Origin: an uncultured Paludibacteraceae bacterium | GTDB lineage: Bacteria > Bacteroidota > Bacteroidia > Bacteroidales > Paludibacteraceae | Direction of reading: 5' to 3' | Length of the DNA stretch: 64,000 nucleotides | Assembly (NCBI GenBank): GCA_964570565.1 | Contig: CAZMYT010000004.1 | Span: 114,256 to 178,255 of the forward strand | Shown: positions 1-64,000 of the stretch, piece after piece | How positions within the stretch are numbered: the first letter of the stretch is position 1 | How the letters are laid out: each line of letters begins with the position of its first letter | Position numbers and translations under genes: made by a program | The notes under the pieces: generated by a model | Seen by the model: the letters and a program-made list of their open reading frames with translations, nothing else | What the model was told of the DNA's origin: nothing | The model's database searches: none

Positions 1-714
1 GAAAACGATTTATGTTTTGTGAGTGTTTTTGTTAATCCCACACAATTTAACGATAAAAACGATTTAGCTAACTATCCTCGCACTTTGGAAGCCGATGCTG
101 AATTATTAGCTTCTGTGGGTTGCCAATTTGTGTTTGCTCCTAATGCGGATGAAATGTATGATGCCGAAGAGATGCAAAAACCATTTGAATTCGATTTTGG
201 AGGACTTGATCAGGTGATGGAAGGTCGGTTTCGTCCAGGACATTTCAATGGCGTAGTGCAAGTAGTTAGTAAGTTATTTCAGTTGGTACAACCAACACGT
301 GCTTATTTTGGTGAAAAAGATTTCCAACAGCTCGCAATCATTCGTCGCATGGTGACTGTTCTGAATTTTCCTGTTGAAATTGTTGGCTGTCCTATTGTAC
401 GCGAAGAGAGTGGTTTGGCCTTGAGTAGTAGAAATGCGTTGTTAACCCCAGAACAACGTCAATTAGCGGTTCATATTTCTCAAGTTTTAAAGGAAAGTTG
501 CTTGTTTGCCTTGGAAACTCCTGTACACGAATTACATGATGCGGTAGTCGCAGCTGTCAATGCGCGTGAAGGATTGGAAGTAGAATATTTCGAAATTGTA
601 GATGGTAAAACCTTGCAACCGATTGAAAAATGGGAAGAAACCAATGATATTGTAGGCTGTATCACGGTATATTGTGGCAAAATCCGATTAATAGATAATA
701 TTCGCTATAAATAA
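1..714 (+). CDS. panC: pantoate--beta-alanine ligase (pantothenate synthetase), 5' end outside window
   Basis: Frame is open back to nt 1. Translation ([31 protein letters not shown]) reads as PanC. panD follows about 20 nt downstream. Confidence 0.9.
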
Positions 715-734
715 AACCAAAACATAAATTGCTC

Positions 735-1085
735 ATGTATTTAAACATTTTAAAATCAAAAATTCATCGTGTGACTGTCACGGAGTCGTGCCTCGATTAT
801 ATCGGTAGCATAACTATTGACGAGGATTTGATGGATGCTGCTAATTTGATTGCCAACGAAAAAGTTCAAATTGTAGATAATAATAATGGAAATCGTTTTG
901 AAACCTATGTGATTAAAGGCGAGCGTGGTTCGGGTGTTATTTGCTTGAATGGTGCTGCGGCTCATTTGGTGTCGGTGGGCGACGTAGTTATTATTATGGC
1001 TTATACGTGGCTCGAAGCCGAAGAAGCTCGCGTATTTAAACCTGCTGTTATTTTCCCTGATACTAAAACTAATAGATTGATTTAA
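735..1085 (+). CDS. panD: aspartate 1-decarboxylase
   Basis: [17 protein letters not shown]...YIGSITID is the PanD N-terminus, including the GS self-cleavage region. I prefer ATG at 735 over the TTG at 729 used by the ORF track. Confidence 0.9.
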
Positions 1086-1100
1086 TTGTCGTTAGATTAT

Positions 1101-1148
1101 AACAATAGCGCCTCATAACTTGTGTTGTGAGGCGCTATTGTTTTGTTT
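1101..1148. terminator. bidirectional rho-independent terminator between convergent panD and mtaB
   Basis: 15-bp stem aacaatagcgcctca / tgaggcgctattgtt followed by a T-run. Confidence 0.7.
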
Positions 1149-1154
1149 GAATGA

Positions 1155-2423
1155 CTAAATCACAATTTCTTGAATGGTGTTAATCAATTCTTTTTGATAG
1201 GGTGCTTCCACACGCACGTAATTTTCCGTAAAACCATGCATCGTGTCGCCCGCTTTGCTTGACTCCCAAAGAACCCACGCCGTACGTCCTTTTTGACTAT
1301 CGTAAAATGCTTGCGTTTTACGTTCTGAAAGTTGGTGCAACACATCATTGCGTTTTTTGCGTTCTGCGTGCGGTACATTATAATCAATGTCGAGGGCTTT
1401 GGTTCCAGCGCGTTCAGAATAGGTAAATACGTGCAGTTGTGATACAGGTAAACTATCTAAAAAGGAACGTGTTTCTTCAAAATAATCAGGCGTTTCGCCT
1501 CGTACACCAACCATCACATCTACACCAATGAATGCGTGTGGCATTAACGATTTGATTTTATGTATTTTATCGGCAAATAGTTCGCGTGTGTAGCGACGTT
1601 TCATTAATTTCAACACCTCATTGCTACCTGATTGTAACGGAATATGAAAGTGTGGCATAATGTGTTTTGAAGTCGATACGTAATCTATTATGTCATCTGT
1701 CAATAAATTTGGCTCAATACTCGAAATACGGTAACGAACGCCTTCTAACAGATCTAACGCTTTTAGTAAATCAAAGAACGTTTCTGAGGTATTATGCCCA
1801 AACTCGCCAATATTTACTCCCGTTAATACAATCTCTTTGGCACCTTCATCAATGGCTCGTTGGGCTACAGCCACAGTTTCTGCTACCGAAGTGTTTCTGC
1901 TACGTCCACGTGCAAATGGAATAGTGCAGTAGGTGCAATAATAATCGCAACCATCTTGTACTTTTAAGAAATGACGTGTCCGATCGTCGGCTGAACAGAT
2001 AGGTGTAAATTGGCGTATGTCAGCTGTTTTTACGGTATGTGATTCGCCTTTTTGTTTTTTTTCTAATTGTGTGATAAAATCGGGTAATGCACTTTTTTCG
2101 TTCGTTCCCAATACCAAATCGACACCAGGCATTTGTGTTATTTCATCGGGTTTCAATTGCGCATAACAGCCAGTCACGACTATCAAGGCATTGGGATGTC
2201 GATGTATGAGTTTATTGATGGCTTGTCGGCATTTTTTGTCGGCCGTATCGGTTACTGAACATGTATTAATAATGCAAATATCGGCATTTTCGCCCATTTT
2301 GGCACGTTGAAAACCAGCTTCGAGCAGTGAACGACCAATGGCTGAGGTTTCTGCAAAATTGAGTTTACAACCTAACGTCTGAAAAGCTACTTTTTTGCCG
2401 TTGAATTGGGAAGTATCAATCAT
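1155..2423 (-). CDS. mtaB: MiaB-like radical-SAM tRNA methylthiotransferase (MtaB type)
   Basis: MIDTSQFNGKKVAFQTLGCKLNFAETS N-terminus and a CDYYCTYC radical-SAM cluster motif. The start was trimmed to the ATG at 2423 because the 41 upstream codons of the ORF track look non-coding. Confidence 0.85.
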   Translation of the reverse strand: MIDTSQFNGKKVAFQTLGCKLNFAETSAIGRSLLEAGFQRAKMGENADICIINTCSVTDTADKKCRQAINKLIHRHPNALIVVTGCYAQLKPDEITQMPGVDLVLGTNEKSALPDFITQLEKKQKGESHTVKTADIRQFTPICSADDRTRHFLKVQDGCDYYCTYCTIPFARGRSRNTSVAETVAVAQRAIDEGAKEIVLTGVNIGEFGHNTSETFFDLLKALDLLEGVRYRISSIEPNLLTDDIIDYVSTSKHIMPHFHIPLQSGSNEVLKLMKRRYTRELFADKIHKIKSLMPHAFIGVDVMVGVRGETPDYFEETRSFLDSLPVSQLHVFTYSERAGTKALDIDYNVPHAERKKRNDVLHQLSERKTQAFYDSQKGRTAWVLWESSKAGDTMHGFTENYVRVEAPYQKELINTIQEIVI

Positions 2424-2631
2424 AATATAAAGTGAACAATTGCTCTTTAATTTGCTAATAAATAAGATATTAGAGTTTGTTTTAAAAGCTCTTTTGTTTC
2501 TGTTTTTAGTGATTACAAAAGTAGTGAAAAATATCACGTGGTACAATGGTGATGTTGTCCGTTAGTTCAAAGTGATATAGTAAAAGAACTCAGACGTGTT
2601 TTATCTGTTCGTTATCTTGGCTGTTTTTTAC

Positions 2632-2639
2632 TACTTTTG
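2632..2639 (+). promoter_or_regulatory. candidate Bacteroidota -7 box (TAnnTTTG) upstream of pabA
   Basis: TACTTTTG lies 36 nt upstream of the pabA ATG. Confidence 0.35.
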
Positions 2640-2674
2640 TACTCAATTTATAAACTTGTCTAGTTGCTCAAACC

Positions 2675-3238
2675 ATGATTCTTTTAGTAGATAACGACGA
2701 TTCGTTTACATATAATATTTTGGAGTTATTGCGGCGTACTACCAACGAACAGGTTACAGTACTCAATCATCGCGACGTGAATGTGGATATGGCAGCTTAT
2801 TACAATGCGTTGATTTTTTCTCCAGGCCCGTCGTTACCTCGCGATTTCCCCATTATGGAGCAATTGCTCGCACAGTACGACAGTTCTAAAGCCATTCTGG
2901 GAATTTGTTTGGGGTATCAAGCTATTTGCGAACATTACGGTGCACAGTTGGTGCAGAGTGACGTGGTACATCATGGCGAGCCTTCTATAATTAACTGTAA
3001 TCCTGATTCTATGCTGTTTGCTGGTATGACTAATACAGTTGTAGGGCGTTATCACTCGTGGCTGGCTACCCATATCCCATCGGAATTACGCATTACAGCA
3101 CGCGATAATTACGGTTCGGTGATGGCGGTGGAACATCTGTCTAAACGCGTGTTTGGTGTACAATTTCATCCAGAGTCGTACATTTCGGAGGCTGGTGAAC
3201 TCATACTTAAAAATTTTCTTCATGCAGCTTCAAAATAG
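2675..3238 (+). CDS. pabA: aminodeoxychorismate/anthranilate synthase glutamine amidotransferase component II
   Basis: Class-I GATase pattern (GICLGYQ, HSW, FHPES). It is followed by pabB and pabC rather than trp genes. Confidence 0.8.
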   Translation: MILLVDNDDSFTYNILELLRRTTNEQVTVLNHRDVNVDMAAYYNALIFSPGPSLPRDFPIMEQLLAQYDSSKAILGICLGYQAICEHYGAQLVQSDVVHHGEPSIINCNPDSMLFAGMTNTVVGRYHSWLATHIPSELRITARDNYGSVMAVEHLSKRVFGVQFHPESYISEAGELILKNFLHAASK

Positions 3239-4205
3239 AGAAACACTGCTTACGGCGATGAATCAATTGGGCGGCGCACGCATTCCGTTTTTGTTTTTGC
3301 TCGATTTCAAAGGCGATTCTGGCGTGGTAGTGAAGTTGTCCGATTTGTCGCAAACTGCTATTTCATGTGTCATCAAAGGCAAACAGTATGGTAAATCCGT
3401 GGTACCATCTGCCCAAAACGTATCGCTTACACCTCAACCTATTGCCGAAGCCGATTATACAACTCGGTTCGATGTTGTGAAACAGGAGATTTTACAGGGT
3501 AATTCATTTTTGTTGAATCTCACATTTCCGACTTATGTGGGTCGTAATTTGGCGTTGGACACCATTTTTTGTGAGGCATCAGCACCTTATCGTTTATTGG
3601 TGAAAGACGAGTTTCTTTGTTATTCACCAGAGTCATTTGTTACCATATCTGACAATACAATTAATACGTATCCCATGAAAGGTACTATTGATGCTCGTTT
3701 ACCTCATGCCGAACAGCTTTTATTGGACGATGAGAAAGAGTTGTTTGAACATTATACCATTGTCGATTTAATGCGTAACGATTTAGCGATGGTCTCTTCG
3801 CGCGTACAAGTGGAACGATTTAGGTATGTGGAGGCCATCGAAACGTCTCGTGGCACTATTTTGCAAACCAGTTCGCAGATTAGTGGTGATTTACCAACCG
3901 ATTGGCAGAATAATATCGGCACATTACTTTTAAAGTTGCTGCCAGCGGGTAGTATTTCGGGCGCACCAAAGCAGAAGACCGTAGAAATTATAGAGCAAGT
4001 CGAAATCACTCCGCGTGGTTTTTATACGGGTGTGATGGGCGTTTTCGATGGCGATTCGGTCGATAGTGCTGTGTTAATACGTTTTTTACGACGCGATACT
4101 GATGGTTGTTTTTATTATCATAGCGGTGGTGGCATTACCTGCAGAAGTGATGCCGCAGCGGAATATCATGAATTATTAGCCAAAATATATGTGCCAACTA
4201 TTTGA
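3222..4205 (+). CDS. pabB: aminodeoxychorismate synthase component I (short chorismate-binding form)
   Basis: Chorismate-binding C-terminal motifs (GSISGAPK, RGFYTGVMG, IRF). I prefer the start at ATG 3222, which overlaps the pabA stop by 17 nt. Confidence 0.75.
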   Translation: MQLQNRETLLTAMNQLGGARIPFLFLLDFKGDSGVVVKLSDLSQTAISCVIKGKQYGKSVVPSAQNVSLTPQPIAEADYTTRFDVVKQEILQGNSFLLNLTFPTYVGRNLALDTIFCEASAPYRLLVKDEFLCYSPESFVTISDNTINTYPMKGTIDARLPHAEQLLLDDEKELFEHYTIVDLMRNDLAMVSSRVQVERFRYVEAIETSRGTILQTSSQISGDLPTDWQNNIGTLLLKLLPAGSISGAPKQKTVEIIEQVEITPRGFYTGVMGVFDGDSVDSAVLIRFLRRDTDGCFYYHSGGGITCRSDAAAEYHELLAKIYVPTI

Positions 4206-4776
4206 AACTATTTGTATTGAAAATGGGGTGGAGCAAAACCTCGTTTATCATCAGCAACGGGTCAACCAATTGGCTTCGCATACGCTGATTGATTATATTA
4301 TACGTTTAGACTTGCCACGTGTGGGCACTCATCGTTTGCGCATCGACTATACGCCTACTCATATTGTACAACACACCATTACGCCGTATGTTCCCCGATT
4401 AATAAATTCGTTACAGCTTGTTGTGGTGGATGATAACTTTCAGTATGCGCATAAATGGGCTGATAGAAGTGCCTTGAACCGAGCTTTAGCACAAAAAAAT
4501 GATGCCGATGAAATTCTTATAGTCCGTCAAGGATTAATCACTGACACCTCTTTTAGCAATGTGTTGTTTCTGGATGGTACGCAGTGGGTAACGCCTGCCG
4601 AACCACTATTGGCTGGCACGTGTCGTGCCCGTTTAGTACATCAACGCCACATTCAAGCAACCACTATTCGACTGGAAGATTTAGCGCATTTTAGCCACTT
4701 TATGCTCATTAATGCCATGCGCGATTTTGACCTAGCACAAGCAATTCCTGTAACAGCTCAATCTATTCGTATTTAG
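4189..4776 (+). CDS. pabC: aminodeoxychorismate lyase-like class IV aminotransferase family protein
   Basis: LFETICIENG start, size and position after pabB. It overlaps the pabB stop by 17 nt. Confidence 0.6.
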   Translation: MCQLFETICIENGVEQNLVYHQQRVNQLASHTLIDYIIRLDLPRVGTHRLRIDYTPTHIVQHTITPYVPRLINSLQLVVVDDNFQYAHKWADRSALNRALAQKNDADEILIVRQGLITDTSFSNVLFLDGTQWVTPAEPLLAGTCRARLVHQRHIQATTIRLEDLAHFSHFMLINAMRDFDLAQAIPVTAQSIRI

Positions 4777-4781
4777 TTAAT

Positions 4782-4817
4782 AAAAAAACGCATTGATTTG
4801 GTTCAATGCGTTTTTTA
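4782..4817. terminator. bidirectional terminator between convergent pabC and gcvT
   Basis: acgcattga / tcaatgcgt stem flanked by an A-run and a T-run. Confidence 0.7.
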
Positions 4818-4834
4818 CGTTTATATTAGTTGGT

Positions 4835-5923
4835 TTACTTTCTAAATGGAGGTTTTACAACGATTGCTTTCAACTCTTTGTTGCGTATAGATACCGCAAT
4901 TTCGGTGCCTATTTTGGCGTATGGTGTTTGTACGTAACCTAATCCAATGCCAATTTTACGTGTTGGCGACATTGTTCCAGATGTTACGCGACCGATTACT
5001 GTTCCTTTTCCATCCGTAAGTTCGTAGTCGGCCCGTGGAATGCCGCGGTCTATCAATTCAAAGCCAATCAATTTGCGAGAAACGCCTTCGGCGCGTTGTC
5101 TGACGTATAAATCACCATCGATTAACGGTTTACCTTCGGCTGGTTTGGTAATCCATCCCAATCCTGCTTCGATAGGTGATGTCGTATCGTCAATTTCGTG
5201 TCCGTAGAGCGAATAGCCCATTTCCAAACGGAGCGTGTCGCGTGCGCCAAGTCCAATAGGTTTAATGTCGTATGGTTTTCCTGCCTCAAAAATGGCGTGC
5301 CAGAGTTGTTCGCCAAATTGTGGATAGAAGTAGAGTTCAAAACCGCCAGCTCCCGTGTAGCCAGTATTTGAAATAATTACATCGTCAACGCCAGCTAATG
5401 TACCTGTCGTAAAGGCATAATAAGGTATTTCGTTTAAATTGACGGACGTTAATTGTTGCAATAATTCCGCAGCTTTAGGTCCTTGAATGGCGAGTTGTGC
5501 CATTCTATCCGATGCATTTTCGAGTATGGCGCCTTCTGCATTATTGGCATTCACCCATTCCCAGTCTTTATCAATATTGGCAGCATTTACTACCAGTAGA
5601 TATTTTTCGGTTTCGTAGTGGTATACAATTAAATCGTCCACAATACCACCTTTACCATTTGGAAAACAGTTGTATTGCGCTTTGCCAATTGGAATTGCTG
5701 TGATATCATTGCTACACACTTTTTGTAAAAATGGAAGAGCTTGTGGTCCTTTTACCCAGAATTCGCCCATGTGCGATACATCAAACACACCGACACCGTT
5801 TACCACAGTCATGTGTTCGTCTATAATGCCAGTACTGTACTCAATAGGCATATTATACCCTGCAAATTCGTGCATTTTAGCACCTAGAGCGATGTGAATA
5901 TCTGTAAATGGAGTTGTTTTCAT
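4835..5923 (-). CDS. gcvT: glycine cleavage system aminomethyltransferase T
   Basis: Full-length GcvT-like translation (MKTTPFTD...[10 protein letters not shown]...DVSHMGEF). Confidence 0.92.
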
Positions 5924-5950
5924 AGTTTTTTATTACAACTTAAATGCTGT

Positions 5951-7168
5951 TTATTTTACCATTTTTACAATATTGAGAATAACTTCTGTTGCTTTTTCCA
6001 TCGATTGAATAGGCACAAATTCGTAACGACCGTGGAAATTATGCCCGCCTGCAAAAATATTAGGGCAGGGAAGTCCTTTAAACGATAATTGTGCGCCATC
6101 TGTGCCACCACGAATTGGTTTTACTTGAGGTTTTACGCCTGCAGCTTCCATAGCAGCAAACGCCAAGTCGATAATATGCATCACTGGTTCAATTTTTTCG
6201 CGCATGTTGTAGTATTGATCTTTCAATTCAACACTCGCCGTACCTGCTCCGAATTCGGCATTTATTTTATTTACTAAATGTTGAATTTCAGCTTTGCGGC
6301 TTTCAAAGCGAGCACGGTCATGATCGCGAATGATATAAGTAAGTGTAGAACTTTCCACATCGCCTTGCATGCCAACTAAATGATAAAAACCTTCGTAATT
6401 TTCGGTATGTTCTGGTGTTTCGTGGCGTGGTAGCATGGTGGCAAATTGGTGCGCTACACGCATGGAATTGAGCATTTTGTGTTTAGCATAGCCTGGATGC
6501 ACATTGCGTCCTTTGAATGTGATTTTAGCTGAAGCCGCGTTGAAATTTTCATATTCTAATTCGCCAATTTCGCCTCCGTCCATGGTATAAGCCCAGTCGG
6601 CACCAAATTTCTCAACATCGAAATGGTGAGGTCCTTGACCGATTTCTTCATCTGGTGTAAATGCCACACGCACTTTGCCATGTTTTATTTCAGGATGTTT
6701 TACTAAATAATCCATAGCAGTCATAATTTCAGCGATACCAGCTTTATCGTCGGCACCTAGCAATGTGCGTCCGTTGGTCACAATTAAATCTTGTCCTACA
6801 TACAGTTTGAGTTCTGGAAATTGTTCAGTCGATAAAACAATAGCGTCTTCAGCATTCAGTAAAATATCGTTGCCGTTGTATTTTTCCACAATGCGTGGTT
6901 GCACATGTTTCCCGGTCATATCAGGAGCGGTATCCAAATGCGCTATAAATCCTAGTGTTGGTAATTCTTTATCGGAATTGGCTGGTAATGTAGCCATTAC
7001 GTAACCGTTTTTATCCACTTCGGCATCTTTTAACCCAATTGCTTTGAGCTCTTCCACTAAGAAATTTGCAAAAATCATTTGTCCAGGAGTACTCGGCGTA
7101 AGTCCTGTTGTGTCGTCAGAGGTGGTGGCGAACGTTACGTATTTTAAAAAGCGTTCAGTAAGCGTCAT
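5951..7168 (-). CDS. pepT: peptidase T (tripeptide aminopeptidase, M20B)
   Basis: [11 protein letters not shown]...HLDTAPD...[11 protein letters not shown] motifs typical of PepT. Confidence 0.9.
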
Positions 7169-7259
7169 GCTAATGTTTATTTTAAGGTTGTTATTGTGCT
7201 TGCAAAGTTACTTTTTTTGCTTTGATAAAACAATTATAACTGGTCAAAAAAATGTACTC

Positions 7260-10088
7260 TTAGCGGTTACATAAATTTTTAAAATGACAATATTCACACA
7301 GTTTGGTATCTGTACATTGTGTGAATGGTTTTTCAGAATTAAAAATATCTGATAAACAGTTTGTTAAACCTGTTTCAAAAGATTCTTTGAAGTTGTTGTA
7401 ATCGTCAATAATTGTGGTTTCGTTTTTCGATGGACTGTATTTGATTTGGTAATTTTCAAGGTCTCGTAAACTATAAATACTTGGTTTTAGCTGTTTTCCT
7501 GTCTTGCAGTTTAGCTGGTACAGCATGGCGTAGAAAAATGTTTGTAGCACGGCTTTAGGTCTTTTGTCATTCGTGCTATCGAATAAATCGTCGATATTCT
7601 GAAATTCAGTGCTCGCTTTGCCTGTTTTGTAATCTACAATGTGTGTTACGTTTTGCTGTTCGTCTACGCGGTCAATTATTCCTTTTAGATTCACCGACAG
7701 TCCATTTTCTAACGTCAGTGCTGTTGTTAGCGATAATTCAGTCTCCAGATATAGAAAAGGTGCCCGTATACGTTGGTCGAATTGCAACGTTTGTATGACG
7801 TATGCTTTTATAATATTGGCAATCAGTAAATTTTCGCCCAATAGCGGCATGTTTGTTTTGTTTTTGTAAAACGTTTTATTGAATGCCGCGTGGATGTAAT
7901 TATCTAACGAAATAGTTCCTTGAATAAGTTGTTTGATAATTTCTTTAGTGACCATTTGTCCTTTGTAAGGCTTGTATACCGACTCCATGACGGCGTGAAA
8001 TAGTGTACCAAATGTGTTCGATTCTATGGTTTCACTTACAGCATCAGGCGGAGTTAAGGCTTCTATTTTAGAAAAATAAAAGCGAAGTGGACAATCAATG
8101 TAATTATTGATGTCGCTTGCAGCAATGGCTTTCCCTGAATCAGCTTGTGTGAAAAGAGCTAGTCGTTCTATAATTCGCTCATCTTTTACAACGACAATAG
8201 GCTCTGTTTTTTTTGACGATACACTATAGCTAACTGCTTTATGAACAATCGGTATTTGGTATAGATATTCCAATTGGGCCGCATAACGGCTCAATTCTCC
8301 GTGTTGCCCATCGGTGCGCGAATCGTAGAGTAGAAATACACGTTTTGCGCGGTAAATCATGCGGTAAAAATTGTATGCAAAAATAGCATCGTGATATTCG
8401 TAAGTTGGCAGCCCGAATGCACGACGTAAACTGTAGGGAATGACCGATGGATTGTTGTTCTTTCGTGGAAAAACACCTTCGTTAAAGGAGGTGATAATCA
8501 AATTGTCGAAATCTAACGCACGGGTTTCCAAAGTACCCATAAGTTGTAATCCTTGCAGAGGCTCGCCTTTAAAAGCAATGGTGATATTGCTCGTGAGTTG
8601 TTTCAATAATTTGAAAAATGTATCGGTTGAAAGGTTTACATGTGTCTGTTTTAGGTTGTCCTCTAAACGATTGATAGCTGCTTGATAATGAGCAAAATAT
8701 TCTGCATCTAATTGTCTGTTGGCATCACTGTAAGTGTGTTCCGAAAGCAATTGTGTAATGGTTGAAAAATAGGCAATGAATTCGCTTGTTTCGGTAATAG
8801 GCGCAAACAAGGCATCGAACAATTTATTCTTATTTAATTCATCGTGGCTGACTAAAAACAAATTGTCTTTGTGAATTTTTGCCGTCATTTGTTCCACGTC
8901 ATTTGCTGCATAATCCACAATGTAAGGATGGTTTAGAATTGCCAACACATGTTTGTAATAAAAATGTGTTTTTCCATCTATCAAACGACCATTTTTTTGC
9001 AAAGCTACCAAGTGATCCATGAGTGCTGCTATAGGTGTGAGCGACAAAGGATAACCCATAGTTATATTAATCGTGTCGATACTTTCGGGAATGGCATGTA
9101 ACATGGGAATTAGCAACTGTTCATCGGGCAAAACAATGGCTGTTTTGAGTCCAACTTGTTCCTGTTGTTTGCTTTGCAACTCCTCTAAAATAGTGTACAC
9201 TTGCTTGGTTTGACTAACATCTGAAGGTATGGCTATCAGTTCTACGTGACGCTCCAAATTGGTGGTTGGCTCGTCAAGATCAAATTCGGAATGAAATTTG
9301 GCTTCGTTTTCTGGTATAAATTGATTTGCCACATTGCCTACTGTTCTAATTTCAGGCGATTGATAATCAAAATAATAATCGCCAATGCCCAATTGCTGGT
9401 ATTTTTTGAAAATTTGTTCTTCGGTGGCTGTGAGGGCATTAAAACCAACAAAAATAACTCGTTTGTAGGTTACCGCTAAAGGCGTTTTACTTTCGGCCAC
9501 TTCTCTAAAAATCATGCCGTCGTAGCCAATGCCTTGTGCTCGTAAATCATCTCGGAATGTTTTGTATAGCGTAAATAAACCGCTCCACATTTCCACAAAT
9601 TGTGTTTCGAGATTGCGTCCATGTTCTTTTAAAAAATAGCCCCAAAATTGCTTGATGATTGTTTTTTGTTCATCACTCATCCAGCTTAAATCGCCCTCAA
9701 TATCTTTGATGTCGCTGATGTTTTGGAACAGTTGTTTGGCATCTATGAGGTATTTATCTATTTCATTGAAATCGGATAACAGCATATCGCCTAAAAATAG
9801 GAATGTATCGAAGGTTTCTTCGTCATTCACTACTTTCTTAAAGCTATTGTATAAGGTGAACAGTAGCGTGATTTTATCGGCTTGAAGTAAAGTGGATTCT
9901 TTTAGAAATAGATCGTTAATGGCTACAATGTCGGGAGCAAATAGAGGCTTGTTAGCCACTTTGGCCAACGCCTTACGAAAAAATAAGCCCGCCCGGCGAT
10001 TCGGAAAGACAAAGGCGAATTCACTGAGTTCCTCTCCGTAAGTGTGGTAATACCGCTGGGCTAGTTGTTCCAGAAAAGGTGTCATCAT
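7260..10088 (-). CDS. AddB-like PD-(D/E)XK nuclease family protein (942 aa)
   Basis: Size, a C-terminal nuclease region (IDRVDE...DYKTGK) and a terminal Cys cluster (C..CEYCHFKNLC) resemble the AddB Fe-S nuclease domain. No helicase partner is present in the window. Confidence 0.6.
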   Translation of the reverse strand: MMTPFLEQLAQRYYHTYGEELSEFAFVFPNRRAGLFFRKALAKVANKPLFAPDIVAINDLFLKESTLLQADKITLLFTLYNSFKKVVNDEETFDTFLFLGDMLLSDFNEIDKYLIDAKQLFQNISDIKDIEGDLSWMSDEQKTIIKQFWGYFLKEHGRNLETQFVEMWSGLFTLYKTFRDDLRAQGIGYDGMIFREVAESKTPLAVTYKRVIFVGFNALTATEEQIFKKYQQLGIGDYYFDYQSPEIRTVGNVANQFIPENEAKFHSEFDLDEPTTNLERHVELIAIPSDVSQTKQVYTILEELQSKQQEQVGLKTAIVLPDEQLLIPMLHAIPESIDTINITMGYPLSLTPIAALMDHLVALQKNGRLIDGKTHFYYKHVLAILNHPYIVDYAANDVEQMTAKIHKDNLFLVSHDELNKNKLFDALFAPITETSEFIAYFSTITQLLSEHTYSDANRQLDAEYFAHYQAAINRLEDNLKQTHVNLSTDTFFKLLKQLTSNITIAFKGEPLQGLQLMGTLETRALDFDNLIITSFNEGVFPRKNNNPSVIPYSLRRAFGLPTYEYHDAIFAYNFYRMIYRAKRVFLLYDSRTDGQHGELSRYAAQLEYLYQIPIVHKAVSYSVSSKKTEPIVVVKDERIIERLALFTQADSGKAIAASDINNYIDCPLRFYFSKIEALTPPDAVSETIESNTFGTLFHAVMESVYKPYKGQMVTKEIIKQLIQGTISLDNYIHAAFNKTFYKNKTNMPLLGENLLIANIIKAYVIQTLQFDQRIRAPFLYLETELSLTTALTLENGLSVNLKGIIDRVDEQQNVTHIVDYKTGKASTEFQNIDDLFDSTNDKRPKAVLQTFFYAMLYQLNCKTGKQLKPSIYSLRDLENYQIKYSPSKNETTIIDDYNNFKESFETGLTNCLSDIFNSEKPFTQCTDTKLCEYCHFKNLCNR

Positions 10089-10279
10089 CTGTTGCGTTGT
10101 TGTATTTTTGAAGGCACTAAATTACAAAAAAATGTGTAATGATGGTCTTTAATTTTACAAAAAATAGATATTAACATGAGTTCCACGGCTTTTTGAGGAA
10201 ATTAGTGAGTGGTCTTGCAGCGTTTTAGATTGTTAGTGCATCATCCTATTTGTAAACTCCATTTTAAATTTCATACGCT

Positions 10280-11035
10280 ATGAATAAAATTAAGTATCGT
10301 TTTGTGTCGATGTTGCTAGTAATATTCACCAGTGCAACATTTGTATCGTGTTTGAACGAGTCAGAACCTGTTGAACCATACACCATTGCGGTGTGGACAG
10401 CGCAACGTGCTCAGGACCAACAGTTGTATTTTATGGCAGATGATGATTCTACTACGTTTGTGCCTAGTTATACTTTGTCTTATCCCGACTCTTTGTTGGG
10501 AAAACGCTGTTATGTGGAATTTAATTTACGTACCCAGAAAAAAGAGGGTTACACCTATGTGGTAGATGTGCGTTATATTCAATCGGTACCAACTTGGAGT
10601 CTGTTTGATATTCGTACAGCCAATCAAAGTGATAGTTTAGGTAATGATCCCACAAACATAATGGTGGCTTGGGTGAGTGGCAATTACCTTAATATGATGT
10701 ATCAATATTACGGCACAGGAACTATTAAACACAGTTTTACCTTAGCACGTAACTATTTAAGTACTGAAACAGTACCTGATTCAGTGATTAATTTAGAATT
10801 TAGACACAATAGGAAGTTGGATCAGGCAGGACAACGCTACGATCACGTAGCATCATTTGATATCAGTTCTTTAGCCGTCGATAAAACTACTGATTTTTAC
10901 ATTAATATCAAGTATTATCATCCTAATGGTTACTACAATTCATTTAAAATTAAAGTGCCTATTGCTAACATAAAGCAACCTGTACCATTTTATATAGGCC
11001 GTCCATTTTACTTATCGGAGTGGGGACGTAGCTAA
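10280..11035 (+). CDS. lipoprotein, NigD-like (tentative)
   Basis: Lipoprotein signal ending in VSC. The size and the pattern ...YFMADDDSTTFVP...GKRCYVEFN... recall the Bacteroidales NigD family. Confidence 0.45.
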   Translation: MNKIKYRFVSMLLVIFTSATFVSCLNESEPVEPYTIAVWTAQRAQDQQLYFMADDDSTTFVPSYTLSYPDSLLGKRCYVEFNLRTQKKEGYTYVVDVRYIQSVPTWSLFDIRTANQSDSLGNDPTNIMVAWVSGNYLNMMYQYYGTGTIKHSFTLARNYLSTETVPDSVINLEFRHNRKLDQAGQRYDHVASFDISSLAVDKTTDFYINIKYYHPNGYYNSFKIKVPIANIKQPVPFYIGRPFYLSEWGRS

Positions 11036-11056
11036 CCTGTTAAAAGTGTTGTATTA

Positions 11057-11097
11057 AAAGAGAGATTGTTTGTTGAAAACTTCTCTCTTTTTTTTTG
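11057..11097 (+). terminator. rho-independent terminator
   Basis: aaaagagaga / tctctctttt stem followed by a long T-run. Confidence 0.65.
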
Positions 11098-11180
11098 ACC
11101 TCATATTAAAATAATTCTTACATTTGCATGATTTCTTCGAAAATTGGTGGAAAACCAAAACAATTTAACTTATTAAAATT

Positions 11181-12935
11181 ATGGAAGTAACACGTCTTAT
11201 CGACTTGCTGCCATACTATTTGGAGCATCATCCAAATCAAGATGCAGCATTGGCAGCCAAACGTAATGGCGAATGGATTAAAATCAGTATTCAGCAATAC
11301 GTTGAAAAAGTTAACAATTTGTCGTATGGTTTTATGGAACTTGGTATAGTTCCGGGTGACAAGGTTGCTATTATCAGTTCTAATCGCCCAGAATGGAATA
11401 TGCTCGATATGGCTGTGATGCAGTGTGGTGCTATTAGTGTACCAATTTATCCTACCATTAGTCAAGCCGACTACAAATATATTTTAAATCATGCCGAAAT
11501 TAAATTAATCTTTATCGAAGGTAAAGAACTGCGTACAAAGATTGAACCAGTTTTACCTGAAGTGAAGTCAATCAAGCATGTGTACACATTTATGGATCAA
11601 GGTGTTTATCCTTATTTCGACCAATTGGTTGAGTTAGGCAAAGCACATCCACAGCCAGAAGCGTTGAAAAAAATTATGGATGGTATCGACAAAATGGATA
11701 TGGCCACCATTATTTACACGTCAGGTACTACTGGAAATCCTAAAGGTGTAATGTTAAGCCATAATAATGTGGTTCAAAATTTCTATAATGTGCGTAATAC
11801 GCCTGCACCTTGGAATAAAACCGCTTTAAGTTTCTTGCCGTTGTGCCATGCTTACGAGCGTATGATGGTCTATTTGTATCAGTATTTGGGTATTTCGGTG
11901 TATTATGCCGAAAGTTTGGCTACCATTGCCGACAATATCAAAGAGATAAACCCAACGTTTATGACGTGCGTACCTCGTTTGCTCGAAAAAATATATGATA
12001 AATTGTATATGTCGGGTAAAAAATTGCCACTTCCACAACGTTTAATTTACTATTGGGCATTTAATTTGGCTACGCATTATAAGATTGAAAATATGTCATC
12101 TTGGTATCGTGTGCGTCATAAATTGGCTGATAAATTGATTTATTCAAAATGGCGTGCGGCACTTGGTGGTAATTTTGATATCGTTGTGTCTGGTGGTTCT
12201 GCAATTCAACCTCACATGTCGGCTTTCTTCTCGGCTATGGGTATGCCTGTGTTCGAGGGTTATGGCTTGAGTGAGTCGTCACCTATTATTGCGGTTATGG
12301 ATCGTTTGCCTGGTGGTCGTCGTTTTGGTTCAGTTGGTCATGCGTTGCCTGGCACAGAATTGAAAATTGGTCCGAATGATGAAATTTTATCACGTGGTCA
12401 CAATGTGATGATGGGATATTACAAAGATCCTGAACTTACAGCTAAAGTTATAGATGCTGATGGTTGGTTGCATACAGGTGATACTGGTCGCATCGAAAAT
12501 GGGGCTTTAATTATTACGGGTCGGTTGAAAAATATTTTTAAAACCTCATTTGGAAAATATATCAATCCGCAAGTGATTGAGGCTAAATTCTGCGAATCAG
12601 GTTTTATCGAAAACATGGTTGTTTTTGGTGAAAATAAAAAATTTGCAGCGGCTTTAATTGTACCCGATTTTATCTTTTTGAAGGCTTGGTGTAAGAAACA
12701 TAAAATCAAGTTCACGACACCTGAAGAGATGATTAAAAACAAAGAGATTATTGCACGTTATCACAAAGAGGTTAAAAAACTGAATACCAATTTTGGTGAT
12801 TGGGAACATATTAAACGCTTTGAACTGATTGCCGACGAGTGGACACAAAATAATGTGCTAACTCCTACGTTAAAAGTAAAACGCAACGTTGTCGAAAAAA
12901 TGTACGCTGAAACAATCGAAAAATTGTTTGCGTAA
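11181..12935 (+). CDS. long-chain fatty acid--CoA ligase (AMP-dependent synthetase)
   Basis: AMP-binding motif YTSGTTGNPKGV, GYGLSE and TGDTG motifs; 584 aa. Confidence 0.85.
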   Translation: MEVTRLIDLLPYYLEHHPNQDAALAAKRNGEWIKISIQQYVEKVNNLSYGFMELGIVPGDKVAIISSNRPEWNMLDMAVMQCGAISVPIYPTISQADYKYILNHAEIKLIFIEGKELRTKIEPVLPEVKSIKHVYTFMDQGVYPYFDQLVELGKAHPQPEALKKIMDGIDKMDMATIIYTSGTTGNPKGVMLSHNNVVQNFYNVRNTPAPWNKTALSFLPLCHAYERMMVYLYQYLGISVYYAESLATIADNIKEINPTFMTCVPRLLEKIYDKLYMSGKKLPLPQRLIYYWAFNLATHYKIENMSSWYRVRHKLADKLIYSKWRAALGGNFDIVVSGGSAIQPHMSAFFSAMGMPVFEGYGLSESSPIIAVMDRLPGGRRFGSVGHALPGTELKIGPNDEILSRGHNVMMGYYKDPELTAKVIDADGWLHTGDTGRIENGALIITGRLKNIFKTSFGKYINPQVIEAKFCESGFIENMVVFGENKKFAAALIVPDFIFLKAWCKKHKIKFTTPEEMIKNKEIIARYHKEVKKLNTNFGDWEHIKRFELIADEWTQNNVLTPTLKVKRNVVEKMYAETIEKLFA

Positions 12936-12950
12936 CCATTTAAATATATA

Positions 12951-12988
12951 AAGAGGCGTGCTTTTGCCTAAGGCATGCCTCTTTTTTT
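12951..12988 (+). terminator. rho-independent terminator
   Basis: agaggcgtgc / gcatgcctct stem (one G-U pair) followed by a T-run. Confidence 0.6.
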
Positions 12989-13001
12989 ACTATAACAAAT
13001 T

Positions 13002-14261
13002 ATGAAAAAACTGATTTTAGTCTGCTTGTGTTTCTTGGCTCTTGGGGTAAATGCACAATTTTCTGTGTTGTCTGATAATGCTTATTTACATAAGACCGAT
13101 GTAGCCAATTTGGATGCATTATTTATGTTTAATGGCATTTCTGCATTAACGGAAATTACTTACACGGGGACTGAAACTGTACTCGAGTGGCAAACATTTG
13201 ATGGTCAGTTTTACAGCAATTCAAAAACTATTTCGCCTGAAGATGCAACTGGTTATATTTTGAAAATCAATAATGTAGCCACTTATTTTGTTTGGGTCAT
13301 TGATTACAAAAAATATCCTATTTCTATTACGTCGTTAAACGTGGTAGAGGCTGACGATAAATGTGAGAATATTAAATTAATTCCTACTTATACGGCACCT
13401 GATTTGACTTATCAAGATAAAAATAAGGTAAGTCATACATTACCTCGCGTATTTACTTTGCGTTATCAAAATGTAGCGTTTGCTAATGACGCTTGGGGAG
13501 AACCAATGGCGAAAAGTTTTACAAAAACGCCTCCATTTACGGAGTTTGTAGTAAATGCCCCTTTTTGCGACACCAAGTACAGTCTCGAAGCCGATACTTA
13601 TGCCACAGAAATGAATATTGCCCCGCAAATGGTAGAAACTCCTTTATATAAAGCCATTGCGATAGAAGCGCATGTAAAAGGAACCGTGTCGGAACGTACC
13701 GCCAAGAACGAATTGGAACGTTCTGGCGCTGATATTTCAGGCTCGGGTCCATTGGTGGTCGATTTTGAAAGTCGTGTGAATCCAATTTCTACCAATTTTT
13801 ACGAATGGTTCATTTATAATCTTAAGTCGCCCAATAGTTATATTCGTTATACAGATCGTGATTTTCGTTATACATTCACGGAATCAGGTTCGTATCGCGT
13901 AAAATTAGTGGCGGCTTCGTCCTCGTGTGAATATGTCGATTCTTTGGACATCAAAGTGTTGGAATCGTCCTTGGATGTTCCCAATATTTTTACACCTAAT
14001 GGCGATGGAATTAATGATGAGTTTCGTGTGGTGTTTAAATCTTTGAAATCGTACAACTGCCAAGTTTTTAATCGTTGGGGACGAAAAGTATTTTCCACCG
14101 ATGATCCAGGAAAAGGCTGGGACGGTCGTATAAATGGACAAATGGCAGCTCCTGGAGCTTATTATTACGTGATTCAAGCTACTGGAACGGATTTGGATAG
14201 TAAAGGTAATCCTATCAAATACAAGTTAAGCGGTGATATCAATTTACTGCGTGGGAAATAA
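13002..14261 (+). CDS. secreted protein with T9SS type-B (gliding-motility-associated) C-terminal sorting domain
   Basis: Signal peptide (CFLALGVNAQ) and a C-terminal NIFTPNGDGINDEF...GWDG...APGAYYY motif set. Confidence 0.8.
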   Translation: MKKLILVCLCFLALGVNAQFSVLSDNAYLHKTDVANLDALFMFNGISALTEITYTGTETVLEWQTFDGQFYSNSKTISPEDATGYILKINNVATYFVWVIDYKKYPISITSLNVVEADDKCENIKLIPTYTAPDLTYQDKNKVSHTLPRVFTLRYQNVAFANDAWGEPMAKSFTKTPPFTEFVVNAPFCDTKYSLEADTYATEMNIAPQMVETPLYKAIAIEAHVKGTVSERTAKNELERSGADISGSGPLVVDFESRVNPISTNFYEWFIYNLKSPNSYIRYTDRDFRYTFTESGSYRVKLVAASSSCEYVDSLDIKVLESSLDVPNIFTPNGDGINDEFRVVFKSLKSYNCQVFNRWGRKVFSTDDPGKGWDGRINGQMAAPGAYYYVIQATGTDLDSKGNPIKYKLSGDINLLRGK

Positions 14262-14285
14262 TAGAAATGGATATTCGTGTATATA

Positions 14286-14318
14286 AAAATAGCCGCATAT
14301 AATGTGGCTATTTTTGTG
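14286..14318. terminator. bidirectional terminator between convergent genes
   Basis: aaaatagccgca / tgtggctatttt hairpin. Confidence 0.6.
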
Positions 14319-14326
14319 TTTTCTTA

Positions 14327-14857
14327 TTATTGAAAGAAACTAAAATGTACATTCCCGTAGTTTCGATGTTCAACAAAATGAGGATGTGTTTCGAATGAAT
14401 TTTTACTACCATGTTCAAGCACAAAAAGACCTCCATCTTTTAACCGTTTTTGTTTAAAAATCGCATCAGGAAGTTCTGTTATATTTGGTAATTGGTAGGG
14501 TGGGTCGGCAAAAATAAAATCAAACGATTCGTAGTTGGTGGTTAGAAAACGAAAAACGTCAGAACGATAGACTCGTAAATTGTCCACCTTCAAACTGTCC
14601 ATCGTCTTTTTAATAAATCCGATGTGTTGTTCGCTCATTTCTACGGCACTCACATGTATACAGCCGCGCGATACGCATTCCAAACTGATGCTACCAGTGC
14701 CTGAAAAAAGATCGAGTGCTGTAGTTCCTTCGAACTCCATATAGTTGGTCAGTACATTGAATAGACCTTCTTTAGCAAAATCGGTGGTTGGACGTGCAGT
14801 GATGCTTGTAGGAGGTGTGAGTCTACGTCCTTTAAATTTGCCGCTAATAATTCTCAT
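14327..14857 (-). CDS. rsmD: 16S rRNA (guanine966-N2)-methyltransferase
   Basis: MRIISGKFKGRRL start, DLFSGTGS SAM motif and ADPPY catalytic motif. Confidence 0.88.
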   Translation of the reverse strand: MRIISGKFKGRRLTPPTSITARPTTDFAKEGLFNVLTNYMEFEGTTALDLFSGTGSISLECVSRGCIHVSAVEMSEQHIGFIKKTMDSLKVDNLRVYRSDVFRFLTTNYESFDFIFADPPYQLPNITELPDAIFKQKRLKDGGLFVLEHGSKNSFETHPHFVEHRNYGNVHFSFFQ

Positions 14858-14935
14858 AGGTTTTTATATTTCAACAATAAATCCATTCGAGTAAATACCC
14901 GAATGGATTTAATATTAATGGTAGTGTGTTAGGTA

Positions 14936-15619
14936 TTATTCCCAGTTTCCAGCATTGTTGTTTGGCTCGTCTACCGAACCAACTTTCAATCCATTGTATT
15001 TTTCAAGTTTAGTTTGTTGATCTTTCAAGTTTACTAATTCTTGACGATTTAGATCGCTCAAATACGCATCGTAAGGGGCACGCGCTTCGAATAGAGGAAT
15101 CACAATTCCTGAGCTTGCATTTTTGTGCATACGTGTTTCCATTTCAAATTTTTGGCCATTTGAAAAAGGAATAACGCATAAATCTTTTACTTTGTCAAGG
15201 GTTAGAATGTCTGCAAATAAGCTTTCGTAAACACTTACATATGAAGTGTCACGGCGAAAATTTTCTAAACCATTTGCTGTAATTTCTTTTTTATTACCAG
15301 ATTTTACAATCTGCAATGCTTTCTTTTCGGTAAGACCCGCAAGTAGTTGTTCGTCTGTGAGTGTTCCTTCTTTTAGTACCAATGGCATTTTTCCATTCAG
15401 GATGAAATCAACCAAGGTATCAGTGCTTGCCGTGTAACGTCCATTTTGATTTTTAAATTCGATTTGAGCTTTGCGGATGTTTACTAAATTGTTGATGATG
15501 GCTTTTTCGCGTAGTGCTCGCTCTTCATCAAAATGAATTGGTGTTAAGATACTCATGATAGTGAGATATCCCAATACAATGATGGAAAGGATTAACGAAA
15601 TTCTAACAGCATGTTTCAT
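14936..15619 (-). CDS. membrane-anchored hypothetical protein
   Basis: Single N-terminal TM helix. I recognise no motif. Confidence 0.5.
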   Translation of the reverse strand: MKHAVRISLILSIIVLGYLTIMSILTPIHFDEERALREKAIINNLVNIRKAQIEFKNQNGRYTASTDTLVDFILNGKMPLVLKEGTLTDEQLLAGLTEKKALQIVKSGNKKEITANGLENFRRDTSYVSVYESLFADILTLDKVKDLCVIPFSNGQKFEMETRMHKNASSGIVIPLFEARAPYDAYLSDLNRQELVNLKDQQTKLEKYNGLKVGSVDEPNNNAGNWE

Positions 15620-15733
15620 ATTCTTTGATTTTAGATGATTATTTTTTGTTGATAATGGGTTGCAAATGTAATAAAAAAAGCGAATAGTCGTGTTATTTAT
15701 CTATAAAATTAGTTTTTTTGATGGTTTATCGTG

Positions 15734-16336
15734 TTAAATTAACACACCGGCACCTGCTCGTACAATAATAGGCTCATCGCCTGTGCAGTCTACTATGGTA
15801 GAAGCCACCACGCCACCGAAACCGCCGTCAATGATTAAATCGACTGATTTTCCATATTTTTCTTCTAATAATTCGGGATCCGTTTCATATTCAGTGATGT
15901 CACAGTCGTCTTTTACAGAGGCTGTAAGAATTGGATTGCCAAGTTCTTGCACTAATGCTCTGATTATATTATTATCTGGTACACGTATACCTATGGTTTT
16001 ACGGTTTTTGAATAATTTTGGTAAATTACTACTGCCATTTAGAATAAAGGTGAATGCTCCTGGCAGATTGTGTTTCAGTAATTTAAAGGTGGTGTTGTCC
16101 ACTTTGGCGTATTCACTAATATTGCTTAAGTCGTAACAGATAAGTGATAGGTTGGCTTTTTGTGGATCTATTCCTTTGAATTTACACACTTTTTCTACGG
16201 CGCGTGGTTGAAAAATATCGCATCCTATCGCATAAACGGTATCGGTAGGGTAAATTACTACACCACCATTACGTAGAATTTCGGCTACGCGTGTAATCGC
16301 TTTAGGATTTGGATTGTCGGAATAAAGTTTAAGCAT
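15734..16336 (-). CDS. tsaC: L-threonylcarbamoyladenylate synthase (YrdC/Sua5 family)
   Basis: YPTDTVYAIGCD and the overall YrdC-domain pattern; 200 aa. Confidence 0.85.
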   Translation of the reverse strand: MLKLYSDNPNPKAITRVAEILRNGGVVIYPTDTVYAIGCDIFQPRAVEKVCKFKGIDPQKANLSLICYDLSNISEYAKVDNTTFKLLKHNLPGAFTFILNGSSNLPKLFKNRKTIGIRVPDNNIIRALVQELGNPILTASVKDDCDITEYETDPELLEEKYGKSVDLIIDGGFGGVVASTIVDCTGDEPIIVRAGAGVLI

Positions 16337-16371
16337 GAATACGCTGAATGACCGCAGTCTGTCTATTTAAT

Positions 16372-17382
16372 TTATTGAAATTGTTGTAAGAAACGCACAT
16401 CATTTTCTGAGAATAAGCGTAAGTCTTTCACCTGAAATTTTAAGTTGGTGATACGTTCTACACCCATACCAAAGGCGTAACCAGAATAGATGGTGGAGTC
16501 AATGCCGCATGCTTCGAGTACATTAGGGTCCACCATGCCACAACCTAGAATTTCAACCCAACCTGTATGTTTGCAGAAATTACAACCTTTACCACCACAT
16601 AAGTTACATGAAATATCCATTTCGGCACTTGGTTCCGTGAATGGGAAATAGGATGGACGCAAACGAATTTCGGTATTTTCGCCGAACATTTCTTTGGCAA
16701 AATAGAGTAGTGCTTGTTTTAAATCCGCAAAGGATACATTTTTATCAATGTAAAGTCCTTCTACTTGATGAAAGAAGCAGTGAGCACGATAGGAAATGGC
16801 TTCGTTTCTGTATACACGACCAGGGCACAACACACGAATGGGTGGTTTTTGCGTGGTCATAATACGTGTTTGTACGCTCGAGGTGTGTGTGCGTAGCAAT
16901 ACATCAGGGTCTTTCTCAATGAAAAAAGTATCTTGCATATCACGTGCAGGATGTTCTGGTGGAAAATTAAGTGCACCAAACACATGCCAATCATCCTCAA
17001 TTTCAGGACCTTCGGCCACGGTGAATCCGATACGTGAAAAAATATCAATAATTTCGCCTTTAACTAATGACAATGGATGACGTGTGCCTAATGGAAGTGT
17101 GTCTGCACTACGTGTTAAATCCATCTTTTCGGATGCACCTTTTGTTGCTTCAAGCGCTGTTTTTAAGTCATTCAATTTGGCTTGTGCAGCATCACGCAGT
17201 TGATTTAAAAGCTGACCAATTTCACGTTTTTCCTCATTTGGAACAGTACGAAAATCGTTGAAAAGTTCTGAAATTTCTCCTTTTTTACTGAGGTATTGGA
17301 TACGTAAAGCTTCTAATTCTTCATGCGTTTTGGCAGAGAAAGCGTTGACAGCGTCTGTTAATTGAGCAATTTTTGATTTCAT
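16372..17382 (-). CDS. pheS: phenylalanine--tRNA ligase alpha subunit
   Basis: Class II aaRS motifs (HPARDMQDTF, FRNE-like RVYRNE, GMGVERI). Start trimmed to ATG at 17382 (MKSKIAQL). Confidence 0.93.
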   Translation of the reverse strand: MKSKIAQLTDAVNAFSAKTHEELEALRIQYLSKKGEISELFNDFRTVPNEEKREIGQLLNQLRDAAQAKLNDLKTALEATKGASEKMDLTRSADTLPLGTRHPLSLVKGEIIDIFSRIGFTVAEGPEIEDDWHVFGALNFPPEHPARDMQDTFFIEKDPDVLLRTHTSSVQTRIMTTQKPPIRVLCPGRVYRNEAISYRAHCFFHQVEGLYIDKNVSFADLKQALLYFAKEMFGENTEIRLRPSYFPFTEPSAEMDISCNLCGGKGCNFCKHTGWVEILGCGMVDPNVLEACGIDSTIYSGYAFGMGVERITNLKFQVKDLRLFSENDVRFLQQFQ

Positions 17383-17629
17383 ATTGTTAGTTACAAGTGT
17401 TCCTTGAAAGGGTATAATTGGTTTAAAAACAAGCCGTTTAACATGCTTGTTGAGTCTAATTTCGTTCAAAGATAAGCAAACGCACAAAGATACTATTTTT
17501 TTGTTTAAAATCCCAAGCATTTTACCACATGAATTTGATACAAAACGCTCTTTGTCAATAGTCGTAACTCGTGTTCATTATCATCGATGTTTTTTTTCTG
17601 TTAGCGCTCTATTCTTACAAGAAAATATT

Positions 17630-17637
17630 TATCTTTG
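17630..17637 (+). promoter_or_regulatory. candidate -7 box (TATCTTTG) for ligA
   Basis: TAnnTTTG match 29 nt upstream of the ligA ATG. Confidence 0.4.
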
Positions 17638-17665
17638 TAGATTGAAATAATAGGTATTTTTGAAT

Positions 17666-19675
17666 ATGACAACGCCTCGGGAACAGATAGAACAACTTAG
17701 GAATGAGCTGAATGCGCATAATTATAGCTATTATGTGTTGAACGCTCCTACCATCAGCGATTTTGAGTTTGATGCCAAGTTGCGCCAATTACAAAAGTTG
17801 GAAGCGGATTATCCCGACTATTTTGATCCAAATTCGCCATCGCAACGTGTGGGGAGCGATTTGAACGAAGCGTTTGTACAGGTGGCGCACAGCTATCCGA
17901 TGTTGTCGTTGGCAAATACCTATTCAGCTGGCGAAGTGACCGAATTTTATGAACGTGTACGCAAAGCGCTCAACGACGATTTTGAAGTGGTGTGCGAGTT
18001 AAAATATGATGGAACTTCCATATCGCTAACTTACGAAAATGGCTCTTTAGTGCGAGCTGTAACGCGTGGCGATGGTCTTCAAGGTGATGATGTAACGTCT
18101 AATGTGCGCACTATTCAAACTATTCCGCTTAAATTACAGGGCGATTATCCCCCAAAATTTGAGATTCGTGGCGAAATTCTGATGCCTTGGGACGTGTTTG
18201 AGGCTTTAAATCGTGAACGTGAAGCACAAGAAGAGCCGCTGTTTGCGAATCCACGTAATGCCGCTAGTGGAACACTGAAATTACAAAATTCAGCAGAAGT
18301 GGCGCGTCGCAAATTAGATGCGTATTTCTACTATCTGTTGGGCGATAAATTGCCCATGGATACCCATTACGATAATCTCAAGAAAGCCGCTGAATGGGGA
18401 TTTAAGGTCTCTCCGGCTATGAAAAAATGTACTTCACTCGACGAAGTGCTCGCTTATATTGACTATTGGGATAAGGAACGTAAAAATTTACCAGTAGCTA
18501 CCGATGGCATGGTGCTCAAGGTAAATAATTTATTACAACAGAAGAATTTAGGTTATACCGCTAAATCGCCACGTTGGGCTATTGCCTATAAATTTCAGGC
18601 GGAAAAAGCTTGCACTCGGCTCAATTCGGTGAGTTATCAAGTGGGACGCACGGGAGCTATTACGCCTGTAGCCAATTTAGATCCTGTTCAATTATCGGGA
18701 ACGGTTGTAAAACGTGCTTCGTTACATAATGCCGATATTATTGCTGGGCTCGATTTGCATATTGGCGACATGGTTTTTGTGGAAAAAGGTGGCGAAATTA
18801 TTCCGAAAATAACCGCGGTTGATACTGATGCACGCATTTTAATTGGCGATAAAGTGCAGTTTATTAAAACGTGTCCTGAATGTGGCTCAACTTTGGTACG
18901 AGATGATGGCGAAGCTGCTCATTACTGTCCCAATGAAGATGGCTGTTCGCCTCAGATAAAAGGCAAAATAGAGCATTTTGTTAGTCGCAAGGCGATGAAT
19001 ATTGATGGGCTTGGAACCGAAACGATTGCTTTGCTTTACGAAAAAGGTCTGTTACGCAATGTGGCTGATATTTACGATTTGAAAGTACCCGATTTGGCTC
19101 GTTTGGAACGATTAGGTACTAAATCGGCACACAATATAAAAGAGGCTATCGACGTTTCTAAACAAGTACCATTTGCGCGTGTTCTGTTTGCTTTAGGTAT
19201 TCGTTATGTAGGTGAAACTGTGGCCAAGAAATTGGCTAGTGCCTTTCATTCTATCGAGGCATTACAAGTGGCGACTGTGGAGGAATTGATTACTGTAGAT
19301 GAAATAGGCGAGCGTATTGCTCAAAGTGTGAAAGCGTATTTCGAAAAGCCAGAACACCAAGAGTTGATTGCGCGTTTGAAACAAGCAGGGCTTACCTTTG
19401 AAATGGCAGAAACTAATTTGCCTTTATCGGATACGTTAAGTGGTCTATCTATTGTGATTAGTGGTACTTTTTTACATCATTCGCGTGACGAATATAAAGT
19501 GCTGATAGAACAGCATGGTGGTAAAAATGTAGGCTCTGTATCTGCCAAAACCGATTATATTTTGGCGGGCGACAATATGGGGCCAGCCAAACTCGAAAAA
19601 GCGCAAAAATTAGGTGTGAAAATTATCAATGAAGATGATTTTCTACATTTAATTAGCCATTCCAAAAATCAATAA
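17666..19675 (+). CDS. ligA: NAD-dependent DNA ligase
   Basis: CELKYDG adenylation lysine motif, Zn-finger cysteines (CPECGS...CPN..C), HhH region and C-terminal BRCT region. Confidence 0.95.
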
Positions 19676-19698
19676 ACAAATTTGAAATTATTACATAT

Positions 19699-20286
19699 AT
19701 GTTTAATCAATTACGTCGTAAGGTTTTTGCCTATCATGTGAATCAATTCAATAAGCGAGTTGAACGTACAAAGAAATATGTCGATTATGCACATGCCAGG
19801 TCAGTGTTGGTTTTGTATGAGAGTGAACCATCCGAAAATCGTAATTTTATTTCAGAAGTGATTCGCACGCTTACGTCCGATGGGAAACGTGTGTCGGTAT
19901 ATGGTTTTGTTCCTAAAAAGATGGCCATATCTTCATCGATGAATAATTTTAATATGTTGGATATTAAAAGTTTGGACTTCTTTTACCAACCTAAAAGTTC
20001 TTTGTTACAACTATTGGAAGAAGATCAGTTTGATTTGGTGATTGACCTCACCGTTCATTTCTGTCAACCTTTACAATATCTCTTACTACACGCCAATGCG
20101 CCTTGTAAAGTGGGTGGTTCAGTCGGTGAATTTGGTTTGATTGATTTTGCCGTAAAAATGCCTGAGCCAGAGGTTTTGCTGGAAGACGATAAACCAGATA
20201 TTTCAGTTCAATTATTGTATGAGAAAGAGAAAGAACTTTGGCGTGAAATTTTGTACTATTTAAAATCTATTGTAGCCGCTAATTAA
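19699..20286 (+). CDS. hypothetical protein
   Basis: Clean 195-aa ORF between ligA and dapA. No motif recognised. Confidence 0.5.
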   Translation: MFNQLRRKVFAYHVNQFNKRVERTKKYVDYAHARSVLVLYESEPSENRNFISEVIRTLTSDGKRVSVYGFVPKKMAISSSMNNFNMLDIKSLDFFYQPKSSLLQLLEEDQFDLVIDLTVHFCQPLQYLLLHANAPCKVGGSVGEFGLIDFAVKMPEPEVLLEDDKPDISVQLLYEKEKELWREILYYLKSIVAAN

Positions 20287-20303
20287 TTACAAACTTACTG
20301 TTT

Positions 20304-21200
20304 ATGTTAACAAATAAATTGATGGGCATGGGTATTGCCCTGATTACCCCGTTTAAAAAAGATGGTTCTGTTGATTTTGATGCGTTAGAACGTTTAGTGG
20401 AGTATCAAATTGAAAATGGTACCGACTACTTGGTGATTTTAGGAACAACAGCGGAAACGCCTACATTAACCGAAGAAGAAAAAGATGAAATTGCCCGTGT
20501 GGTGATTGCCAAAACTAATAAACGTTTGCCTATCGTTATGGGCATTGGCGGTAATAATACGCGCACGGTGGTTGAGAAAATCAAGTCTACTGATTTATCG
20601 CAAGTGGATGCCGTATTGTCGGTAGTGCCATATTACAATAAACCGTCTCAGGAAGGTATTTATCAACATTATAAAGCCATTGCTCAGGCTACAAGTACGC
20701 CTATTGTGTTGTACAATGTGCCAGGTAGAACGGGTGTGAATATGAAAGCTGAAACTATTTTGCGTTTAGCCAATGAATTTCCCAATATTGTTGGGATAAA
20801 AGAAGCGTCGGGCAATTTCGCTCAAATAGATGAAATTATCAAAAATAAACCAAATCATTTTATGGTGATATCTGGTGACGATGGTATTACATTTCCGCTT
20901 ATCACTTTGGGTGCTGTAGGTGTTATTTCGGTTATCGGAAACGCATTCCCACGTGAATTCAGTCGTATGGTACGTTTGGCTATGCGTGGTGATTTGGCTG
21001 GTGCTCGTGAAATTCATTACCGTTTTACAGAATTGATGGAATTGCTCTTTGTCGATGGCAATCCCGCTGGTGTAAAAAGCATGTTATCCATGATGGGTTT
21101 TATCGAGAATGAATTACGTTTACCGTTAGTTCCAACAACTTTAAAAACGACCGAACGGATGCGCCAAATTTTGGACCAAATTAGACTATTGGAAAAATAG
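20304..21200 (+). CDS. dapA: 4-hydroxy-tetrahydrodipicolinate synthase
   Basis: GIALITPF...GTTAE...YNVPGRTG...IKEASG pattern. Confidence 0.92.
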   Translation: MLTNKLMGMGIALITPFKKDGSVDFDALERLVEYQIENGTDYLVILGTTAETPTLTEEEKDEIARVVIAKTNKRLPIVMGIGGNNTRTVVEKIKSTDLSQVDAVLSVVPYYNKPSQEGIYQHYKAIAQATSTPIVLYNVPGRTGVNMKAETILRLANEFPNIVGIKEASGNFAQIDEIIKNKPNHFMVISGDDGITFPLITLGAVGVISVIGNAFPREFSRMVRLAMRGDLAGAREIHYRFTELMELLFVDGNPAGVKSMLSMMGFIENELRLPLVPTTLKTTERMRQILDQIRLLEK

Positions 21201-21231
21201 TATTCCAGTAGTTTTTACTTAAAATCACTTT

Positions 21232-23229
21232 ATGCGTAGATACCTCCTCATTGTATTGTTTTGTATTCAAGCACTTTTGGCGATGGGGCAATTGAATACT
21301 GACCGCGTGTTGGCCATTGGGCGCAATGCGTTGTATTTTGAGGATTACGTACTGTCTATTCAATATTTCAATCAAATTATCAAGGTCAAACCGTACCTTG
21401 TAGAACCCTATTTTTACCGTGCTATTGCCAAAATTCAACTCGAGGATTATGCTGGAGCTGAGGATGATTGCAATGAGGTGATTGCGAGAAATCCTTTTAT
21501 GCCTCAAGCATTTTATGCGCGTGGTTTTGTGCGTATGCGTCTAGGCAAAGTAGAGGCGGCAAAAGAGGATTTTTCTAAAGCATTAGAATTTAGTCCAGAA
21601 AACGCCACTTATGTTCTTAATCGTGTGGAAGCCTATTTGCGATCCGAAAAATACGATGAGGCGTTGGCTGACGTGGATGTTTTATTGCGTAAAAACAAAA
21701 ATGCGACCGATTTAATGTACGAACGTGGGCGCATTTTACTACTCAAAAAGGATACGACACAAGCGTTGCAAGTTTTTGACGATTTAGTTGTAAACGATAG
21801 TTTAAATGCCGATGCTTGGGGCGCTCGCGCATTGGTAAAACTTCAACTTAACGATAATGGTGGCGCGTTGACCGACTACAATAAAGCAATTCGGTTAGGC
21901 GCACGTAATGCTGGTTATCATATCAATAGAGGTATTTTAAATTATCAGGTCAAAAATTATCGTGGTGCTTTGGCTGACTACGATCAGGCTATTGCTTTAG
22001 ACCCTACCAATGAAATGGCCTTGTTCAATAGGTCGCTTTTGCGTGCCGAAGTGGGCGATTTAAACAATGCGGTGGCCGATTTGACAGCGTTACTTAATCG
22101 CAATCCCGATTATCCGAATGCCGTTTATCAACGGGCTTTGTTATTCACAGAATTGTACGATTGGAAAGCCGCAGAAATGGATTTTTCCACTATTATAGCT
22201 AAATATCCAACGTTTGCTCCTGCTTACTACGGTCGCTCACGCGTTTATGAAAAAATGGGCAAAAAAAGAGCGGCATTTGACGATTACGACCAAGCAGAGA
22301 AGTTACTGGCCGCTGCTAAAAATAAACAACTCGATAACGTTCAAAAGCAATTGGTCATAAAGCCTACCGTGGCGCAGGATGAGTCGTTTGTGAAAGCCAA
22401 ATCACGCCTATTCAATGGTACGTCGGTGGCTACCAATTCTACGTCCGAATCGATTAGAGGTTCTATACAGAATGAAGATAGAACGGTGGTTAACGAGAAG
22501 AATTTTGTATTGTCGTACTATCAAAAAGAAGATTTGGTGCGTAAAGGCGAACGCTACAGCCCTTTAGTGGCGGCATTGAACGATACGCGCTTATTGCCCG
22601 CTAAAGTGAAATTGGTTAGTCACGAAATGCCTCTGACTTCACAGTTAATTAATTATCACTTTAAGTCAATTGATGAATTTTCCAAACGTTTGGAAGTGTA
22701 TAAAACCAATGCAGACTTGTACCTCGCTCGTGGTATTGATTATGCTTTAGTGCAGGATTTTTCGAGTGCTATTGCTGATTTTACTAGAGCTATTTACTAT
22801 CAATCAGAGAACCCGTTAGCCTATTTTTCACGGGCAAATATTCGTTTCAAAGAACTTGAATTTAAGGTCAGCGAAAGCTCAAGTGTGGATGGAACATTGG
22901 AACAACGAAAGGATTTAGAAAAAACGTATGCTCATGATTTTGAAATGATTATGCGCGATTATGATATGACTATTGATTTGGCTCCTGATTTTGCATTTGC
23001 TTGGTTCAATCGTGCCAATGTGTTATCTGTTCAGAAAGATTTTAAGGCGGCTATTCAAAATTATTCTAAAGCCATCGCTATTGATGATGAGTTTGCTGAA
23101 GCCTATTTTAATCGTGGTTTAACCTATATTTTCATCGGCGACAGTGAAAAAGGAATGGCCGATTTAAGTAAAGCGGGCGAATTGGGCATGTACCAAGCCT
23201 ATAATTATTTGAAACGTATGCGCGACTAA
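21232..23229 (+). CDS. TPR-repeat protein with signal peptide
   Basis: Many 34-aa repeats of the A..Y/F..A...P type across 665 aa. Confidence 0.8.
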   Translation: MRRYLLIVLFCIQALLAMGQLNTDRVLAIGRNALYFEDYVLSIQYFNQIIKVKPYLVEPYFYRAIAKIQLEDYAGAEDDCNEVIARNPFMPQAFYARGFVRMRLGKVEAAKEDFSKALEFSPENATYVLNRVEAYLRSEKYDEALADVDVLLRKNKNATDLMYERGRILLLKKDTTQALQVFDDLVVNDSLNADAWGARALVKLQLNDNGGALTDYNKAIRLGARNAGYHINRGILNYQVKNYRGALADYDQAIALDPTNEMALFNRSLLRAEVGDLNNAVADLTALLNRNPDYPNAVYQRALLFTELYDWKAAEMDFSTIIAKYPTFAPAYYGRSRVYEKMGKKRAAFDDYDQAEKLLAAAKNKQLDNVQKQLVIKPTVAQDESFVKAKSRLFNGTSVATNSTSESIRGSIQNEDRTVVNEKNFVLSYYQKEDLVRKGERYSPLVAALNDTRLLPAKVKLVSHEMPLTSQLINYHFKSIDEFSKRLEVYKTNADLYLARGIDYALVQDFSSAIADFTRAIYYQSENPLAYFSRANIRFKELEFKVSESSSVDGTLEQRKDLEKTYAHDFEMIMRDYDMTIDLAPDFAFAWFNRANVLSVQKDFKAAIQNYSKAIAIDDEFAEAYFNRGLTYIFIGDSEKGMADLSKAGELGMYQAYNYLKRMRD

Positions 23230-23260
23230 TTTTTATTCATTTTAATCAGTTAATCACTAG

Positions 23261-23635
23261 ATGAGAAAAATAATAAATACATCGAATGCACCGAAAGCCG
23301 TAGGGCCTTATAGCCAAGCTGTAGAGGCTAATGGAACGCTTTATATATCAGGCCAATTACCTGTTGATCCACTGACAGGCGCTATGCCCGAAGGCATTGA
23401 GGCTCAAACGCGGCAATGCTTGCAAAATGTAATTGCTATTTTGGAGGCCGCCAATTATTCGTTGTCGGATGTTGTCAAATCCGTCGTTTTATTGGCTGAT
23501 ATGGGCGATTTCCAGGCGATGAATCAGGTTTATGCGACCTATTATGCCGAGAATCAGCCAGCGCGTGTTTGCTATCAAGTGGCTAAGTTGCCTTTGGGTG
23601 CATTGGTAGAAATTGAAACTATAGCGGTTCAGTAA
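23261..23635 (+). CDS. ridA: RidA/YjgF family reactive-intermediate deaminase
   Basis: APKAVGPYSQAV...GQLP...ARV...LP.GALVEIE pattern; 124 aa. Confidence 0.88.
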   Translation: MRKIINTSNAPKAVGPYSQAVEANGTLYISGQLPVDPLTGAMPEGIEAQTRQCLQNVIAILEAANYSLSDVVKSVVLLADMGDFQAMNQVYATYYAENQPARVCYQVAKLPLGALVEIETIAVQ

Positions 23636-23668
23636 ATAGAATACTTTTTTGCTAAATATCAAGTAATT

Positions 23669-26284
23669 ATGGTTAAATTTTATGTTGTTTGTCAAACGAG
23701 TTTTGGTCAAGATTTATTTCTGTCCGTTGGCGAAACTATTGTGCCGATGCGCTATGTGGTGAATGGCTTATGGCATTGTGAATTGGACCTGACGTCTAAA
23801 TCGCCCACCGTGTATCGTTATTTTGTCCAAAATCCTGATAAATCGGTGACTGAAGAATCGCCTGTAGAGCGTTTATTGCCCGCTTTTGTTGGTAATTTAA
23901 CCGTTCACGATACGTTTCAAGCCAAAAATATTTCCTATGTATTTCGTACAACACCGTTTGTAGAAAGTCTCTGTTTTCACAAGGCTAAAAAACTACCTAA
24001 ATTATCCAAATTAGATTCGTTATTGCTTGTAAATGCACCAGCTGTAGAGTCGCATCAAGGTGTGGCGGTAATTGGTTCTCACCCGTTATTAGGCGAGTGG
24101 AATGCATCGCAATTGGTAGAAATGCAATATACCGACAATGCCAATTGGTTTGTAGTATTGAAATCGGATGAAACACTACAAGGTGCTGAATATAAGTTTG
24201 TTGTTTACGATTTGAATACGCGTGCCATTGTGCGCTGGGAAGAGGGCGAAAATAGCCGATTGCCCGAAATGGCTGTTTCTACCATGTTGACGCAAGTATT
24301 TCGACAAACATTTCAATGGAAAGGTGCTGGCGTAGCTATTCCAGTGTTTTCATTGCGTAGTGAAAACGATTGGGGCGTTGGTGAATTTTACGATTTAAAA
24401 GAGATGGTCGATTGGGCAGAGCAGACTGGACAAAAGTTGATTCAAATTTTGCCAATAAATGATACGACTAACACGAAAACAGATACTGATTCCTATCCTT
24501 ATAGTACCAATTCTGTCTACGCATTACATCCCATGTACCTTAATATGAAAGGGTTGGGCGTGCTTAAAGATAAAAAACAGTTCGCCAAGTTTGAACAAGA
24601 AGGACAACTTTTAAATGACAAGTCGTATGTGGATTACGCTGCTGTCAATCATTTGAAATGGAACTATTTGATGGCTATTTTTGCGCAGGAATCGTCCACA
24701 GTATTTGCCACTCAAGCTTATCAGGATTTCTTTAAAACGAATGAATCGTGGTTGGTTTCTTATGCTGTTTTTAGTGCTTTGCGCGACGAATTTGGAACGT
24801 CCGATTTTCGTCAGTGGCCCCATTTTTCTACCTATGATGAAAAAGCGGTGAAAGCCTTCGCTGATAAGCATTTTGATGCCATTTCCATTTATTATTTTGT
24901 CCAATATCATTTGGCACGACAACTCTCTGAAGTGCGCGATTATGCACATGCTAAAGGCGTTGTGTTTAAAGGCGATTTACCTATTGGCATCAGTCCCAAT
25001 AGTGTGGATGCGTGGATGTATCCACGTTTATTCCATTTGGATAAACAGGCTGGTGCGCCGCCCGATGATTTTTCGGTGACTGGGCAAAATTGGGGTTTCC
25101 CAACTTATAACTGGGAAGAAATGGCCAAAGATGGTTTTAGTTGGTGGAAAAATCGTTTTCAAAATATGGCTCATTATTTTGATGCATACCGTATCGATCA
25201 TATTCTAGGATTCTTCCGTATCTGGGAAATTCCAAAGTCTTCTGTGTGGGGATTGTTAGGTTATTTTAATCCTGCTTTGCCTTTGTCGGTGGCTGAAATA
25301 GAGGCTTATGGTATTCGTTTTGATGCCGATCGATTACTCACACCTTATATCACAGAAGCGTTATTGACCGAACTTTTTGGGGAACAAAAAGAGTCTGTAA
25401 TCTCACACTTTTTGGATATTAAAAGTGCTGGTGTTTATCAATTTAAACCGTTGTTTGATACGCAGCAGAAGGTACAACACTATTTTGATACGCATGATGT
25501 AACTTCAGAAGAAAAGTTGTTGTTGAATGGACTTTTGGAGTTGCATACGGAAGTGCTTTTTGTGGAAGATATCTATCACAAAAATTCCTATCATCCACGT
25601 ATTACCATTCAAAAATCGCATGTCTTTAAATCACTCGATGATGCCTTTAAAAATAAGCTAAATCGTTTGTACGAAGATTATTACTATTACCGTCATACCG
25701 AATTTTGGAAAAGGCAAGCGATGGCAAAACTTCCTGAATTACTACGTACTACGAATATGTTAGTTTGTGGAGAAGATTTGGGTATGGTACCAGCTTGTGT
25801 CCCGGCAGTGATGGAGGCGTTACAAATTTTAAGTTTAGAAATTCAGCGTATGCCTAAAAATCCTGCTACGGAATTTGTATTGCCTTCTGAAACGCCTTAT
25901 TTGTCGGTTTGTAGTACAGGAACGCACGATACGTCGCCTTTGCGAAGTTGGTGGCTCGAAAATCCAGAATCGATACAACGTTACTATACCAGTGTATTGC
26001 GTAATAAAGGCGTAGCTCCAACCGAGTGCACTACTGATTTAGCGGAACAAATTATAAGTCAACAGCTCCAAGCCAATGGCATGTGGGTGATATTACCGTT
26101 GCAAGATTATTTAGCTATGGATGGCACGTTACGTTTGGCAAATCCGTTAGCTGAACGCATCAATGATCCTAGCAATCCGCATCATTTTTGGAGTTACCGT
26201 ATGCATCTCACCCTTAATGAGTTGAATCAAGCGTCCGACTTTAATCATAAATTGTATAAACAGATAATGGCGTATCGCCATTGA
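23669..26284 (+). CDS. malQ: 4-alpha-glucanotransferase (GH77) with N-terminal starch-binding-like domain
   Basis: GH77 blocks (GVAIPVFSLRS, YPYS..S, DLPIG, RIDH..GF, GEDLG, GTHD). The roughly 200-aa N-terminal extension resembles CBM20. Confidence 0.88.
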   Translation: MVKFYVVCQTSFGQDLFLSVGETIVPMRYVVNGLWHCELDLTSKSPTVYRYFVQNPDKSVTEESPVERLLPAFVGNLTVHDTFQAKNISYVFRTTPFVESLCFHKAKKLPKLSKLDSLLLVNAPAVESHQGVAVIGSHPLLGEWNASQLVEMQYTDNANWFVVLKSDETLQGAEYKFVVYDLNTRAIVRWEEGENSRLPEMAVSTMLTQVFRQTFQWKGAGVAIPVFSLRSENDWGVGEFYDLKEMVDWAEQTGQKLIQILPINDTTNTKTDTDSYPYSTNSVYALHPMYLNMKGLGVLKDKKQFAKFEQEGQLLNDKSYVDYAAVNHLKWNYLMAIFAQESSTVFATQAYQDFFKTNESWLVSYAVFSALRDEFGTSDFRQWPHFSTYDEKAVKAFADKHFDAISIYYFVQYHLARQLSEVRDYAHAKGVVFKGDLPIGISPNSVDAWMYPRLFHLDKQAGAPPDDFSVTGQNWGFPTYNWEEMAKDGFSWWKNRFQNMAHYFDAYRIDHILGFFRIWEIPKSSVWGLLGYFNPALPLSVAEIEAYGIRFDADRLLTPYITEALLTELFGEQKESVISHFLDIKSAGVYQFKPLFDTQQKVQHYFDTHDVTSEEKLLLNGLLELHTEVLFVEDIYHKNSYHPRITIQKSHVFKSLDDAFKNKLNRLYEDYYYYRHTEFWKRQAMAKLPELLRTTNMLVCGEDLGMVPACVPAVMEALQILSLEIQRMPKNPATEFVLPSETPYLSVCSTGTHDTSPLRSWWLENPESIQRYYTSVLRNKGVAPTECTTDLAEQIISQQLQANGMWVILPLQDYLAMDGTLRLANPLAERINDPSNPHHFWSYRMHLTLNELNQASDFNHKLYKQIMAYRH

Positions 26285-26321
26285 TGACCGATTGTCGGCA
26301 TAAATCGTTTATTTTCTTACT

Positions 26322-27140
26322 ATGAATGTTATTAAAAAACAGTTGAAATTTCTACTTGTTGGTGTTTGTTTATACGCGTCTCTGGGAGTGAATGCACAAA
26401 CGCTCAATGATTATCAAACACGTTTGATGCATTTGTTTCAGGCTATTAAAACAGCGGATACGGATTCGGTACGTTTACAGTATAATGATTCTGTGAAGAC
26501 ACTGTTTTCTGAGACGTTAAATCAGAAAGAATCATTTAATTTCCCGTTCGACAGTTTGACTTACGTGGGTAAAATTACGTCTGATGATGCTAAATTGCGC
26601 CTATATACCTGGAATGTGGTTACCGATAGTGGGTTAGTCTTTAATGGTTTTTTGCAGAAACTGTCGGGCGAAGTAATACCGCTGAAACAGTCTGAAACAG
26701 CCTATAAACCGACTACGAAACAAGTTGTTCTTGCCAATAATTGGTATGGAGCATTGTATTATAGAGCAGTGGCGTATAAGTATAAAAAACAAACGGTGTA
26801 TATGCTTGTAGGTTGGAGTCAATGTGATGAACGTACGCAGTATAAAGTGTTAGATGTGCTTTCGTTCGACGAATTTGGTGTGGCTCGTTTTGGCATGCCT
26901 ATTTTGTTTGATGAAGAAAAGCAATCGTTTACGCGTGCTGTTTTTGAATATGATGCTCATATTGTGATGTTCCTTGATTATGAGCCGTCTCGCAAGCGGT
27001 TTGTATTCGACCATTTGTCGCCCATGAAATACTTTGAAGATGAGACAGTAACACTGGGTCCCGACATGTCGGTGGACAGCTATGTGCGAAAATCGAAAGG
27101 CTGGTTTTTAAAAGAAGACCTTCGCATGAGAAATCGGTAA
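26322..27140 (+). CDS. secreted hypothetical protein
   Basis: Signal peptide ...SLGVNAQ. No motif recognised. Confidence 0.5.
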   Translation: MNVIKKQLKFLLVGVCLYASLGVNAQTLNDYQTRLMHLFQAIKTADTDSVRLQYNDSVKTLFSETLNQKESFNFPFDSLTYVGKITSDDAKLRLYTWNVVTDSGLVFNGFLQKLSGEVIPLKQSETAYKPTTKQVVLANNWYGALYYRAVAYKYKKQTVYMLVGWSQCDERTQYKVLDVLSFDEFGVARFGMPILFDEEKQSFTRAVFEYDAHIVMFLDYEPSRKRFVFDHLSPMKYFEDETVTLGPDMSVDSYVRKSKGWFLKEDLRMRNR

Positions 27141-27184
27141 ATCGGTCAATTGTTAAATCCCGCATAAACTCGGAAAAACCATAC

Positions 27185-27229
27185 ATTTTTGTATTGTTTT
27201 TTCGAGTTTTTTTACGTATTTTTGCTGTT
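27185..27229 (+). repeat. 45-nt direct repeat, left copy (contains a -7 box)
   Basis: ATTTTTGTATTGTTTTTTCGAGTTTTTTTACGTATTTTTGCTGTT is 44/45 identical to 29493-29537. Confidence 0.95.
27217..27224 (+). promoter_or_regulatory. candidate -7 box TATTTTTG inside the left repeat
   Basis: TAnnTTTG match about 220 nt upstream of the 391-aa ORF. Confidence 0.4.
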
Positions 27230-27443
27230 CACCAGTAAGGGTATGCTTATTATTATATCTTATGTTTCTGTTCTCCTATTGTATTCCTATTATGAAATAA
27301 TGGTGTGTTTGGTGTATTGTAAATTTTCTTGCTTTATTTAGCTAAGGTTGAGCCAAGATGGAGCTATGATCGAGGCGTAATTTTTTATTGCTTTGGGCTA
27401 TCGTTTGCTCTCTAATTGTTTTTTATCCTATTAAACTATACTT

Positions 27444-28619
27444 ATGACTTTTACTCCAGAGTCCAATTTTAATGCCTTTGCCTATTTTGGTAGTCATCAT
27501 GATCAGTATGAACCTGATACGGTTCTTTTAATTGAGAGTTTATTAAACGCCACTATTCGCTATGATTTGAGAACCAATGCCTCCAATATGGGGAAATTGT
27601 GTCGTTGTTATTTAGATTCAGCTAAATCGATTAATCTCTTTGTCACGTACAGTCAGCAAGAGTTTGACCTGTTAAGTCCCGAAAATCTGGCTGAATGCAT
27701 TATGACGGACTCACCTGAGACCACGGAATTGGCACCCAATTTTGATGCTTTTATGGAATTGATTGGTCGCGATGCGACGTTTGTTTGTATGTATGCTGCT
27801 TTGCAAAATTTCCGTGCGAATGGTATTTTGGATTTTGAATCTATGTATGCTAAACCGCCATTCCAAGCGATATTGGCTCGCCGTGAAACTGTGCATGTTC
27901 CTTTGGAAACGTTGGTCACTCTTCATTTTGAAGAGCAGTTTGTGGTCAAATGTGTTCCTGTTGACCATGATTTAAATCATACGTTCGCTATTATTCAAAC
28001 TGGTTTATCTCTGTTTCAGTGGGCTATTCGTACCCCTAAAAGTTATTTATATGTGGTCAAGAAATGTGGACAGGATCTTTTTTTTCCAGATGATAATGAT
28101 CGTATTTTATTTTTACTGTATTTGTTGAATTTGGTACATTACTACGCACCTCGTCAGATGACCGAACGTGATCGTGCAGCTTTAGAGTTTCGATTACAAG
28201 ATATTTATTCTAGATATACGAAAGTGCCATGGGATTTGAAAGAGCTGCATGAGGTGCCAGATGAAGCTATTATAGATGCTGATTTAGAATCGCTTACTGA
28301 TTCAGATGTATCGCAGTGTTTATCGGGTATTACCCTCAATTCTGATGTGAGTAAGTTGGATTTTATACGGGTATTATATGTCTTGTACGAACTTGATTTT
28401 TTTGTCAAAGAGTCTGGTAAAAAGGTGACCAAAAAGGAGTTATTTGCTTTTTTGGCTACTTGGCTCGGTAAAGAGACATTGGCGCATTATGATAAGGATA
28501 TGACCAACAGCTGGAAATCGGATATGAGTGCTCATATCGCTATATTTGATACCATGCGGTCGAAAATGGTAGAATTGGCGACTAACAAAAATGTAGCTAA
28601 CTATAAAAAGATTGAATAA
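27444..28619 (+). CDS. orphan 391-aa protein; C-terminal ~70 aa resemble a winged-helix domain of RteC-type regulators (tentative)
   Basis: Long clean ORF. The C-terminus SKLDFIRVLYVLYELDFFVKESGKKVTKKELFAFLATWLG has the same residue pattern I remember from RteC C-termini (SK.DLVELIYAL...G...NG K...KEIA..F). This is from memory only. Confidence 0.5.
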   Translation: MTFTPESNFNAFAYFGSHHDQYEPDTVLLIESLLNATIRYDLRTNASNMGKLCRCYLDSAKSINLFVTYSQQEFDLLSPENLAECIMTDSPETTELAPNFDAFMELIGRDATFVCMYAALQNFRANGILDFESMYAKPPFQAILARRETVHVPLETLVTLHFEEQFVVKCVPVDHDLNHTFAIIQTGLSLFQWAIRTPKSYLYVVKKCGQDLFFPDDNDRILFLLYLLNLVHYYAPRQMTERDRAALEFRLQDIYSRYTKVPWDLKELHEVPDEAIIDADLESLTDSDVSQCLSGITLNSDVSKLDFIRVLYVLYELDFFVKESGKKVTKKELFAFLATWLGKETLAHYDKDMTNSWKSDMSAHIAIFDTMRSKMVELATNKNVANYKKIE

Positions 28620-28625
28620 ATGAGT

Positions 28626-28683
28626 CAAAAAGCTAGGGTAAAATCTCACCAAGGCTAGGGTTGTTGGTTCAAAAGCTAGGGTA
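28626..28683 (+). repeat. three phased direct repeats, core GCTAGGGT (iteron-like)
   Basis: GCTAGGGT at 28632, 28654 and 28675 (spacing 22 and 21 nt). Copies 1 and 3 extend to TCAAAAGCTAGGGTA. Confidence 0.8.
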
Positions 28684-28720
28684 GCGGCGATTAACCTTGT
28701 GGGTTTTGTTACTGTTTATG

Positions 28721-28757
28721 TAGAGTTTTCCTGTATGAGGGAAAACTCTATTTTTTG
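28721..28757 (+). terminator. rho-independent terminator after the 391-aa gene
   Basis: 11-bp stem tagagttttcc / ggaaaactcta followed by TTTTTT. Confidence 0.65.
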
Positions 28758-28773
28758 TTGATAATAAAGCACT

Positions 28774-28781
28774 TACCTTTG
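28774..28781 (+). promoter_or_regulatory. candidate -7 box TACCTTTG for the small two-gene unit
   Basis: TAnnTTTG match with TTTG about 16 nt upstream, 82 nt before ATG 28863. Confidence 0.35.
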
Positions 28782-28833
28782 TACTGTCAGTTTCGCAGAT
28801 GGTGTTGTGTGATTGACATTTTTATTATTAACA

Positions 28834-28846
28834 GTCGCTTAGCGAC
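28834..28846. promoter_or_regulatory. operator-like palindrome GTCGCT-T-AGCGAC
   Basis: Perfect 6+1+6 palindrome between the candidate promoter and the small ORFs. Confidence 0.35.
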
Positions 28847-28862
28847 CTAATTTATTTTAAGT

Positions 28863-28970
28863 ATGAAACAAATTCTACTTGATGTCCTTGCCAAGACTCA
28901 AAACCTGGCGAACGCCCTTATGAAAGGATGCGGAGTGTATCATTTTAGTGCTAAAGGAGGTGTACTATGA
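28863..28970 (+). CDS. 35-aa ORF (MKQILLDVLAKTQNLANALMKGCGVYHFSAKGGVL), translationally coupled to the next ORF
   Basis: Hand translation. Its stop TGA overlaps the next ATG (ATGA at 28967-28970). It is below the length cut-off of the ORF track. Confidence 0.3.
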   Translation: MKQILLDVLAKTQNLANALMKGCGVYHFSAKGGVL

Positions 28971-29302
28971 AGGTGATTGACAATTTGATTACTGAAGGGC
29001 TTTCTGGTAAAGTGGAGCAATCGAAGTATTGTTTTAGACGCCACTATGGTAGTACTTTTTTGACTCTGAAGTCGATACCTAGTGGTGAGGAAACTCCTCA
29101 GCAACGGCTGGTAAAGAGTTGGTTTACGGAGGCTCAGCGGTTAGCAAACGTGGACATGGGCGAGACTACTAAACGCCTTGAGTGGGAGCAGAAGTTGCAC
29201 AAAACGAAGTACAAAACGCCTAAAGGTAGAGCTTTTGCTTATTATTTTAAGCAGTTGAAAGCTGGTGTTATTTCTGTACCAGAGATTACAGAAGAGCCAT
29301 AG
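28967..29302 (+). CDS. hypothetical basic 111-aa protein
   Basis: ORF in the track. It is followed by a terminator hairpin. No motif recognised. Confidence 0.45.
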   Translation: MKVIDNLITEGLSGKVEQSKYCFRRHYGSTFLTLKSIPSGEETPQQRLVKSWFTEAQRLANVDMGETTKRLEWEQKLHKTKYKTPKGRAFAYYFKQLKAGVISVPEITEEP

Positions 29303-29327
29303 AGTTGTATTGAGTGGTTGAATGGAT

Positions 29328-29368
29328 GGGAGTTACCTCTGTGAATGCATTGGTAATTCCCATTTTTA
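29328..29368 (+). terminator. rho-independent terminator
   Basis: gggagttacc / ggtaattccc stem (one mismatch) followed by a T-run. Confidence 0.5.
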
Positions 29369-29492
29369 CTTTTTATGAGTCCATGCTCTGTGGATGCGTT
29401 GGCAACCTATATTGAAGGGGATGGCAGGTGTCTATTGTTAGCGTTATGCTTAATCCTCCTTGTTCAGGGCTTTTAGTGTACGAAAATAATAG

Positions 29493-29537
29493 ATTTTTGT
29501 ATTGTTTTTTCGAGTTTATTTACGTATTTTTGCTGTT
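29493..29537 (+). repeat. 45-nt direct repeat, right copy (promoter of the glycan locus)
   Basis: 44/45 identical to 27185-27229. Sequence outside the 45 nt is unrelated. Confidence 0.95.
29525..29532 (+). promoter_or_regulatory. candidate -7 box TATTTTTG upstream of wzm
   Basis: TAnnTTTG match about 160 nt upstream of the wzm ATG. Confidence 0.4.
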
Positions 29538-29694
29538 TAATAGAGATTATTTTGTTAGGCGTTGATAATCAGTGCCAAAATGTGTTAACTAGTGGGTTAT
29601 TCGTAGACATTAATGGTCTTTTGGTCGATTATAATCCTAACAAACGGTAAAAAAATAAACATAAATCGAACGATTTGTAACTAATTATGTGTGT

Positions 29695-30540
29695 ATGGAC
29701 GAAAAATACTCCACCCTAATTGAACCCAAAACATCGCTTCTGTCTGTCGATTTTAAAGAAATTTGGCGTTATCGCGATTTGTTTTCGATGTTTGTGAAAC
29801 GTGATATCATCACGCAATACAAACAAACCATATTAGGTCCAGCTTGGTTCTTTATTCAACCATTGCTTACCATGGTGATGTACATGATTGTGTTTGGAGG
29901 TATTGCCGGTATTAGTACCGATGGGCTGCCACAAGCACTTTTTTATTTAGCAGGCATTTTGTGTTGGCAGTATTTTGCCGACTGCTTGAATAAAACGTCT
30001 AGTACATTTACCACGAATCAAAATATTTTTGGTAAAGTTTATTTCCCACGTTTGATCGTGCCTTTAGCTACGGTTTCTTCTAATTTGGTACGTCTCTTTA
30101 TTCAGCTATTCTTGTTTGTGGTAGTTTATGTTTACTATTTGGTAGTTGGCGTTAATGTCGCTCCCAATTGGTATGTGCTGTTATTTCCTGTTTTGGTACT
30201 CATGTTGGCAGGTTTGGCGTTAGGCTTTGGTATTATTATTTCGTCGATGACCACCAAATATCGTGATTTGACTATTCTATTCACCTTTGTGGTGCAATTG
30301 TGGATGTATGCTACGCCTATTATTTATCCATTGAGCACGATTACCAACACAACTGTTCGTACGGTTATGCTTTTAAATCCCATTACTTCCATTGTTGAAA
30401 CGTTCAAATATGGCGCGTTGGGCATTGGCTCATTTAGCTGGGGTGCTTTAGGGTATAGTTTTGGGTTTATGGTAGTATTGTTGGCCGTTGGTATTGTGGT
30501 GTTCAATAAAGTGCAACGTAGTTTCATGGATACGGTGTAA
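29695..30540 (+). CDS. wzm: ABC-2 type polysaccharide export permease
   Basis: FKEIWRYRDLFSMFVKRDIITQYKQTILGPAWFFIQP is the classic Wzm/TagG N-terminus, followed by 6 TM segments. I prefer ATG 29695. Confidence 0.88.
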   Translation: MDEKYSTLIEPKTSLLSVDFKEIWRYRDLFSMFVKRDIITQYKQTILGPAWFFIQPLLTMVMYMIVFGGIAGISTDGLPQALFYLAGILCWQYFADCLNKTSSTFTTNQNIFGKVYFPRLIVPLATVSSNLVRLFIQLFLFVVVYVYYLVVGVNVAPNWYVLLFPVLVLMLAGLALGFGIIISSMTTKYRDLTILFTFVVQLWMYATPIIYPLSTITNTTVRTVMLLNPITSIVETFKYGALGIGSFSWGALGYSFGFMVVLLAVGIVVFNKVQRSFMDTV

Positions 30541-30585
30541 AAGGCTGTTTGAAAGAGATTTGAATATATCTATAACACACTCATT

Positions 30586-31956
30586 ATGGTAGTTAATGCA
30601 CTAGAGTTATTACTTAAACAGAAACGTTTTGATTTAATTTTTAAGTACGTTTTTCTTGCTCAACAAAATGAGTTTGCTCACAATGCGTATCTTGAGAATA
30701 TTAGAGCGTTTAATAATTTTTACGAGCTCAATCCAAGTGATGGTGTTCCTAAAAATTCAGCTGATGATTTTGTGCAAAGTTTTAATAACTTAATTCAAAA
30801 CATAAAAGATAACGGATTTAAAGCGGCTAAAGGATCGATTCCTATCGGTAAAAATGGTGACATAACCGATGGCGCACATCGCTTAGCAGCATCGGCCTAT
30901 CTTGGATTGGATGTTGAAACCGTTGATGATACGGATTATGATGAGTTGTACGATTATCGTTTTTTTCAACAACGTCAGATGAATCCTGATGTGATGGATT
31001 TTGGTGCATTGGAATATGTTAAGTTAAACAAAAACGCTTATATTGTTAATATTCATTCAGTTACAGATGCAACTAAAGATGCTGAAGTAGAGGCTGTTTT
31101 AAATAAGTATGGTTTTATATTTTATAAAAAACAGGTCGATTTAACTCAGAATGGGTATGTAAATATCAAGAAATTGTCATATGGATTTTTTTGGGATCGG
31201 GAGTCGTGGATTGGAAATGTTGATAATAAATTTGCAGGCGCACGAGCTCATGCAAAAGCTTCTATGGGTAAATCGCCTTTGCGTGCTTTTGTTTTTGTAT
31301 GCGATGATTTAGAAAAAGTTTTATTGGCAAAAAGTGAAATTAGAGCTATTTTTGATATTGGGAATTACAGTGTTCATATCAACGATTACCGCGAAGAAGC
31401 TATATGGCTTGCAGAAATTTATTTTAATAAAAACTCTTTATTCATGATCAATAATCGTCCTTTAGCATTTGAGGATGAGGAATTTGATACTTGTATAGAG
31501 TCTTTGAAACAATTGGCTAAAGAGCACAATATACCGTTAGATAACATTTGCGCATCAGGCAGTAGCCCTTTAAATGTCTTTGGAGTTAGAAAAAGCGCAG
31601 ATTTGGATTTCTTGTGTCTTAGCGACAATTTCGATATTCAAACAGAAGAATTATCAAACCATGAAGACCAACTGAAGTATTATCCATACCCGAAAGCGGA
31701 GATTATCACTAATCCTAACTACCATTTTTACTATCATGGTTTGAAGTTTATTAGTTTGGATGTGTTATATCAAATGAAGAAAAATAGAGCAGAAAAACCT
31801 AAAGATATCAATGACTGTAAGCGGATACGAAAGATATTTACTCAAAGCAAGCGTGATAAAATGCTTTCACGATTAAAGAAATACAAAAATACATACAAGA
31901 TGGTTCGATCAATAATTAAGCCCATCTATAAAACAATAAAAAAATTAATCAACTAG
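30586..31956 (+). CDS. two-domain protein: N-terminal ParB/sulfiredoxin-like domain plus C-terminal Pol-beta-type nucleotidyltransferase-like domain
   Basis: ITDGAHRLAAS (DGxHR, aa 95-99) and ASGSSPLNVFGVRKSADLDFL (G[GS]-x12-DxD, aa 324-341). It is encoded between wzm and wzt. Confidence 0.5.
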   Translation: MVVNALELLLKQKRFDLIFKYVFLAQQNEFAHNAYLENIRAFNNFYELNPSDGVPKNSADDFVQSFNNLIQNIKDNGFKAAKGSIPIGKNGDITDGAHRLAASAYLGLDVETVDDTDYDELYDYRFFQQRQMNPDVMDFGALEYVKLNKNAYIVNIHSVTDATKDAEVEAVLNKYGFIFYKKQVDLTQNGYVNIKKLSYGFFWDRESWIGNVDNKFAGARAHAKASMGKSPLRAFVFVCDDLEKVLLAKSEIRAIFDIGNYSVHINDYREEAIWLAEIYFNKNSLFMINNRPLAFEDEEFDTCIESLKQLAKEHNIPLDNICASGSSPLNVFGVRKSADLDFLCLSDNFDIQTEELSNHEDQLKYYPYPKAEIITNPNYHFYYHGLKFISLDVLYQMKKNRAEKPKDINDCKRIRKIFTQSKRDKMLSRLKKYKNTYKMVRSIIKPIYKTIKKLIN

Positions 31957-32053
31957 TTTTAACGCTAGGAACTTAATTGCGAGGTTCGCAAATGGCTTTC
32001 AAACGCCTCTAGTCGTAACCTAAATTTAAACTAACAATTTTTTACTCTCGATT

Positions 32054-33298
32054 ATGAGTGATGCAATAAAATTTGAAAATATCAGTAAACAATACCGCCT
32101 TGGTTTGGTAAGTACACAAACGTTGAGTCACGATATTAATCGATGGTGGAAGGTAAATGTCTTACGCCAGGAAGATCCTTATCTCAAAATAGGTTCCGTG
32201 AACGATCGTTCTAAAGCGGCTGATGGTGATTATGTGTGGGCTTTAAAAGATATTTCTTTTAGTGTAGCACAAGGCGATGTTATTGGCATTATTGGTAAAA
32301 ATGGTGCAGGAAAGTCGACTTTGCTTAAAATCCTATCTAAAGTGACTACGCCTACCACAGGTACTATTAAGGCCCGTGGTCGTATTGCGTCATTGCTTGA
32401 AGTGGGCACAGGCTTTCACCAAGAAATGACTGGACGTGAGAACATTTACATGAATGGTGCCATAATGGGCATGTCCAAGAATGAAATAACGCGTAAATTA
32501 GACCAAATTATTGATTTTTCGGGTTGCGAGCGTTATGTTGATACGCCAGTAAAACGTTATTCAAGTGGTATGACTGTACGTCTTGGATTTGCTATTGCAG
32601 CGCATTTGGATCCCGAAATTTTGGTAGTGGATGAAGTGTTGGCTGTTGGCGATGCTGAGTTTCAAAAGAAAGCTATTGGCAAAATGCAGGATGTGAGCCG
32701 TGGTCAAGGACGAACTGTGTTATTTGTAAGTCATCATATGCCTTCTATTCAGCAATTGTGTTCTTCTTGTGTATTGCTTGAAAACGGTATGATTTCTACT
32801 ATTGATAAGACCAATGTGGTGATTGATAAATATATAAGAGAACAGAGCATCAAAGGTAATTATGAACGTCAAGGTTCAGGCTTTGTCCGTTTTCAGTCTT
32901 TTAGTTTGACTAAAGATAGTATTGCGATAGGTGAGGATCTAGAGCTGAATCTAACCCTGAAAACCTCGGAATATATTGCAAAAGCCATTATTCATATCAA
33001 TATTTATAATGACAATGAACAATATGTCTTACAGGCGTCGAGTGAGGACAGTGAATTTATTCTAACCAACTTGGCACCTAAAGCGACCTATCATGTTAAA
33101 TGTGTATTACCACATTTGAATGCTATTCCTGGAAACTATTCTATTAATTTGTGGGTAGGTACTCCTTATGAATGGTTTGATTGGCTTAAAGGATGTCTTC
33201 AATTTTCGATTTATCAGGATCAATCGTATATTAAACGGGTTTCTCCATACCCATCTGATGCTAAATTAGTGCTTCAGTCGGAATGGAAAAATTTGTAA
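32054..33298 (+). CDS. wzt: polysaccharide ABC exporter ATP-binding protein with ~165-aa C-terminal extension (Wzt_C-like glycan-binding domain)
   Basis: Walker A GKNGAGKST, signature YSSGM and Walker B ILVVDE. The extra C-terminal beta-rich region is as in Wzt proteins that recognise capped O-chains. Confidence 0.85.
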   Translation: MSDAIKFENISKQYRLGLVSTQTLSHDINRWWKVNVLRQEDPYLKIGSVNDRSKAADGDYVWALKDISFSVAQGDVIGIIGKNGAGKSTLLKILSKVTTPTTGTIKARGRIASLLEVGTGFHQEMTGRENIYMNGAIMGMSKNEITRKLDQIIDFSGCERYVDTPVKRYSSGMTVRLGFAIAAHLDPEILVVDEVLAVGDAEFQKKAIGKMQDVSRGQGRTVLFVSHHMPSIQQLCSSCVLLENGMISTIDKTNVVIDKYIREQSIKGNYERQGSGFVRFQSFSLTKDSIAIGEDLELNLTLKTSEYIAKAIIHINIYNDNEQYVLQASSEDSEFILTNLAPKATYHVKCVLPHLNAIPGNYSINLWVGTPYEWFDWLKGCLQFSIYQDQSYIKRVSPYPSDAKLVLQSEWKNL

Positions 33299-33336
33299 TG
33301 AAAAAAAATGATGAACCAATAGAACTATAGTCTATC

Positions 33337-34410
33337 ATGGAGTTAACACTAAGTATATTAGTTATTTCTCATAATCAAAAAGAGCTTTTGCGAAGATGTA
33401 TTACATCTTTGTTGCAGCAACAACTGTCGTGTTCCTATGAGATTATAATTAGTGATGATCGCTCTAGTGATGGTACTTGGGAATTAATAGAAGCCTATCA
33501 ACAAAAATATCCAAACTTAATTTTTGGGTATCATTGTAATTCTGATGAATGTAATCCAGCTAATCGTTCGGAACGTTGTGGATGGAATAAAGCCAATGCT
33601 TATAGACACGCCAAAGGGAAATATTTTGTTAATATTGATGCCGATGATTATTTGAAAAGTGATGACATTTATCAATTACAAGTGGATGCTCTAGAAGCTC
33701 GCCCTCAATGTAGTATGTGTCAACAACAGATATTGACTGTTAATGATGGAGAAGATTTGTCAAAAGGGAGAGTTTGGCCGATTAGCCCATTGATAACATC
33801 AGGGAATATCTTGACTCCAACCGATATTATTTTGAAAGGATTGCGTGCTTTGAATCAGGGATATATGATGCGTAGAAATCCCACTGTTGATCCTATTGAA
33901 TTGTATGGAAAACATTTTGATGATACGGTGATTACATTACATCATTTGCAATATGGTAATGTGGTGGTAGTGGAACGAGCTGACTATGTATGGGTTCAAT
34001 ATGCATCCAGTATCAATTCATCACTTAAAAATATGGATCGAGATGTTGTTATAGGTTTGTTACCGATACATCATATCCTTTTTATACCAACGTTTGCAGG
34101 GTTGTTTATGAAAGATGGTCTCCGTGATTTGGTTCATTTATTTAAGCAATCTTCTTATCATACAATGATATTAACATCTGATACAACCAATTTTCTGAAC
34201 GAATTTAAAGGATTTTTGTTTCGCTATTATACTTCATCAAGTCCTTCTTTTGGGTATAAATTGCGTATGTTAATGGTTCGCTATCTGGCGTTACTAATCA
34301 AAAAATATAAAATGGATTATGCTTGGGCATATCAGCTACTATTTGCTATGATGGTTGACGTTAAAAGTGCTCATAAAATAACAAAAGAACAATGGAAAAT
34401 AAACCCATAA
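33337..34410 (+). CDS. glycosyltransferase family 2
   Basis: LSILVISHNQ...ISDDRSSDGT...DADDY GT-A motifs. Confidence 0.8.
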   Translation: MELTLSILVISHNQKELLRRCITSLLQQQLSCSYEIIISDDRSSDGTWELIEAYQQKYPNLIFGYHCNSDECNPANRSERCGWNKANAYRHAKGKYFVNIDADDYLKSDDIYQLQVDALEARPQCSMCQQQILTVNDGEDLSKGRVWPISPLITSGNILTPTDIILKGLRALNQGYMMRRNPTVDPIELYGKHFDDTVITLHHLQYGNVVVVERADYVWVQYASSINSSLKNMDRDVVIGLLPIHHILFIPTFAGLFMKDGLRDLVHLFKQSSYHTMILTSDTTNFLNEFKGFLFRYYTSSSPSFGYKLRMLMVRYLALLIKKYKMDYAWAYQLLFAMMVDVKSAHKITKEQWKINP

Positions 34411-35504
34411 CCGTTACATCGCCTTTATTACCTGATTTAGACGAATTTATTCCTTATTTAAAACAAATTTGGGATAGTAAATGGATTACCAATAATGGCG
34501 ACTTTCATCAACAGTTGGAACAGGCTTTATGTGAGTACTTGGGCGTAGACTATATCAGTGTATTTACCAATGGTACATTGCCTCTGATTACTGCTTTTCA
34601 AGCGCTTAATATGCGTAAAGGCGAGGTAATTACCACGCCTTATAGCTTTGTGGCAACCACGCATGCTATTTGGTGGAATGGTTTAACACCCGTTTTTGTG
34701 GATGTAGATCCTATTACAGGCAACATTGATCCTGACAAAATAGAAGCCGCCATTACCGAAAATACAGTAGCCATTATGCCAGTGCACGTCTATGGAAATC
34801 CATGTGATACCGAGAAAATTGAAGCCCTAGCAAAGCGCTATAATTTGAAGGTTATTTATGATGCAGCCCATGCATTTGGGGTGAAGGTAGATGGAAAAAG
34901 TATTTTACAACATGGTGATATGAGCACGTTGAGTTTTCATGCTACAAAAGTGTTTAACACCATTGAAGGAGGAGCGTTGATTTGTCACAGTGCCGAAATG
35001 AAACAACAAATTGATTACCTCAAGAATTTCGGTTTTGAAGATGAGGTTACCGTAATGGCACCTGGCATTAACTCCAAGATGGATGAAATTAGAGCGGCTT
35101 ATGGTTTTTTAAATTTACGACAAGTAGATAGAGCTATCGCTCATCGTAAACAGGTCGCCCAAGACTATCGAGAAGGTCTGAAAAATATCAAAGGAATTAC
35201 CTGCATGCACGAAATAGAGGGTGTTTCGCATAATTATAGTTATTTTCCTATATTTGTAAATGAACGTGAATACGGTATGAGTCGCGATGCGCTTTACGAA
35301 AAAATGAAAGCTGCTAATGTATTAGGGCGGAGGTATTTTTACCCACTCATTAGTACATTTTCGCCTTATTCGTCTTTGCCATCGTCTAATAGTGATAATT
35401 TGCCTATCGCCAATAATCTGGCAAATGCTGTTATTTGCTTACCAATGCATGCCGAACTAACCGATGAAGATGTTGATAGAGTCTTATCGTCGATTGTTAG
35501 GTGA
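34392..35504 (+). CDS. DegT/DnrJ/EryC1/StrS family sugar aminotransferase
   Basis: PLLPDLDEF start, DAAHAFG and SFHATKVFNTIEGG (PLP lysine present). Confidence 0.85.
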   Translation: MENKPITVTSPLLPDLDEFIPYLKQIWDSKWITNNGDFHQQLEQALCEYLGVDYISVFTNGTLPLITAFQALNMRKGEVITTPYSFVATTHAIWWNGLTPVFVDVDPITGNIDPDKIEAAITENTVAIMPVHVYGNPCDTEKIEALAKRYNLKVIYDAAHAFGVKVDGKSILQHGDMSTLSFHATKVFNTIEGGALICHSAEMKQQIDYLKNFGFEDEVTVMAPGINSKMDEIRAAYGFLNLRQVDRAIAHRKQVAQDYREGLKNIKGITCMHEIEGVSHNYSYFPIFVNEREYGMSRDALYEKMKAANVLGRRYFYPLISTFSPYSSLPSSNSDNLPIANNLANAVICLPMHAELTDEDVDRVLSSIVR

Positions 35505-35600
35505 AAGGTGAAAAGGTTAGTGGTTAATGGGGAACAAGTGAATGTTAAGAAGAGGTTAAAGGTGAAGAGTTAATGGTTAATGGGGAACAGGTTAAGAGGA
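35497..35600 (+). repeat. word-repeat array L1 (GGTGAA/GGTTAA/GGTTAATGGGGAAC words, two ~47-nt degenerate tandem units)
   Basis: Read directly. It has 12 stop triplets and closes all three frames. The DegT stop codon lies in the first word. Confidence 0.85.
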
Positions 35601-35606
35601 AATTAT

Positions 35607-35981
35607 ATGGCAGAAGCATATTCCTATAGAAAGTTGGATGTTTATATCAATGCTAAAGTGTTGGTAAAAACGGTCTATAACCATTTAAGAAAGTTTCCGA
35701 AAGAGGAAAATTATGCCTTATGCGACCAGTTACGTCGTTCTGTTATTTCAGTACCGTCTAACATTGCAGAAGGAATGGGACGTTTTTCATCCAAGGAACA
35801 AATTCATTTTTTAGAAATAGCTTTTGGTTCATTGATGGAAGTACAATGTCAACTTGACATTTCGTGTGATTTGGGATATATTACAATAGAAGAATTTGAA
35901 GTCATTAATAACGATATAAATAATATAGCAAAACAATTATCAGGGTTACGTTCGTTAAGAATACGCGCCCTTAACCTTTAA
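35607..35981 (+). CDS. four-helix-bundle protein (23S rRNA intervening-sequence protein / Avd-like family)
   Basis: YRKLDVY...QLRRSVISVPSNIAEG...EV..QL family pattern. Start at ATG 35607. The stop codon lies inside repeat R1. Confidence 0.8.
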   Translation: MAEAYSYRKLDVYINAKVLVKTVYNHLRKFPKEENYALCDQLRRSVISVPSNIAEGMGRFSSKEQIHFLEIAFGSLMEVQCQLDISCDLGYITIEEFEVINNDINNIAKQLSGLRSLRIRALNL

Positions 35982-36000
35982 CCCTTAACCCATAACCTTT
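35968..36000 (-). repeat. word-repeat arm R1 (CCCTTAACCTTTAACCCTTAACCCATAACCTTT)
   Basis: Its reverse complement matches 36735-36767 at 28/33 positions. Confidence 0.85.
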
Positions 36001-36009
36001 TTAATAATT

Positions 36010-36699
36010 ATGAAACTTGCCATCATGCAGCCCTATTTTATGCCATATATTGGTTATTTCCAGACAATGGCAGCGGTTGATACGTATGTTGTGTATGATG
36101 ATGTGCAGTATATTAAGGGCGGTTGGGTGAGCCATAATAATATCATTATTGGTGGTGAGAAAAAGATGTTTACTATTATACTTAAAGGAGCAAGTCCTAA
36201 TAAGTTGTTCAACGAGGTAGAGATTGGCGATGATTTTAAGAAATTTGAACGTATGTTGCAAAGTGCGTATGCTAAAGCGCCTTATTTTAGTGAAGTGATG
36301 CCATTATTGCATGCCATTTTTACTTATGATGAAAAATCGTTGGGGAAATTTTTGCTTCACAGTTATCAAGTTTTGTTGGATTATTGGGAAATTGGAACAC
36401 AATTGGTACTATCGTCAGAGTTAGAAAAAGATGGTACCCTGCGCGGTCAAGATAAAGTATTGAATATTTGTAAAAATCTCCAAGCCACAGAGTATTATAA
36501 TGCCATTGGTGGACAAGACTTGTATGATAAACAGACATTTGCACAACATGGGATTGAGCTTAGTTTTGTACAGACACTGGTGGTTTCCTATTCACAGTTT
36601 GCGCCTGAATTTATACCTAATTTGTCTATTATCGATGTGTTAATGCATAATGGCAAAGCCGGAACAAAGCAGTTGTTAAATGCCTATAAGTTGATATGA
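36010..36699 (+). CDS. WbqC family protein
   Basis: MKLAIMQPYFMPYIGYFQ... is the characteristic WbqC N-terminus; 229 aa. Confidence 0.8.
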   Translation: MKLAIMQPYFMPYIGYFQTMAAVDTYVVYDDVQYIKGGWVSHNNIIIGGEKKMFTIILKGASPNKLFNEVEIGDDFKKFERMLQSAYAKAPYFSEVMPLLHAIFTYDEKSLGKFLLHSYQVLLDYWEIGTQLVLSSELEKDGTLRGQDKVLNICKNLQATEYYNAIGGQDLYDKQTFAQHGIELSFVQTLVVSYSQFAPEFIPNLSIIDVLMHNGKAGTKQLLNAYKLI

Positions 36700-36730
36700 A
36701 AATAGCGTTAGATGTGGAATGTTCAAAAAA

Positions 36731-36773
36731 GGTGAAAGGTTATGGGTGAAGGGTTATGGGTTAGAGGTTAACC
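36731..36773 (+). repeat. word-repeat arm L2 (GGTGAAAGGTTATGGGTGAAGGGTTATGGGTTAGAGGTTAACC)
   Basis: Inverted partner of R1 (28/33). Confidence 0.85.
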
Positions 36774-36828
36774 GCATAGTGATGGTCTATTGCTTACTAA
36801 ACATCCTATTCGTCATTCTTGACTTATT

Positions 36829-36900
36829 AATTAACCACTCAACACTCAATAATTTTCTCCATTAACCCGTAACTATTAGCCATTAACCCAATTAAACACC
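36829..36900 (-). repeat. word-repeat arm R2 (CCATTAACCC / TTAACCACTC words)
   Basis: It is the same word family as L1 in reverse-complement orientation. Best match: TTTTCTCCATTAACCC is complementary to TGGTTAATGGGGAACA at 13/16 positions. Confidence 0.7.
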
Positions 36901-36919
36901 AAACACTAAAACAATTAAA

Positions 36920-37801
36920 ATGACGCCTTTACTTAGCATAGTAACCATAACCTACAATCATGAACCGTTTATTGCTAAAACGATAGAAGGTGTGTTGATG
37001 CAGCAAGTCAAATTTCCTATAGAATTGATTATTGCTGAAGATTGTAGTACCGATGGAACTCGTGCTATTTGCCAGCGGTATGCGGAGGAATATCCAGAAT
37101 TAATTCGTTTGATAACGTCCGATTCAAACGTGGGTGCCATAGCTAACGAGCGACGTGCCATGCTGGCTGCTCGTGGCAAATACATTGCGTTTTGCGAAGG
37201 CGACGATTATTGGACTGATCCTTTGAAATTGCAAAAACAGGTCGATTTTTTAGAATCACATCCCGATTATAGTGTTACGTTCCACCGCTGTAAGCATTAT
37301 AATGTTGAAACACAGGAAGTGGTTGACGACAATTGTGGTTACTTGTTTACCGATAATACCCAATTAGGGGTAGATATTACAACGGCTCAGTTTTTCAAAA
37401 CGTGGATTACACAGCCTTTAACGATGGTGTATCGGGTGGCTTCGTTCGATTTAGATGTTGCTTTGCAGTACACATATTATCGTGATATGCACCAAATTTA
37501 TCATCTATTACAAACAGGTAAAGGCTATTTGTTTGCTTTTGATGGCGGTGTACGAATTAGACATGAAGGTGGTATGGCAGGTAAAGCAACCTTATTAGAA
37601 CAAAGTTGGTCAGGTATGACTATAGCAGAAGAGCTTTTTCGCATAAATAAAACTCAGGACACTAAGGTGTATTACCAGAACATGTTGCAATTTTATATTT
37701 ATCAAGCACCCACTAAGTGGGATAAAATTAAAAAGTCTATCAAGTTGTTTGTATTAGATCATAATTTATTATCACTACTTAAGAATATATATAAACATTA
37801 A
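36920..37801 (+). CDS. glycosyltransferase family 2
   Basis: [11 protein letters not shown]...AEDCSTDGT...EGDDYW. Confidence 0.8.
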
Positions 37802-37812
37802 AATCACATACA

Positions 37813-38874
37813 ATGAAAAAAGCTTTAATTACTGGTATTACGGGTCAAGATGGATCCTATCTAGCTGAGTTTTTACTTGGTAAAGGTTATGAAGTACATG
37901 GTATCATTCGACGTTCATCTACGTTTAATACAGGACGTATTGAACATCTCTATTTGCACGAATGGGTACGCGATATGAAACGGGAACGTGCCATTAATTT
38001 GCACTATGGTGATATGACCGATTCCAGTTCGTTGATTCGTATTATTCAGGAAGTTCAGCCAGACGAGATTTATAATCTGGCGGCACAAAGTCATGTAAAA
38101 GTAAGTTTTGATGTTCCTGAGTATACCGCTGAAACTGATGCTGTTGGAACATTGCGTTTATTGGAAGCCATTAGAATTTTGGGCATGGAAAAACGCATTA
38201 GAGTGTATCAAGCCTCAACTTCAGAACTTTTTGGTAAAGTACAGGAAGTTCCTCAAAAAGAGACAACTCCTTTTTATCCACGTTCTCCTTATGGGGTGGC
38301 AAAACTGTATAGTTATTGGATTATTAAAAACTATCGTGAATCGTATGATATGTTTGCGGTTAATGGAATCTTATTTAATCATGAGAGTGAACGTCGTGGT
38401 GAGACTTTTGTAACACGTAAAATCACTTTAGCTGTTGCACGTATAGCTAAAGGACTTCAGGATAAATTATATATGGGAAACCTCAATGCCTTACGTGATT
38501 GGGGCTACGCCAAAGACTATGTAGAATGTATGTGGTTGATGTTGCAACATTCGACACCCGAAGATTTTGTAATTGCCACTGGTGAATACCATACTGTACG
38601 CGAATTTTGCTTATTGGCTTTTGCTGAAGCAGGCATTGATTTGGTATTTGAAGGTGAAGGTGTTGAAGAAAAAGGTATTGATAAAAAATCTGGCAAGGTG
38701 TTACTTGAAATTGACCCTAAATATTTTAGACCATCCGAAGTAGAACAATTACTAGGTGATCCAACTAAAGCAAGAACATTATTAGGATGGAATCCACGCA
38801 AAACATCTTTTCAACAATTGGTTAAATTGATGGTTAAATCTGATATGGCACTGGTGGAAAAGGAAAATAGCTAA
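37813..38874 (+). CDS. gmd: GDP-mannose 4,6-dehydratase
   Basis: [19 protein letters not shown]...SSTFNT.RI.HLY...YGVAKLY pattern. Confidence 0.92.
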
Positions 38875-38886
38875 TTTAATTTATGT

Positions 38887-39816
38887 ATGGATAAAAATGC
38901 CAAAATATACATAGCAGGACATACAGGATTGGTAGGGTCTGCTATTTGGCGCTATTTAGAGCGTGCTGGATTTCATAATCTAGTAGGTAAAACACATGGT
39001 GAAGTTGATCTAAGAGATGCTCAAGCCGTTAAGCACTTTTTTGATTCAGAAAAACCAGTTTACGTATTTTTAGCTGCAGGAAGAGTTGGCGGCATACAAG
39101 CAAATATAGCGCAGCCAGCCTCTTTTTTATATGATAACGTTATGATGCAAGTGAATGTTATTCATCAAGCATATCTATCGAACGTAAAAAAAATAGTTGT
39201 TTTAGGTTCTTCTTGTATTTATCCTAAAGCATCTCCACAACCCATGAAAGAAGACTATTTACTCGATGGTAAATTGGAACCAACGAATGAAGGTTATGCA
39301 CTTTCTAAGATTGTAGCCTTAAAAATGGCAGAAGTCTATAAACAGCAATATAAATTTGATGCTATTGCTATTATGCCTCCCAATTTGTATGGTTTTAATG
39401 ACAGTTTTGATCCTATACATTCGCATGTATTATCTGCAACAGTTAAAAAGTTTGTTGATGCTGTAGATCAGGGGCTATCACAGGTAACCATGTGGGGAAC
39501 AGGAAATGCGCGGCGTGAATTTATGCATGTTGATGATATGGCTGCTGCAGCTTTTTACATGATGGAGCAATATAATGGCGATACCTTTATAAATGTGGGT
39601 TGGGGCGAAGATATTTCAATCAAATCGTTAGCCGAATTAGTAGCCGATATGGTTGGTTATAATGGATCTATCGTTTGGGATACTTCTAAACCAGATGGTA
39701 TGATGCGTAAATGTATGGATGTAACTCGCATGAAAGAAATAGGATTTTATCCTAAAATAGAGATAAAAGAAGGGATTAGAGAAATGATTAATTATTATAA
39801 CACAATCAAACAATGA
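38887..39816 (+). CDS. GDP-L-fucose synthase family epimerase/reductase (Fcl/WcaG); in this context possibly GDP-L-colitose synthase (ColC-like)
   Basis: IYIAGHTGLVGSA, SSCIYP, Y..SK. It is flanked by gmd and a ColD-type dehydratase. Confidence 0.8.
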   Translation: MDKNAKIYIAGHTGLVGSAIWRYLERAGFHNLVGKTHGEVDLRDAQAVKHFFDSEKPVYVFLAAGRVGGIQANIAQPASFLYDNVMMQVNVIHQAYLSNVKKIVVLGSSCIYPKASPQPMKEDYLLDGKLEPTNEGYALSKIVALKMAEVYKQQYKFDAIAIMPPNLYGFNDSFDPIHSHVLSATVKKFVDAVDQGLSQVTMWGTGNARREFMHVDDMAAAAFYMMEQYNGDTFINVGWGEDISIKSLAELVADMVGYNGSIVWDTSKPDGMMRKCMDVTRMKEIGFYPKIEIKEGIREMINYYNTIKQ

Positions 39817-40985
39817 GAATTCCATTAATGAAAAATGCGTTTCTAAGAGAAAAAGAAACGAAGCAAGCATTGTCAGAATTTATATTAAATACGAATCAAT
39901 TTTCCATGGGACAGGAGTGTGAAAAGTTTGAACATAAATTTTCACGCTATCAACGTCGAACCTATTCTTTGTTATTCAATAGTGGTGGTAGTGCAAATTT
40001 AGCTTTACTGCAAGCACTTAAAAGTTTAGGACGTTTAAAAGATGGAGATAAAATAGGCTTTTCCTCACTTACGTGGTCAACCAACGTGATGCCTATTATT
40101 CAAATGGGTTTTATTCCGGTGCCTATTGATTGTGAGATTAACACCATTAACGTGATGTCTAAAAATCTCATTCAACGTATAAAAGAGGTGAAATTATCGG
40201 CTTTTTTTGCTACAAATGTATTAGGTTATTCTGGTGATTTAGATATCATTAAAACCTTATGTGCTGATAACGACATCCTATTTTTGGAAGATAATTGTGA
40301 ATCATTAGGTGCTGAAATGCCAACGGATAAGGTTGGTAATTTTAGTTTAGCTTCAACCTTTTCTTTTTATGTAGCTCACCACATGTCTACTATCGAAGGT
40401 GGTATGCTATGTACAGATGATGACGAGTTATATCAGGTTTTGAAAATGACACGTGCTAATGGTTGGGATCGTAATTTGACCGAAACTCAACAAACCAAAT
40501 TACGTGAGCCCTACAATATTTCACCATTCAATTCTAAATACAGTTTTTTTGAATTGGGTTTTAATTTAAGACCAACTGAAATTACAGGTTTTTTAGGACA
40601 ACATCAAATGCAGTATTTGGAAGAAAATATAGCTATTCGCAATAATAATCATCGAAGATTTGAAACCGTCATTTCACAAAATGATGATTTGTTGTTAGTA
40701 AAACATGATCACATGCATCAAATATCTCCGTTTGGTTTGGTGGTGCTTTGCAAAACGCCCGAATTACGTGAGAAATACTTAACAAGGTTCATTGCTGCAG
40801 AGATTGAAGTTCGTCCTGTGATCGCAGGAAATATGCAAAATCAACCTTTTTATAGTAAGTATGTAGAAGTTATGTATGACTTACCTAATACTGATTTTAT
40901 TCATAATAATGGATTTTATTGTGGTAATTATCCAGAGTTAAGCGATGCTGATATTGACGTGATTTGTAACTGTTTGAAAAAATAA
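39813..40985 (+). CDS. colD: PLP/PMP-dependent 3-dehydratase of the DegT superfamily (ColD/E1 type, His replaces the Schiff-base Lys)
   Basis: SFYVAHHMSTIEGG aligns with SFHATKVFNTIEGG of the neighbouring DegT, so His189 occupies the Lys position. gmd is adjacent, which points to a GDP-linked substrate. Confidence 0.65.
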   Translation: MRIPLMKNAFLREKETKQALSEFILNTNQFSMGQECEKFEHKFSRYQRRTYSLLFNSGGSANLALLQALKSLGRLKDGDKIGFSSLTWSTNVMPIIQMGFIPVPIDCEINTINVMSKNLIQRIKEVKLSAFFATNVLGYSGDLDIIKTLCADNDILFLEDNCESLGAEMPTDKVGNFSLASTFSFYVAHHMSTIEGGMLCTDDDELYQVLKMTRANGWDRNLTETQQTKLREPYNISPFNSKYSFFELGFNLRPTEITGFLGQHQMQYLEENIAIRNNNHRRFETVISQNDDLLLVKHDHMHQISPFGLVVLCKTPELREKYLTRFIAAEIEVRPVIAGNMQNQPFYSKYVEVMYDLPNTDFIHNNGFYCGNYPELSDADIDVICNCLKK

Positions 40986-40990
40986 ATCGT

Positions 40991-41812
40991 ATGTACATTT
41001 TTTATCCATTGTATGGTTTGGCCAATCGTATGCGAGTAATTGATTCAGCCTATCGCTTTTGTAAAACCTACAATAAAAAGTTTGTAATATGTTGGGAACG
41101 TGACCAGGTAGTTAATTGTCCATTCAATAAATTATTCAATCCGTTAGCGTATCTTAAAGAGTCGCACTCTTATCGCTATGTTCGCTTGTTGCATAAATTA
41201 GAACGCCATTTTGGATTGGTTCGTTGGTTTGTGCAAGTGCTTGAAAGATGTCATATATTAAAAATATTTAAAGAAGAACAATACGAAGAGTTACGGGCGT
41301 TTACTAAAAAGGGAGGCAATAAATTTCTTTGGGTAATTGTCGAAAGTTATTCGGTTTTTTATAGAACAGATGAAGATGATTTTTTTCGCGATTTATTTCA
41401 ATTAAATGATTTGATGTCACAACGGTTAAAAAATGAAACCAAAGCATTTAAAACTAACGTTATTGGTGTTCATGTCCGTAGAACTGATAATAAGGATTCT
41501 ATTGAGCGAAGCCCTTTGGAATTATTTATTGCGCGAATGCAAGAGGAAATAGTCAAAGACCCTGAAGTTCAGTTTTATGTAGCCTCCGATGATCCGTTAG
41601 TTAAAGAACAATTGTTACACATGTTTGGTGCTCAACGTATAATTATTCCAACTGGTGTTATAGGGCGCGATTCAGAAGAGGGTATACGTCAAGCGTTGAT
41701 TGAAATGTATGCACTTTCTAAAACAAAACGTATTTTGGGTTCTTATTATAGTTCATTTTCAGAAATTGCATCATCCTTAGCTAGTGTTGAACTTCAAATA
41801 ATAATGAAATAA
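40991..41812 (+). CDS. putative GDP-sugar (fucosyl/colitosyl-type) transferase, GT11/GT23/POFUT-like fold (tentative)
   Basis: N-terminal YGLANRM (compare GGLGNQM) and GVHVRRTDN (compare HxRRGD of alpha-1,2-fucosyltransferases). It sits right after the GDP-deoxyhexose genes. Confidence 0.4.
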   Translation: MYIFYPLYGLANRMRVIDSAYRFCKTYNKKFVICWERDQVVNCPFNKLFNPLAYLKESHSYRYVRLLHKLERHFGLVRWFVQVLERCHILKIFKEEQYEELRAFTKKGGNKFLWVIVESYSVFYRTDEDDFFRDLFQLNDLMSQRLKNETKAFKTNVIGVHVRRTDNKDSIERSPLELFIARMQEEIVKDPEVQFYVASDDPLVKEQLLHMFGAQRIIIPTGVIGRDSEEGIRQALIEMYALSKTKRILGSYYSSFSEIASSLASVELQIIMK

Positions 41813-41883
41813 CACGCATCATTTTATATATTACAATTATATATGTTATTTCATTCATTAGAATTTGCTTAATACAAAATAGT

Positions 41884-42807
41884 ATGTTTTCAATTGTCAT
41901 TCCACTATATAATAAAGCTAAGAGCGTGGCTGATACCATTCAAAGTATTCTCGGTCAATCTTTTGCCGACTTTGAATTGATTATTGTAGACGATGGCTCT
42001 AGCGATGACAGTGTGCGGGTGGTGAACCAATTTACTGACAAGCGTATTCGCCTCATTCATAAAGAGAATGGAGGCGTTTGTTCTGCTCGTAATGTGGGCA
42101 TTTTGCACGCTCAATACGATTATATCGCTCTGCTCGATGCCGATGATCAGTGGGATACCGATTATTTATTGGAGCAACAGAAGTTAATTAACGAGTTTCC
42201 CCAAGCTTCGATGTGGGGCATTAATTTTGCCGAACTATTCGATGGTAAACTCATTCATGAACTAGAAACCGCTTTGCCTAAAGGCTATCGTGGTGTAGTG
42301 GAAAACTATTTTAGTATGAAAGGGCGTGTGTCCGATTTGTTTTGTTCGTCGTCGGTAGTCATTCGTAAGTCGGCTTTCGATGTGGCGGGTTTGTTCGATG
42401 AGCGGTTGAAATATAGTGAAGACATTGATATGTGGTATCGTATTATTATCCATTTTCCAGTGGTTTTTTACGATCGTTATATGGCTTTTTACCAATACGA
42501 TGCGGAGAATAGAGCGATGAATACTGCGCGAAAATTGCGTTATTTTTTACCCTATTACGTCGATAAATACAGCATTTATAAATCGCATACCGATTTTTAT
42601 ACATTTATACAGCGTTGGAGTGCTGTACATATTAGACCCTATTATTTTGGGAGCGATAAAACGCAAAGATCGGATGCTAAAGTGGCGGTTCGCAAATTGG
42701 ATTATTCGGTGTTGCCAACTAAATACAGGTATTTGTTCAAAACACCTCATTGGTTGGGTAGTCTAGTGTATGTTATTTCTAACTTAAAACAACGTTTACT
42801 TAAATGA
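41884..42807 (+). CDS. glycosyltransferase family 2
   Basis: FSIVIPLYNK...VDDGSSDDS...LDADDQW. Confidence 0.8.
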   Translation: MFSIVIPLYNKAKSVADTIQSILGQSFADFELIIVDDGSSDDSVRVVNQFTDKRIRLIHKENGGVCSARNVGILHAQYDYIALLDADDQWDTDYLLEQQKLINEFPQASMWGINFAELFDGKLIHELETALPKGYRGVVENYFSMKGRVSDLFCSSSVVIRKSAFDVAGLFDERLKYSEDIDMWYRIIIHFPVVFYDRYMAFYQYDAENRAMNTARKLRYFLPYYVDKYSIYKSHTDFYTFIQRWSAVHIRPYYFGSDKTQRSDAKVAVRKLDYSVLPTKYRYLFKTPHWLGSLVYVISNLKQRLLK

Positions 42808-43691
42808 TATCTATTGTCATTCCATTATATAACAAAGCACAAAGTATTGCCAATACCATTCGCTGTATTCAACAGCAAACGTATCAAGACTTTGAAGTCG
42901 TGGTGATCGAAGGTTGGTCAACCGACGGTAGTACCGAGCTGATACACCAATTGGCGGCGCAGGATACGCGTATTCGTGTGCTGATGCAACAAAATCGTAA
43001 AGGAGTGACGCCAGCGCGTAATGAAGGCGTACAAGCAGCTAATTATGAACATGTTGCGTTTATTGATGCGGATGATTATTGGGAGCCTACCTATTTGGAA
43101 ACCTTAGTTAAACTGATGCATGATTTTCCAACGGCTGGTATTTGGGGGTTTAGTTATGGTATTATGACTGGCACTGATAAAACGCTCAATAAAGCGATTA
43201 TACCAGCGCAATTCAGAGGTGTTTTGGAAAATCCTTGGGTGTATGGCTGTCCTTATTGGACTGGTGCAACGGGCGTTTCCAAATCGGCTGTTGAACGAAT
43301 CGGCGGATTTGACAATCAAATTATTTATGGCGAAGATTTAGATTTGTGGTATCGTTTGATGTTGAACTGTCCAGCCGTGTACGAAGATAAGGTGCTGGCG
43401 TATTATCGTGTTGATGCTGAAAATAGGGCGATGAACAATGTAATCCCGTTTGAAAAACATTTACCGTTTTTCATCGAAAAATATGAAACGTACCGAGTTG
43501 AAAACGCCGATTTTCGCCGTTATTTCGATTTGCAATGTTTGTACCGTCTTTATCCGTATGTGTTGATGCCACAGTATCGCGCTGATTTACGTCGCGTATT
43601 ACGACAAATCGATTTTTCGCAACAGAAATTATCGATGCGATTACGTTTTTGGTGCCCACGGTTGTATAATTTTTATTTGAACCTGAAATAA
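42804..43691 (+). CDS. glycosyltransferase family 2 (tandem paralog of the previous gene)
   Basis: ISIVIPLYNK...IDADDYW...YYRVDAENRAMN parallels FYQYDAENRAMN in the upstream gene. 4-nt overlap with it. Confidence 0.8.
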   Translation: MISIVIPLYNKAQSIANTIRCIQQQTYQDFEVVVIEGWSTDGSTELIHQLAAQDTRIRVLMQQNRKGVTPARNEGVQAANYEHVAFIDADDYWEPTYLETLVKLMHDFPTAGIWGFSYGIMTGTDKTLNKAIIPAQFRGVLENPWVYGCPYWTGATGVSKSAVERIGGFDNQIIYGEDLDLWYRLMLNCPAVYEDKVLAYYRVDAENRAMNNVIPFEKHLPFFIEKYETYRVENADFRRYFDLQCLYRLYPYVLMPQYRADLRRVLRQIDFSQQKLSMRLRFWCPRLYNFYLNLK

Positions 43692-43775
43692 AAACCATCA
43701 TATTATAAAACATTGATTTATAAATAATTAAAATTTTATTAGTAAGTAATTTGAGAATAACCATAATATATATCC

Positions 43776-44783
43776 ATGACATCAAAAACAAAAATACAAG
43801 CTATTCAAGGATGGCGATTTATTTTCGCTCTATTTGTTGTGGCAGCACACTTACATTTGACAGGTGATTATACGTTAAGTGCTGCTGCTGTATCATTTTT
43901 TCTCGTGTTATCAGGTTTCTTGGCAGCTCATTCCAATACGTCCAATATTGGAAGTTTTTATAGTAAAAAGTTTTGGAGTTTCTATCCATTACATTGGTTT
44001 GCTCTAATTTTATTAGCACCTATGTACTTCATATTGTCTAAATATCAAACAGTTGATTTTGTCTTACGGTATTTATTTAATTCAACTTTGTTGCAGGCAT
44101 TTATTCCTCCCAGTTTTTCATGGTCAGTGTCTGGTGGCCCAACTCTGAACGGTCCATCTTGGTTTTTAAGTATCTTGTTGTTGTTTTTCTTGTTATTACC
44201 AATTATACAAAAAATACGCCAACGATCGCGCAAATTATTTTATGGTTTAGTTATATTATGGTGTGCAGTTGGTGTTATCTTTCCTTATCTAGTGGCTAAT
44301 AGTGAATGGTATGTCTATTTTTTCCCTCCCATTAGAATGTCAGAATGTTTGTTGGGCTTATGTTTAGCTGATATATCGTTCTCAAAAAAGCCAATCGGAA
44401 CTAAGTATGAATTCTTTGTCGTAGGTTTATTGTTGTTGGCATTGATTAGTTCTGCTCATATTTCATGGGTTATTACATCTACGTATTTGTGGATACCAGT
44501 AGTGTCTTTAGTGGTTTGGGTGTTTAGCCAATCACAAGGAGTCATCAGTAAAGTGTTATCTTCTAAATATATGGTGTGGTTAGGCGGTATCAGCTTTGAA
44601 ATTTATATGTTTCATTGGGTAATGAAACGATTTGTAATTTCAATTCAAGAAATTATAAAAATGGAGTTTTCAACCTCGCTGTTTGTTACTTTAGTAATCT
44701 TATTTACAGGAATAGTTGCTCTTATTTATCATTATTGGTTTGAACCGCACATCATAAACAAACTTCGAAAGATTAATAATTGA
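43776..44783 (+). CDS. acyltransferase family 3 (membrane O-acyltransferase)
   Basis: About 10 TM segments and the N-terminal ..GWRFIFALFVV..H pattern. Confidence 0.75.
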   Translation: MTSKTKIQAIQGWRFIFALFVVAAHLHLTGDYTLSAAAVSFFLVLSGFLAAHSNTSNIGSFYSKKFWSFYPLHWFALILLAPMYFILSKYQTVDFVLRYLFNSTLLQAFIPPSFSWSVSGGPTLNGPSWFLSILLLFFLLLPIIQKIRQRSRKLFYGLVILWCAVGVIFPYLVANSEWYVYFFPPIRMSECLLGLCLADISFSKKPIGTKYEFFVVGLLLLALISSAHISWVITSTYLWIPVVSLVVWVFSQSQGVISKVLSSKYMVWLGGISFEIYMFHWVMKRFVISIQEIIKMEFSTSLFVTLVILFTGIVALIYHYWFEPHIINKLRKINN

Positions 44784-44866
44784 TAAGTTGGTAACACCCC
44801 TTTTTTGCTAATGTAGTTTGCAAATGTACGTTTTGTGTATAGATTTAAATTTTTAAATATTATAGG

Positions 44867-45961
44867 ATGAGTAATAAACCAATACATCTTTCGGGATTGA
44901 ATGGATTAAGAGCTTTGGCAGCTTTAGCTGTTGTTTGGGGTCATACGTTACAAGGAGTAACTGGTGATTGGGGTATACCAGCATTTCGATTACCTATATT
45001 TTCAGGTGGCGTTACACTTTTTTTTGTTCTAAGTGGCTTTTTAATAACGTATTTATTGTTGCAAGAAAAACGAATAAGTGATACTGTGAGGATAAAAGCC
45101 TTTTATATGCGTCGTATCCTTAGAATCTGGCCTATCTATTATGCTTACATTGCTATTTGTGCCGTTGTATTTATGGTGGCTGGTATTTCAGATTCTATCT
45201 ATAACGACAAGCTATGGTATTATCTTTTATTTTTTGCCAATATACCTTTTATTTCCGCTACATTTATTCCGATTATTGGTCATTTTTGGAGTATTGGTGT
45301 TGAAGAGCAGTTTTATTTGTTTTGGCCTTGGTTAGTAAAATATACTAGGAAATACCTCTTGTCAACTATCATTATTGTTGGAGGGTTCTGGTTTGGGTTA
45401 AAATTATTAGCTTGGTTGTATTTGGGAAACAACTCTTGGCTGTATGAGTTTTTTAATGTAACACGTTTCCATTGCATGATGTTAGGTGCCATAGGTGCGG
45501 TGCTTTACGAACGAAAAATCAAGTGGTTTATGCAAGGTCTAACTCACTGGTCAACCCAAACGCTAATTTGGGGGTTGTTTATATTCGCGGGTTGGTGGCC
45601 CTATTTGCTCCCAGCAGTTATACGTGAAGAGTCTATAGCTGTAATGTCATTAGTTATGATTGTTGGTCAAGTTCATGGAAAATTTATTGTTAATTTGGAA
45701 ACTAGGGTATTTGACTTTATAGGCAAAATTTCTTATGGTATTTATGTAATTCATCCGTTATTAATTTATTTATTATCAATCTTATATAGACAATTACATG
45801 TTGATTTACCATTAACATTGCAGTATATTTTAATTTACGCAAATGTAACGTTCTTAACTATATTAATAGCGTGGTTATCATATACCTATTTTGAAAAACC
45901 ATTTTTAAAATTAAAAGATCGTTTTGCTGTTGTGAAAAGTCGTAATACGTTTCGAATATAG
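44867..45961 (+). CDS. acyltransferase family 3 (membrane O-acyltransferase)
   Basis: LNGLRALAALAVVWGH, RRILRIWP.YY and FWSIGVEEQFY motifs. Confidence 0.85.
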   Translation: MSNKPIHLSGLNGLRALAALAVVWGHTLQGVTGDWGIPAFRLPIFSGGVTLFFVLSGFLITYLLLQEKRISDTVRIKAFYMRRILRIWPIYYAYIAICAVVFMVAGISDSIYNDKLWYYLLFFANIPFISATFIPIIGHFWSIGVEEQFYLFWPWLVKYTRKYLLSTIIIVGGFWFGLKLLAWLYLGNNSWLYEFFNVTRFHCMMLGAIGAVLYERKIKWFMQGLTHWSTQTLIWGLFIFAGWWPYLLPAVIREESIAVMSLVMIVGQVHGKFIVNLETRVFDFIGKISYGIYVIHPLLIYLLSILYRQLHVDLPLTLQYILIYANVTFLTILIAWLSYTYFEKPFLKLKDRFAVVKSRNTFRI

Positions 45962-45981
45962 TTATATAAGATTATCAAATT

Positions 45982-46968
45982 ATGCTTTTATCCATCATCA
46001 TACCCGTTTACAATGTAGCGCCTTACGTTGAGAAATGTTTGGCGAGTTTATTGTGTCAAGGGCTGGCGCCGTCTGACTATGAATTGATTGTGGTCAACGA
46101 TGGTTCCACCGATGAGTCGTACACGATAGCTAAAACATTTTTGGAGCATCAAGCTAGCCTTGCGCCTTTCACCTTTCACCTGATTTCCCAACCCAATGGT
46201 GGATTGAGTGCTGCTCGCAACACAGGTATTCGTCACGCTAAAGGAAAATACATCCAGTTTGTCGATTCCGACGATTATTTAGAACCGCATGTATTGGGTG
46301 CGTTGGTTCAAAAGATGGAGCGAGAACAGTTGGATGTTTTGCGATTCAACTATCAAAATGTGAACGAACAGTACCACGTGTTTGAGCCGTATAAAGCCAT
46401 GAAACCATTTGTCGATTACCGCGATGAGATATGCGATGGTTTAACTTTTCTCACAGAGCGCTTGGGCTACGGCTGTTATGCGGTGCAGTTTATGATACGC
46501 GCTACACTGTTGCAAGCCGAAGTACATCACTTTAAAGCGGGCATCTATTTTGAAGATACCGAATGGACGCCTCGTTTATTGGTGCGTGCACAGCGTGTAA
46601 CTTCCGTAGATACGATGGTGTACAACTATTTGATGCGCACAGGTTCCATTACGCAAAGTGTGGATCCTGAAAAAACTAAAAAGTTGCTGAACGATAAATT
46701 GTTACTTATCGACTCTATGAAACAGCAAGCCCAACAACAGCCCGATAAACGTTGGTTTTTTGGCATGATAGCAGCCACCGTTATTTCGCTGCTTGGTTAT
46801 GTAGGAGCCGACTTTTATCCTCACAGGGCTTTTTATTTCAAAGCGTTACGCGAAAAAATGATTTATCCATTGTCTATGTATCATAGTTCTAAAGTAGCAA
46901 AGCGCAAAATACGGGTTATAAATCTGTCGCCTGCCTTGTTTTGTTGGCTGTTACGCGTTAAACGTTAA
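45982..46968 (+). CDS. glycosyltransferase family 2
   Basis: LSIIIPVYNV...VNDGSTDES...VDSDDY. Its stop codon lies in the first word of the following repeat array. Confidence 0.8.
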   Translation: MLLSIIIPVYNVAPYVEKCLASLLCQGLAPSDYELIVVNDGSTDESYTIAKTFLEHQASLAPFTFHLISQPNGGLSAARNTGIRHAKGKYIQFVDSDDYLEPHVLGALVQKMEREQLDVLRFNYQNVNEQYHVFEPYKAMKPFVDYRDEICDGLTFLTERLGYGCYAVQFMIRATLLQAEVHHFKAGIYFEDTEWTPRLLVRAQRVTSVDTMVYNYLMRTGSITQSVDPEKTKKLLNDKLLLIDSMKQQAQQQPDKRWFFGMIAATVISLLGYVGADFYPHRAFYFKALREKMIYPLSMYHSSKVAKRKIRVINLSPALFCWLLRVKR

Positions 46969-47165
46969 GGGTTAGGGATGAAGGGTTAAACGTTGAACGT
47001 TTAGCGTATAGCGTGAAGAAACTACGTTTAGCGAATAACGAGCAACGTTAAGGGTGAGGGATGAAGGGTTAAAGGTTAAGGGTTTAAAGAACGACATTAA
47101 ACGTTGAACGTTTAGCGTTTAGCGTGCAGTAACTACGAGCAACGATTAACGAGCAACGATAAAAC
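46962..47165 (+). repeat. tandem composite repeat (unit 1 about 83 nt, unit 2 about 121 nt): GGGTTA-type words followed by AACGTT/TAGCG words
   Basis: ACGTTAAGGGT(T/G)AGGGATGAAGGGTTAAA and AAACGTTGAACGTTTAGCGT(A/T)TAGCGTG each occur twice. The perfect palindrome AAACGTT-G-AACGTTT is at 46988-47002 and 47099-47113. Confidence 0.85.
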
Positions 47166-47167
47166 GT

Positions 47168-47194
47168 ACATGAAAGTAGCATATTTATTAGGTT
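47168..47194 (+). repeat. 27-nt direct repeat, left copy (copy of the 5' end of the GT4 gene at 48765)
   Basis: ACATGAAAGTAGCATATTTATTAGGTT is 26/27 identical to 48763-48789. Confidence 0.95.
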
Positions 47195-47202
47195 TACACT
47201 AA
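47170..47202 (+). pseudogene. orphaned 5' fragment of the GT4 gene (MKVAYLLG then out of homology, stop after 10 codons)
   Basis: The first 8 codons are identical in amino-acid sequence to the gene starting at 48765. Confidence 0.55.
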
Positions 47203-47272
47203 AAAAATATTTTTTTAGCAAAATTTTGAACAGATAATTGAATTAATTAGTAGTATCTATTCCTATTTTTAC

Positions 47273-47280
47273 TATTTTTG
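47273..47280 (+). promoter_or_regulatory. candidate -7 box TATTTTTG for abiEi
   Basis: TAnnTTTG match 20 nt upstream of ATG 47301. Confidence 0.4.
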
Positions 47281-47300
47281 TAAACTAATTTGAATATTTT

Positions 47301-47927
47301 ATGAATACACTCTCAGAAATAGGAGCGGTTCCAGTTGATTTTTCGCTACTGAAGGCGATGTATCCTAATCACAAATCGATACATAATAAAATCAGTGAGT
47401 TAGAAAATGCAGGAAAACTTATTCGCTTGAAAAAAGGTTTGTATGTGGTTGCTCCCCAAGAGAGTGGCATGCTGTTATCGTCAGAGTTGATAGCCAATCA
47501 TTTATATGGTCCATCTTATGTTTCCAAAGAGTCTGCTTTACGTTATTATGGCTTAATTCCTGAACAGGTTTATACGCTGTATTCAATGACCACAAAACAT
47601 GCTAGAAGTTTTACAAATGCATTAGGCACATTTGATTATACACACTGTTCGAACGATTATTTTACCATAGGTATTAGGCAAGAATCGAAAGAAGGTTTGT
47701 TTTTTTTAATGGCAACTCCAGAGAAAGCTTTGTGCGACTTAATTATAAACACACCCAACCTAAATCTCCGTTATCAAAAGGAAATCAGAACCTATTTAGA
47801 AGAGGATATACGGTTTGACATGCAGGCATTTTTTAAGATGGATGTGGAAATTCTAAAACAATGTCTGTTGTATGGTAAAAAAAAGCCTATCATTACCAAT
47901 TTAATTCACCTCATCAGAAAATCATGA
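47301..47927 (+). CDS. abiEi: type IV toxin-antitoxin system AbiEi family antitoxin
   Basis: N-terminal wHTH-like ...ISELENAGKLIRLKKGLYV... and ...YVSKESALRYYGLIPE... patterns typical of AbiEi. ATGA overlap with the next gene. Confidence 0.75.
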   Translation: MNTLSEIGAVPVDFSLLKAMYPNHKSIHNKISELENAGKLIRLKKGLYVVAPQESGMLLSSELIANHLYGPSYVSKESALRYYGLIPEQVYTLYSMTTKHARSFTNALGTFDYTHCSNDYFTIGIRQESKEGLFFLMATPEKALCDLIINTPNLNLRYQKEIRTYLEEDIRFDMQAFFKMDVEILKQCLLYGKKKPIITNLIHLIRKS

Positions 47928-48748
47928 ATCCAATGTTTGAACAAATGGTTTCGTCCTATCAAATGGTGACCGATAAGGATAGACGAAATGCCATGTATGA
48001 AGTTATGCAAAAAATAACGTTAGCTGGACTTTATCGAGGAGGTTTTTTCGATAAAGCTGCGTTTTATGGCGGAACTTGCTTACGGATTTTTCATAACATG
48101 GAGCGATTTTCAGAAGATATGGATTTTTCTCTTTTGGTGGCCGATGAGTCGTTTAAAATTGAACACTATTTTCCCGCTATTATCGAAGAGTTTCATTTGG
48201 TAGGCCGAGAGGTGGAGATTACTAAAAAAGATAAAACGCAGTTCAGTAAAGTTGATTCAGCCTTCTTAAAGGACGATACAGATGTGTATGATGTGGTATT
48301 TAAGACTGAGAAAAGTTTGAAAATAAAAATAGAGGTGGATACCCAACCTCCGTTGCAATTTCAAACTGAACATAAATTGTTATTGCGTCCCTATTCGTTT
48401 ATGACACGCTGTTTTACACTACCTAATTTATATGCGGGGAAAATGCACGCATTAGTTTTTAGAACCTGGAAAAATCGTGTAAAAGGCCGTGATTGGTATG
48501 ACTTTGAATGGTACGTTCGCCATGAAGTTCCCTTAAATTTTACTCATCTACAAGAACGTATTAGGGTTTTAAATGGCTTGGAGATGGATGAAAACCAATT
48601 CTTACAACTCCTTAAGGAGCGGTTAGCTTCCACTGATATCAAACAGGTGAAACAGGATGTGGCACCTTTTATAAAAAAACCTAAAGCATTGGAAATTTGG
48701 ACTAATAACTATTTTTTGCAGTTGGCTGACCTGATTAAATTTGAATAA
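47924..48748 (+). CDS. abiEii: AbiEii/AbiGii family nucleotidyltransferase toxin
   Basis: FYGGTCLRIFHNMERFSEDMDFSL (GGT.L...R.SEDxDF) motif and KIEVDT block; 274 aa. Confidence 0.8.
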   Translation: MNPMFEQMVSSYQMVTDKDRRNAMYEVMQKITLAGLYRGGFFDKAAFYGGTCLRIFHNMERFSEDMDFSLLVADESFKIEHYFPAIIEEFHLVGREVEITKKDKTQFSKVDSAFLKDDTDVYDVVFKTEKSLKIKIEVDTQPPLQFQTEHKLLLRPYSFMTRCFTLPNLYAGKMHALVFRTWKNRVKGRDWYDFEWYVRHEVPLNFTHLQERIRVLNGLEMDENQFLQLLKERLASTDIKQVKQDVAPFIKKPKALEIWTNNYFLQLADLIKFE

Positions 48749-48762
48749 ATAAAACTAAACAC

Positions 48763-48789
48763 ACATGAAAGTAGCGTATTTATTAGGTT
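48763..48789 (+). repeat. 27-nt direct repeat, right copy (true 5' end of the GT4 gene)
   Basis: See 47168-47194. Confidence 0.95.
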
Positions 48790-49871
48790 CATTAAATCGG
48801 GGCGGTACCGAAACGTTGGTGTTAGATGTGTTTAAAAAAGCATCGCAAGCACCATTTCAAGTGGTTGGCATCCATCGTAAAAGTGGTGCTTATTTGCCCG
48901 GTTTTAAAGCGACTGGTGAAAAAATGATAGCTTTAGCACCGCGGTTCGTGGGTGATGTGAGTTATTTTGTCAAACTGCGTCGTTTATTGCAACGTGAACG
49001 CGTAGATGTAGTGCATGCGCAACAGTCTTTGGATGCGGTGTATGCTCGTATAGCGTGTGTTGGAACGGATATTAAAGTGGTGCAAACGTTTCATGGATAC
49101 GATTTTAATGCTGGAAAACTGATGCGGCGTTTTATGCGTTTTAGTGCTCATTGGGTGGATGCTAATTTTTTTGTAAGTGCATCACAACGAGATTATTATA
49201 TTAAATCTTATCAATTAAAAGACCACCATAAACAGCACGTAGTTTATAATGGCGTTAATTTCGATAAATTAGACCAACAGGTAGCGCAAGTTGATTTACC
49301 AATTGGTGGCGACCCTGCTTCGCAGGGACTCAAATTGGCGATGGTCGGCAATTTTGTTCGCGGACGCGAACAAAATACCGTTTGTCAATTTCTGAAGTTA
49401 TTAAAAGAGGCTGGTGTGCCGTTCGATTTCTATTTTGTTGGTCGCAAAAGTGAATCAGAGCCTTGGTTGTATGACGATTGTGTTGCCTATTGTCAAGAAC
49501 ATCAGTTGCTCAATTGTGTTCATTTTCTGGGTGGGCGTGGCGATGTTCCAGCCATTTTAAAACAGTTGGATGCTTTTATTTATAGTACCGACCACGATAC
49601 GTTTGGTATAGCTGTCATCGAAGCGATTGCGGCTGGCGTGCCAACCTTTGTAAACGATTGGGAGGTTATGGTAGAAATTACGCAACAAGGTAGATGGGCA
49701 ACTATCTATAAAACCAAGGATGCAGCCGATTTATTCAATAAATTTATTACTTTTGTAGACCATAAAGAACACTATAAACAACAAGCGTGTTCGCATGCGC
49801 AGGAAGTACGTAGTACCTACAGCATTGAACAGCATATGTTGGCGTTGTCAAATTTGTATAATACACTGTAA
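48765..49871 (+). CDS. glycosyltransferase family 4 (GT-B)
   Basis: MKVAYLLGSLNRGGTE start and a C-terminal E..FGIAVIEA.AAG.P block. Confidence 0.8.
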   Translation: MKVAYLLGSLNRGGTETLVLDVFKKASQAPFQVVGIHRKSGAYLPGFKATGEKMIALAPRFVGDVSYFVKLRRLLQRERVDVVHAQQSLDAVYARIACVGTDIKVVQTFHGYDFNAGKLMRRFMRFSAHWVDANFFVSASQRDYYIKSYQLKDHHKQHVVYNGVNFDKLDQQVAQVDLPIGGDPASQGLKLAMVGNFVRGREQNTVCQFLKLLKEAGVPFDFYFVGRKSESEPWLYDDCVAYCQEHQLLNCVHFLGGRGDVPAILKQLDAFIYSTDHDTFGIAVIEAIAAGVPTFVNDWEVMVEITQQGRWATIYKTKDAADLFNKFITFVDHKEHYKQQACSHAQEVRSTYSIEQHMLALSNLYNTL

Positions 49872-49873
49872 AG

Positions 49874-50003
49874 CATTGATTATTGATAATAGATTATTGA
49901 TGTACAAAACACAATGCCATTGATTATTGATAATAGATTATTGATTTATCCATAATCCATTTATCCATAATCTATATATTGATTTATCTATAATTTTAAT
50001 ATT
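49874..50003 (+). repeat. upstream repeat module of four-helix-bundle gene 2 (CATTGATTATTGATAATAGATTATTGAT x2, then ATCCATAATC words)
   Basis: A 44-nt unit at 49874 is repeated from 49918. The tail TTATCCATAATCCATTTATCCATAATCTATATAT recurs downstream of the gene. Confidence 0.85.
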
Positions 50004-50375
50004 TTGAATGACAAACAAATAGCGTTTCGTGACAAGTGTATGGCGTTTGCTGTGTGTGTGGTGAAGTTGCGTAGTTATTTGTGTGAGCAAAAGCATGAAC
50101 ACGATATATCTCGACAATTATTGCGGAGTGGAACAGCCATTGGAGCTTTACAACGAGAGGCTTATCATGCTGAAAGTGATGCCGATTTAGTTCATAAATT
50201 AGCGATAGCTCAAAAAGAGTGTAACGAATCTCTGTATTGGATTGAATTACTGTATCTTACAAATTATATAACCAAAGCAGAATCGGAAAGTTTATCGAAT
50301 GATGCATTAGAGCTCTTAAAAATGCTTACAGCCAGTATTCAAACCCTGAAAAAACGTATAAAACAAAAACAATAA
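50004..50375 (+). CDS. four-helix-bundle protein (23S rRNA IVS protein / Avd-like family), probable TTG start
   Basis: QLLRSGTAIGALQREAYHAES..D..HKLAIAQKECNESLYWIELL family pattern. There is no in-frame ATG before Met12. Confidence 0.75.
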   Translation: MNDKQIAFRDKCMAFAVCVVKLRSYLCEQKHEHDISRQLLRSGTAIGALQREAYHAESDADLVHKLAIAQKECNESLYWIELLYLTNYITKAESESLSNDALELLKMLTASIQTLKKRIKQKQ

Positions 50376-50580
50376 TATTGATTATTGATAATAGATTATC
50401 GATGTACAAAACACAAAAACAATATTGATTATTGATAATAGATTATCGATGTACAAAACACAATAACAACATTGATTATTGATTTATCTATAATCCATTC
50501 ATCCATAATCTATATATCAATTCATCCATAATCAATTATCTATATATCCATAATCCATTTTTCTATATTTTTAATTAATT
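50375..50580 (+). repeat. downstream repeat module of four-helix-bundle gene 2 (two 47-nt tandem units, a partial unit, then ATCCATAATC tail)
   Basis: ATATTGATTATTGATAATAGATTATCGATGTACAAAACACAA occurs at 50375 and 50422. The partial unit and tail are a direct repeat of the upstream module. Confidence 0.85.
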
Positions 50581-51993
50581 TTGCTTAATTACTTTCCTAA
50601 ATATATCGCCAATAAAGCAGTAACCTTTTATGTTGTTGCTCTTATATTGGTGTCTGTATTGTTCTTTAATAATGCCATGTCTTTCCTATGGATGGTATTT
50701 GGCTTGGTAGAGGTTGTTGCCTTTTTCTATGTGAGTAATCGATTAACTCGTAATTGGATTAATTATTCGCCTCGCTTATTTGAGAAAAAGGTATTTTTTA
50801 CAGCCTTGATTATTCGTGTTGTGTATGTGTTGTTTTCTTATCTATTTTACAATCTGATGACTGGACAACCTTTTGAATATGGTACAGCTGATGCTATAGG
50901 GTATCATCAATCTGCTTTATGGGTGCGCGAGTTGTTATTGAGTGGTAAAATACAAACTTATTTTAGTTATATTGCAGGTCGTTATTCCGACATGGGATAT
51001 CCCTTTAGTTTGGGAGTACAATATGTTCTCACCTTTGGTAGTATTTTAGTGGCTCGTTTGGTCAAAGCAGCCTTAAGTGCTTATATGTGCTTATTAATAT
51101 ACCGCTTGGCAAAACGTAATTTTGGTGAGTATGTGGGGCGTATGGCTGCGGTGTTTACCCTAGTTATGCCCCATTTTATTTACTATTGTGGGTTGCATTT
51201 AAAAGAAACAGAGATGGTGTTTTTATCTGTTTGGTTTTTGGAACGCATAGATTTTGTGATACGTACCAAACACCTCTCGTTAAAAGTATTGATATTACCC
51301 GTGTTATTGTTAGTCTCTTTATTCTTTTTTCGTACCGTATTGGGTGTGACGGCTATTTTTGCTGTGGGTACGGCGGTCTTATTTTCTGAAGCAAATGTGT
51401 TGAATAGGCATAAACGTATGGTCTTATTATTGTGGGGGACTTCCGCTGTGTTAGTGTTTTTAGGGGGCAGTATTTCTACAGAAATAGAAGAGGTGTGGCA
51501 AAAAAGTGGATCTGAAGAACAATCGAAAAATATGGAGTGGCGTTCACAAAGGGAAGGTGGTAATCAGTTTGCTAAATATGCGGGTGCTGCCGTCTTTGCT
51601 CCGTTGATTTTTACTATACCGTTCCCCACCATGGTGCATGTGGATTATCAAGAAAATCAAATGATGGTGAATGGTAATAATTATGTGAAGAATATTTTAT
51701 CGTTTTTTGTTATTTTGGCATTTTACCTAATTATAAAACGCAAATTATGGCGTAAACATACCTTATTAATCGCTTACATTTTGACTTATCTAGGAATTTT
51801 GGCGCTGAGTCATTTCGCACAGTCTGAACGTTTTCATTTACCCGCCTTACCTGTTGCTTTAATTTTTGCCGCCTATGGTATTTCGGAGATGACAAATCAA
51901 TATAAAAAGCTTTTTGATTATTGGACCGTATTTATTTTGGTTGTTATCATTGGTTGGTGTTGGTTTAAATTAGCAGGTAGAGGGTTGGTTTAA
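50581..51993 (+). CDS. multi-pass membrane protein, possible GT-C-type glycosyltransferase or polymerase (TTG start in the ORF track)
   Basis: At least 10 hydrophobic segments and one central soluble loop (WQKSGSEEQSKNMEWRSQREGG). No firm motif. Confidence 0.4.
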   Translation: MLNYFPKYIANKAVTFYVVALILVSVLFFNNAMSFLWMVFGLVEVVAFFYVSNRLTRNWINYSPRLFEKKVFFTALIIRVVYVLFSYLFYNLMTGQPFEYGTADAIGYHQSALWVRELLLSGKIQTYFSYIAGRYSDMGYPFSLGVQYVLTFGSILVARLVKAALSAYMCLLIYRLAKRNFGEYVGRMAAVFTLVMPHFIYYCGLHLKETEMVFLSVWFLERIDFVIRTKHLSLKVLILPVLLLVSLFFFRTVLGVTAIFAVGTAVLFSEANVLNRHKRMVLLLWGTSAVLVFLGGSISTEIEEVWQKSGSEEQSKNMEWRSQREGGNQFAKYAGAAVFAPLIFTIPFPTMVHVDYQENQMMVNGNNYVKNILSFFVILAFYLIIKRKLWRKHTLLIAYILTYLGILALSHFAQSERFHLPALPVALIFAAYGISEMTNQYKKLFDYWTVFILVVIIGWCWFKLAGRGLV

Positions 51994-52025
51994 TGCAAAT
52001 GAACTTTTAAATAAATGGTTAGAGC

Positions 52026-52943
52026 ATGAAGATTTTAATTGTTGCTAGTTTTAATAAAGGGTTTTTTGCCCCCTTTATTCTTGAGCAATCAGCCGCTTTA
52101 GAGCAGTTAGGGCATACTGTTCACTTTTTCGGTATTCAGGGGCGAGGTATATGGGGTTATGTGAGTAATTATAAAGGGTTAAAGCGTATTATACAAGACT
52201 ATAAACCCGATGTTATTCATGCTCATTATGGTCTTTCTGGTTTGTTGTCTGTATTACAAAGACGAGTTCCTGTGGTAACAACGTTTCATGGGAGTGATAT
52301 TAATAACCGTAAGGTATTGCCTTTTTCAAAAATTGCCATGAGATTATCGGCATATACCATTTTTGTATCACAAAAAAATGTCGATATTGCTCGCCCAACT
52401 AAGAAGTTTGCTTTACTTCCTTGCGGAGTTAATTCCGACAATTTTAGAATGCTGTCCAAGCACAATGCTCGATTGCAATTGCACCTTGATACCACAAAAA
52501 CGTATGTGCTATTTGCTGGCTCATTTTCTAATCGAGTTAAAAATCCAGAATTAGCCGAAAAAGCTATTGCTTTGTTGAACAATGTAGAACTTCTTGAGTT
52601 AAAAGGCTATTCTAGAGTGGAGGTTAATTATCTGATGCATGCAGTTGATGCTGCTTTAATGACTTCTCATAGCGAAGGTTCTCCACAATTTATTAAAGAA
52701 GTGATGGCGTGTGGATGTCCATTGGTAAGCGTTGATGTGGGTGATGTAAAAGAGATAACATCGGGTGTGGATGGTTGCTATCTCGTAAGTCGCGACCCGA
52801 AGCAAATAGCCGAAAAATTACAATTGGCCATCGATTTTAAGGAGCGTACCCAAGGACGTCAACGCATCGTTGAGTTGGGACTAGAAAACCAAAAGGTAGC
52901 TGAAAAAATTGTAGCCATTTATACAAATGTAGTCAAATCATGA
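52026..52943 (+). CDS. glycosyltransferase family 4-like (short GT-B)
   Basis: MKILIVASF..., HAHYGLSG, and a C-terminal SEGSPQFIKEVMACGCPLVS block. Confidence 0.7.
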   Translation: MKILIVASFNKGFFAPFILEQSAALEQLGHTVHFFGIQGRGIWGYVSNYKGLKRIIQDYKPDVIHAHYGLSGLLSVLQRRVPVVTTFHGSDINNRKVLPFSKIAMRLSAYTIFVSQKNVDIARPTKKFALLPCGVNSDNFRMLSKHNARLQLHLDTTKTYVLFAGSFSNRVKNPELAEKAIALLNNVELLELKGYSRVEVNYLMHAVDAALMTSHSEGSPQFIKEVMACGCPLVSVDVGDVKEITSGVDGCYLVSRDPKQIAEKLQLAIDFKERTQGRQRIVELGLENQKVAEKIVAIYTNVVKS

Positions 52944-53971
52944 AGCGTGTAATTTTAACGAGTCAAAGTGATTATCGATCACAATGGCAATCCTTTGTGT
53001 TGAACCATCCACATGGTGAAGTATTTCATTTACCCGAAATGGTAGACGTGTATGAGAAAACGCCTTTATATGAACCTTTTGCTTGTGCGATTATTGATGA
53101 TAACGGCGTTTTCTTAGGTGTTTTGGTAGCTTGTATTCAACGTGAGTTTAAAGGAATTTTAGGTACGTTTACAGCGCGTTCGGTACTTATGGGATGTCCG
53201 TTGGTTCAGGATAATGACGCCACTGTTGGTGCTCAATTATTAGCCACTTACGAACAGTATGTGTCTAAACGAGTTATTTATTCGCAAGTCCGCAATTTGT
53301 ATGATATGACTTGGTTACGAACAGCTTTTGACCAATTAAATTACCGTTACGAAGAGCATCTTGATATTTTACACGATTTAACACAGTCGGAAGAGTTTAT
53401 TAGGCACGGTATTAGTAAAAATAAACGTGCCAATATTTCAAAATCGTTAAACAAAGGTGTAACGTTTGAAGAAGTAACCGATTACGAATCGTTTGATGTG
53501 TCTGTCAAGCAGATATTTGATACCTATAAACGTATTGGATTGCCAGCTCCATCCCGTCATTTTTTTGATAATGCTTTTTTGCAATTGGCGCCCGCTGGTT
53601 TTTTAAAACTGTTTGTAGCCAAATTAGATGGTCACATTATAGGTTCTCGTATGGAACTGTCAACTGGTAAACATTTGTACGATTGGTATGCTGGAGCCGA
53701 CGATGATTATAAAAATCGCTATCCAAACGATTTTATTCCTTATCATATGCTGTTTTGGGCTAAAAATGCCGCGTACGAACTGTTTGATTTTGGCGGTGCA
53801 GGTAAGCCTGACATACCTTACGGTGTGCGCGAACACAAGTTGAAATTTGGCGGAACATTAGTGAATTATGGTCGTTACGAAAAAGTACATAAACCACTTC
53901 TGATGATCGTCGGGCGAGTTGGATTTACGTTCTACAAATGGGTTAAAAAAGCCTTTTCCGTAGTGCGTTGA
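52940..53971 (+). CDS. FemAB-family / GNAT-fold aminoacyl(peptidyl)transferase-like protein
   Basis: Size (343 aa) and the ...YDWYAGA...FDFGGAGKP...GV.E.K.KFGG pattern of FemAB-like (BioF2-like acetyltransferase) proteins. Confidence 0.6.
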   Translation: MKRVILTSQSDYRSQWQSFVLNHPHGEVFHLPEMVDVYEKTPLYEPFACAIIDDNGVFLGVLVACIQREFKGILGTFTARSVLMGCPLVQDNDATVGAQLLATYEQYVSKRVIYSQVRNLYDMTWLRTAFDQLNYRYEEHLDILHDLTQSEEFIRHGISKNKRANISKSLNKGVTFEEVTDYESFDVSVKQIFDTYKRIGLPAPSRHFFDNAFLQLAPAGFLKLFVAKLDGHIIGSRMELSTGKHLYDWYAGADDDYKNRYPNDFIPYHMLFWAKNAAYELFDFGGAGKPDIPYGVREHKLKFGGTLVNYGRYEKVHKPLLMIVGRVGFTFYKWVKKAFSVVR

Positions 53972-54026
53972 AAAGCCAATCTAAAAAACTTTAATAAATA
54001 GTCAAAATAGGTGTAAAAAAAATAGT

Positions 54027-54034
54027 TATCTTTG
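54027..54034 (+). promoter_or_regulatory. candidate internal -7 box TATCTTTG
   Basis: It lies in the 138-nt gap before the 54110 gene. Confidence 0.35.
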
Positions 54035-54109
54035 TTTCCAATATTGTGCTACACACTCACTAAAATGGGGAATAGCGCCACAAAAAAATAAAAATAAAAA
54101 ACGAATGAT

Positions 54110-54589
54110 ATGGCTATGAATTGGTTAAAACTTAAACGAAAATTCTTGCTTTCCTACATTTTGCCATCCTCTTACAGTAAGTGTCGTGTGTGGGCATTAC
54201 GTCATAGCGGTTTCAATATTGGTAAAGGAGTTTATATTGGCAATGGGCTCACTGTTACAGTTGGTTATGCCGATAAATCAATGAATTTAACGATTGGCAA
54301 TAGAGTGAGTTTTGGACCAAATGTAACCCTTGTTGTAGCTTCTCAACCTAATAACAGTCGATTAAAACCTGTTTTATCCTATCCTAAGCGCTCTATCATT
54401 ATTCACGAGGATGCTTGGATTGGAGCTGGAGCTATTATTATGCCGAATGTCGAAATTGGAACGTGTAGTGTGGTTGGGTCGGGTAGTGTTGTTACGCACG
54501 ATGTTGCGCCATACACAATTGTTGCTGGAAATCCAGCGAAACTAATAAAAACCATTGACAAAGCGTTAGTGGATCAACTTGCAGAGTGA
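54110..54589 (+). CDS. hexapeptide-repeat (LbH) acetyltransferase
   Basis: IG..V.IG...V repeats and WIGAGAIIMPNVEIG...VGSGSVV. Confidence 0.8.
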   Translation: MAMNWLKLKRKFLLSYILPSSYSKCRVWALRHSGFNIGKGVYIGNGLTVTVGYADKSMNLTIGNRVSFGPNVTLVVASQPNNSRLKPVLSYPKRSIIIHEDAWIGAGAIIMPNVEIGTCSVVGSGSVVTHDVAPYTIVAGNPAKLIKTIDKALVDQLAE

Positions 54590-54627
54590 GGTCTGTTAGT
54601 TTTACATATCATAACTGATTGATTTAA

Positions 54628-55692
54628 ATGATACCACGATTAGAAATACGCTATCGATTTTCCGATTTTTACCAATCGTTGAAAGGGTTGTTTAGTACAA
54701 CGGCCGTTGTTCCAATCGGAGATGTGTTCTATTGTAACCATTCTCGTACAGCTTTGCGTGTAGCTTTGTCTTCATTACAGCTTCCAGCTAATGCAAAAGT
54801 AGGCATTATGGCTTTCAATTGTCATACCGTGATGAATGCCGTTATTCAAGCTGGTTATAACATCGAATTTATTGATGTTACGGACGATTTAAGACTTGAT
54901 ACGAACGATTTGAAATTAAAAGGTCAGAATCTATCGGCTTTGGTGGTAACTCATCTATTTGGTTTGCAAAACGATGTGATGGCTATTCGTTCTATTTGTC
55001 CTCAAATCCCGATTATTGAAGATTGCGCGCACGCTTACTTGTCCGAATTAAATCATCACCAAGCTGGTTCCTTGGGTGATTTAGCCACATTTTCTATTGG
55101 GGTGGCCAAGTTCCCATCGATAGGCGATGGTGGTTATCTGCGTGTGAATAACGCTTCTTACTTACCTGCTATTAAATTGACATATAATGATTTAAAATCT
55201 CCTACGTGGATTGGAGAAGTTAAACAATTGATTAGAGGTGTTGTGTATGGATGGATGTATACGCCATTATTGTACGCTTGGATAACATTACCATTAAAGC
55301 AGAAAAAGAATGCGTCGCTTGAAGTTACACGTAAGGAAACAGAAACGCGGATGTGTCGTGTCAATTATTCCCGATTTAAACATCAAATAACCAATGTTCC
55401 TGCTATTAAACAAATTAGATTACAACGTATTACCGAATTAGCTTCGACACTGCATGAAAGGTATCCAACACTTTTTATTCCTAATTTGGATGGTAGTAAT
55501 GGCTTTATGCTTCCTACATTATCAACTCAGCGTGATTCGGTAATCATTGGTTTTGCCTCCAAAAATATAGAAGTGGCTCCTCATTTTTCGAACGCCATTC
55601 AATGGGCTCAACAATTTGGATATGTATTGGGTACGTGTAAAAATGCAGAAACAATCGTTCACAGAATTGTTGTATTTCCTACTTATTATTAG
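54628..55692 (+). CDS. DegT/DnrJ/EryC1-like aminotransferase family protein (divergent)
   Basis: EDCAHA and FSIGVAKFPSIGDGG (Lys present); shorter than usual. Confidence 0.6.
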   Translation: MIPRLEIRYRFSDFYQSLKGLFSTTAVVPIGDVFYCNHSRTALRVALSSLQLPANAKVGIMAFNCHTVMNAVIQAGYNIEFIDVTDDLRLDTNDLKLKGQNLSALVVTHLFGLQNDVMAIRSICPQIPIIEDCAHAYLSELNHHQAGSLGDLATFSIGVAKFPSIGDGGYLRVNNASYLPAIKLTYNDLKSPTWIGEVKQLIRGVVYGWMYTPLLYAWITLPLKQKKNASLEVTRKETETRMCRVNYSRFKHQITNVPAIKQIRLQRITELASTLHERYPTLFIPNLDGSNGFMLPTLSTQRDSVIIGFASKNIEVAPHFSNAIQWAQQFGYVLGTCKNAETIVHRIVVFPTYY

Positions 55693-55699
55693 TGATACT

Positions 55700-56776
55700 A
55701 TGAATATACTTTTTGTTACAGGACATCCCGCTCAAGTACATAACTTTAGATTGGTACGAGAAGAATTGATTAAAAAAGGACACCAAGTCTATTGGCTAAC
55801 AACCAATAAAGATATTTGTGTACAACTACTTAATACATATGGTATTCCTCATCAAGTACTCAAAAAACCACAAAAAACTTTTTCGTCTAGATCTAAAACG
55901 TTGCTCGTTAATACCTTTTTTGTATTGAAATTCTTGTGCAAACACAAAATTAATATAGCTATTACGCGTACAGATCCTTATACGTCAGTGGCGGCTTTTC
56001 TATTACGTAAAAAGCATATAATTTTAGACGACACGGAACATGCAGCCAAAATGAGTCGCCCCTTTGCGGTTTTGTCGTCAGCTATTATTTTGCCTCGCTG
56101 TTATACTGAATTATTACGTAAAGACCAACTCTATTTTGCTGGCAATATTGAGTTATTCTATTTGCATAAAAAAAGATTTACACCTTCCGAGCCCTATTCG
56201 TTATTGGGTATACAGCCAAATGAAAAATATGCGATTGTACGATTTGTAAAGTGGGATGCGTACCATGATAAAGGGTTAGCCGGCGGTTTTTCTACTGAGA
56301 ATAAGATTGAGTTAGCACAAAGGTTGTCCCAGCATGTAAAAGTTTTTATTACGTCCGAAGATAAAATCCCTGAGGCTTTGGAGCCCTATCAAATTCATAT
56401 TCCTATCGAACGTATGCACGATGTGTTGGCTGGTGCTTCTTTGTTTATTGGTGAAAGCGCAACCATGGCTTCCGAAAGTGTTGTGTTGGGAACTCCTGCT
56501 GTGTATATTGATGAAGTTGGTCGTGGGTACACCGACGAAGAATGTGAAAACGGTCTTTTGTATATGTTTCGACCAAATGAACAATTAGCCTCTATTGACA
56601 AGGCTGTTCAAGTCGTTTCGTCCGCTTTTAATCGGATTGAATTTGATGTTCATTATCAGGATTTTATATCACAAAAGATAGATCCGACAGCTTTCTTAAC
56701 TTGGTTTATCGAAAACTATCCACAAAGCAAACACATAATGATTAAAAATCCCGATTATCAATATACTTTCAAATAA
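55700..56776 (+). CDS. DUF354-family protein (GT-B/epimerase-like)
   Basis: MNILFVTGHPAQVHNFR... is the typical DUF354 N-terminus. Start trimmed to ATG 55700. Confidence 0.65.
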   Translation: MNILFVTGHPAQVHNFRLVREELIKKGHQVYWLTTNKDICVQLLNTYGIPHQVLKKPQKTFSSRSKTLLVNTFFVLKFLCKHKINIAITRTDPYTSVAAFLLRKKHIILDDTEHAAKMSRPFAVLSSAIILPRCYTELLRKDQLYFAGNIELFYLHKKRFTPSEPYSLLGIQPNEKYAIVRFVKWDAYHDKGLAGGFSTENKIELAQRLSQHVKVFITSEDKIPEALEPYQIHIPIERMHDVLAGASLFIGESATMASESVVLGTPAVYIDEVGRGYTDEECENGLLYMFRPNEQLASIDKAVQVVSSAFNRIEFDVHYQDFISQKIDPTAFLTWFIENYPQSKHIMIKNPDYQYTFK

Positions 56777-56816
56777 TGGATATTTATTGCTAATTTTGAC
56801 ACTATAATAGAACTAT

Positions 56817-58064
56817 ATGAAAGTAGTAATAATAGCTGGTGGTAAAGGCACACGTATAGCGTCGGTAGCTGCCGATATTCCTAAATCGATGATTCCGATA
56901 GCAGGCAAGCCTGTGGTCGAATATCAAATTGAGTTGGCTAAACGTTATGGTTTTACCGATATCTTATTTGTCGTTGGTCATTTAGGCGATCAGATTGAAA
57001 CGTATTTTGGCGATGGAAGTCGCTGGGGCGTTACTATTAGCTATTTTCATGAACAGGAACCACTTGGCACTTCGGGCGCTTTGCCTTTATTGGTCGACCA
57101 GTTGACTGATGAGTTTTGGGTGTTCTATGGCGATACCATGATGGATTTTGATATGGAAGCTATGCTGCAAGCTCACCAACAACGTGGTGCTAAAGCAACG
57201 CTGTTTTTACATCCAAACGATCATCCGTACGATTCTGATTTGGTAGAAATCGACGAACAGGGTATGGTCAAAGCGTTTATTTCGAAGCCACACGACCCAG
57301 CACAGGATTATCGTAATCTGGTGAATGCGGCATTGTATATTTTAAATAAGGATTGCGTCTCTTATATTCCCGAGGGAAAAAGTGATTTTGGAAAACATAT
57401 TTTTCCGAGCTTATTGACGCATCAGTTACCATTGGCAGGTTATGTATCGTCTGAATACATTAAAGATATGGGCACGCCCGATCGCTGGGCGAAAGTAGAA
57501 AAAGATGTACTGTCGGGTAAAGTAGCTCGATTGAATCGTAAATATCCACGTCCTGCAGTCTTTTTAGATCGCGATGGCGTGATTTGCAAAGAGGTTAATT
57601 TGTTGTCGCAAAAGCAACAGGTAGAATTATTACCTGGTGCAGCAGCAGCTATCAAACAGATTAATGCGGCTGGTTATTTGGCTATTATTGTGACTAATCA
57701 ACCTGTGATTGCGCGTAATCTCTGTTCATTGGAAGATTTAGCCGATATACATAAACGCCTAGAAACACGTTTGGGCGAGGAGCATGCGTTTGTTGACGCC
57801 ATCTATTTTTGTCCACATCACCCCGACAAAGGATATCCAGAAGAGCGTGTCGAATATAAAATAGAATGCACGTGTCGTAAACCTAAACCAGGTATGTTGC
57901 TCCAAGCAGCCAGCGATTGGAACATTGATTTACAACAATCGTATATGATTGGTGATAGACAATGGGATGTGATGGCTGGCGAAGCGGCTGGTGTTAAGAA
58001 GAGTGTATTAATTGAAACCAATAGGGCGGATGCATTATTGCACGCCATAAATGAATTACTATGA
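56817..58064 (+). CDS. fusion: sugar-1-phosphate nucleotidyltransferase (HddC-like) + D,D-heptose 1,7-bisphosphate phosphatase (GmhB, HAD-IIIA)
   Basis: N-terminus: IIAGGKGTRI. C-terminus: FLDRDGV, TNQP, and Zn-site cysteines (CPHHP...CTCRKPKPGM). Confidence 0.8.
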   Translation: MKVVIIAGGKGTRIASVAADIPKSMIPIAGKPVVEYQIELAKRYGFTDILFVVGHLGDQIETYFGDGSRWGVTISYFHEQEPLGTSGALPLLVDQLTDEFWVFYGDTMMDFDMEAMLQAHQQRGAKATLFLHPNDHPYDSDLVEIDEQGMVKAFISKPHDPAQDYRNLVNAALYILNKDCVSYIPEGKSDFGKHIFPSLLTHQLPLAGYVSSEYIKDMGTPDRWAKVEKDVLSGKVARLNRKYPRPAVFLDRDGVICKEVNLLSQKQQVELLPGAAAAIKQINAAGYLAIIVTNQPVIARNLCSLEDLADIHKRLETRLGEEHAFVDAIYFCPHHPDKGYPEERVEYKIECTCRKPKPGMLLQAASDWNIDLQQSYMIGDRQWDVMAGEAAGVKKSVLIETNRADALLHAINELL

Positions 58065-59035
58065 TAATTTCACGTACGCCACTTAGAATTTCGTTTGCAG
58101 GAGGCGGTTCCGACCTTCCTAGTTTTTACGAGCAAGAATCTGGTGCTGTATTGAGTACCACTATCGATAAATACGTCTATTTGGCGGTGCATGAGTTCTT
58201 TTTCCCAAATCAAACGTTGTTGAAATATTCAAAAACAGAGTTGATACACACTTTTGAAGAGATCAAACATCCTATTTTTAGAGAATGTCTCTCCATGTTG
58301 AATGTTTCTGGTTTGGATATTAACTCCATCGCCGATGTACCTGCTGGTACAGGATTGGGCTCAAGTAGTTCGTTTACAGTGTGTTTGTTACACGTTTTGA
58401 ATGCGTGGAAACGTCAATTTGTATCGGCTGAATATTTAGCTTCTACGGCTTGTGATATTGAAATTGGGAGATTAGGCGAACCTATTGGCAAACAAGATCA
58501 ATATGCAGCAGCTTATGGTGGTTTGAATTTTATTAAGTTCAATGCCGATTCGGTTGATGTGGAAAAGGTGATTATGAGCGCTGATGCTAAACGTCAGTTG
58601 GATAAGAATTTGATTATGATTTATACGGGCGAAACGCGTTCGGCTAGTGGCATTCTTGAACAGCAAAATAAAGAGATGGGGCATGCCGATAAACGCCAAA
58701 TTGTGCGCGATATGGTACAAATGGCGTACGAATTAAAACATGTATTGGAACGTAATCAAATTGACGACTTTGGACGGATTTTGCACGAAGGTTGGTTACT
58801 CAAACAATCTATCATGAGTGGTATTTCGAACGATCATATTTCGGAATTATATCAAAAAGGCTTAGATGCAGGCGCATTAGGAGGCAAGTTATTAGGCGCG
58901 GGTGGTAGTGGTTTTATTTTATTTTATTGCCCAGAACATAAACAAGAAAAATTCCGTCGCGAAATGCAACACGCTCGTGAATTACCATTCCAATTTGAGA
59001 ATTATGGCTCCAAAATTATTTATATAGCCGATTAA
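58061..59035 (+). CDS. hddA: GHMP kinase, D-glycero-alpha-D-manno-heptose 7-phosphate kinase type
   Basis: ISRTPLRISFAGGGSD and PAGTGLGSSSS motifs. Gene context with gmhA/gmhB/hddC. Confidence 0.8.
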   Translation: MIISRTPLRISFAGGGSDLPSFYEQESGAVLSTTIDKYVYLAVHEFFFPNQTLLKYSKTELIHTFEEIKHPIFRECLSMLNVSGLDINSIADVPAGTGLGSSSSFTVCLLHVLNAWKRQFVSAEYLASTACDIEIGRLGEPIGKQDQYAAAYGGLNFIKFNADSVDVEKVIMSADAKRQLDKNLIMIYTGETRSASGILEQQNKEMGHADKRQIVRDMVQMAYELKHVLERNQIDDFGRILHEGWLLKQSIMSGISNDHISELYQKGLDAGALGGKLLGAGGSGFILFYCPEHKQEKFRREMQHARELPFQFENYGSKIIYIAD

Positions 59036-59039
59036 ATCT

Positions 59040-59615
59040 ATGGCACACAATTTTATACCAAACATACAGCACTATTTTCAAACCTTGAAAGCAACGATTG
59101 ACAAAATCAATGTAGAGGATTTGAATAATTTGATGAACTTATTACTAAGTGCACAAGACCAAGGGAAACAGGTTTTTGTATTTGGTAATGGTGGCTCTGC
59201 TGCTACGGCGTCACACTATGTGTGCGATTTCAATAAAGGGTTGTCGTATGGTAAGGAAAAACGGTTCAAATTTATCTGTTTGAACGATAATTTACCAACT
59301 ATGATGGCGTATGCCAACGATATGTCATACGATGATATCTTTTGGGAACCTTTAAAAAATTACTTTCAGCCAGGCGATTTTGTGATTGGAATTTCAGGTT
59401 CTGGTAATTCTAAAAATGTACTCAAAGCTGTTGAATGGGCTGGCGAAAATGGTGGTGTGACTATCGGATTAACGGGTTATGACGGTGGCAAATTGAAACA
59501 AATAGCACACCACGGTGTTCATATTCCTGTGAACGATATGCAAATAACGGAAGATTTGCACATGGTGCTCGATCATTGTATCATGAGCGTGTTGACACAT
59601 CATCCGGATTATTAA
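59040..59615 (+). CDS. gmhA: phosphoheptose isomerase (SIS domain)
   Basis: FGNGGSAATASH and ISGSGNS motifs. Confidence 0.85.
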   Translation: MAHNFIPNIQHYFQTLKATIDKINVEDLNNLMNLLLSAQDQGKQVFVFGNGGSAATASHYVCDFNKGLSYGKEKRFKFICLNDNLPTMMAYANDMSYDDIFWEPLKNYFQPGDFVIGISGSGNSKNVLKAVEWAGENGGVTIGLTGYDGGKLKQIAHHGVHIPVNDMQITEDLHMVLDHCIMSVLTHHPDY

Positions 59616-59637
59616 TTAATTGCTAATAACTGCGTGT

Positions 59638-60447
59638 ATGAGAGATTTTACACTTCAAACTTATAATCGTCTCTTGCTGGCTTTACAGAAAGCGGGCTAT
59701 CAGTTTTACACGCTTGAACATTACTACCAACACCTAGCGAGCGGATCTGGACAGAGTCGGTTTGTGTTATTACGCCACGATGTCGATTTGTATGCTGAAT
59801 GTTCATTGGCTACGGCACTTATTGAGGCTGAGTTAGGCATTCGTGCTAGTTATTATTTTAGAGTGGTGCCACAAAGTAATCAACCTGCTATTATTAAAGC
59901 TATTTCCGATTTGGGTCACGAAATTGGTTATCACTACGAAGATATGGCTATTTGTGGAGGTGATGTAGTAAAAGCAAAAAAGCATTTTGAGACGCAATTG
60001 GCCTATTTCCGCAACTATTATCCTGTAAAAACTATCTGTATGCATGGCGCGCCACAAAGCCAATTTGATGGAAAAGAACTCTGGAAAACATGCGATTACC
60101 GTACTTACGGCATTATTGGTGAACCGTATTTTGATATTGACTATAGTCAAGTATTTTATTTGACCGATACCGGGCGTCGTTGGGATGGCTTTCATGTGAG
60201 CGTACGCGATAAAATTCCTGTATATCAAGACCAATGGATTAAACAAGGTTTGATTTTTCATACCACGGATAATATCATAAAGGCTATTGAGAGTGGTCAA
60301 TTACCAGAAAAGGTGTTAATTACCACTCACCCTCAACGTTGGACTGATAATCGTGGGGCTTGGGTGAAAGAATATGTTGCACAAACCATTAAAAATCAAG
60401 TGAAACGCACATTAATTAGGTTGAGAGGGATAGCTCAACGTAGGTGA
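59638..60447 (+). CDS. polysaccharide deacetylase-like (CE4-related) protein
   Basis: LLRHDVD...GIRASYYF...GHEIGYHYE pattern. I prefer ATG 59638. Confidence 0.6.
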   Translation: MRDFTLQTYNRLLLALQKAGYQFYTLEHYYQHLASGSGQSRFVLLRHDVDLYAECSLATALIEAELGIRASYYFRVVPQSNQPAIIKAISDLGHEIGYHYEDMAICGGDVVKAKKHFETQLAYFRNYYPVKTICMHGAPQSQFDGKELWKTCDYRTYGIIGEPYFDIDYSQVFYLTDTGRRWDGFHVSVRDKIPVYQDQWIKQGLIFHTTDNIIKAIESGQLPEKVLITTHPQRWTDNRGAWVKEYVAQTIKNQVKRTLIRLRGIAQRR

Positions 60448-60571
60448 GCGCAAGGGAGCGTATCTCCCTTGTTAAAAATGGTGGAATTGGCGAAAGCGAT
60501 TCATACGAACAACGTGAGTATGCTGGATGATGATTTAGTTTTGATTAATAAACACACACTAAAACGTGTAT

Positions 60572-62119
60572 ATGCACTATAACCGATTATTATATAAGTT
60601 ACGTCGAGTTATTTATAAACCAATGCTCAAATTGGTTATACTTGACCTATTCTTTTTTCTAGTTTCAATAGGAGCCTTCTTTGTGACAAAAGGATATGCT
60701 GTTGAGTTCTTTGTTTTTCGGTATAGTATCCCATTGGCTTTTGTTACTACGGTTTGGCTTTTAGTTGGTTATACATTCAAAAAATATAGAGGATTACATC
60801 ATAATCGCTATCGTGACTCGTCGTTTCAAGTATTTGCTACCACACTTTTGACTTTGGTTATTGTGCATCCATGCATTTATTTGGGATGGGTTCATTTATC
60901 GGTGTTACAATCTTTAGTGTTGGTCTTCACGGTATTTTTTCAGAATTTAGTGGTGGTTGCACTGCTTCATACGGTATTTTATGCGGTATATCTCGACGAA
61001 GAACCTAAAACGTTTGATGAACGTGAGCCCGTTTCGTTAGTTAAACCTGCTTATCCGCTCGAACCAGAAGCTGTAAAAGGCATTGAAAAAGCTATTGAAC
61101 AACAAACATCTTTGGATGTGCTTAATTTTTTACGTCAGAAAGTCGATTTAGGTAGTTCTAGTACCTTGGTTTTGGCTACTACGACATTGTTTAATGTGGT
61201 TTCTTTGCGTCCTTATCGGTACGATATGATTATCAATTTGGTACGTTTAAACGATATACGTGGTATTAATAAATTATTTTGTGCAGCCAACGATAAATTA
61301 CCTGATCATGGTGGTTTGGTCTGTTGCTTTGAGGCAAAATCTACTCATAAACAACGTTTGTTGAAAAAGTTTCCTGTGGGCATTAATTGGCTATTGTATA
61401 TAGGTCATTTTATTTACAGACGTATTATCCCTAAGTTATTTATAACCAGTCGTTTGTATTATGATATAACACAAGGTAAAAATCGTGTTTTATCAAATAC
61501 AGAAGTGTTGGGACGGTTGTATTATTGCGGATTTGAAGTGTTAGAGGAACAACTGATAGGTGATACTACATTTGTGATAGCACGTCGTAAACAACAACCA
61601 GAACGACAACTTAAAAAACGTTATGGTCCATTGATTAAACTACGTCGTATTGGTAAAAATAAAAAGTTCTTTAACGTGTTTAAAATGCGTACGATGCATC
61701 CATATGCCGAATATCTGCAAGCTTATATGTTTGAGAAAAATAGTTTGCAGGAAGGCGGCAAAATTTCCAACGATATACGTGTGACAACGGTTGGTAAGTT
61801 TATGCGCAAATATTGGCTCGATGAGGTACCTATGTTTATCAATGTGTTGCGTGGTGATATGAAATTGGTAGGTGTTCGCCCATTGAGTAATCACTACTTC
61901 AGCCTTTATTCTCAAGAATTACAAGAAAAACGCACGAAGTTTCGTCCAGGCTTATTGCCACCTTTTTATGCCGATATGCCTAAAACATTGGATGAAATCC
62001 AAGATTCCGAGATGCGTTATTTAGAAGCCTGTGAAAAACATGGTTGTTTTATAACTGATTGTGTTTACGCTTGGAAGATTGTAGTCAACATTCTTTTAAA
62101 AAAGGCACGAAGCAATTAA
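60572..62119 (+). CDS. polyprenyl-phosphate glycosyl-1-phosphate transferase (bacterial sugar transferase family)
   Basis: N-terminal TM segments and a C-terminal catalytic block (FKMRTM...D.R.T.VGKFMRK..LDE.P...NVL.GDM.LVG.RP). The exact start is uncertain (60566 GTG, 60572 ATG or a later Met). Confidence 0.85.
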   Translation: MHYNRLLYKLRRVIYKPMLKLVILDLFFFLVSIGAFFVTKGYAVEFFVFRYSIPLAFVTTVWLLVGYTFKKYRGLHHNRYRDSSFQVFATTLLTLVIVHPCIYLGWVHLSVLQSLVLVFTVFFQNLVVVALLHTVFYAVYLDEEPKTFDEREPVSLVKPAYPLEPEAVKGIEKAIEQQTSLDVLNFLRQKVDLGSSSTLVLATTTLFNVVSLRPYRYDMIINLVRLNDIRGINKLFCAANDKLPDHGGLVCCFEAKSTHKQRLLKKFPVGINWLLYIGHFIYRRIIPKLFITSRLYYDITQGKNRVLSNTEVLGRLYYCGFEVLEEQLIGDTTFVIARRKQQPERQLKKRYGPLIKLRRIGKNKKFFNVFKMRTMHPYAEYLQAYMFEKNSLQEGGKISNDIRVTTVGKFMRKYWLDEVPMFINVLRGDMKLVGVRPLSNHYFSLYSQELQEKRTKFRPGLLPPFYADMPKTLDEIQDSEMRYLEACEKHGCFITDCVYAWKIVVNILLKKARSN

Positions 62120-62186
62120 ATGTAACATGGTGAACACGCTTTTATAGTGTGAATTAGATGAAAGAACAGATTTTTAAGAGATACAA

Positions 62187-64000
62187 ATGAGCACAGAACC
62201 CAAAATAACTCCGATGATGCAACAGTTCTACGACATCAAGAATCAATATCCTGATGCTGTATTGTTGTTTCGTTGTGGTGACTTTTACGAAACATACGCA
62301 AAAGACGCTGTTTTAGCTTCCGAAATTTTAGGAATTACGTTAACGAAACGTTCCAATAAAAATGCTGATGCCATTGAAATGGCAGGTTTCCCACATCACG
62401 CCTTAGATACCTATTTGCCTAAATTGGTACGTGCAGGGTTACGCGTGGCTATTTGTGACCAGCTTGAAGATCCAAAATTGGTAAAAGGTCTTGTAAAACG
62501 TGGCATCACAGAGCTCGTTACGCCTGGTGTTTCTACCAATGATACCATCCTTGATATCAAAGAAAATAACTTTTTAGCGGCTGTTCACATCACCAAAAAT
62601 CAAGCCGGCATTTCGTTACTCGATATTTCTACGGGGGAATTTTTGGTAGCAGAAGGTGCGTTGGATTATGTCGAAAAGTTATTGAATAGCTTTGCTCCTA
62701 AAGAAGTGCTTTATGAACATGGTAAACGTAAGGAATTTGAATTGGCTTTTGGAAGCAAATTTCACACACAAGAACAGGACGATTGGGTGTTTACCTTGGA
62801 AGCCGCCAATGATCGGTTGCTGAAACATTTTGAAGTACAAAATCTCAAAGGATTTGGTGTTGATAGTTTGAGTTTAGGCATCATTGCATCGGCTGCTATT
62901 TTATATTACCTCGATTTAACGCATCATAAACAAATAAGTCACATCACCCATTTGGCACGTATTGAGGCTGAACGGTATGTGTGGCTCGATAAATTTACGG
63001 TGCGCAATTTAGAGTTGTTTGGTTCGTACAACGAAAATGCACGTACATTGTGTTCGGTTATCGATAAAACCATTACACCAATGGGAAGTCGTTTGTTACG
63101 TCGTTGGTTGGCTTTTCCACTCAAAGACGTGGAACCGATAAATGATCGTTTAAGCGTGGTTTCGCATTTCTTTAAATATCCCGATCAAAAGCTAGTGTTG
63201 AGTGATTGGTTGGCTACTATTGGCGATTTGGAACGTTTACTGTCGAAAGTAGCTGTAGGGCGTATTACACCTCGTGAAGTAGGGCAGTTGCGTATTGCTT
63301 TGTCCGCTATCGAACCAATCAAAAAGAGTTGCTCTGAATCCGATAATTTGGTGTTACAACGTTTTGGTGAACAGTTGAACGCCTGTGCTATCATTCGTGA
63401 TCGTATTGCGCGTCAATTATCCGATAATCCGCCCATGTTGTTGAATCGTGGTAATGTAATTGCTGAAGGCGTGAATGAAGAGTTGGATGAACTGCGTCGT
63501 ATTGCTTATTCGGGTAAAGATTATTTGCTACATATTCAGCAACGCGAAAGTGAACAAACGGGTATCCCAAGTCTCAAAATTAGCTACAATAATGTGTTTG
63601 GTTACTACATCGAAGTACGTAATACGCACAAAGATAAGGTGCCTGATACGTGGATACGTAAACAAACGCTTGTAAACGCGGAACGCTATATTACACAAGA
63701 ACTTAAGATATACGAAGAAAAGATATTAGGAGCCGAAGACCGTATATTCGCAATAGAGGCGAAGTTGTTTACCGATTTAGTGACGGCTATTATGGAATAT
63801 ATTCCAGCCATTCAATTGAATTGCAGTATTTTGGCACAATTGGATTGTCTATTGTCGTTTACGCGCGTGTCAGAAGAGAATAAATATCAGTGTCCAGTTG
63901 TTACCGACAGCGATGTGATAGATATCAAACAAGGCCGTCATCCGGTGATTGAAAAACAGTTGCCCATAGGTGAAAGTTACGTGCCTAATGATGTGTATTT
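62187..64000 (+). CDS. mutS: DNA mismatch repair protein MutS, 3' end outside window
   Basis: Hand translation from ATG 62187: [37 protein letters not shown]... I assume the frame stays open to the window end, because the ORF track lists no complete + strand ORF for this gene. I did not read every codon. Confidence 0.92.

Follow-up and report, generated by a model that had tools for sequence, protein, structure and literature searches.

Few regions of bacterial genomes vary as much as surface-glycan loci, and what is known of how their modules are swapped without breaking operon expression has mostly been inferred from enterobacteria. The JUMPstart/ops element lies upstream of enterobacterial polysaccharide clusters, as reportedly described by Hobbs and Reeves in 1994. 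JUMPstart sits in the transcribed leader and operates by way of the ops site and RfaH. The heads of Bacteroides capsular-polysaccharide loci, studied in the Comstock laboratory, have invertible promoters and UpxY/UpxZ. More generally, short direct repeats allow deletion and duplication through RecA-dependent recombination or replication slippage, and homology-facilitated illegitimate recombination reportedly occurs in naturally transformable bacteria, a finding attributed to de Vries and Wackernagel in 2002.

We analyzed the head of a glycan locus in a 64-kb stretch of DNA (hereafter the window) from an uncultured Paludibacteraceae bacterium. A first reading made from the letters alone (the sequence-only reading) had proposed that a 2.3-kb segment in front of wzm is a self-contained foreign cassette, bracketed by 45-nt direct repeats and acquired by Campbell-type integration of a small circle or by duplication of an att site. 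The reading that we prefer, with a probability of roughly 0.6, is that a resident two-gene module is gained or lost by recombination between copies of a duplicated terminator-promoter unit, and that the segment is not a mobile element.

The repeat and the features between its copies

The sequence ATTTTTGTATTGTTTTTTCGAGTTT(T/A)TTTACGTATTTTTGCTGTT occurs at 27185-27229 (copy 1) and 29493-29537 (copy 2), on the + strand in both cases. As the sequence-only reading had it, the copies are in the same orientation and agree at 44 of 45 positions, the sole difference being the T/A at position 26. These were the only two matches in the window when up to 3 mismatches were allowed, and none of 100 dinucleotide-preserving shuffles contained a match. 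The repeat could be extended leftward by 10 nt, giving 55 nt at 93% identity (27175-27229 / 29483-29537), and weak similarity continued for about 10 nt more, into a hairpin arm. Beyond this extent the flanks of the two copies in the window were unrelated, as had also been claimed. The features of the region are listed below.

26322..27140, + strand: p272, the resident flanking gene, with copy 1 in its 3' flank
27166..27229, + strand: predicted terminator-promoter unit, copy 1; hairpin (27166-27209), then a U/T tract, overlapping the core promoter
27194-27196 (TTG) and 27217-27224 (−7 box, TATTTTTG), + strand: predicted core promoter of copy 1, by consensus match
27230..27314, + strand: filler common to the window and L008 only, in the position held by gmd-fcl (2.2 kb) in relatives
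27315..27443, + strand: conserved leader of the 391-aa gene (alignment of 7 loci), directly after fcl in relatives
27444..28619, + strand: 391-aa gene (p391), an ORF with no family match
28631..28682, + strand: three GCTAGGGT motifs (starts 28631, 28653 and 28674) about 22 nt apart in the 3' UTR of the 391-aa gene
28720..28757, + strand: predicted intrinsic terminator of the 391-aa gene (hairpin 28720-28751 plus U-tract)
28774-28781, + strand: −7 box TACCTTTG of a predicted internal promoter for the unit of the small ORF and the 111-aa gene
28864..28971, + strand: 35-codon upstream ORF, putatively coding, its stop overlapping the start of the 111-aa gene (ATGA)
28967..29302, + strand: 111-aa gene (p111), an ORF always paired with the 391-aa gene
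29324..29368, + strand: predicted intrinsic terminator of the 111-aa gene (hairpin 29324-29365 plus U-tract)
29475..29537, + strand: predicted terminator-promoter unit, copy 2, with its −7 box at 29525-29532; predicted promoter before wzm
29689..30540, + strand: wzm (ABC-2 permease, Pfam PF01061), first gene of a long glycan operon

The Pfam scan also placed Wzt at 32054-33298. There was no further ORF of at least 90 aa in the interior, no Rfam or tRNA match in the region, and no anomaly in its G+C profile that would be a signature of foreign DNA.

By its predicted fold and consensus matches, the 45-mer combines two parts: the 3' (descending) arm of a terminator hairpin with its T-tract and, joined directly to them, a Bacteroidota −33/−7 core promoter whose 3' end would fall at about the transcription start. 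Consensus and folding together point to promoter and terminator activity of the units. The Bacteroidota-type −7 box noticed earlier in each copy is TATTTTTG, which matches the Bacteroides consensus TAnnTTTG (PMC4747536). In both copies TTG lies 20 nt upstream of it; promoters for the Bacteroidota housekeeping sigma factor have a TTTG-like −33 element some 19-21 nt before the −7 box, and the ATTG found here matches at 3 of 4 positions. The pattern TTG-N20-TAnnTTTG was observed 7 times in the window, against 2.3 expected. Copy 1 with 20 nt of its left flank folded into a hairpin of −20.6 kcal/mol (z −6.8) followed by U7, the form of an intrinsic terminator; it starts 26 nt past the p272 stop and probably terminates that gene. 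Copy 1 was nearly invariant at its position across 10 related loci. Copy 2 has a degenerate left hairpin arm in the window (z −0.2), and its hairpin is better in L005 (−15 kcal/mol).

The interior terminators that had been read at about 28721-28757 and 29328-29368 were both upheld by folding. The 28720-28751 hairpin had −17.5 kcal/mol and z −5.3, with compensatory changes in its stem in L009, L010 and L005, and the 29324-29365 hairpin had −22 kcal/mol and z −5.3. The promoter-like box reported at 28774 is present as TACCTTTG and is invariant in six loci. The frame of the 35-codon ORF is preserved in six loci despite substitutions. The GCTAGGGT motifs are also kept across six loci, with spacers that vary, and RGCTARGGT matched 4 times in the window against 0.8 expected; the motifs are possibly protein-binding sites. 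In blastn comparisons with L009, L010 and L005, the alignments broke at 27229 and 27307. The 77 nt of filler that follow copy 1 had no match in the window or in related loci other than L008, and L021 has a different filler at the same position.

The two interior proteins

Neither p391 nor p111 matched any entry in Pfam, PHROGs, NCBIfam or PADLOC, so their description as orphans stands. The absence of Pfam matches extended to E ≤ 0.1 for p391 and E ≤ 10 for p111, and no NusG-like or KOW domain was found. The same PADLOC scan that gave no known defence or toxin-antitoxin match for the two proteins matched the AbiE pair farther along the locus strongly. For p391, 38 homologs with 68-91% identity were found. 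The dN/dS values were 0.25-0.44 for p391 and 0.13-0.18 for p111; both genes are under purifying selection, p391 evolving faster than wzm (0.01-0.06).

The C-terminal ~90 aa of p391 (residues ~295-381) form a helical domain common to a large unannotated Bacteroidota family, members of which were located in restriction-modification, Fic and DUF3987 islands. The AF2 model of this domain had a pLDDT of 83.6; that of the full-length protein (48.9) was too poor for use. A Foldseek search of the domain against the PDB gave nothing significant (best E 1.3), and the weak winged-helix-like matches (RTP, FoxP3 and MukE) were accordingly not taken as evidence. Designed PPR repeats, retrieved with the domain profile from PDB sequences, were spurious, with no passing stretch, and the p111 profile matched no PDB sequence. 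Distant relatives of the domain fell into no family on Pfam, NCBIfam and PHROG scans; one of them had a sub-threshold HIRAN match. A resemblance of p111 to DUF6266 was considered and dropped, since no Pfam match lay behind it.

The Pfam, NCBIfam and PHROG scans detected no integrase, transposase or relaxase in p391 and p111, in agreement with the sequence-only reading on the first two. The extrachromosomal homologs that it had suggested looking for did not appear, either by tblastn of p391 against phages and plasmids or when the p391 alignment was scanned against IMG/VR. Its proposal of a recombinase acting in trans found no supporting observation, and no recombinase gene is present. Nor does the segment resemble an integron gene cassette, which would end in an attC-like imperfect inverted repeat: its repeats are direct, two-module alleles have no copy separating fcl from the 391-aa gene, and no intI integrase was found among the scanned proteins in and next to the cassette.

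Arrangements in related loci

Four arrangements were distinguished among the related loci.

p272, 45-mer, p391, p111, 45-mer, wzm: the window, L008, L021 and L026
p272, 45-mer, gmd, fcl, p391, p111, 45-mer, wzm: L009, L010/L001, L018 and L022, plus the fragments L002 and L020
Single 45-mer, 3' of the 111-aa gene: L004, L005/L006, L025 and L023/L024
p272, 45-mer, wzm (empty): L015 alone

In the related loci that are occupied and extend far enough, p391-p111 is always followed by the 45-mer. The position of the pair at glycan-locus heads is strictly conserved in all of the at least 12 occupied loci, and the pair was encountered at no other type of site. JGI sample 3300010348 also carries the occupied allele; its contig Ga0116255_10000002 is 99.9-100% identical to the window over the parts compared. 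This residence, together with purifying selection, counts against a self-contained foreign cassette. In L004, L005, L023 and L025 the pair is present, the left repeat copy is absent, and the flanking GH77 has an identity of only 52%. The repeats of six close relatives bracket gmd-fcl-p391-p111, so the repeat pair is not a specific delimiter of the 2.3-kb unit. Between lineages, amino acid identity is 94-99% for wzm, p111 and fcl where it is 52% for GH77, which indicates horizontal exchange of the locus head.

The metagenome loci contained 7 copies of the 45-mer in 6 loci, all at the same two positions, and every copy in the other related loci was likewise at one of these. A generic promoter upstream of many operons, which the sequence-only reading had named as part of the evidence that would overturn it, was thus not seen. 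The gmd leader, the filler of the window and L008, and the filler of L021 all begin within 0-1 nt of one base after GCTGTT. A shared start of this kind is not what simple random deletion predicts, and it suggests some greater specificity at the 3' end of the 45-mer.

The empty site foreseen by the sequence-only reading was found in L015, a 31.6-kb metagenome contig from JGI sample Ga0265295 on which p272 (93% aa identity) is followed by one 45-mer and wzm (98%), with neither the 391-aa nor the 111-aa gene between them. This is the allele expected if recombination between the 45-mers leaves one promoter before wzm. L015 is colinear with the window to 27229 (95.6%) and again from 29490 (92.8%), and the junction therefore lies inside the 45-mer. 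Empty and occupied alleles (L015 and L018) co-occur in one metagenome. A divergence of 7.3% between their wzm regions shows that L015 is no chimera with L018, and the scan found no third 45-mer contig from that sample. In the occupied locus L016, copy 2 and the leader are identical to the single copy of L015, which makes a crossover between 100%-identical 45-mers plausible. The empty state could be ancestral rather than derived.

Farther along the window, the AbiE cassette, to which the sequence-only reading had extended the same logic, is indeed flanked by a direct repeat (47162-47194 / 48757-48789, 30/33). The parallel failed at the empty site: no such site turned up in the contigs whose downstream GT4 protein is identical. 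A PF05635 gene in the same glycan locus is also bracketed by direct repeats.

Proposed gain or loss of a resident module

Since a close relative lacks exactly the stretch between the two copies, the locus looks like one at which a resident module is gained or lost in the ordinary way, through its repeats. On this reading the wzm-proximal copy, found 3' of the 111-aa gene wherever a related locus is occupied, would be the older one. A second copy sits behind p272 in the clade containing this genome, so that accessory head modules lie between two near-identical predicted promoters (p391-p111 here, gmd-fcl-p391-p111 in relatives). Copy 1 would terminate p272 and act as promoter for the first head module, with copy 2 acting likewise for wzm and the glycan operon. 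Through homologous recombination or replication slippage between the copies, everything between them would be deleted, with one promoter left before wzm. In the reverse direction the module could be regained, either when the excised circle re-enters or when an occupied donor supplies the allele by replacement, and the entire head would be swapped horizontally between lineages through homologous recombination. Both the mechanism and the choice between deletion and insertion are inferences. The p391-p111 pair would then be a resident, selected module, possibly with a regulatory role.

The direct repeats and the precise empty site would also be expected if a small circle with one 45-mer had entered by a Campbell-type crossover at the wzm promoter, or by att-like recombination in trans, with excision restoring the empty site. 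Consistent with such entry are the presence of occupied and empty alleles in a single metagenome, the common starting base of the three distinct junctions at the 45-mer's 3' edge, the direct repeats around the AbiE and PF05635-gene cassettes of the same locus, and the islands in which relatives of the p391 C-terminal domain reside. We nevertheless consider it unlikely, because no integrase or transposase and no phage, plasmid or viral-contig homolog was found, the pair occurs at no other kind of site, distant lineages carry it with the right copy only, and the unit between the repeats is inconstant (gmd-fcl-p391-p111 in six loci). The possibility that the promoter duplication has no structural effect, and that L015 reflects an assembly jump from copy 1 to copy 2, deserves weight inasmuch as the empty allele is represented by a single contig of a metagenome assembly, a 45-55-nt repeat can branch k-mer graphs at small k and be mis-joined by a de Bruijn assembler, and the interior is present in all other p272 loci. 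It appears improbable, given that L015 extends over 31.6 kb with a wzm allele 5-8% from that of every other locus, that no separate contig of the sample holds the missing interior with 45-mer ends, and that its glycan genes past wzm are unlike those of the window in content and partly common to L018 (~94%).

A selfish or defence function for p391-p111, as a toxin-antitoxin or abortive-infection-like module kept by addiction and parasitizing glycan loci as AbiE does downstream, would suit two small adjoining genes with their own predicted promoters and terminators, the fast evolution of p391 relative to wzm, the occurrence of its C-terminal family in defence islands, and dispensability in L015. 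The strictly fixed position in at least 12 occupied loci, the lack of any PADLOC, Pfam or PHROG match, and the arrangement of the genes as separate transcription units, not an operon, make this very unlikely. A broader extension of our preferred reading, gain and loss of a resident module, is quite doubtful as a whole. In it, p391-p111 would be a regulatory or immunity module specific to Bacteroidota glycan-locus heads, the p391 C-terminal domain would represent a large, probably nucleic-acid-binding family, and the 45-mer would be a portable junction at whose 3' edge modules are joined. With AbiE and the PF05635 gene, this would amount to a general recombinase-free capture and shedding of small glycan-operon cassettes, with transcription preserved. 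It is the start base shared by three junctions that allows the 45-mer to be read as more than a promoter, with modules repeatedly joined at its 3' edge.

Comparison with known systems

The locus offers a concrete case of module swapping in uncultured Paludibacteraceae-like Bacteroidota, with natural alleles carrying two, one or zero modules and with head exchange between lineages that share only 52% identity in GH77, the housekeeping gene of the flank. The two conserved orphan proteins and the large unannotated domain family are candidate regulators of glycan loci. In practical terms the gain is modest: improved annotation of such loci and a model of module loss through repeats that can be put to the test.

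Like Campbell or att elements, the insert is flanked by direct repeats and a single copy remains at the empty site (L015); unlike them, it has no integrase, transposase or relaxase and no extrachromosomal relatives or alternative sites, being always at a glycan-locus head and followed by the 45-mer, its content varies, and distant relatives do not have the left repeat. The heads of Bacteroides capsule loci similarly place a Bacteroidota −7 promoter before a long glycan operon that begins with small locus-specific genes, but p391 and p111 have no NusG/KOW or other Pfam domain, the transporter here is of the Wzm/Wzt type, and no inversion switch is possible at the 45-mers because the repeats are direct, not inverted. 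With JUMPstart/ops the 45-mer shares its character as a short conserved non-coding element at the head of glycan clusters, found across divergent clusters and at the edges of exchanged segments. It differs in ending at about the predicted transcription start and in resembling a core promoter joined to a terminator arm, and the ops core GGCGGTAG had 0 matches in the window. Short-repeat deletion is alike in its same-orientation repeats of 45-55 nt, in a natural allele that has lost the intervening DNA and keeps one repeat, and in requiring no dedicated recombinase. The differences are that the process is known here from its end states alone, and that the repeat is itself a predicted terminator-promoter unit, so that each transcription unit would keep a promoter whether the site is occupied or empty.

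Anatomy of the 45-nt direct repeat

The sequence ATTTTTGTATTGTTTTTTCGAGTTT(T/A)TTTACGTATTTTTGCTGTT occurs on the + strand at 27185–27229 (copy 1) and 29493–29537 (copy 2), and the copies are identical at 44 of 45 positions, as the sequence-only reading had reported. No third match with three or fewer mismatches was found in the 64-kb window, nor was any found in 100 shuffles. Similarity between the copies extends 10 nt farther leftward, giving 55 nt at 93% identity, and then continues weakly for about 10 nt. Each copy contains TATTTTTG, a match to the Bacteroides −7 consensus TAnnTTTG (PMC4747536) with a TTG 20 nt upstream, and the −7 box previously assigned to each copy was thus upheld. The arrangement TTG-N20-TAnnTTTG is present seven times in the window, where 2.3 are expected; two of the seven are the 45-mer copies.

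The 20 nt on the left side of copy 1 (27166–27185) base-pair with its first half in a hairpin (−20.6 kcal/mol, z −6.8) that starts 26 nt past the stop codon of the resident gene p272 and is followed by U7. Because of this pairing and the U7, the 5′ half of the repeat is predicted to supply an intrinsic terminator with its descending arm and T-tract. Copy 2 has a degenerate left arm in the window (z −0.2) and a better preserved one in the distant relative L005 (−15 kcal/mol). The putative −7 box makes up the 3′ half, and the repeat would end near the expected transcription start. From this anatomy we infer that the repeated unit is a compact terminator-promoter junction with predicted activity.

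Content of the interior

The interior had been described as two transcription units with terminator hairpins of their own and an internal promoter-like box; every particular was confirmed.

Features between the two 45-mer copies
27444–28619: ORF for p391 (391 aa), substantial
28631–28682: GCTAGGGT motif in three copies, ~22 nt from one to the next (starts 28631, 28653, and 28674), in the p391 3′ UTR
28720–28751: p391 hairpin and U-tract, −17.5 kcal/mol, z about −5.3
28774–28781: −7-like box TACCTTTG
28864–28971: upstream ORF of 35 codons, its stop overlapping the p111 ATG (ATGA); frame kept in six loci
28967–29302: ORF for p111 (111 aa), substantial
29324–29365: p111 hairpin and U-tract, −22 kcal/mol, z about −5.3

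The three GCTAGGGT motifs were retained in six loci while the spacers between them diverged; a related motif, AGCTAAGGT, lies at 27340 in the p391 5′ leader. The 220 nt around the 35-codon ORF (promoter, leader, and small ORF) were nearly invariant, even where p391 was only 68% identical. Searches of the interior for tRNA genes and Rfam families gave no match, and its G+C profile contained no anomaly.

Neither protein matched Pfam, PHROGs, NCBIfam, or PADLOC. There were 38 homologs of p391 (68–91% identity), none of them annotated, and the full-length p391 model was poor (pLDDT 48.9). Many Bacteroidota proteins (80–490 aa) have C-termini homologous to the last ~90 residues of p391 (~295–381), with 67 matches among 50%-identity representatives and 158 clusters by profile search, none annotated; by these matches, the domain appears to define a large unannotated Bacteroidota protein family. 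The N-terminal partners vary, one having a sub-threshold HIRAN match. The three contexts sampled were restriction-modification/Fic islands or an HU-HIG/HTH/DUF3987/GH25 island, and in this sample family members were often in restriction-modification and defence islands. The domain itself was modeled well (pLDDT 83.6) as a helix, a beta-hairpin, and three helices, and had no significant fold match and no sequence match in the PDB. For p111 there were only six close homolog clusters, and Pfam and profile searches found no remote homologs. Both proteins are under purifying selection, with dN/dS of 0.25–0.44 for p391 and 0.13–0.18 for p111; values were 0.01–0.06 for wzm, the ABC-2 permease gene to the right, and 0.09–0.26 for p272. 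One may reasonably guess, but no more than guess, that the proteins act as regulators by binding DNA or RNA. The two orphan proteins and the unannotated domain family merit further study.

Arrangements of related loci

The loci compared were the contigs of p391 homologs, three Paludibacteraceae/Prevotellaceae MAGs found through p272, and six loci recovered when metagenome contigs were scanned for the 45-mer core as an exact pattern. All were mapped by tblastn and blastn, and are grouped below.

Arrangements of the locus head (P45, 45-mer; 391 and 111, genes for p391 and p111)
Type A: p272 - P45 - 391 - 111 - P45 - wzm; window, L008, L021, L026
Type B: p272 - P45 - gmd - fcl - 391 - 111 - P45 - wzm; L009, L010/L001, L018, L022, fragments L002 and L020
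Type C: p272-like - gmd - fcl - 391 - 111 - P45 - wzm, single P45; L005/L006, L025
Type D: ugd genes - 391 - 111 - P45 - wzm or another gene, single P45; L004, L023/L024
Type E (empty): p272 - P45 - wzm; L015

L026 (JGI Ga0116255_10000002) was 99.9–100% identical to the window over the parts compared. In type C the flanking gene GH77 was only 52% identical to the window's. Within type D, wza-wzc lie upstream of ugd in L004, and gmd-fcl follow the ugd genes in L023. A 45-mer stood directly 3′ of the 111-aa gene in every occupied locus reaching that point, and all seven copies in the six metagenome matches were at one of the same two positions. With copies confined to these two positions, the 45-mer is evidently not a generic promoter, the alternative against which the earlier reading had been set.

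The empty site foreseen by that reading was found in L015, a 31.6-kb contig (JGI Ga0265295_1002218) with a single 45-mer between p272 and wzm. It aligned with window positions 21476–27229 at 95.6% and 29490–30540 at 92.8%, the two alignments sharing 48 nt that cover the single 45-mer. An assembly chimera is argued against because the L015 wzm region differed by 7.3% from that of L018, a type B locus in the same sample, and by 5–8% from all other loci, and because the metagenome contig scan found no further contig with 45-mer ends from that sample. In L016, an occupied fragment, copy 2 and its leader matched the single L015 copy without a difference for 90 nt or more, so L015 could have come from crossing over between a pair of fully identical 45-mers. 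The opposite direction, with the L015 state ancestral, may also hold.

Resident modules or captured cassette

Both the repeat, which is biologically meaningful, and the empty allele are real, but a self-contained mobile cassette brought in by Campbell-type integration, as had been proposed, is not the best fit. A newly arrived cassette was rejected, among other reasons, because types C and D, from lineages far from the window's, carry the 391-111 pair without a left repeat; the purifying selection on p391 and p111 likewise speaks against one. In type B the repeat pair encloses 4.4 kb including gmd and fcl; relative to it, the window lacks 2.2 kb from exactly after 27229 and has a filler of 77–85 nt instead. 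Upstream of the 391 leader, where ugd genes now stand, L004 (7700–7860) retains a degraded piece of the fcl 3′ end. The fcl-391 linkage is thus old, and this piece is evidence that one cassette replaced another at the locus head in the past. No p391 homolog of the extrachromosomal kind expected for a circular element turned up among the 50,697 phage records and 72,556 plasmids searched, or in IMG/VR. An integrative element has the flanking repeats and the empty site in its favor, but fails on a recombinase, alternative sites, and extrachromosomal forms.

Glycan loci commonly move between lineages by homologous exchange. Compared with window positions 23669–30540, in L005 wzm, p111, and fcl were 94–99% identical in amino acid sequence to the window or close relatives, as were p111 and fcl in L025 (wzm, 91%), whereas the adjoining GH77 and p272 of both were 52% and 40–42% identical. 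In L010 the p272 3′ flank was identical and whole p272 only 74% identical. These differences therefore indicate that the whole locus head has moved recently between distant lineages by homologous exchange.

Copy 1 is followed by three different sequences: the gmd leader (type B), the window/L008 filler, and the L021 filler. All start after GCTGTT at one position, to within 0–1 nt, and this common junction is not explained by the simple model. Possibly selection removes promoter-damaging rearrangements, or recombination is anchored in the conserved 45-mer; the junction is also the sole feature keeping a more specific joining mechanism alive. The type B gmd leader and the wzm leader retain weak similarity for ~40 nt past the 45-mer (TCATA...ATATTTT...TAATCAGT), and so the original duplication may have covered the promoter and part of the leader.

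The data fit better with resident accessory modules at the head of a horizontally exchanged Wzm/Wzt glycan locus, bracketed by a duplicated terminator-promoter unit, than with a captured mobile cassette. Because the duplicated unit brackets them, the modules could be lost, and possibly regained, through the repeats.

Other cassettes and repeats in the locus

An AbiEi/AbiEii pair with strong PADLOC matches (47301–48748) is flanked by a 33-nt direct repeat (47162–47194 and 48757–48789; 30/33 identical) that takes in the start of the downstream GT4 glycosyltransferase gene (48765–49871), namely its ATG and first 25 coding nt. The suggested parallel stood insofar as a direct repeat copies the 5′ boundary of the next gene, but not for an empty site: AbiE was present in all contigs with an identical GT4 protein. 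A PF05635 gene (23S_rRNA_IVP, four-helix bundle; 50004–50375) has direct repeats of ~61 nt on both sides (region 49875–50484). PF05635 genes are also present in L022 (11257–11622), L025 (10942–11307), and L023 (3898–4209), at varying intergenic glycan-locus positions (the wzm/wzt or gmd/fcl gap). Because each of these is embedded in short-period AACGTT/AAGCGT-type repeats, the PF05635 gene resembles a small mobile cassette. Repeats of the same kind (AACGTTAAGGGTTAGGG..., TAGCGT...) occupy ~200 nt just 5′ of the AbiE cassette (46961–47162), with no PF05635 gene there. Between wzm and wzt lies a 456-aa ORF with no Pfam match (30586–31956); in L009, L015, and L022 it is missing from the position next to wzm, and wzt or a PF05635 gene stands there instead.

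Comparison with known systems

Bacteroides capsule switches are inversion-based, and their first genes encode NusG/KOW domains. The 45-mer repeats are direct, so that inversion is impossible, and the first genes here lack such domains by Pfam. The closest conceptual parallel to the 45-mer is JUMPstart/ops, an element conserved at the head of enterobacterial glycan clusters; JUMPstart/ops is a leader element, whereas the 45-mer is a predicted promoter, and the ops core is absent from the window. The behavior of the locus matches deletion or insertion between short direct repeats, for which a dedicated recombinase is unnecessary.

Follow-up and report, generated by a model that had tools for sequence, protein, structure and literature searches.

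Within the window, by which we mean the whole 64,000-nucleotide stretch of DNA analyzed here, a gene encoding a 456-amino-acid protein (30586..31956; an open reading frame with an ATG start) lies between the two genes of an ABC-type glycan exporter. Upstream is wzm (29689..30540), an ABC-2 type permease gene recognized by the ABC2_membrane model (PF01061, 2.9e-19) and by a weak match to the NCBIfam Wzm/RfbD model. Downstream is wzt (32054..33298), which encodes an ABC ATPase (PF00005, 1.6e-21) with a C-terminal carbohydrate-binding module (CBM). These three genes share one strand and are separated by intergenic gaps of 45 and 97 bp. The placement of the gene between wzm and wzt in the preliminary description is thus borne out by these domain matches, and the C-terminal extension it noted on Wzt is indeed a Wzt_C carbohydrate-binding module (PF14524, 6.4e-12; aa 270-389, nt 32861-33220). 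Next come genes for a GT2 glycosyltransferase (33337..34410; PF00535, 4.3e-20) and a DegT-type sugar aminotransferase (34392..35504; PF01041, 1e-102). All of these features, and the protein domains described below, are encoded on the plus strand.

We use “Fam” as a working name for the unnamed three-domain family that contains the 456-residue protein. Neither Pfam nor NCBIfam models match this protein, and Pfam searches with all 34 aligned members (E <= 10) and with distant members likewise returned nothing for Fam. Searches of PDB sequences with full-length Fam, using both phmmer and profiles, also gave no match. Cluster look-ups yielded just the names “hypothetical protein” and “FkbM family methyltransferase,” and our literature search found no paper on the family. 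Searches for homologues recovered 230 sequences, and 2,967 representative clusters were counted at 50% identity. Fam members come from many phyla and from giant viruses; they are frequent among Bacteroidales of the gut and rumen and also occur in Campylobacter, Helicobacter, Treponema, and marine bacteria. The metagenome scan was seeded with alignment A1, the divergent alignment A5 being too variable.

The AF2 model of Fam (pLDDT 93.8, pTM 0.90) is confident, and from it we assign a ParB/Srx-like domain, a nucleoside diphosphate kinase (NDK)-like domain, a minimal Pol-beta nucleotidyltransferase (NTase) domain, and a cationic amphipathic C-terminal helix. The protein had earlier been read as a fusion of two domains, based on GDITDGAHRLAAS at aa 91-103 and ASGSSPLNVFGVRKSADLDFL at aa 323-343. 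Both segments are located exactly there, but a third conserved domain (NDK-like, aa ~149-293) lies between the two motifs, and the two-domain description had to be abandoned. When the protein was shuffled 20,000 times, DG.HR appeared in 0.1% of the resulting sequences, G[GS]-x(9-13)-DxD in 4.1%, and both in 0.005%. Because of the 4.1% figure, the NTase pattern by itself is weak evidence. Nevertheless, both motifs are conserved among 34 homologues, and 43 divergent multi-domain members conserve the same positions. More generally, across the 34 close and 43 divergent members, little or no variation is seen at the putative catalytic residues of each of the three domains. Neither a solved structure in the PDB nor a Pfam model assigns a particular reaction to any of these domains.

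The ParB/Srx-like domain (aa 1-148, nt 30586..31029) was assigned from Foldseek searches of BFVD and the PDB, from the hhalign register, and from conservation. Many ParB-like nuclease and ParB/Sulfiredoxin proteins were matched in BFVD with probabilities of 0.94-1.0 and identities of 21-31% over 52-77 columns (one example covers 52 columns at an rmsd of 1.2 Å and 31% identity). In the PDB, KorB matched the Fam model at rank 36 with a probability of 0.66. With these phage ParB-like proteins and KorB as matches, the original ParB/Srx fold call holds structurally. Common to this superfamily, which includes the ParB CTPase domain, sulfiredoxin, and the archaeal serine kinase SerK, and Fam are the fold and a strand-D-G-x-H-R-helix signature at the phosphate-binding position. 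In the window protein this signature is DGAHR (D95-G-A-H98-R99; aa 95-99, nt 30868-30882), of which H98 and R99 are invariant and D95, G96, and A97 near-invariant among 34 homologues. The hhalign comparison places DGAHR on GGCHR of Srx and GERRFR of Spo0J, although this alignment is not significant (probability of at most 1%) and served only to establish the motif register. Fam departs from ParB in that no curated ParB-family model (Pfam ParBc or related) matches any of the 34 members, even at E <= 10, and in that the model contains no helix-turn-helix (HTH) or other DNA-binding domain. It departs from sulfiredoxin in having no catalytic Cys in this domain.

The middle domain (aa 149-293, nt 31030..31464) has an NDK-like ferredoxin fold, as judged by Foldseek searches of the PDB and BFVD, hhalign, and conservation. 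RP2 is the top PDB match of the Fam model, and together with NDKs of several species it was recovered at probabilities of 0.96-1.0 and TM scores (target) of 0.51-0.55. NDK-like phage proteins in BFVD reach TM scores (target) of 0.58-0.66. The beta-alpha-beta-beta-alpha-beta arrangement of NDK and of NDK-like domains, such as those of RP2 and the NME paralogues, is found here too, and the H-x-[S/N]-D-x-x-E-x-A…[W/Y]-F segment, whose His falls on the predicted fourth strand, is in register with the phospho-histidine motif of NDK. This segment includes the invariant H264 within H-I-N-D (nt 31375-31386); across divergent members K249 and R253 are also invariant, and D267 is near-invariant. H264 is placed on the catalytic His of NDK by hhalign, at a probability below 1%, a result used for motif register only. 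The spacing between N and H in N260-x-x-x-H264-I-N-D267 is off by one residue relative to N-x-x-H-G-S-D of NDK. Among the nucleotide-binding residues of NDK (K12, Y52, R88, T94, and R105), K12, R88, and R105, for example, lack an evident equivalent in Fam, and the secondary-structure string, judged by eye, appears to leave no room for a Kpn loop insertion. A profile of this domain matched no PDB sequence, and the Pfam NDK model does not match it. Unlike NDK, it is one of three domains in a larger protein.

The third domain (aa 294-405, nt 31465..31800) was assigned as a minimal Pol-beta-type NTase from a domain model, Foldseek, profile searches, and conservation. Since the middle domain dominates the matches when the full-length model is compared with the PDB, this domain was modeled alone (pLDDT 95). 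Foldseek then gave ANT(4'), TM1012, JHP933, MNT, the CCA-adding enzyme, poly(A) polymerases, and TUT7 as top PDB matches. Nearly all of the top 30 are NTases, but with E values of at least 0.3, probabilities of at most 0.47, and TM scores of at most 0.49. The sole natural-protein match of a profile search against PDB sequences was the CD-NTase 6e0m (E 0.09), aligned on GS…DxD. In structural terms, the NTase fold call seems to hold. The individual scores behind the NTase and ParB assignments are weak (E >= 0.3 for the former, a nonsignificant hhalign result for the latter).

This domain resembles the minimal Pol-beta NTases (MNT, the kanamycin nucleotidyltransferase ANT(4'), and CD-NTases) in its alpha-beta-alpha-beta core, where G-S precedes helix 2 and D-x-D lies on strand 2; a conserved S-x-H-[D/E] occupies the strand that follows and is a candidate site for the third acidic residue of the superfamily. 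The corresponding residues are G325-S326 and D339-L-D341 (nt 31558-31608), followed by S357-x-H359-E360. In the model, G325-S326 falls between strand 321-324 and helix 327-331, and D339-L-D341 on strand 340-344. S326 is invariant and G325, D339, and D341 are near-invariant among the 34 homologues; S357-x-H359-[D/E]360, on strand 356-358, is conserved as well. Compared with the minimal NTases, the likeness is at the level of fold and motif only (E >= 0.09), and Fam has no HEPN partner. ANT enzymes modify hydroxyls of amino sugars, and LicD and FKRP are functionally comparable.

The C-terminal tail (aa 406-456, nt 31801..31953) was characterized from the model, the charge count, and the hydrophobic moment. 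It is predicted to form one long helix (aa 406-455) and contains 18 K/R versus 3 D/E residues. The hydrophobic moment reaches its maximum for the whole protein, 0.78, in the last 18 residues (aa 438-455). The tail is probably an in-plane membrane anchor, and it resembles the anchor described for WbdD (PMC11231755).

The surroundings of Fam genes are consistent across the family in one respect: every locus that was inspected or scanned for markers has the appearance of a glycan locus. Within three genes on either side of Fam (22 loci, 127 proteins), we counted 30 GT2, 11 DegT, 7 FemAB-like, and 5 FdtA proteins. A GT2 gene is adjacent or fused to Fam in 20 of the 28 close relatives with at least 3 kb of flanking sequence, and DegT is found within 3 kb in 14 of 28. 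The most constant partner of Fam is GT2 and not the transporter. The GT2 protein encoded in the window is 45% identical to the one that follows a Fam homologue in a Bacteroidaceae MAG. We rejected the idea that the downstream GT2 is one orthologous partner throughout, as identity to the Campylobacter, Treponema, and Helicobacter proteins is only 21%.

This uniform setting bears on the notion that Fam is a DNA-directed ParB-like nuclease or partition protein, or else an NTase of a toxin-antitoxin or defense system, that resides in the locus by chance. One homologue (P0034) carries the database name “ParB-like nuclease domain-containing protein,” MNT/AbiEii-type NTases are among the fold matches, and an AbiEi/AbiEii pair is encoded elsewhere in the window. 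However, glycan loci across many phyla, fusions to glycosyltransferases and methyltransferases, a model devoid of HTH or other DNA-binding domains, and the lack of a partner toxin or antitoxin and of any PADLOC-type context make this explanation almost certainly wrong.

The constant pairing with GT2 could also be taken to mean that Fam is a noncatalytic organizer or NTP-gated switch: its ParB-like domain would bind CTP or another NTP, as in ParB clamps, and the protein would scaffold or regulate the GT2/polymerase complex at the membrane. The N-terminal domains of ParB proteins are NTP-dependent switches, and NDK-like folds need not be kinases, as the RP2-type domain illustrates. We nonetheless regard a noncatalytic role as very unlikely, given that residues of catalytic type (H264, DxD, GS, and HR) are strictly conserved over wide divergence and that Fam has repeatedly been fused to tailoring enzymes.

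These fusions are diverse. Of the 43 two-module members, 21 include an FkbM methyltransferase, and a further 9 include GT2. In 3 of the 21 there is also a match to RfbT of V. cholerae, a methyltransferase known to modify the terminal O1-antigen sugar. Larger proteins are arranged as MT-Fam-GT2-MT or GT-sulfotransferase-Fam-MT, and the homologues from giant viruses are glycosyltransferase fusions.

Synteny with wzm and wzt, a point raised in the preliminary description, extends to part of the family. After dereplication, wzt lies within 6 kb of Fam in 14 of 42 close loci and in 2 of 47 distant ones. Where wzt is this near, Fam directly adjoins it in 11 of the 14 loci, and most of the Wzt proteins concerned possess a Wzt_C module. 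Locus L031 has the order wzm-wzt(Wzt_C)-[Fam+FkbM]-GT2, in which the position of Fam after wzm-wzt matches that of wbdD. Beyond Wzm/Wzt systems, Fam occurs in the C. jejuni lipooligosaccharide (LOS) locus, in Helicobacter, in a flagellin glycosylation island, and in exopolysaccharide (EPS) loci.

Taking the domain folds, conserved residues, genomic associations, and fusions together, we tentatively favor a reading that we consider quite possible but short of probable: Fam is a membrane-associated, nucleotide-dependent enzyme that adds a phosphate-linked group to a glycan, and in Wzm/Wzt loci this group serves as an end cap. The cationic amphipathic helix would hold Fam against the cytoplasmic side of the membrane, the site at which undecaprenyl-linked glycans are assembled. 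There, the ParB/Srx-type domain may bind an NTP or take part in phosphotransfer, the conserved histidine of the NDK-like domain would probably carry a phosphoryl group, and the NTase domain, with its intact GS…DxD site, would work jointly with the other two. What they would attach, we infer, is a phosphate, nucleotidyl, or phospho-X group linked to a sugar through phosphate, and the acceptor would most likely be the residue that the neighboring GT2 contributes. In relatives with a fused or nearby FkbM/RfbT-type methyltransferase, the product might then be methylated. In ABC-transporter-dependent loci, including that of the window, the modified nonreducing end would be the cap bound by the carbohydrate-binding module of Wzt, and the role of Fam would equal that of WbdD in E. 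coli O9a.

Export in ABC-transporter-dependent pathways for O antigens and wall polysaccharides needs a chemical cap, and the caps known together with their enzymes are methyl, methyl-phosphate, and Kdo only (PMC11231755, PMC9445017). A Pfam survey of the window's cluster detected no methyltransferase, kinase, or Kdo-transferase candidate, nor any other terminator candidate, and neither an FkbM-like gene nor a second Fam copy was found in the window. Loci in which a CBM-bearing Wzt is not accompanied by any recognizable terminator are numerous. On two occasions already, unrelated folds have given rise to terminator kinases, namely WbdD and ORF6 of K. pneumoniae O7 (PMC3482155, PMC11231755).

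WbdD, the chain terminator of E. coli O9a and K. pneumoniae O3, combines a kinase with a methyltransferase, and Fam resembles it in several ways. The Fam gene lies beside a CBM-bearing wzt, its relatives are fused or adjacent to SAM methyltransferases, and the protein has a C-terminal amphipathic anchor and a predicted phosphotransfer activity on a lipid-linked glycan in the cytoplasm. However, the kinase of WbdD is like eukaryotic protein kinases, whereas the Fam folds (ParB/Srx, NDK-like, and Pol-beta NTase) are entirely different. The window's cluster also lacks a methyltransferase, therefore a methyl-phosphate cap is not expected there, and Fam, unlike WbdD, is found outside Wzm/Wzt pathways as well. 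Moreover, known terminators typically have a long coiled-coil “ruler” (PMC11231755), and no such ruler is apparent in the Fam model, which shows only one terminal helix of about 50 residues. The N-terminal methyltransferase-kinase of O7 ORF6 (PMC11231755) is embedded among several modules, as is Fam in MT-Fam-GT2-MT, but its kinase is AmiN/APH-type-like with a catalytic Asp and has no similarity to Fam. We rejected this kinase as a Fam relative because of its APH-like fold, and likewise GT137 (K. pneumoniae O4 ORF7), which has a methyltransferase-like beta/alpha/beta fold.

The genes beside Fam also admit a role in precursor activation, in which Fam would act on a small molecule and not on the polymer. 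One domain would phosphorylate a sugar or alcohol and the NTase would couple it to a nucleotide, yielding an activated donor for the adjacent GT2. Bifunctional kinase/pyrophosphorylases such as Bacteroides FKP, or the LicA/LicC pair, are analogues. Such a scheme would account for the presence, in one chain, of an NTase and of folds that resemble kinases (NDK-like, and ParB/Srx, the fold of SerK and sulfiredoxin), and for tight linkage to GT2 and to the nucleotide-sugar genes DegT and FdtA. Against it, Pol-beta NTases usually move NMP onto hydroxyls and do not form sugar-nucleotide pyrophosphates. In addition, the membrane-anchor tail, the frequent fusions to polymer-level FkbM/RfbT and glycosyltransferase modules, and the position beside wzt better fit an enzyme whose acceptor is a lipid-linked glycan. 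We view this role as unlikely.

Alternatively, the NTase might build the chain itself by transferring sugar-1-phosphate or alditol-phosphate from an NDP- or CDP-activated donor into the glycan. The product, as with LicD/fukutin- or Stealth-like enzymes, would be a phosphodiester within the repeat and not a cap. The Fam gene is usually located between, or overlaps, glycosyltransferase genes, and the fusions in giant viruses are compatible with this proposal, as are the CMP-phosphonate-type donor genes found directly upstream of wzm-wzt-Fam in T. denticola. LicD and FKRP structures, however, are absent from the top fold matches, the window's cluster showed no sign of a CDP-alcohol pathway, and the conserved NDK-like histidine and the ParB/Srx domain would be left unexplained. 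We therefore judge chain building to be decidedly unlikely.

Returning to capping, the proposal that Fam makes a cap read by Wzt is plausible for the window locus, where it agrees with the adjacency to wzt in 11 of 14 relatives, with the gene order at L031, with the FkbM/RfbT-type methyltransferases in about half of the two-module members, and with the failure to detect another terminator candidate in the window's cluster. It fails as a general function of the family, because wzm/wzt is missing from the vicinity of Fam in two thirds of the close relatives and in almost all distant ones. The occurrence of Fam in loci for LOS, flagellin glycans, and EPS, none of which involves an export checkpoint, counts against a capping role as well. 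A more specific version seems doubtful to us: Fam would be a new enzyme class in which a phospho-histidine relay on the NDK-like domain, the NTase, and the ParB/Srx domain install a cap so far undescribed on bacterial glycans (such as nucleotidyl, pyrophosphoryl, or phospho-X) that the CBM of Wzt reads as an export signal, and the same module would be reused on lipooligosaccharide, flagellin, and giant-virus glycans.

Fam makes a good candidate for a new type of enzyme, one that marks the ends of surface polysaccharides for export. If so, it could fill the missing-terminator gap and reveal new cap chemistry, would give both a ParB/Srx domain and an NDK-like domain a glycan-related function for the first time, and would supply a marker gene by which capped glycans can be predicted from sequence. 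Should Fam be no terminator, it would still be a widespread, unannotated tailoring enzyme for the surface glycans of host-associated microbes. A distant blastn search of 5,426 E. coli genomes returned no Fam homologue. On plasmids, only three distant Fam matches were found, and each of these lies within a glycan locus.

The open reading frame at 30586-31956 on the forward strand is genuine and encodes a product of 456 amino acids. Neighbor annotation confirmed that this gene sits between the two genes of an ABC exporter, as a preliminary description had claimed: the gene for an ABC-2 permease (wzm, 29689-30540) lies directly upstream, the gene for an ABC ATPase (wzt, 32054-33298) lies directly downstream, and all three share one strand with gaps of 45 and 97 bp. 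The C-terminal extension previously ascribed to Wzt corresponds to a Wzt_C carbohydrate-binding module (CBM, aa 270-389), and the two peptides highlighted in the 456-aa protein are positioned exactly (aa 91-103 and 323-343). Because DG.HR occurs in 0.1% of protein shuffles and the loose nucleotidyltransferase (NTase) pattern in 4%, both patterns by themselves are weak evidence. Both are invariant or nearly so in homologues.

No match to the 456-aa protein was found in Pfam, NCBIfam, or PDB sequences, and sequence models likewise gave no match for distant members or, at E ≤ 10, for the 34 homologues that were aligned. An AlphaFold2 model built on the 34 homologues is confident over its whole length (pLDDT 93.8, pTM 0.90) and resolves into a terminal helix preceded by three globular domains. 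Domain 1 (aa 1-148) has a ParB/Srx fold, with many matches to phage ParB-like nuclease and ParB/Sulfiredoxin proteins in a viral structure library (probability 0.94-1.0) and a match to KorB in the PDB. Its D95-G-A-H98-R99 segment aligns with GGCHR of sulfiredoxin and GERRFR of Spo0J, an alignment that is not statistically significant.

Domain 2 (aa 149-293) resembles nucleoside diphosphate kinase (NDK). In the PDB, the whole model is closest to NDKs from various species and to RP2, through the NDK-like domain of the latter (probability 0.96-1.0), and phage “NDK-like domain” proteins match Domain 2 with TM scores up to 0.66. The invariant H264 is located on the fourth strand of this domain, and by alignment and direct reading H264-I-N-D-x-x-E-E-A-x-x-L-A-x-x-Y-F corresponds without gaps to the NDK active site H-G-S-D-S-x-E-S-A-x-x-E-I-x-x-W-F. 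The sequence of Domain 2 has no Pfam or PDB match, and no Kpn-loop insertion was seen when its secondary-structure string was read by eye. Domain 2 is not a canonical NDK.

Domain 3 (aa 294-405), which reaches a pLDDT of 95 when modeled alone, is like Pol-beta-type NTases. Almost all of its PDB fold matches belong to this class, each with a weak score (E ≥ 0.3), and they include ANT(4'), TM1012, JHP933, the MNT antitoxin, CCA-adding enzymes, poly(A) polymerases, and TUT7. A profile of the domain searched against PDB sequences matched only one natural protein, a CD-NTase, on G-S…D-x-D (E 0.09), and G325-S326 and D339-x-D341 fall on the expected strand-helix-strand elements. Thus, both folds of the two-domain fusion proposed earlier are supported by structure searches, but the NDK-like domain between them had been missed. 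The tail (aa 406-456) is a single long helix with 18 K/R and 3 D/E residues, and amphipathicity within the protein is highest in its last 18 residues. We read this predicted helix as an in-plane membrane anchor.

Among 43 divergent multi-domain members, the invariant set includes R-x-D…K in helix 1, G-x-H-R, K249, R253, H264, and the NTase glycine, whereas D267 and D-x-D are near-invariant (≥90%). On the basis of this conservation, all three domains therefore look functional. We consider it quite unlikely that the protein is a non-catalytic NTP switch or scaffold.

A word-indexed search returned 230 homologues, and an exhaustive profile search returned 2,967 representative clusters (50% identity); of these, 1,150 scored below 1e-30. 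No paper on this family was found in the literature. The family could be traced to, among others, Bacteroidaceae and Bacteroidales MAGs, Campylobacter jejuni, Helicobacter sp., Treponema denticola, Gastranaerophilales, Alphaproteobacteria, Elusimicrobia, Kiritimatiellae, Puniceicoccales, Desulfovibrionaceae, Negativicutes, Lachnospiraceae, Ilyobacter, Jannaschia, and many marine metagenome contigs. Full-length structural homologues are also present in giant viruses (BFVD), namely Mimivirus LCMiAC01 (E 1e-15), Catovirus, Yasminevirus, Satyrvirus, and Hokovirus; glycosyltransferase fusions occur in several of them, and some carry the label “mRNA capping enzyme.” The GC content of the gene (32.9%) is below that of the window (37.9%) and of the first 24 kb (39.1%), and identity is ~50-60% across unrelated phyla, both of which are consistent with horizontal spread of a cassette.

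We collected 112 loci, leaving 96 after dereplication. Every annotated locus and every locus scanned with marker-gene profiles resembles glycan biosynthesis, and a DNA- or defense-related ParB/NTase protein is accordingly a very improbable reading. Among close relatives (≥40% identity, at least 3 kb of flank on each side, n = 28), a GT2 gene is adjacent or fused in 20, a DegT sugar aminotransferase lies within 3 kb in 14, and Wzt is directly adjacent in 6 and within 6 kb in 8. A Pfam census of ±3 genes (22 loci, 127 genes) counted 30 GT2, 11 DegT, 7 FemAB-like acyltransferase, 5 FdtA, 4 ABC_tran, and 3 Wzt_C. Therefore, GT2 is the most constant partner, often within a 3-amino-3,6-dideoxyhexose-type operon. 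It is not one orthologous protein, because partners share 45% or only 21% identity with the window GT2 (33337-34410). That the family is a small-molecule kinase and nucleotidyltransferase producing the donor for GT2 seems unlikely to us.

Among the best 150 of the 2,967 clusters, nearly half exceed 650 aa. In a census of 43 members of 650-930 aa, 21 are fused to an FkbM-type methyltransferase (3 of which also match the Vibrio cholerae RfbT model), 9 to GT2, 2 to GT10, and 2 to a GT-D-like domain. Larger architectures include FkbM-Fam-GT2-methyltransferase and GT2-sulfotransferase-Fam-FkbM, where Fam denotes the three-domain family. The domain also occurs inside giant multi-module proteins (P0205, 4,050 aa; P0172, P0183, and P0188, 2,570-2,726 aa), and in shorter examples its partners are FkbM and class I methyltransferases, GT2, and a sulfotransferase. 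One environmental locus has the order wzm-wzt(Wzt_C)-[Fam+FkbM]-GT2, matching wzm-wzt-wbdD of Escherichia coli O9a. In another locus (L032, 635-12424), a flagellin glycosylation island, a Fam+FkbM gene directly follows the genes for flagellin, FliD/FliS, and a Maf-type flagellin glycosyltransferase, and therefore the family also appears to serve protein O-glycan tailoring.

Co-occurrence with wzm/wzt is partial. Wzt is within 6 kb in only 14 of 42 close relatives with any flank length (adjacent in 11) and in 2 of 47 relatives below 40% identity (adjacent in 1), many of the latter being N-terminal GT2 fusions from marine samples. However, the gene directly adjoins wzt in 11 of the 14 loci that have one within 6 kb, which by our own estimate is far above random position in a locus of 10-20 genes, and the majority of these Wzt proteins carry the Wzt_C module.

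From the three nucleotide-handling folds, the conserved active-site-type residues, the anchor-like tail, the exclusive glycan context of the examined loci, the coupling to GT2, the polymer-level methyltransferase fusions, and the positional coupling to CBM-bearing wzt, we infer a glycan modification at the membrane face. The protein would act at the cytoplasmic face on a lipid-linked glycan and install a phosphate-linked group: the ParB/Srx domain probably binds or hydrolyzes NTP, H264 probably bears a phosphoryl group as in NDK, and the NTase domain probably either uses an NDP-X donor or transfers a nucleotidyl group. At Wzm/Wzt loci, this would yield a non-reducing-end cap read by the Wzt module; at loci lacking this exporter checkpoint, the same modification would just decorate the glycan. 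We hold this whole reading tentatively, at somewhat below even chances. The capping role proposed earlier is thus plausible at this locus but not universal for the family, given that the C. jejuni gene lies in the LOS locus between waaC/htrB and waaF, without Wzm/Wzt. The cluster in the window needs a terminator, and Pfam revealed no methyltransferase, kinase, or Kdo-transferase candidate in it.

Known terminators (WbdD, WbbB, Klebsiella pneumoniae O4 ORF7 [GT137], and O7 ORF6) add methyl, methyl-phosphate, or Kdo (PMC3482155, PMC11231755), and since the cap is what the Wzt CBM binds, export is limited to capped chains (PMC9445017, PMC11231755). The protein is like WbdD in where its gene sits, in its pairing with methyltransferases, and in a membrane anchor (predicted here), but it has no fold in common with WbdD or any other known terminator and no coiled-coil ruler like theirs. 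By sequence it falls outside the Pfam families NDK, ParBc, and NTP_transf, and the likeness to them is one of fold and motif. The domain combination is unprecedented, whereas the kind of system proposed for it, glycan end-modification or termination, is known.

On a T. denticola contig (L004, 3593-11383), three genes are directly upstream of wzm-wzt-Fam-GT2: they encode a PEP mutase-cytidylyltransferase fusion, a TPP enzyme like phosphonopyruvate decarboxylase, and a fusion of NTP-transferase and aminotransferase. This set resembles a donor pathway for a phosphonate of the aminoethylphosphonate type. A LicD-type transferase was not detected nearby, and the family member there could be the phosphonate or phospho-X transferase. 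A LicD/Stealth-like transferase inserting a phosphodiester-linked unit is, for the family, a rather unlikely alternative.

Several other genes of the window deserve mention. Just upstream of the glycan locus is a GH77 4-alpha-glucanotransferase gene with an N-terminal CBM20 starch-binding module (23669-26284, +), which appears unrelated to that locus. Within the polysaccharide operon, a “23S rRNA-intervening sequence protein” of a four-helix-bundle family (35580-35981, +; PF05635, 9.8e-36) is flanked by DegT aminotransferase and WbqC-like genes. The WbqC-like protein (36010-36699, +; PF08889, 3e-66) could be a second uncharacterized contributor to a cap or N-acyl group; in a related Bacteroidaceae locus (L001), such a gene (7966-8730) lies between DegT and wzt. 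Grouped genes for GDP-mannose 4,6-dehydratase, an epimerase/reductase, and a second DegT aminotransferase (37813-40985, +) suggest that the glycan contains a perosamine-type, GDP-linked 6-deoxy-amino sugar, and the adjacent 273-aa ORF (40991-41812) has only weak FUT8/NodZ fucosyltransferase-like matches. An AbiEi-like antitoxin (weak match) and an AbiEii nucleotidyltransferase toxin (PF08843, 3.9e-30) at 47301-48748 (+), annotated as a type IV toxin-antitoxin pair, are inserted between two glycosyltransferase gene blocks. A second glycan cluster (48765-62119, +) encodes GT4s, a PMT_2-like membrane protein, a FemAB-like acyltransferase, a hexapeptide transferase, an NTP-transferase/HAD fusion, a GHMP kinase, and a SIS isomerase (nucleotide-heptose-type pathway), together with a Bac_transf initiating transferase.

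Follow-up and report, generated by a model that had tools for sequence, protein, structure and literature searches.

Two repeat-bracketed insertions in a glycan operon and their likeness to the intervening sequences of 23S rRNA

In the lineage represented by our window (the whole 64-kb stretch of DNA analyzed), two gene junctions of a tightly packed glycan operon each carry an insertion, both of the same element type. The operon genes concerned, on the plus strand like all the features described here, encode a DegT-family aminotransferase (34392..35504, PF01041 E 1e-102), WbqC (36010..36699, PF08889 E 3e-66) and a family 2 glycosyltransferase (GT2; 36920..37801, PF00535 E 1e-26). The insertion at junction 1 (35497-36009) consists of a repeat array, a four-helix-bundle (4HB; 23S rRNA IVS protein / TIGR02436) gene and a complementary array, and the insertion at junction 2 (36720-36905) consists of an array, a loop and a further array. 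The explanation that we favor, with a probability of roughly 0.5, is that both are insertions of a cassette of the type of the 23S rRNA intervening sequence (IVS), that their arms form stems in the polycistronic RNA, and that wbqC is not the cargo of a cassette.

The four arms of these elements, L1, R1, L2 and R2, are all present at the places and in the orientations claimed for them in the preliminary description. L1, the 5' arm of cassette 1 (35497..35606), has two units, each of about 53 nt, of G/A-rich words such as GGTGAAA, GGTTAGT and GGTTAAT, and an A-rich leader separates these units from the ATG of the 4HB gene. The repeat pair 35516-35542 / 35569-35595 is 89% identical and is accompanied by 35499-35515 and 35553-35569, and the measured spacing of 53-54 nt replaces the unit of about 47 nt that had been given for this two-unit array. 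The cargo gene (35607..35981) runs into R1, the 3' arm (35966..36009), a C-rich complementary array of CCCTTAA x4 (period 7, x4.3 over 35968-35997) that ends 8-10 nt before the wbqC ATG. The two stop codons said to lie inside repeat words do so: the last codons and the stop of the DegT gene (AGG TGA, the TGA at 35502-35504) fall in the first L1 word, AGGTGAA, and R1 words encode the C-terminal residues of the 4HB protein together with its stop, the TAA at 35979-35981 being in CCTTTAACCC. At junction 2, where the element has no ORF, the 5' arm L2 (36720..36775) is a G-rich array of GGTGAAAGGTTATG x2.9, with a period of 14 over 36731-36770. A loop of about 80 nt (36776..36854) leads to the 3' arm R2 (36855..36905), a C-rich array (CCATTAACCC, GTAAC and similar) whose end is about 15 nt short of the GT2 ATG. 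The minus-orientation words of R2 cluster at 36855-36890, and the start at 36829 proposed earlier is a generous one. The cassette's first word thus supplies the stop of the upstream gene, and its last word ends some 10-15 nt before the next ATG.

Do such words also fill the other spacers of the window? We count clusters of GGTTAA, GGGTTA, GGTGAA, GGTTAT and GGTTAG on both strands, with Markov-simulated sequence as the null, and observe 6 clusters in the 64 kb against 0.12 expected. One lies at 46969-46989 and all the others are in the four arms, of which L1 has two clusters, so that the arms stand far above chance, and the other spacers of the window, including those of the same operon, are free of such arrays. 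The most regular helix of the window is formed by R1 and L2, which as RNA give a 34-bp duplex (-47 kcal/mol, z -6.6). The inverted repeat reported between them is found again as 29 nt at 90% complementarity (35972-36000 / 36735-36763) or 35 nt at 80%, and the one reported between L1 and R2 as 34 nt at 79%. Within the junctions, the L1:R1 duplex has -37 to -38 kcal/mol (z -3.9) and its stem closes the cassette in the MFE fold of 35480-36020; the L2:R2 duplex has -35.3 kcal/mol (z -2.5). Folded as whole regions, the window elements are no better than shuffles (z -1.2). All four window arms use one word family, and R1 can also pair with L2, as L1 can with R2. These alternative pairings probably follow from the common words and from the concerted evolution of the arms, and would not be the organizing principle of the locus.

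The bracketing of wbqC by R1 and L2 had led to the proposal that these two arms are the terminal inverted repeats of a non-autonomous wbqC cassette, nested in an outer L1/R2 pair and shuttling glycan genes. The R1:L2 helix, being the best of the window, is in its favor, as are an exact lineage-specific 19-mer that R1 and L2 of one locus (L087) hold as an inverted repeat, and the R1-equivalent and L2 of L009, which are also complementary with a different word type. The comparison with locus L086 can be read in the same way, in that the wbqC body is 72% identical to that of the window and both flanking elements are 91-99% identical. The relatives of the operon argue against it, however. In most WbqC loci examined (L012, L015, L018, L023, L028, L033, L034 and others), the DegT, WbqC and following glycosyltransferase genes are overlapping or contiguous (ATGA and similar junctions) and have neither arms nor a 4HB gene between them; where the insertion is absent the DegT stop overlaps the wbqC ATG. 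Thus wbqC is a resident gene with the same two neighbors in most relatives, arm-free as they are. By profile search a 4HB gene is present in 5 of 80 WbqC loci, and L009 additionally has a 4HB end at the contig edge. A natural recombinant, L007, keeps the pairings within each junction (z -7.8 and -2.4) and loses that of its R1-equivalent with L2 (z 0.0) in a locus that is still intact. In addition, no instance of wbqC with its arms is found in another context, and the DegT and GT2 bodies of L086 have diverged as much as wbqC, so it is the elements that have been exchanged and not wbqC. We regard the shuttling of wbqC as extremely improbable.

The exchange of the elements can be followed in some detail. 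Between the window and L086, identity is 71% for DegT, 96% for 4HB, 72% for WbqC and 92-99% for the junction-2 element, and dS is 0.13 for the 4HB gene while it is 2.5 or saturated for the flanks. The high-identity tract common to the two loci takes in the first 330 nt or so of the GT2 gene. Recombination breakpoints lie at or near the arms, and tracts begin or end in or beside them. The junction-2 loop is 99-100% identical in L005, L007, L086 and L087, where the flanking genes are 71-92% identical; it contains no remnant of a 4HB gene, and among 165 loci the element is seen at this junction only. At the same place L003 has a hairpin of wholly different words (z -5.2 and -8.2). The 19-mer matched in L087, and in L087 only, means that R1 and L2 exchange sequence or are co-selected, and arm segments are common to R1 and R2 of different loci. 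In L2, L005 has one 14-nt unit fewer and L087 has extra words, and the number of L1 units ranges from 2 to 5 among orthologues; the alignments thus indicate that arrays change by unit gain and loss. One and the same 4HB gene recurs between unrelated flanks, in some cases accompanied by its downstream arm. Between the genomes of L116 and L123, a 4HB cassette (-55 to +5 around the gene) differs in orientation although its flanks are homologous. The orientation of wbqC is identical in every locus seen, as is that of the window 4HB gene in all orthologous loci. No target-site duplication can be defined, since the high-identity tracts extend past the element ends. By these comparisons, the cassettes move or are exchanged between diverged loci, and they are present in unrelated contexts.

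The identity of the cargo is clear. The first 4HB protein (35607-35978) passes the family cut-offs of PF05635 (E 8e-36, 123 bits, cut-off 33.8) and TIGR02436 (E 1e-32, 112 bits, cut-off 24), and it matches PDB 2GSC with E 3e-19. With a dN/dS of 0.09-0.25, the protein is under purifying selection. It has the four-helix-bundle fold homologous to that of Avd, the accessory protein of diversity-generating retroelements, and Avd-type profiles do respond to it (PF22296 bAvd E 9e-6, phrog_3206 E 5e-8, NF033474 E 3e-9). We reject the assignment as an Avd: the NF033474 score is 37.2 bits against a cut-off of 80, and the neighbors are an aminotransferase, WbqC and glycosyltransferases instead of a reverse transcriptase with template and variable repeats. 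The window contains a second 4HB gene (50004..50375), 25% identical to the first, whose product (50004-50372) is likewise above the family cut-offs (PF05635 E 4e-21, 75.8 bits; TIGR02436 E 1e-24, 86.9 bits). Its upstream flank (49872..50003), itself a hairpin, has ATTGATT-type and then ATCCATA-type words, and its downstream flank (50376..50560) has a 47-nt unit x2.7 and then ATCCATA-type words. The two flanks are direct repeats of each other and at the same time complementary, their duplex having -54 kcal/mol.

We turn our attention to the family as a whole. For 81 Bacteroidales 4HB genes, the upstream flank of each gene is compared with the reverse complement of its own downstream flank. The median complementarity score is 27 for own flanks vs 16 across loci, with z>3 in 53 of the 81, and the own downstream flank is the best partner of all in 21. 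The flank duplex energy is -44.1 vs -32.8 kcal/mol (p 9e-8). In the remaining 28 cassettes the inverted flanks are not significant, some of these having direct-repeat flanks or one arm only. The inverted-array design thus holds for most of the family members sampled. The words themselves are locus-specific, differing between loci and matching within a locus; a period of 7 prevails in the arrays, and 405 shuffles give no periodic array at all. Arm lengths are very unequal, with L1 at 110-280 nt vs R1 at 35-50 nt. The cassettes are co-oriented with the upstream neighbor in 71 of 79 cases and with the downstream neighbor in 66 of 79, at median gaps of 90 nt and 46 nt, and these neighbors are mostly glycan genes. 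The same design recurs in a second 4HB subfamily and in other settings, namely at an nqrA/nqrB junction, within the type I restriction-modification operon of an Anaerolineales genome and between ruvB and a flippase gene; there, L169 and L170 included, the predicted closing stems measure about 26-30 bp. In word hairpins without an ORF, the G-rich arm is the 5' one in 5 of 5, including L108, which is actually a 4HB cassette absent from the gene list.

A design of this kind is known from rRNA. In Coxiella, the 23S rRNA IVS has a 28-bp inverted-repeat stem that is cut by RNase III. Its loop contains the 4HB ORF, and tandem heptamers, 3-4 of them and variable in number, stand just upstream of the ORF, the 5' cut being at the first heptamer; the IVS is regarded as selfish or as formerly mobile (PMC4990558). 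The window cassette has cargo of the same PF05635 family as the S23p/4HB ORF of the IVSs of Leptospira, Coxiella and others. It shares with them an ORF between terminal inverted repeats with a closing stem (here L1:R1 in the MFE fold), period-7 arrays of varying unit number directly upstream of the ORF, and an ORF in sense orientation within a unit whose transcription would be high or constitutive. The host is different: the IVS lies in helix 9, 25 or 45 of 23S rRNA, whereas the window cassette lies outside any 23S rRNA gene, at the stop/start junction of DegT and wbqC in a protein-coding operon, and 35300-37100 has no Rfam match at E<=1. Its arms are long degenerate word arrays, unlike the single 28-bp repeat of Coxiella, and its ORF is intact, unlike that of Coxiella, which is decaying and apparently untranslated. 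RNase III cutting is experimental for Coxiella, and for the window cassettes it is predicted from sequence.

Other small elements resemble the cassettes in part. MITE-like operon hairpins (Neisseria Correia/NEMIS, ERIC, REP/BIME) are also short, with inverted ends, and form RNA hairpins in operon spacers. Correia elements, which bind RNase III, are cleaved or protected by it and alter the expression of adjacent genes (PMC2649163), are the nearest analogue of the junction-2 element. These families have a conserved consensus and many near-identical copies per genome, whereas the words of the window type vary by locus, with no multi-copy consensus seen among 165 loci; its arms are tandem arrays and most elements carry a conserved protein gene. 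The TAACTGA-type intergenic heptamers, which belong to the long simple sequence repeats, are tandem 7-nt units towards the downstream start, with stops in all three frames and sometimes overlapping the upstream stop, and occur in the spacers of a few Bacteroidetes, including Paludibacter; they are direct repeats of one word, however, with no reverse-complement partner array, and no link to 4HB is made ("intervening" and "four helix" being absent from the text) (PMC4679880). Genes of the 4HB family are likewise wedged into cas operons, for example at cmr3/cmr2 in Pleurocapsa, which has been read as a functional CRISPR association (PMC3936711). Each 4HB cassette of the window type is single, and such cassettes are scattered in ordinary housekeeping and glycan operons with neither an integrase nor a cassette array. 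Integron cassettes are also promoterless, co-oriented single genes, and each has an imperfect, hairpin-forming inverted repeat, a single attC site downstream of the gene with the 7-nt GTTRRRY as its conserved core and with an inverse core. An integron cassette is rejected, as the arrays stand on both sides of the gene and a conserved GTTRRRY boundary core is absent by inspection. We find no prior description of such cassettes in the literature.

Combining this information, we propose a small cassette that would rely on the transcript of its host operon, composed of an array of G/A-rich degenerate 7-nt words, a cargo (usually the 4HB gene; at junction 2 merely an 80-nt loop) and a complementary C-rich array. 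In the polycistronic RNA, the arms would pair into an imperfect stem of 25-40 bp that closes off the cassette, with a geometry that would be the same as that of the 23S rRNA IVS, whose stem RNase III cuts. Cutting or looping-out at this stem may uncouple the cassette from its neighbors, making the insertion tolerable and setting the 4HB mRNA free. RNA stems like those of the rRNA IVS had been offered from the start as an alternative to the wbqC cassette, and they are the better lead: the architecture is present in most of the sampled family and matches the Coxiella IVS. What this reading lacks is an RNA-specific substitution pattern, because the aligned arms show fewer G.U mismatches (26) than A.C (53) or G.A (54) ones, and sense and antisense duplex energies show no difference (38 vs 43 loci, p 0.26). 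Moreover, the 4HB stop lies inside R1, where translating ribosomes would open the stem, and DNA-level concerted evolution alone could keep the arms complementary, as the L087 19-mer and the segments shared by R1 and R2 illustrate. The whole-region folds, the uneven arm lengths and the 28 of 81 cassettes with no significant inverted flanks also weigh against it.

As the RNA-specific signature is not found, a role of the arms in DNA stays a serious rival, if an unlikely one. The arms would then be ends for recombination, inversion or transposition (terminal inverted repeats, either of a MITE-like unit or of an autonomous cassette, or inversion substrates of the Bacteroidales inverton type), with the RNA stems as a by-product. 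The inverted cassette of L116 vs L123, the 19-nt inverted repeat of L087, the recombination tracts bounded by arms and the recurrence of a 4HB gene in unrelated flanks all fit this role. It has to contend with a cassette that carries no transposase or recombinase (and no DNA-cleaving activity is known for 4HB proteins), with the lack of a definable target-site duplication, and with high-identity tracts that enter neighbor genes, by 330 nt in the glycosyltransferase, as in homologous recombination and unlike transposition. Strong co-orientation with the operons, the constant orientation of wbqC, and arms that are imperfect and unequal in length, unlike recombinase sites, also count against it.

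Might the heptamer arrays instead be cis-regulatory sites at which a protein (the 4HB pentamer, ribosomal protein S1 or some other factor that binds RNA or DNA) tunes downstream translation, the complementarity being secondary? Such a role has been proposed for the TAACTGA heptamer repeats, and start-codon-proximal heptamer direct repeats are known in Beggiatoaceae, Cyanobacteria and the Bacteroidetes noted above (PMC4679880). L1, with its higher-order units of 53 nt, is far longer than a stem needs, the word type is particular to each cassette, and stop triplets on the sense strand are enriched in both arms. Such sites leave unexplained the reverse-complement downstream array in 53 of 81 loci and the fixed order of both orientations within ORF-less spacers, and we think this role quite improbable. 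Less probable again is that the arrays are neutral by-products of microsatellite-like slippage in spacers left by an old insertion, their arms being without present function. Unit numbers that differ between near-identical loci, the weak whole-region fold z-scores and the third or so of cassettes without significant pairing are as slippage would have them. Slippage by itself does not account, however, for matched reverse-complement arrays on either side of a gene, for their recurrence with different words across many lineages and phyla, or for a constant G-rich-first polarity, and the other spacers of the same operon are array-free.

The function of the PF05635 protein and the origin of the rRNA IVS have been questions since the early 1990s. 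Because the design holds for most sampled family members, our survey suggests that the rRNA IVS is one case of a widespread operon-invading cassette; if the IVS design is the normal state of the large 4HB family in ordinary operons, the rRNA IVS is no longer an oddity and the question can be put to the test in culturable Bacteroides and Parabacteroides. Gene-junction insertion also offers a neutral explanation for the "association" of 4HB genes with cas, restriction-modification, nqr and glycan operons. The coincidence of conserved intergenic modules with recombination tracts in surface-polysaccharide loci bears on the origin of glycan diversity, and annotation pipelines could recognize the arrays in place of unexplained spacers. 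A bolder form of it, which is tentative and on balance doubtful, would make 4HB cassettes a widespread and so far unrecognized class of self-propagating operon parasites, or "mRNA intervening sequences". They would home into stop/start junctions of transcribed operons and spread between diverged loci with short co-conversion tracts, their polarity neutralized by an arm-to-arm RNA stem that RNase III processes, and the 4HB protein would take part in spread or processing. If so, the classical 23S rRNA IVS is merely the case in which the invaded operon is that of rRNA, and conserved cassette sequence would be portable homology promoting the mosaic reshuffling of glycan loci.

One more array of the window (46957..47160) uses words of the family seen in the four arms but has no 4HB gene. 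It sits after the stop of another glycosyltransferase gene and consists of two units, each about 100 nt long, of GGTTAAG, AACGTTTAGCG and ACGAGCAACGA words. No C-rich partner arm is seen for this array, and it folds on itself with a z of -4.15.

We begin by considering the arms themselves, which lie together with a four-helix-bundle (4HB) gene and wbqC in a long co-directional polysaccharide locus of the window. The gene order is a DegT-type aminotransferase (34392-35504), the 4HB gene (35607-35981, 124 aa), wbqC (36010-36699) and a family 2 glycosyltransferase, GT2 (36920-37801). All four repeat arms of the preliminary description are present: L1 and R1, on the 5' and 3' sides of the 4HB gene at the DegT/wbqC junction (junction 1), and L2 and R2, on the two sides of the loop of an ORF-less element at the wbqC/GT2 junction (junction 2). 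L1 does consist of two tandem units, with a spacing of 53-54 nt instead of the 47 nt or so first given; R1 is CCCTTAA repeated 4.3 times, L2 is a 14-nt unit repeated 2.9 times, and R2 holds a cluster of minus-orientation words at 36855-36890. The stop codons of the DegT and 4HB genes do both fall within repeat words, as first described. The inverted relationship claimed for R1 and L2 is real (90% complementarity across 29 nt) and gives the most regular helix of the window, 34 bp at -47 kcal/mol, and the second pair, L1 and R2, is 79% complementary across 34 nt. The words are not equally dense elsewhere: six clusters are found against 0.12 expected, confined to the four arms and an array at 46969-46989, and the remaining window spacers have no arrays of such words. 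Stop-codon enrichment in the arms is measurable, and we give it little weight because the spacers are ORF-free by definition. A short run of CCTTTCA (2.4 copies, 46165-46181), within the glycosyltransferase coding sequence 45982-46968, is the reverse complement of AGGTGAAAGG, the opening word of L1; this may be chance.

The question "what are the units of insertion?" is addressed with 80 fetched loci encoding WbqC relatives; the closest genome relatives of the window are Paludibacteraceae/Bacteroidales MAGs. In most loci examined, the DegT, WbqC and glycosyltransferase genes abut or overlap (ATGA-type), with no arrays and no 4HB gene, which argues that the window lineage carries two insertions at two junctions, one of about 505 nt between DegT and wbqC (L1, the 4HB gene and R1) and one of about 220 nt between wbqC and GT2 (L2, a loop and R2). 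wbqC is the resident gene. The arrangement is kept in six orthologous loci (L003-L006, L086 and L087, with 4HB proteins 82-97% identical), among which the number of L1 units ranges from 2 to 5, and L2 and R1 vary by gain or loss of 14-nt and 7-nt units respectively. Junction 2 of L003 holds a hairpin of wholly different words, GTTTAAT/GTTTAGT versus ATTAAAC/CTAAAC (fold z -5.2, duplex z -8.2). In the same locus, a short tail of the other word type (AACACTAAACGCTAAAC, 3535-3560) lies 3' of the GGTTAA-type R1 arm. This tail matches the arm preceding wbqC in both L007 and L009, as though a cassette of one type had taken the place of the other at a single junction.

The pairing that brackets wbqC fares differently in two of the relatives. 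L007 is a recombinant locus, whose homology to the window starts at 36007, 3 nt 5' of the wbqC ATG; an ORF-less hairpin built of CTAAAC-type words occupies its junction 1, and the window's element its junction 2. The two arms within each junction pair with one another (z -7.8 and -2.4), whereas the pairing of the arms flanking wbqC is lost (z 0.0). L087 points the opposite way: R1 aligns along its full length with the reverse complement of L2, and an exact 19-mer, GGGTTAATTAAAACAGGTT, is an inverted repeat in R1 and L2 and occurs nowhere else among 165 loci. We read the four arms as a single word family evolving in concert, so that any plus arm is able to pair with any minus arm, and the two junction elements remain the units of insertion. 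The enclosure of wbqC, from which cassettes shuttling glycan genes had been proposed, fails as the organising principle, since wbqC is resident without arms in most relatives examined and the bracket is lost in L007. The junction-2 element was also considered as a multi-copy MITE, which finds no support among the 165 loci, where the element occurs at this junction only. In L008, a close relative (WbqC about 92% identical in nucleotides), an extra gene of about 1 kb (615-1650) between wbqC and the glycosyltransferase replaces the junction-2 hairpin, another sign of junction 2 as a hot spot for gene-content change. In the DegT orthologue of L087, about 143 aa (1181-1634) are inserted in frame after AHAFGVKV and before GDMSTLSFHATK, with a GC-rich hairpin, CCCCCTCTAACTCCCCCGCAGGGGGAGG, ahead of the insertion. 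To the eye, the inserted segment is like a DUF559/Vsr-type endonuclease domain; in the survey of 4HB genes, 3 of 123 neighbour ORFs match DUF559.

Comparison of the window with L086 bears on movement. The bodies of DegT, wbqC and the distal GT2 are 71-72% identical or lower, and their synonymous sites are saturated (dS 2.2-2.5 where it can be computed); the 4HB gene is 96% identical (dS 0.13) and the junction-2 element 92-99%. One high-identity tract begins at the last L1 unit and takes in roughly the first 60 nt of wbqC; the other begins about 30 nt 5' of the wbqC stop and takes in roughly the first 330 nt of GT2. Both look like recombination tracts centred on the elements rather than clean transposition. 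4HB genes 86-98% identical also occur elsewhere with unrelated sequence on either side, in some cases together with the downstream arm. A Sodaliphilus MAG (L116, 2183-2620) and a Prevotellaceae MAG (L123, 2430-2868) carry a 4HB cassette (92% identical) in opposite orientations between homologous flanking genes (82-90% identical): over evolutionary time, the DNA has inverted between the arms. Judged from such comparisons, the cassettes are mobile or exchanged between loci. Purifying selection acts on the 4HB gene (dN/dS 0.09-0.25), and the protein is therefore in use.

The array-4HB-array design extends to much of the protein family, as sampled in 80 genome loci, all Bacteroidales, that encode relatives of the window 4HB protein. 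Most of the genes have a G/A-rich short-word array 5' and a complementary C-rich array 3', the latter usually containing the 3' end and stop codon of the ORF. The words are locus-specific (e.g., GGATTAG/CCCTAA, GAACGAATGAACG/CGTTAAACG, GGTTACAGG/CCCGTAACC, TTGAAGG/CCTTCAA). Flank complementarity has a median score of 27 within a locus and 16 across loci; the own flank is the best match for 21 of 81 genes, z exceeds 3 in 53 of 81, and the duplex energies are -44.1 and -32.8 kcal/mol for own and cross-locus flanks respectively (p 9e-8). Of the arms with a clear period, 32 repeat every 7 nt and 12 every 8 nt, and shuffled sequences give no periodic arrays. The upstream neighbour is co-oriented in 71 of 79 cases and the downstream neighbour in 66 of 79, with median gaps of 90 and 46 nt, and these neighbours are mainly sugar-nucleotide and glycosyltransferase genes. 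ORF-less word hairpins are found in co-directional spacers of L003, L007, L141 and L151, all with the G-rich arm first; that their loops are decayed 4HB genes is rejected, as no homology appears even at E<=100.

The second 4HB gene of the window (50004-50375) is 25% identical to the first, and its cassette (49872-50560) uses an unlike word set, ATTGATT/ATCCATA. Its flanks are direct repeats of each other (a 47-nt unit repeated 2.7 times) and also inverted repeats of each other, each being an internal hairpin. The design recurs around relatives of this gene in other settings. One has ruvB and a flippase gene as neighbours, and its stem is about 30 bp long (z -3.5). Others lie in cassettes between nqrA and nqrB of a Na+-NQR operon (L169, 1952-2393; arms GGTTAGT/ACTAACC, closing stem about 26 bp) and between type I restriction-modification genes of an Anaerolineales genome (L166, 1914-2465), where each flank is a GGTTAGT/ACTAACC hairpin, near the window's word type. 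With these two cases, the habit is not confined to glycan loci or Bacteroidota.

Among characterised systems, the 23S rRNA intervening sequence (IVS) comes closest. That of Coxiella has a 28-bp terminal inverted-repeat stem, a loop holding a 4HB (S23p) ORF and, just 5' of this ORF, three or four tandem heptamers of strain-variable number; RNase III cuts the stem, its 5' cut falling at the first heptamer (PMC4990558). The cassettes have the same parts in the same order, but their hosts are protein-coding operons. The window 4HB protein is a member of PF05635/TIGR02436. The window element is not itself an rRNA IVS, given its location outside rRNA, and has three of the four structural features testable here; the protein as a DGR Avd is likewise rejected, being below the model cut-off and having glycan enzymes, not a reverse transcriptase, as neighbours.

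Because the cassettes share the Coxiella IVS parts in the same order, we infer by analogy, at about even odds (0.5), that the arms may serve as RNA stems. In the polycistronic RNA the arms would pair into an imperfect 25-40-bp stem whose base would juxtapose the upstream stop and the downstream start; RNase III would cut this stem, or the stem would at least loop the cassette out, with the insertion tolerated and the 4HB message released as the outcome. The mRNA analogue of the rRNA IVS suggested in the preliminary description is thus the best-supported mechanism and an unproven one, stem formation and the RNase III step going beyond computed evidence that fails to separate RNA from DNA. The mismatch test gives no G.U excess (26 G.U versus 53 A.C) and the energy test finds sense and antisense duplexes equally stable, so we make no claim of RNA-level selection. 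Whole-region folds of the window elements reach a weak z of only -1.2, the nested fold of the 1.4-kb region, obtained without a shuffle control, is weak evidence, and the arm lengths are unequal. Concerted evolution in DNA, through slippage and gene conversion between arms, could alone maintain the complementarity, and the inversion between L116 and L123 shows that arms do recombine; we consider a DNA-level role of the arms less likely than the RNA-stem account.

The RNA-stem account can be set beside other known elements. Correia/NEMIS-type hairpins bind RNase III (PMC2649163), and the ORF-less element may be likened to them in action, but lacks their multi-copy consensus. Direct heptamer repeats in intergenic spacers, with stop codons in every frame, are described, Paludibacter included (PMC4679880), but without inverted partner arrays or a 4HB link in that description. 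4HB genes wedged into cas operons have been interpreted as a functional association (PMC3936711), and an insertion-at-junction habit would also account for them. Our literature search, which covered few subscription journals, returned no description of the arm-cassette architecture outside rRNA. An Rfam search of the arm region matched no known RNA family; sigma-70 and terminator scans, with a model that excludes Bacteroidetes promoters, gave nothing in the arms; and PADLOC matched neither 4HB protein to a defence system.

Several minor observations concern the rest of the locus. A solo array of the same word family (46957-47160) lies 3' of a glycosyltransferase gene and lacks both a 4HB gene and a C-rich partner; directly after it, still inside the polysaccharide locus, is an AbiEi/AbiEii toxin-antitoxin pair (47301-48748; PADLOC E 3e-72 and 2e-114), which may have replaced the remainder of a cassette. 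Two genes at the head of the locus each have 5' of them a copy of one sequence of about 50 nt, TTTTGTATTGTTTTTTCGAGTTT.TTTACGTATTTTTGCTGTT (about 27185-27235 and 29470-29520); it contains TATTTTTG, which we take to fit the Bacteroidetes -7 promoter motif. The spacer 3' of the gene that ends at 28619 holds three copies of (A)GCTAGGGT(A), set apart from one another (28630-28690).
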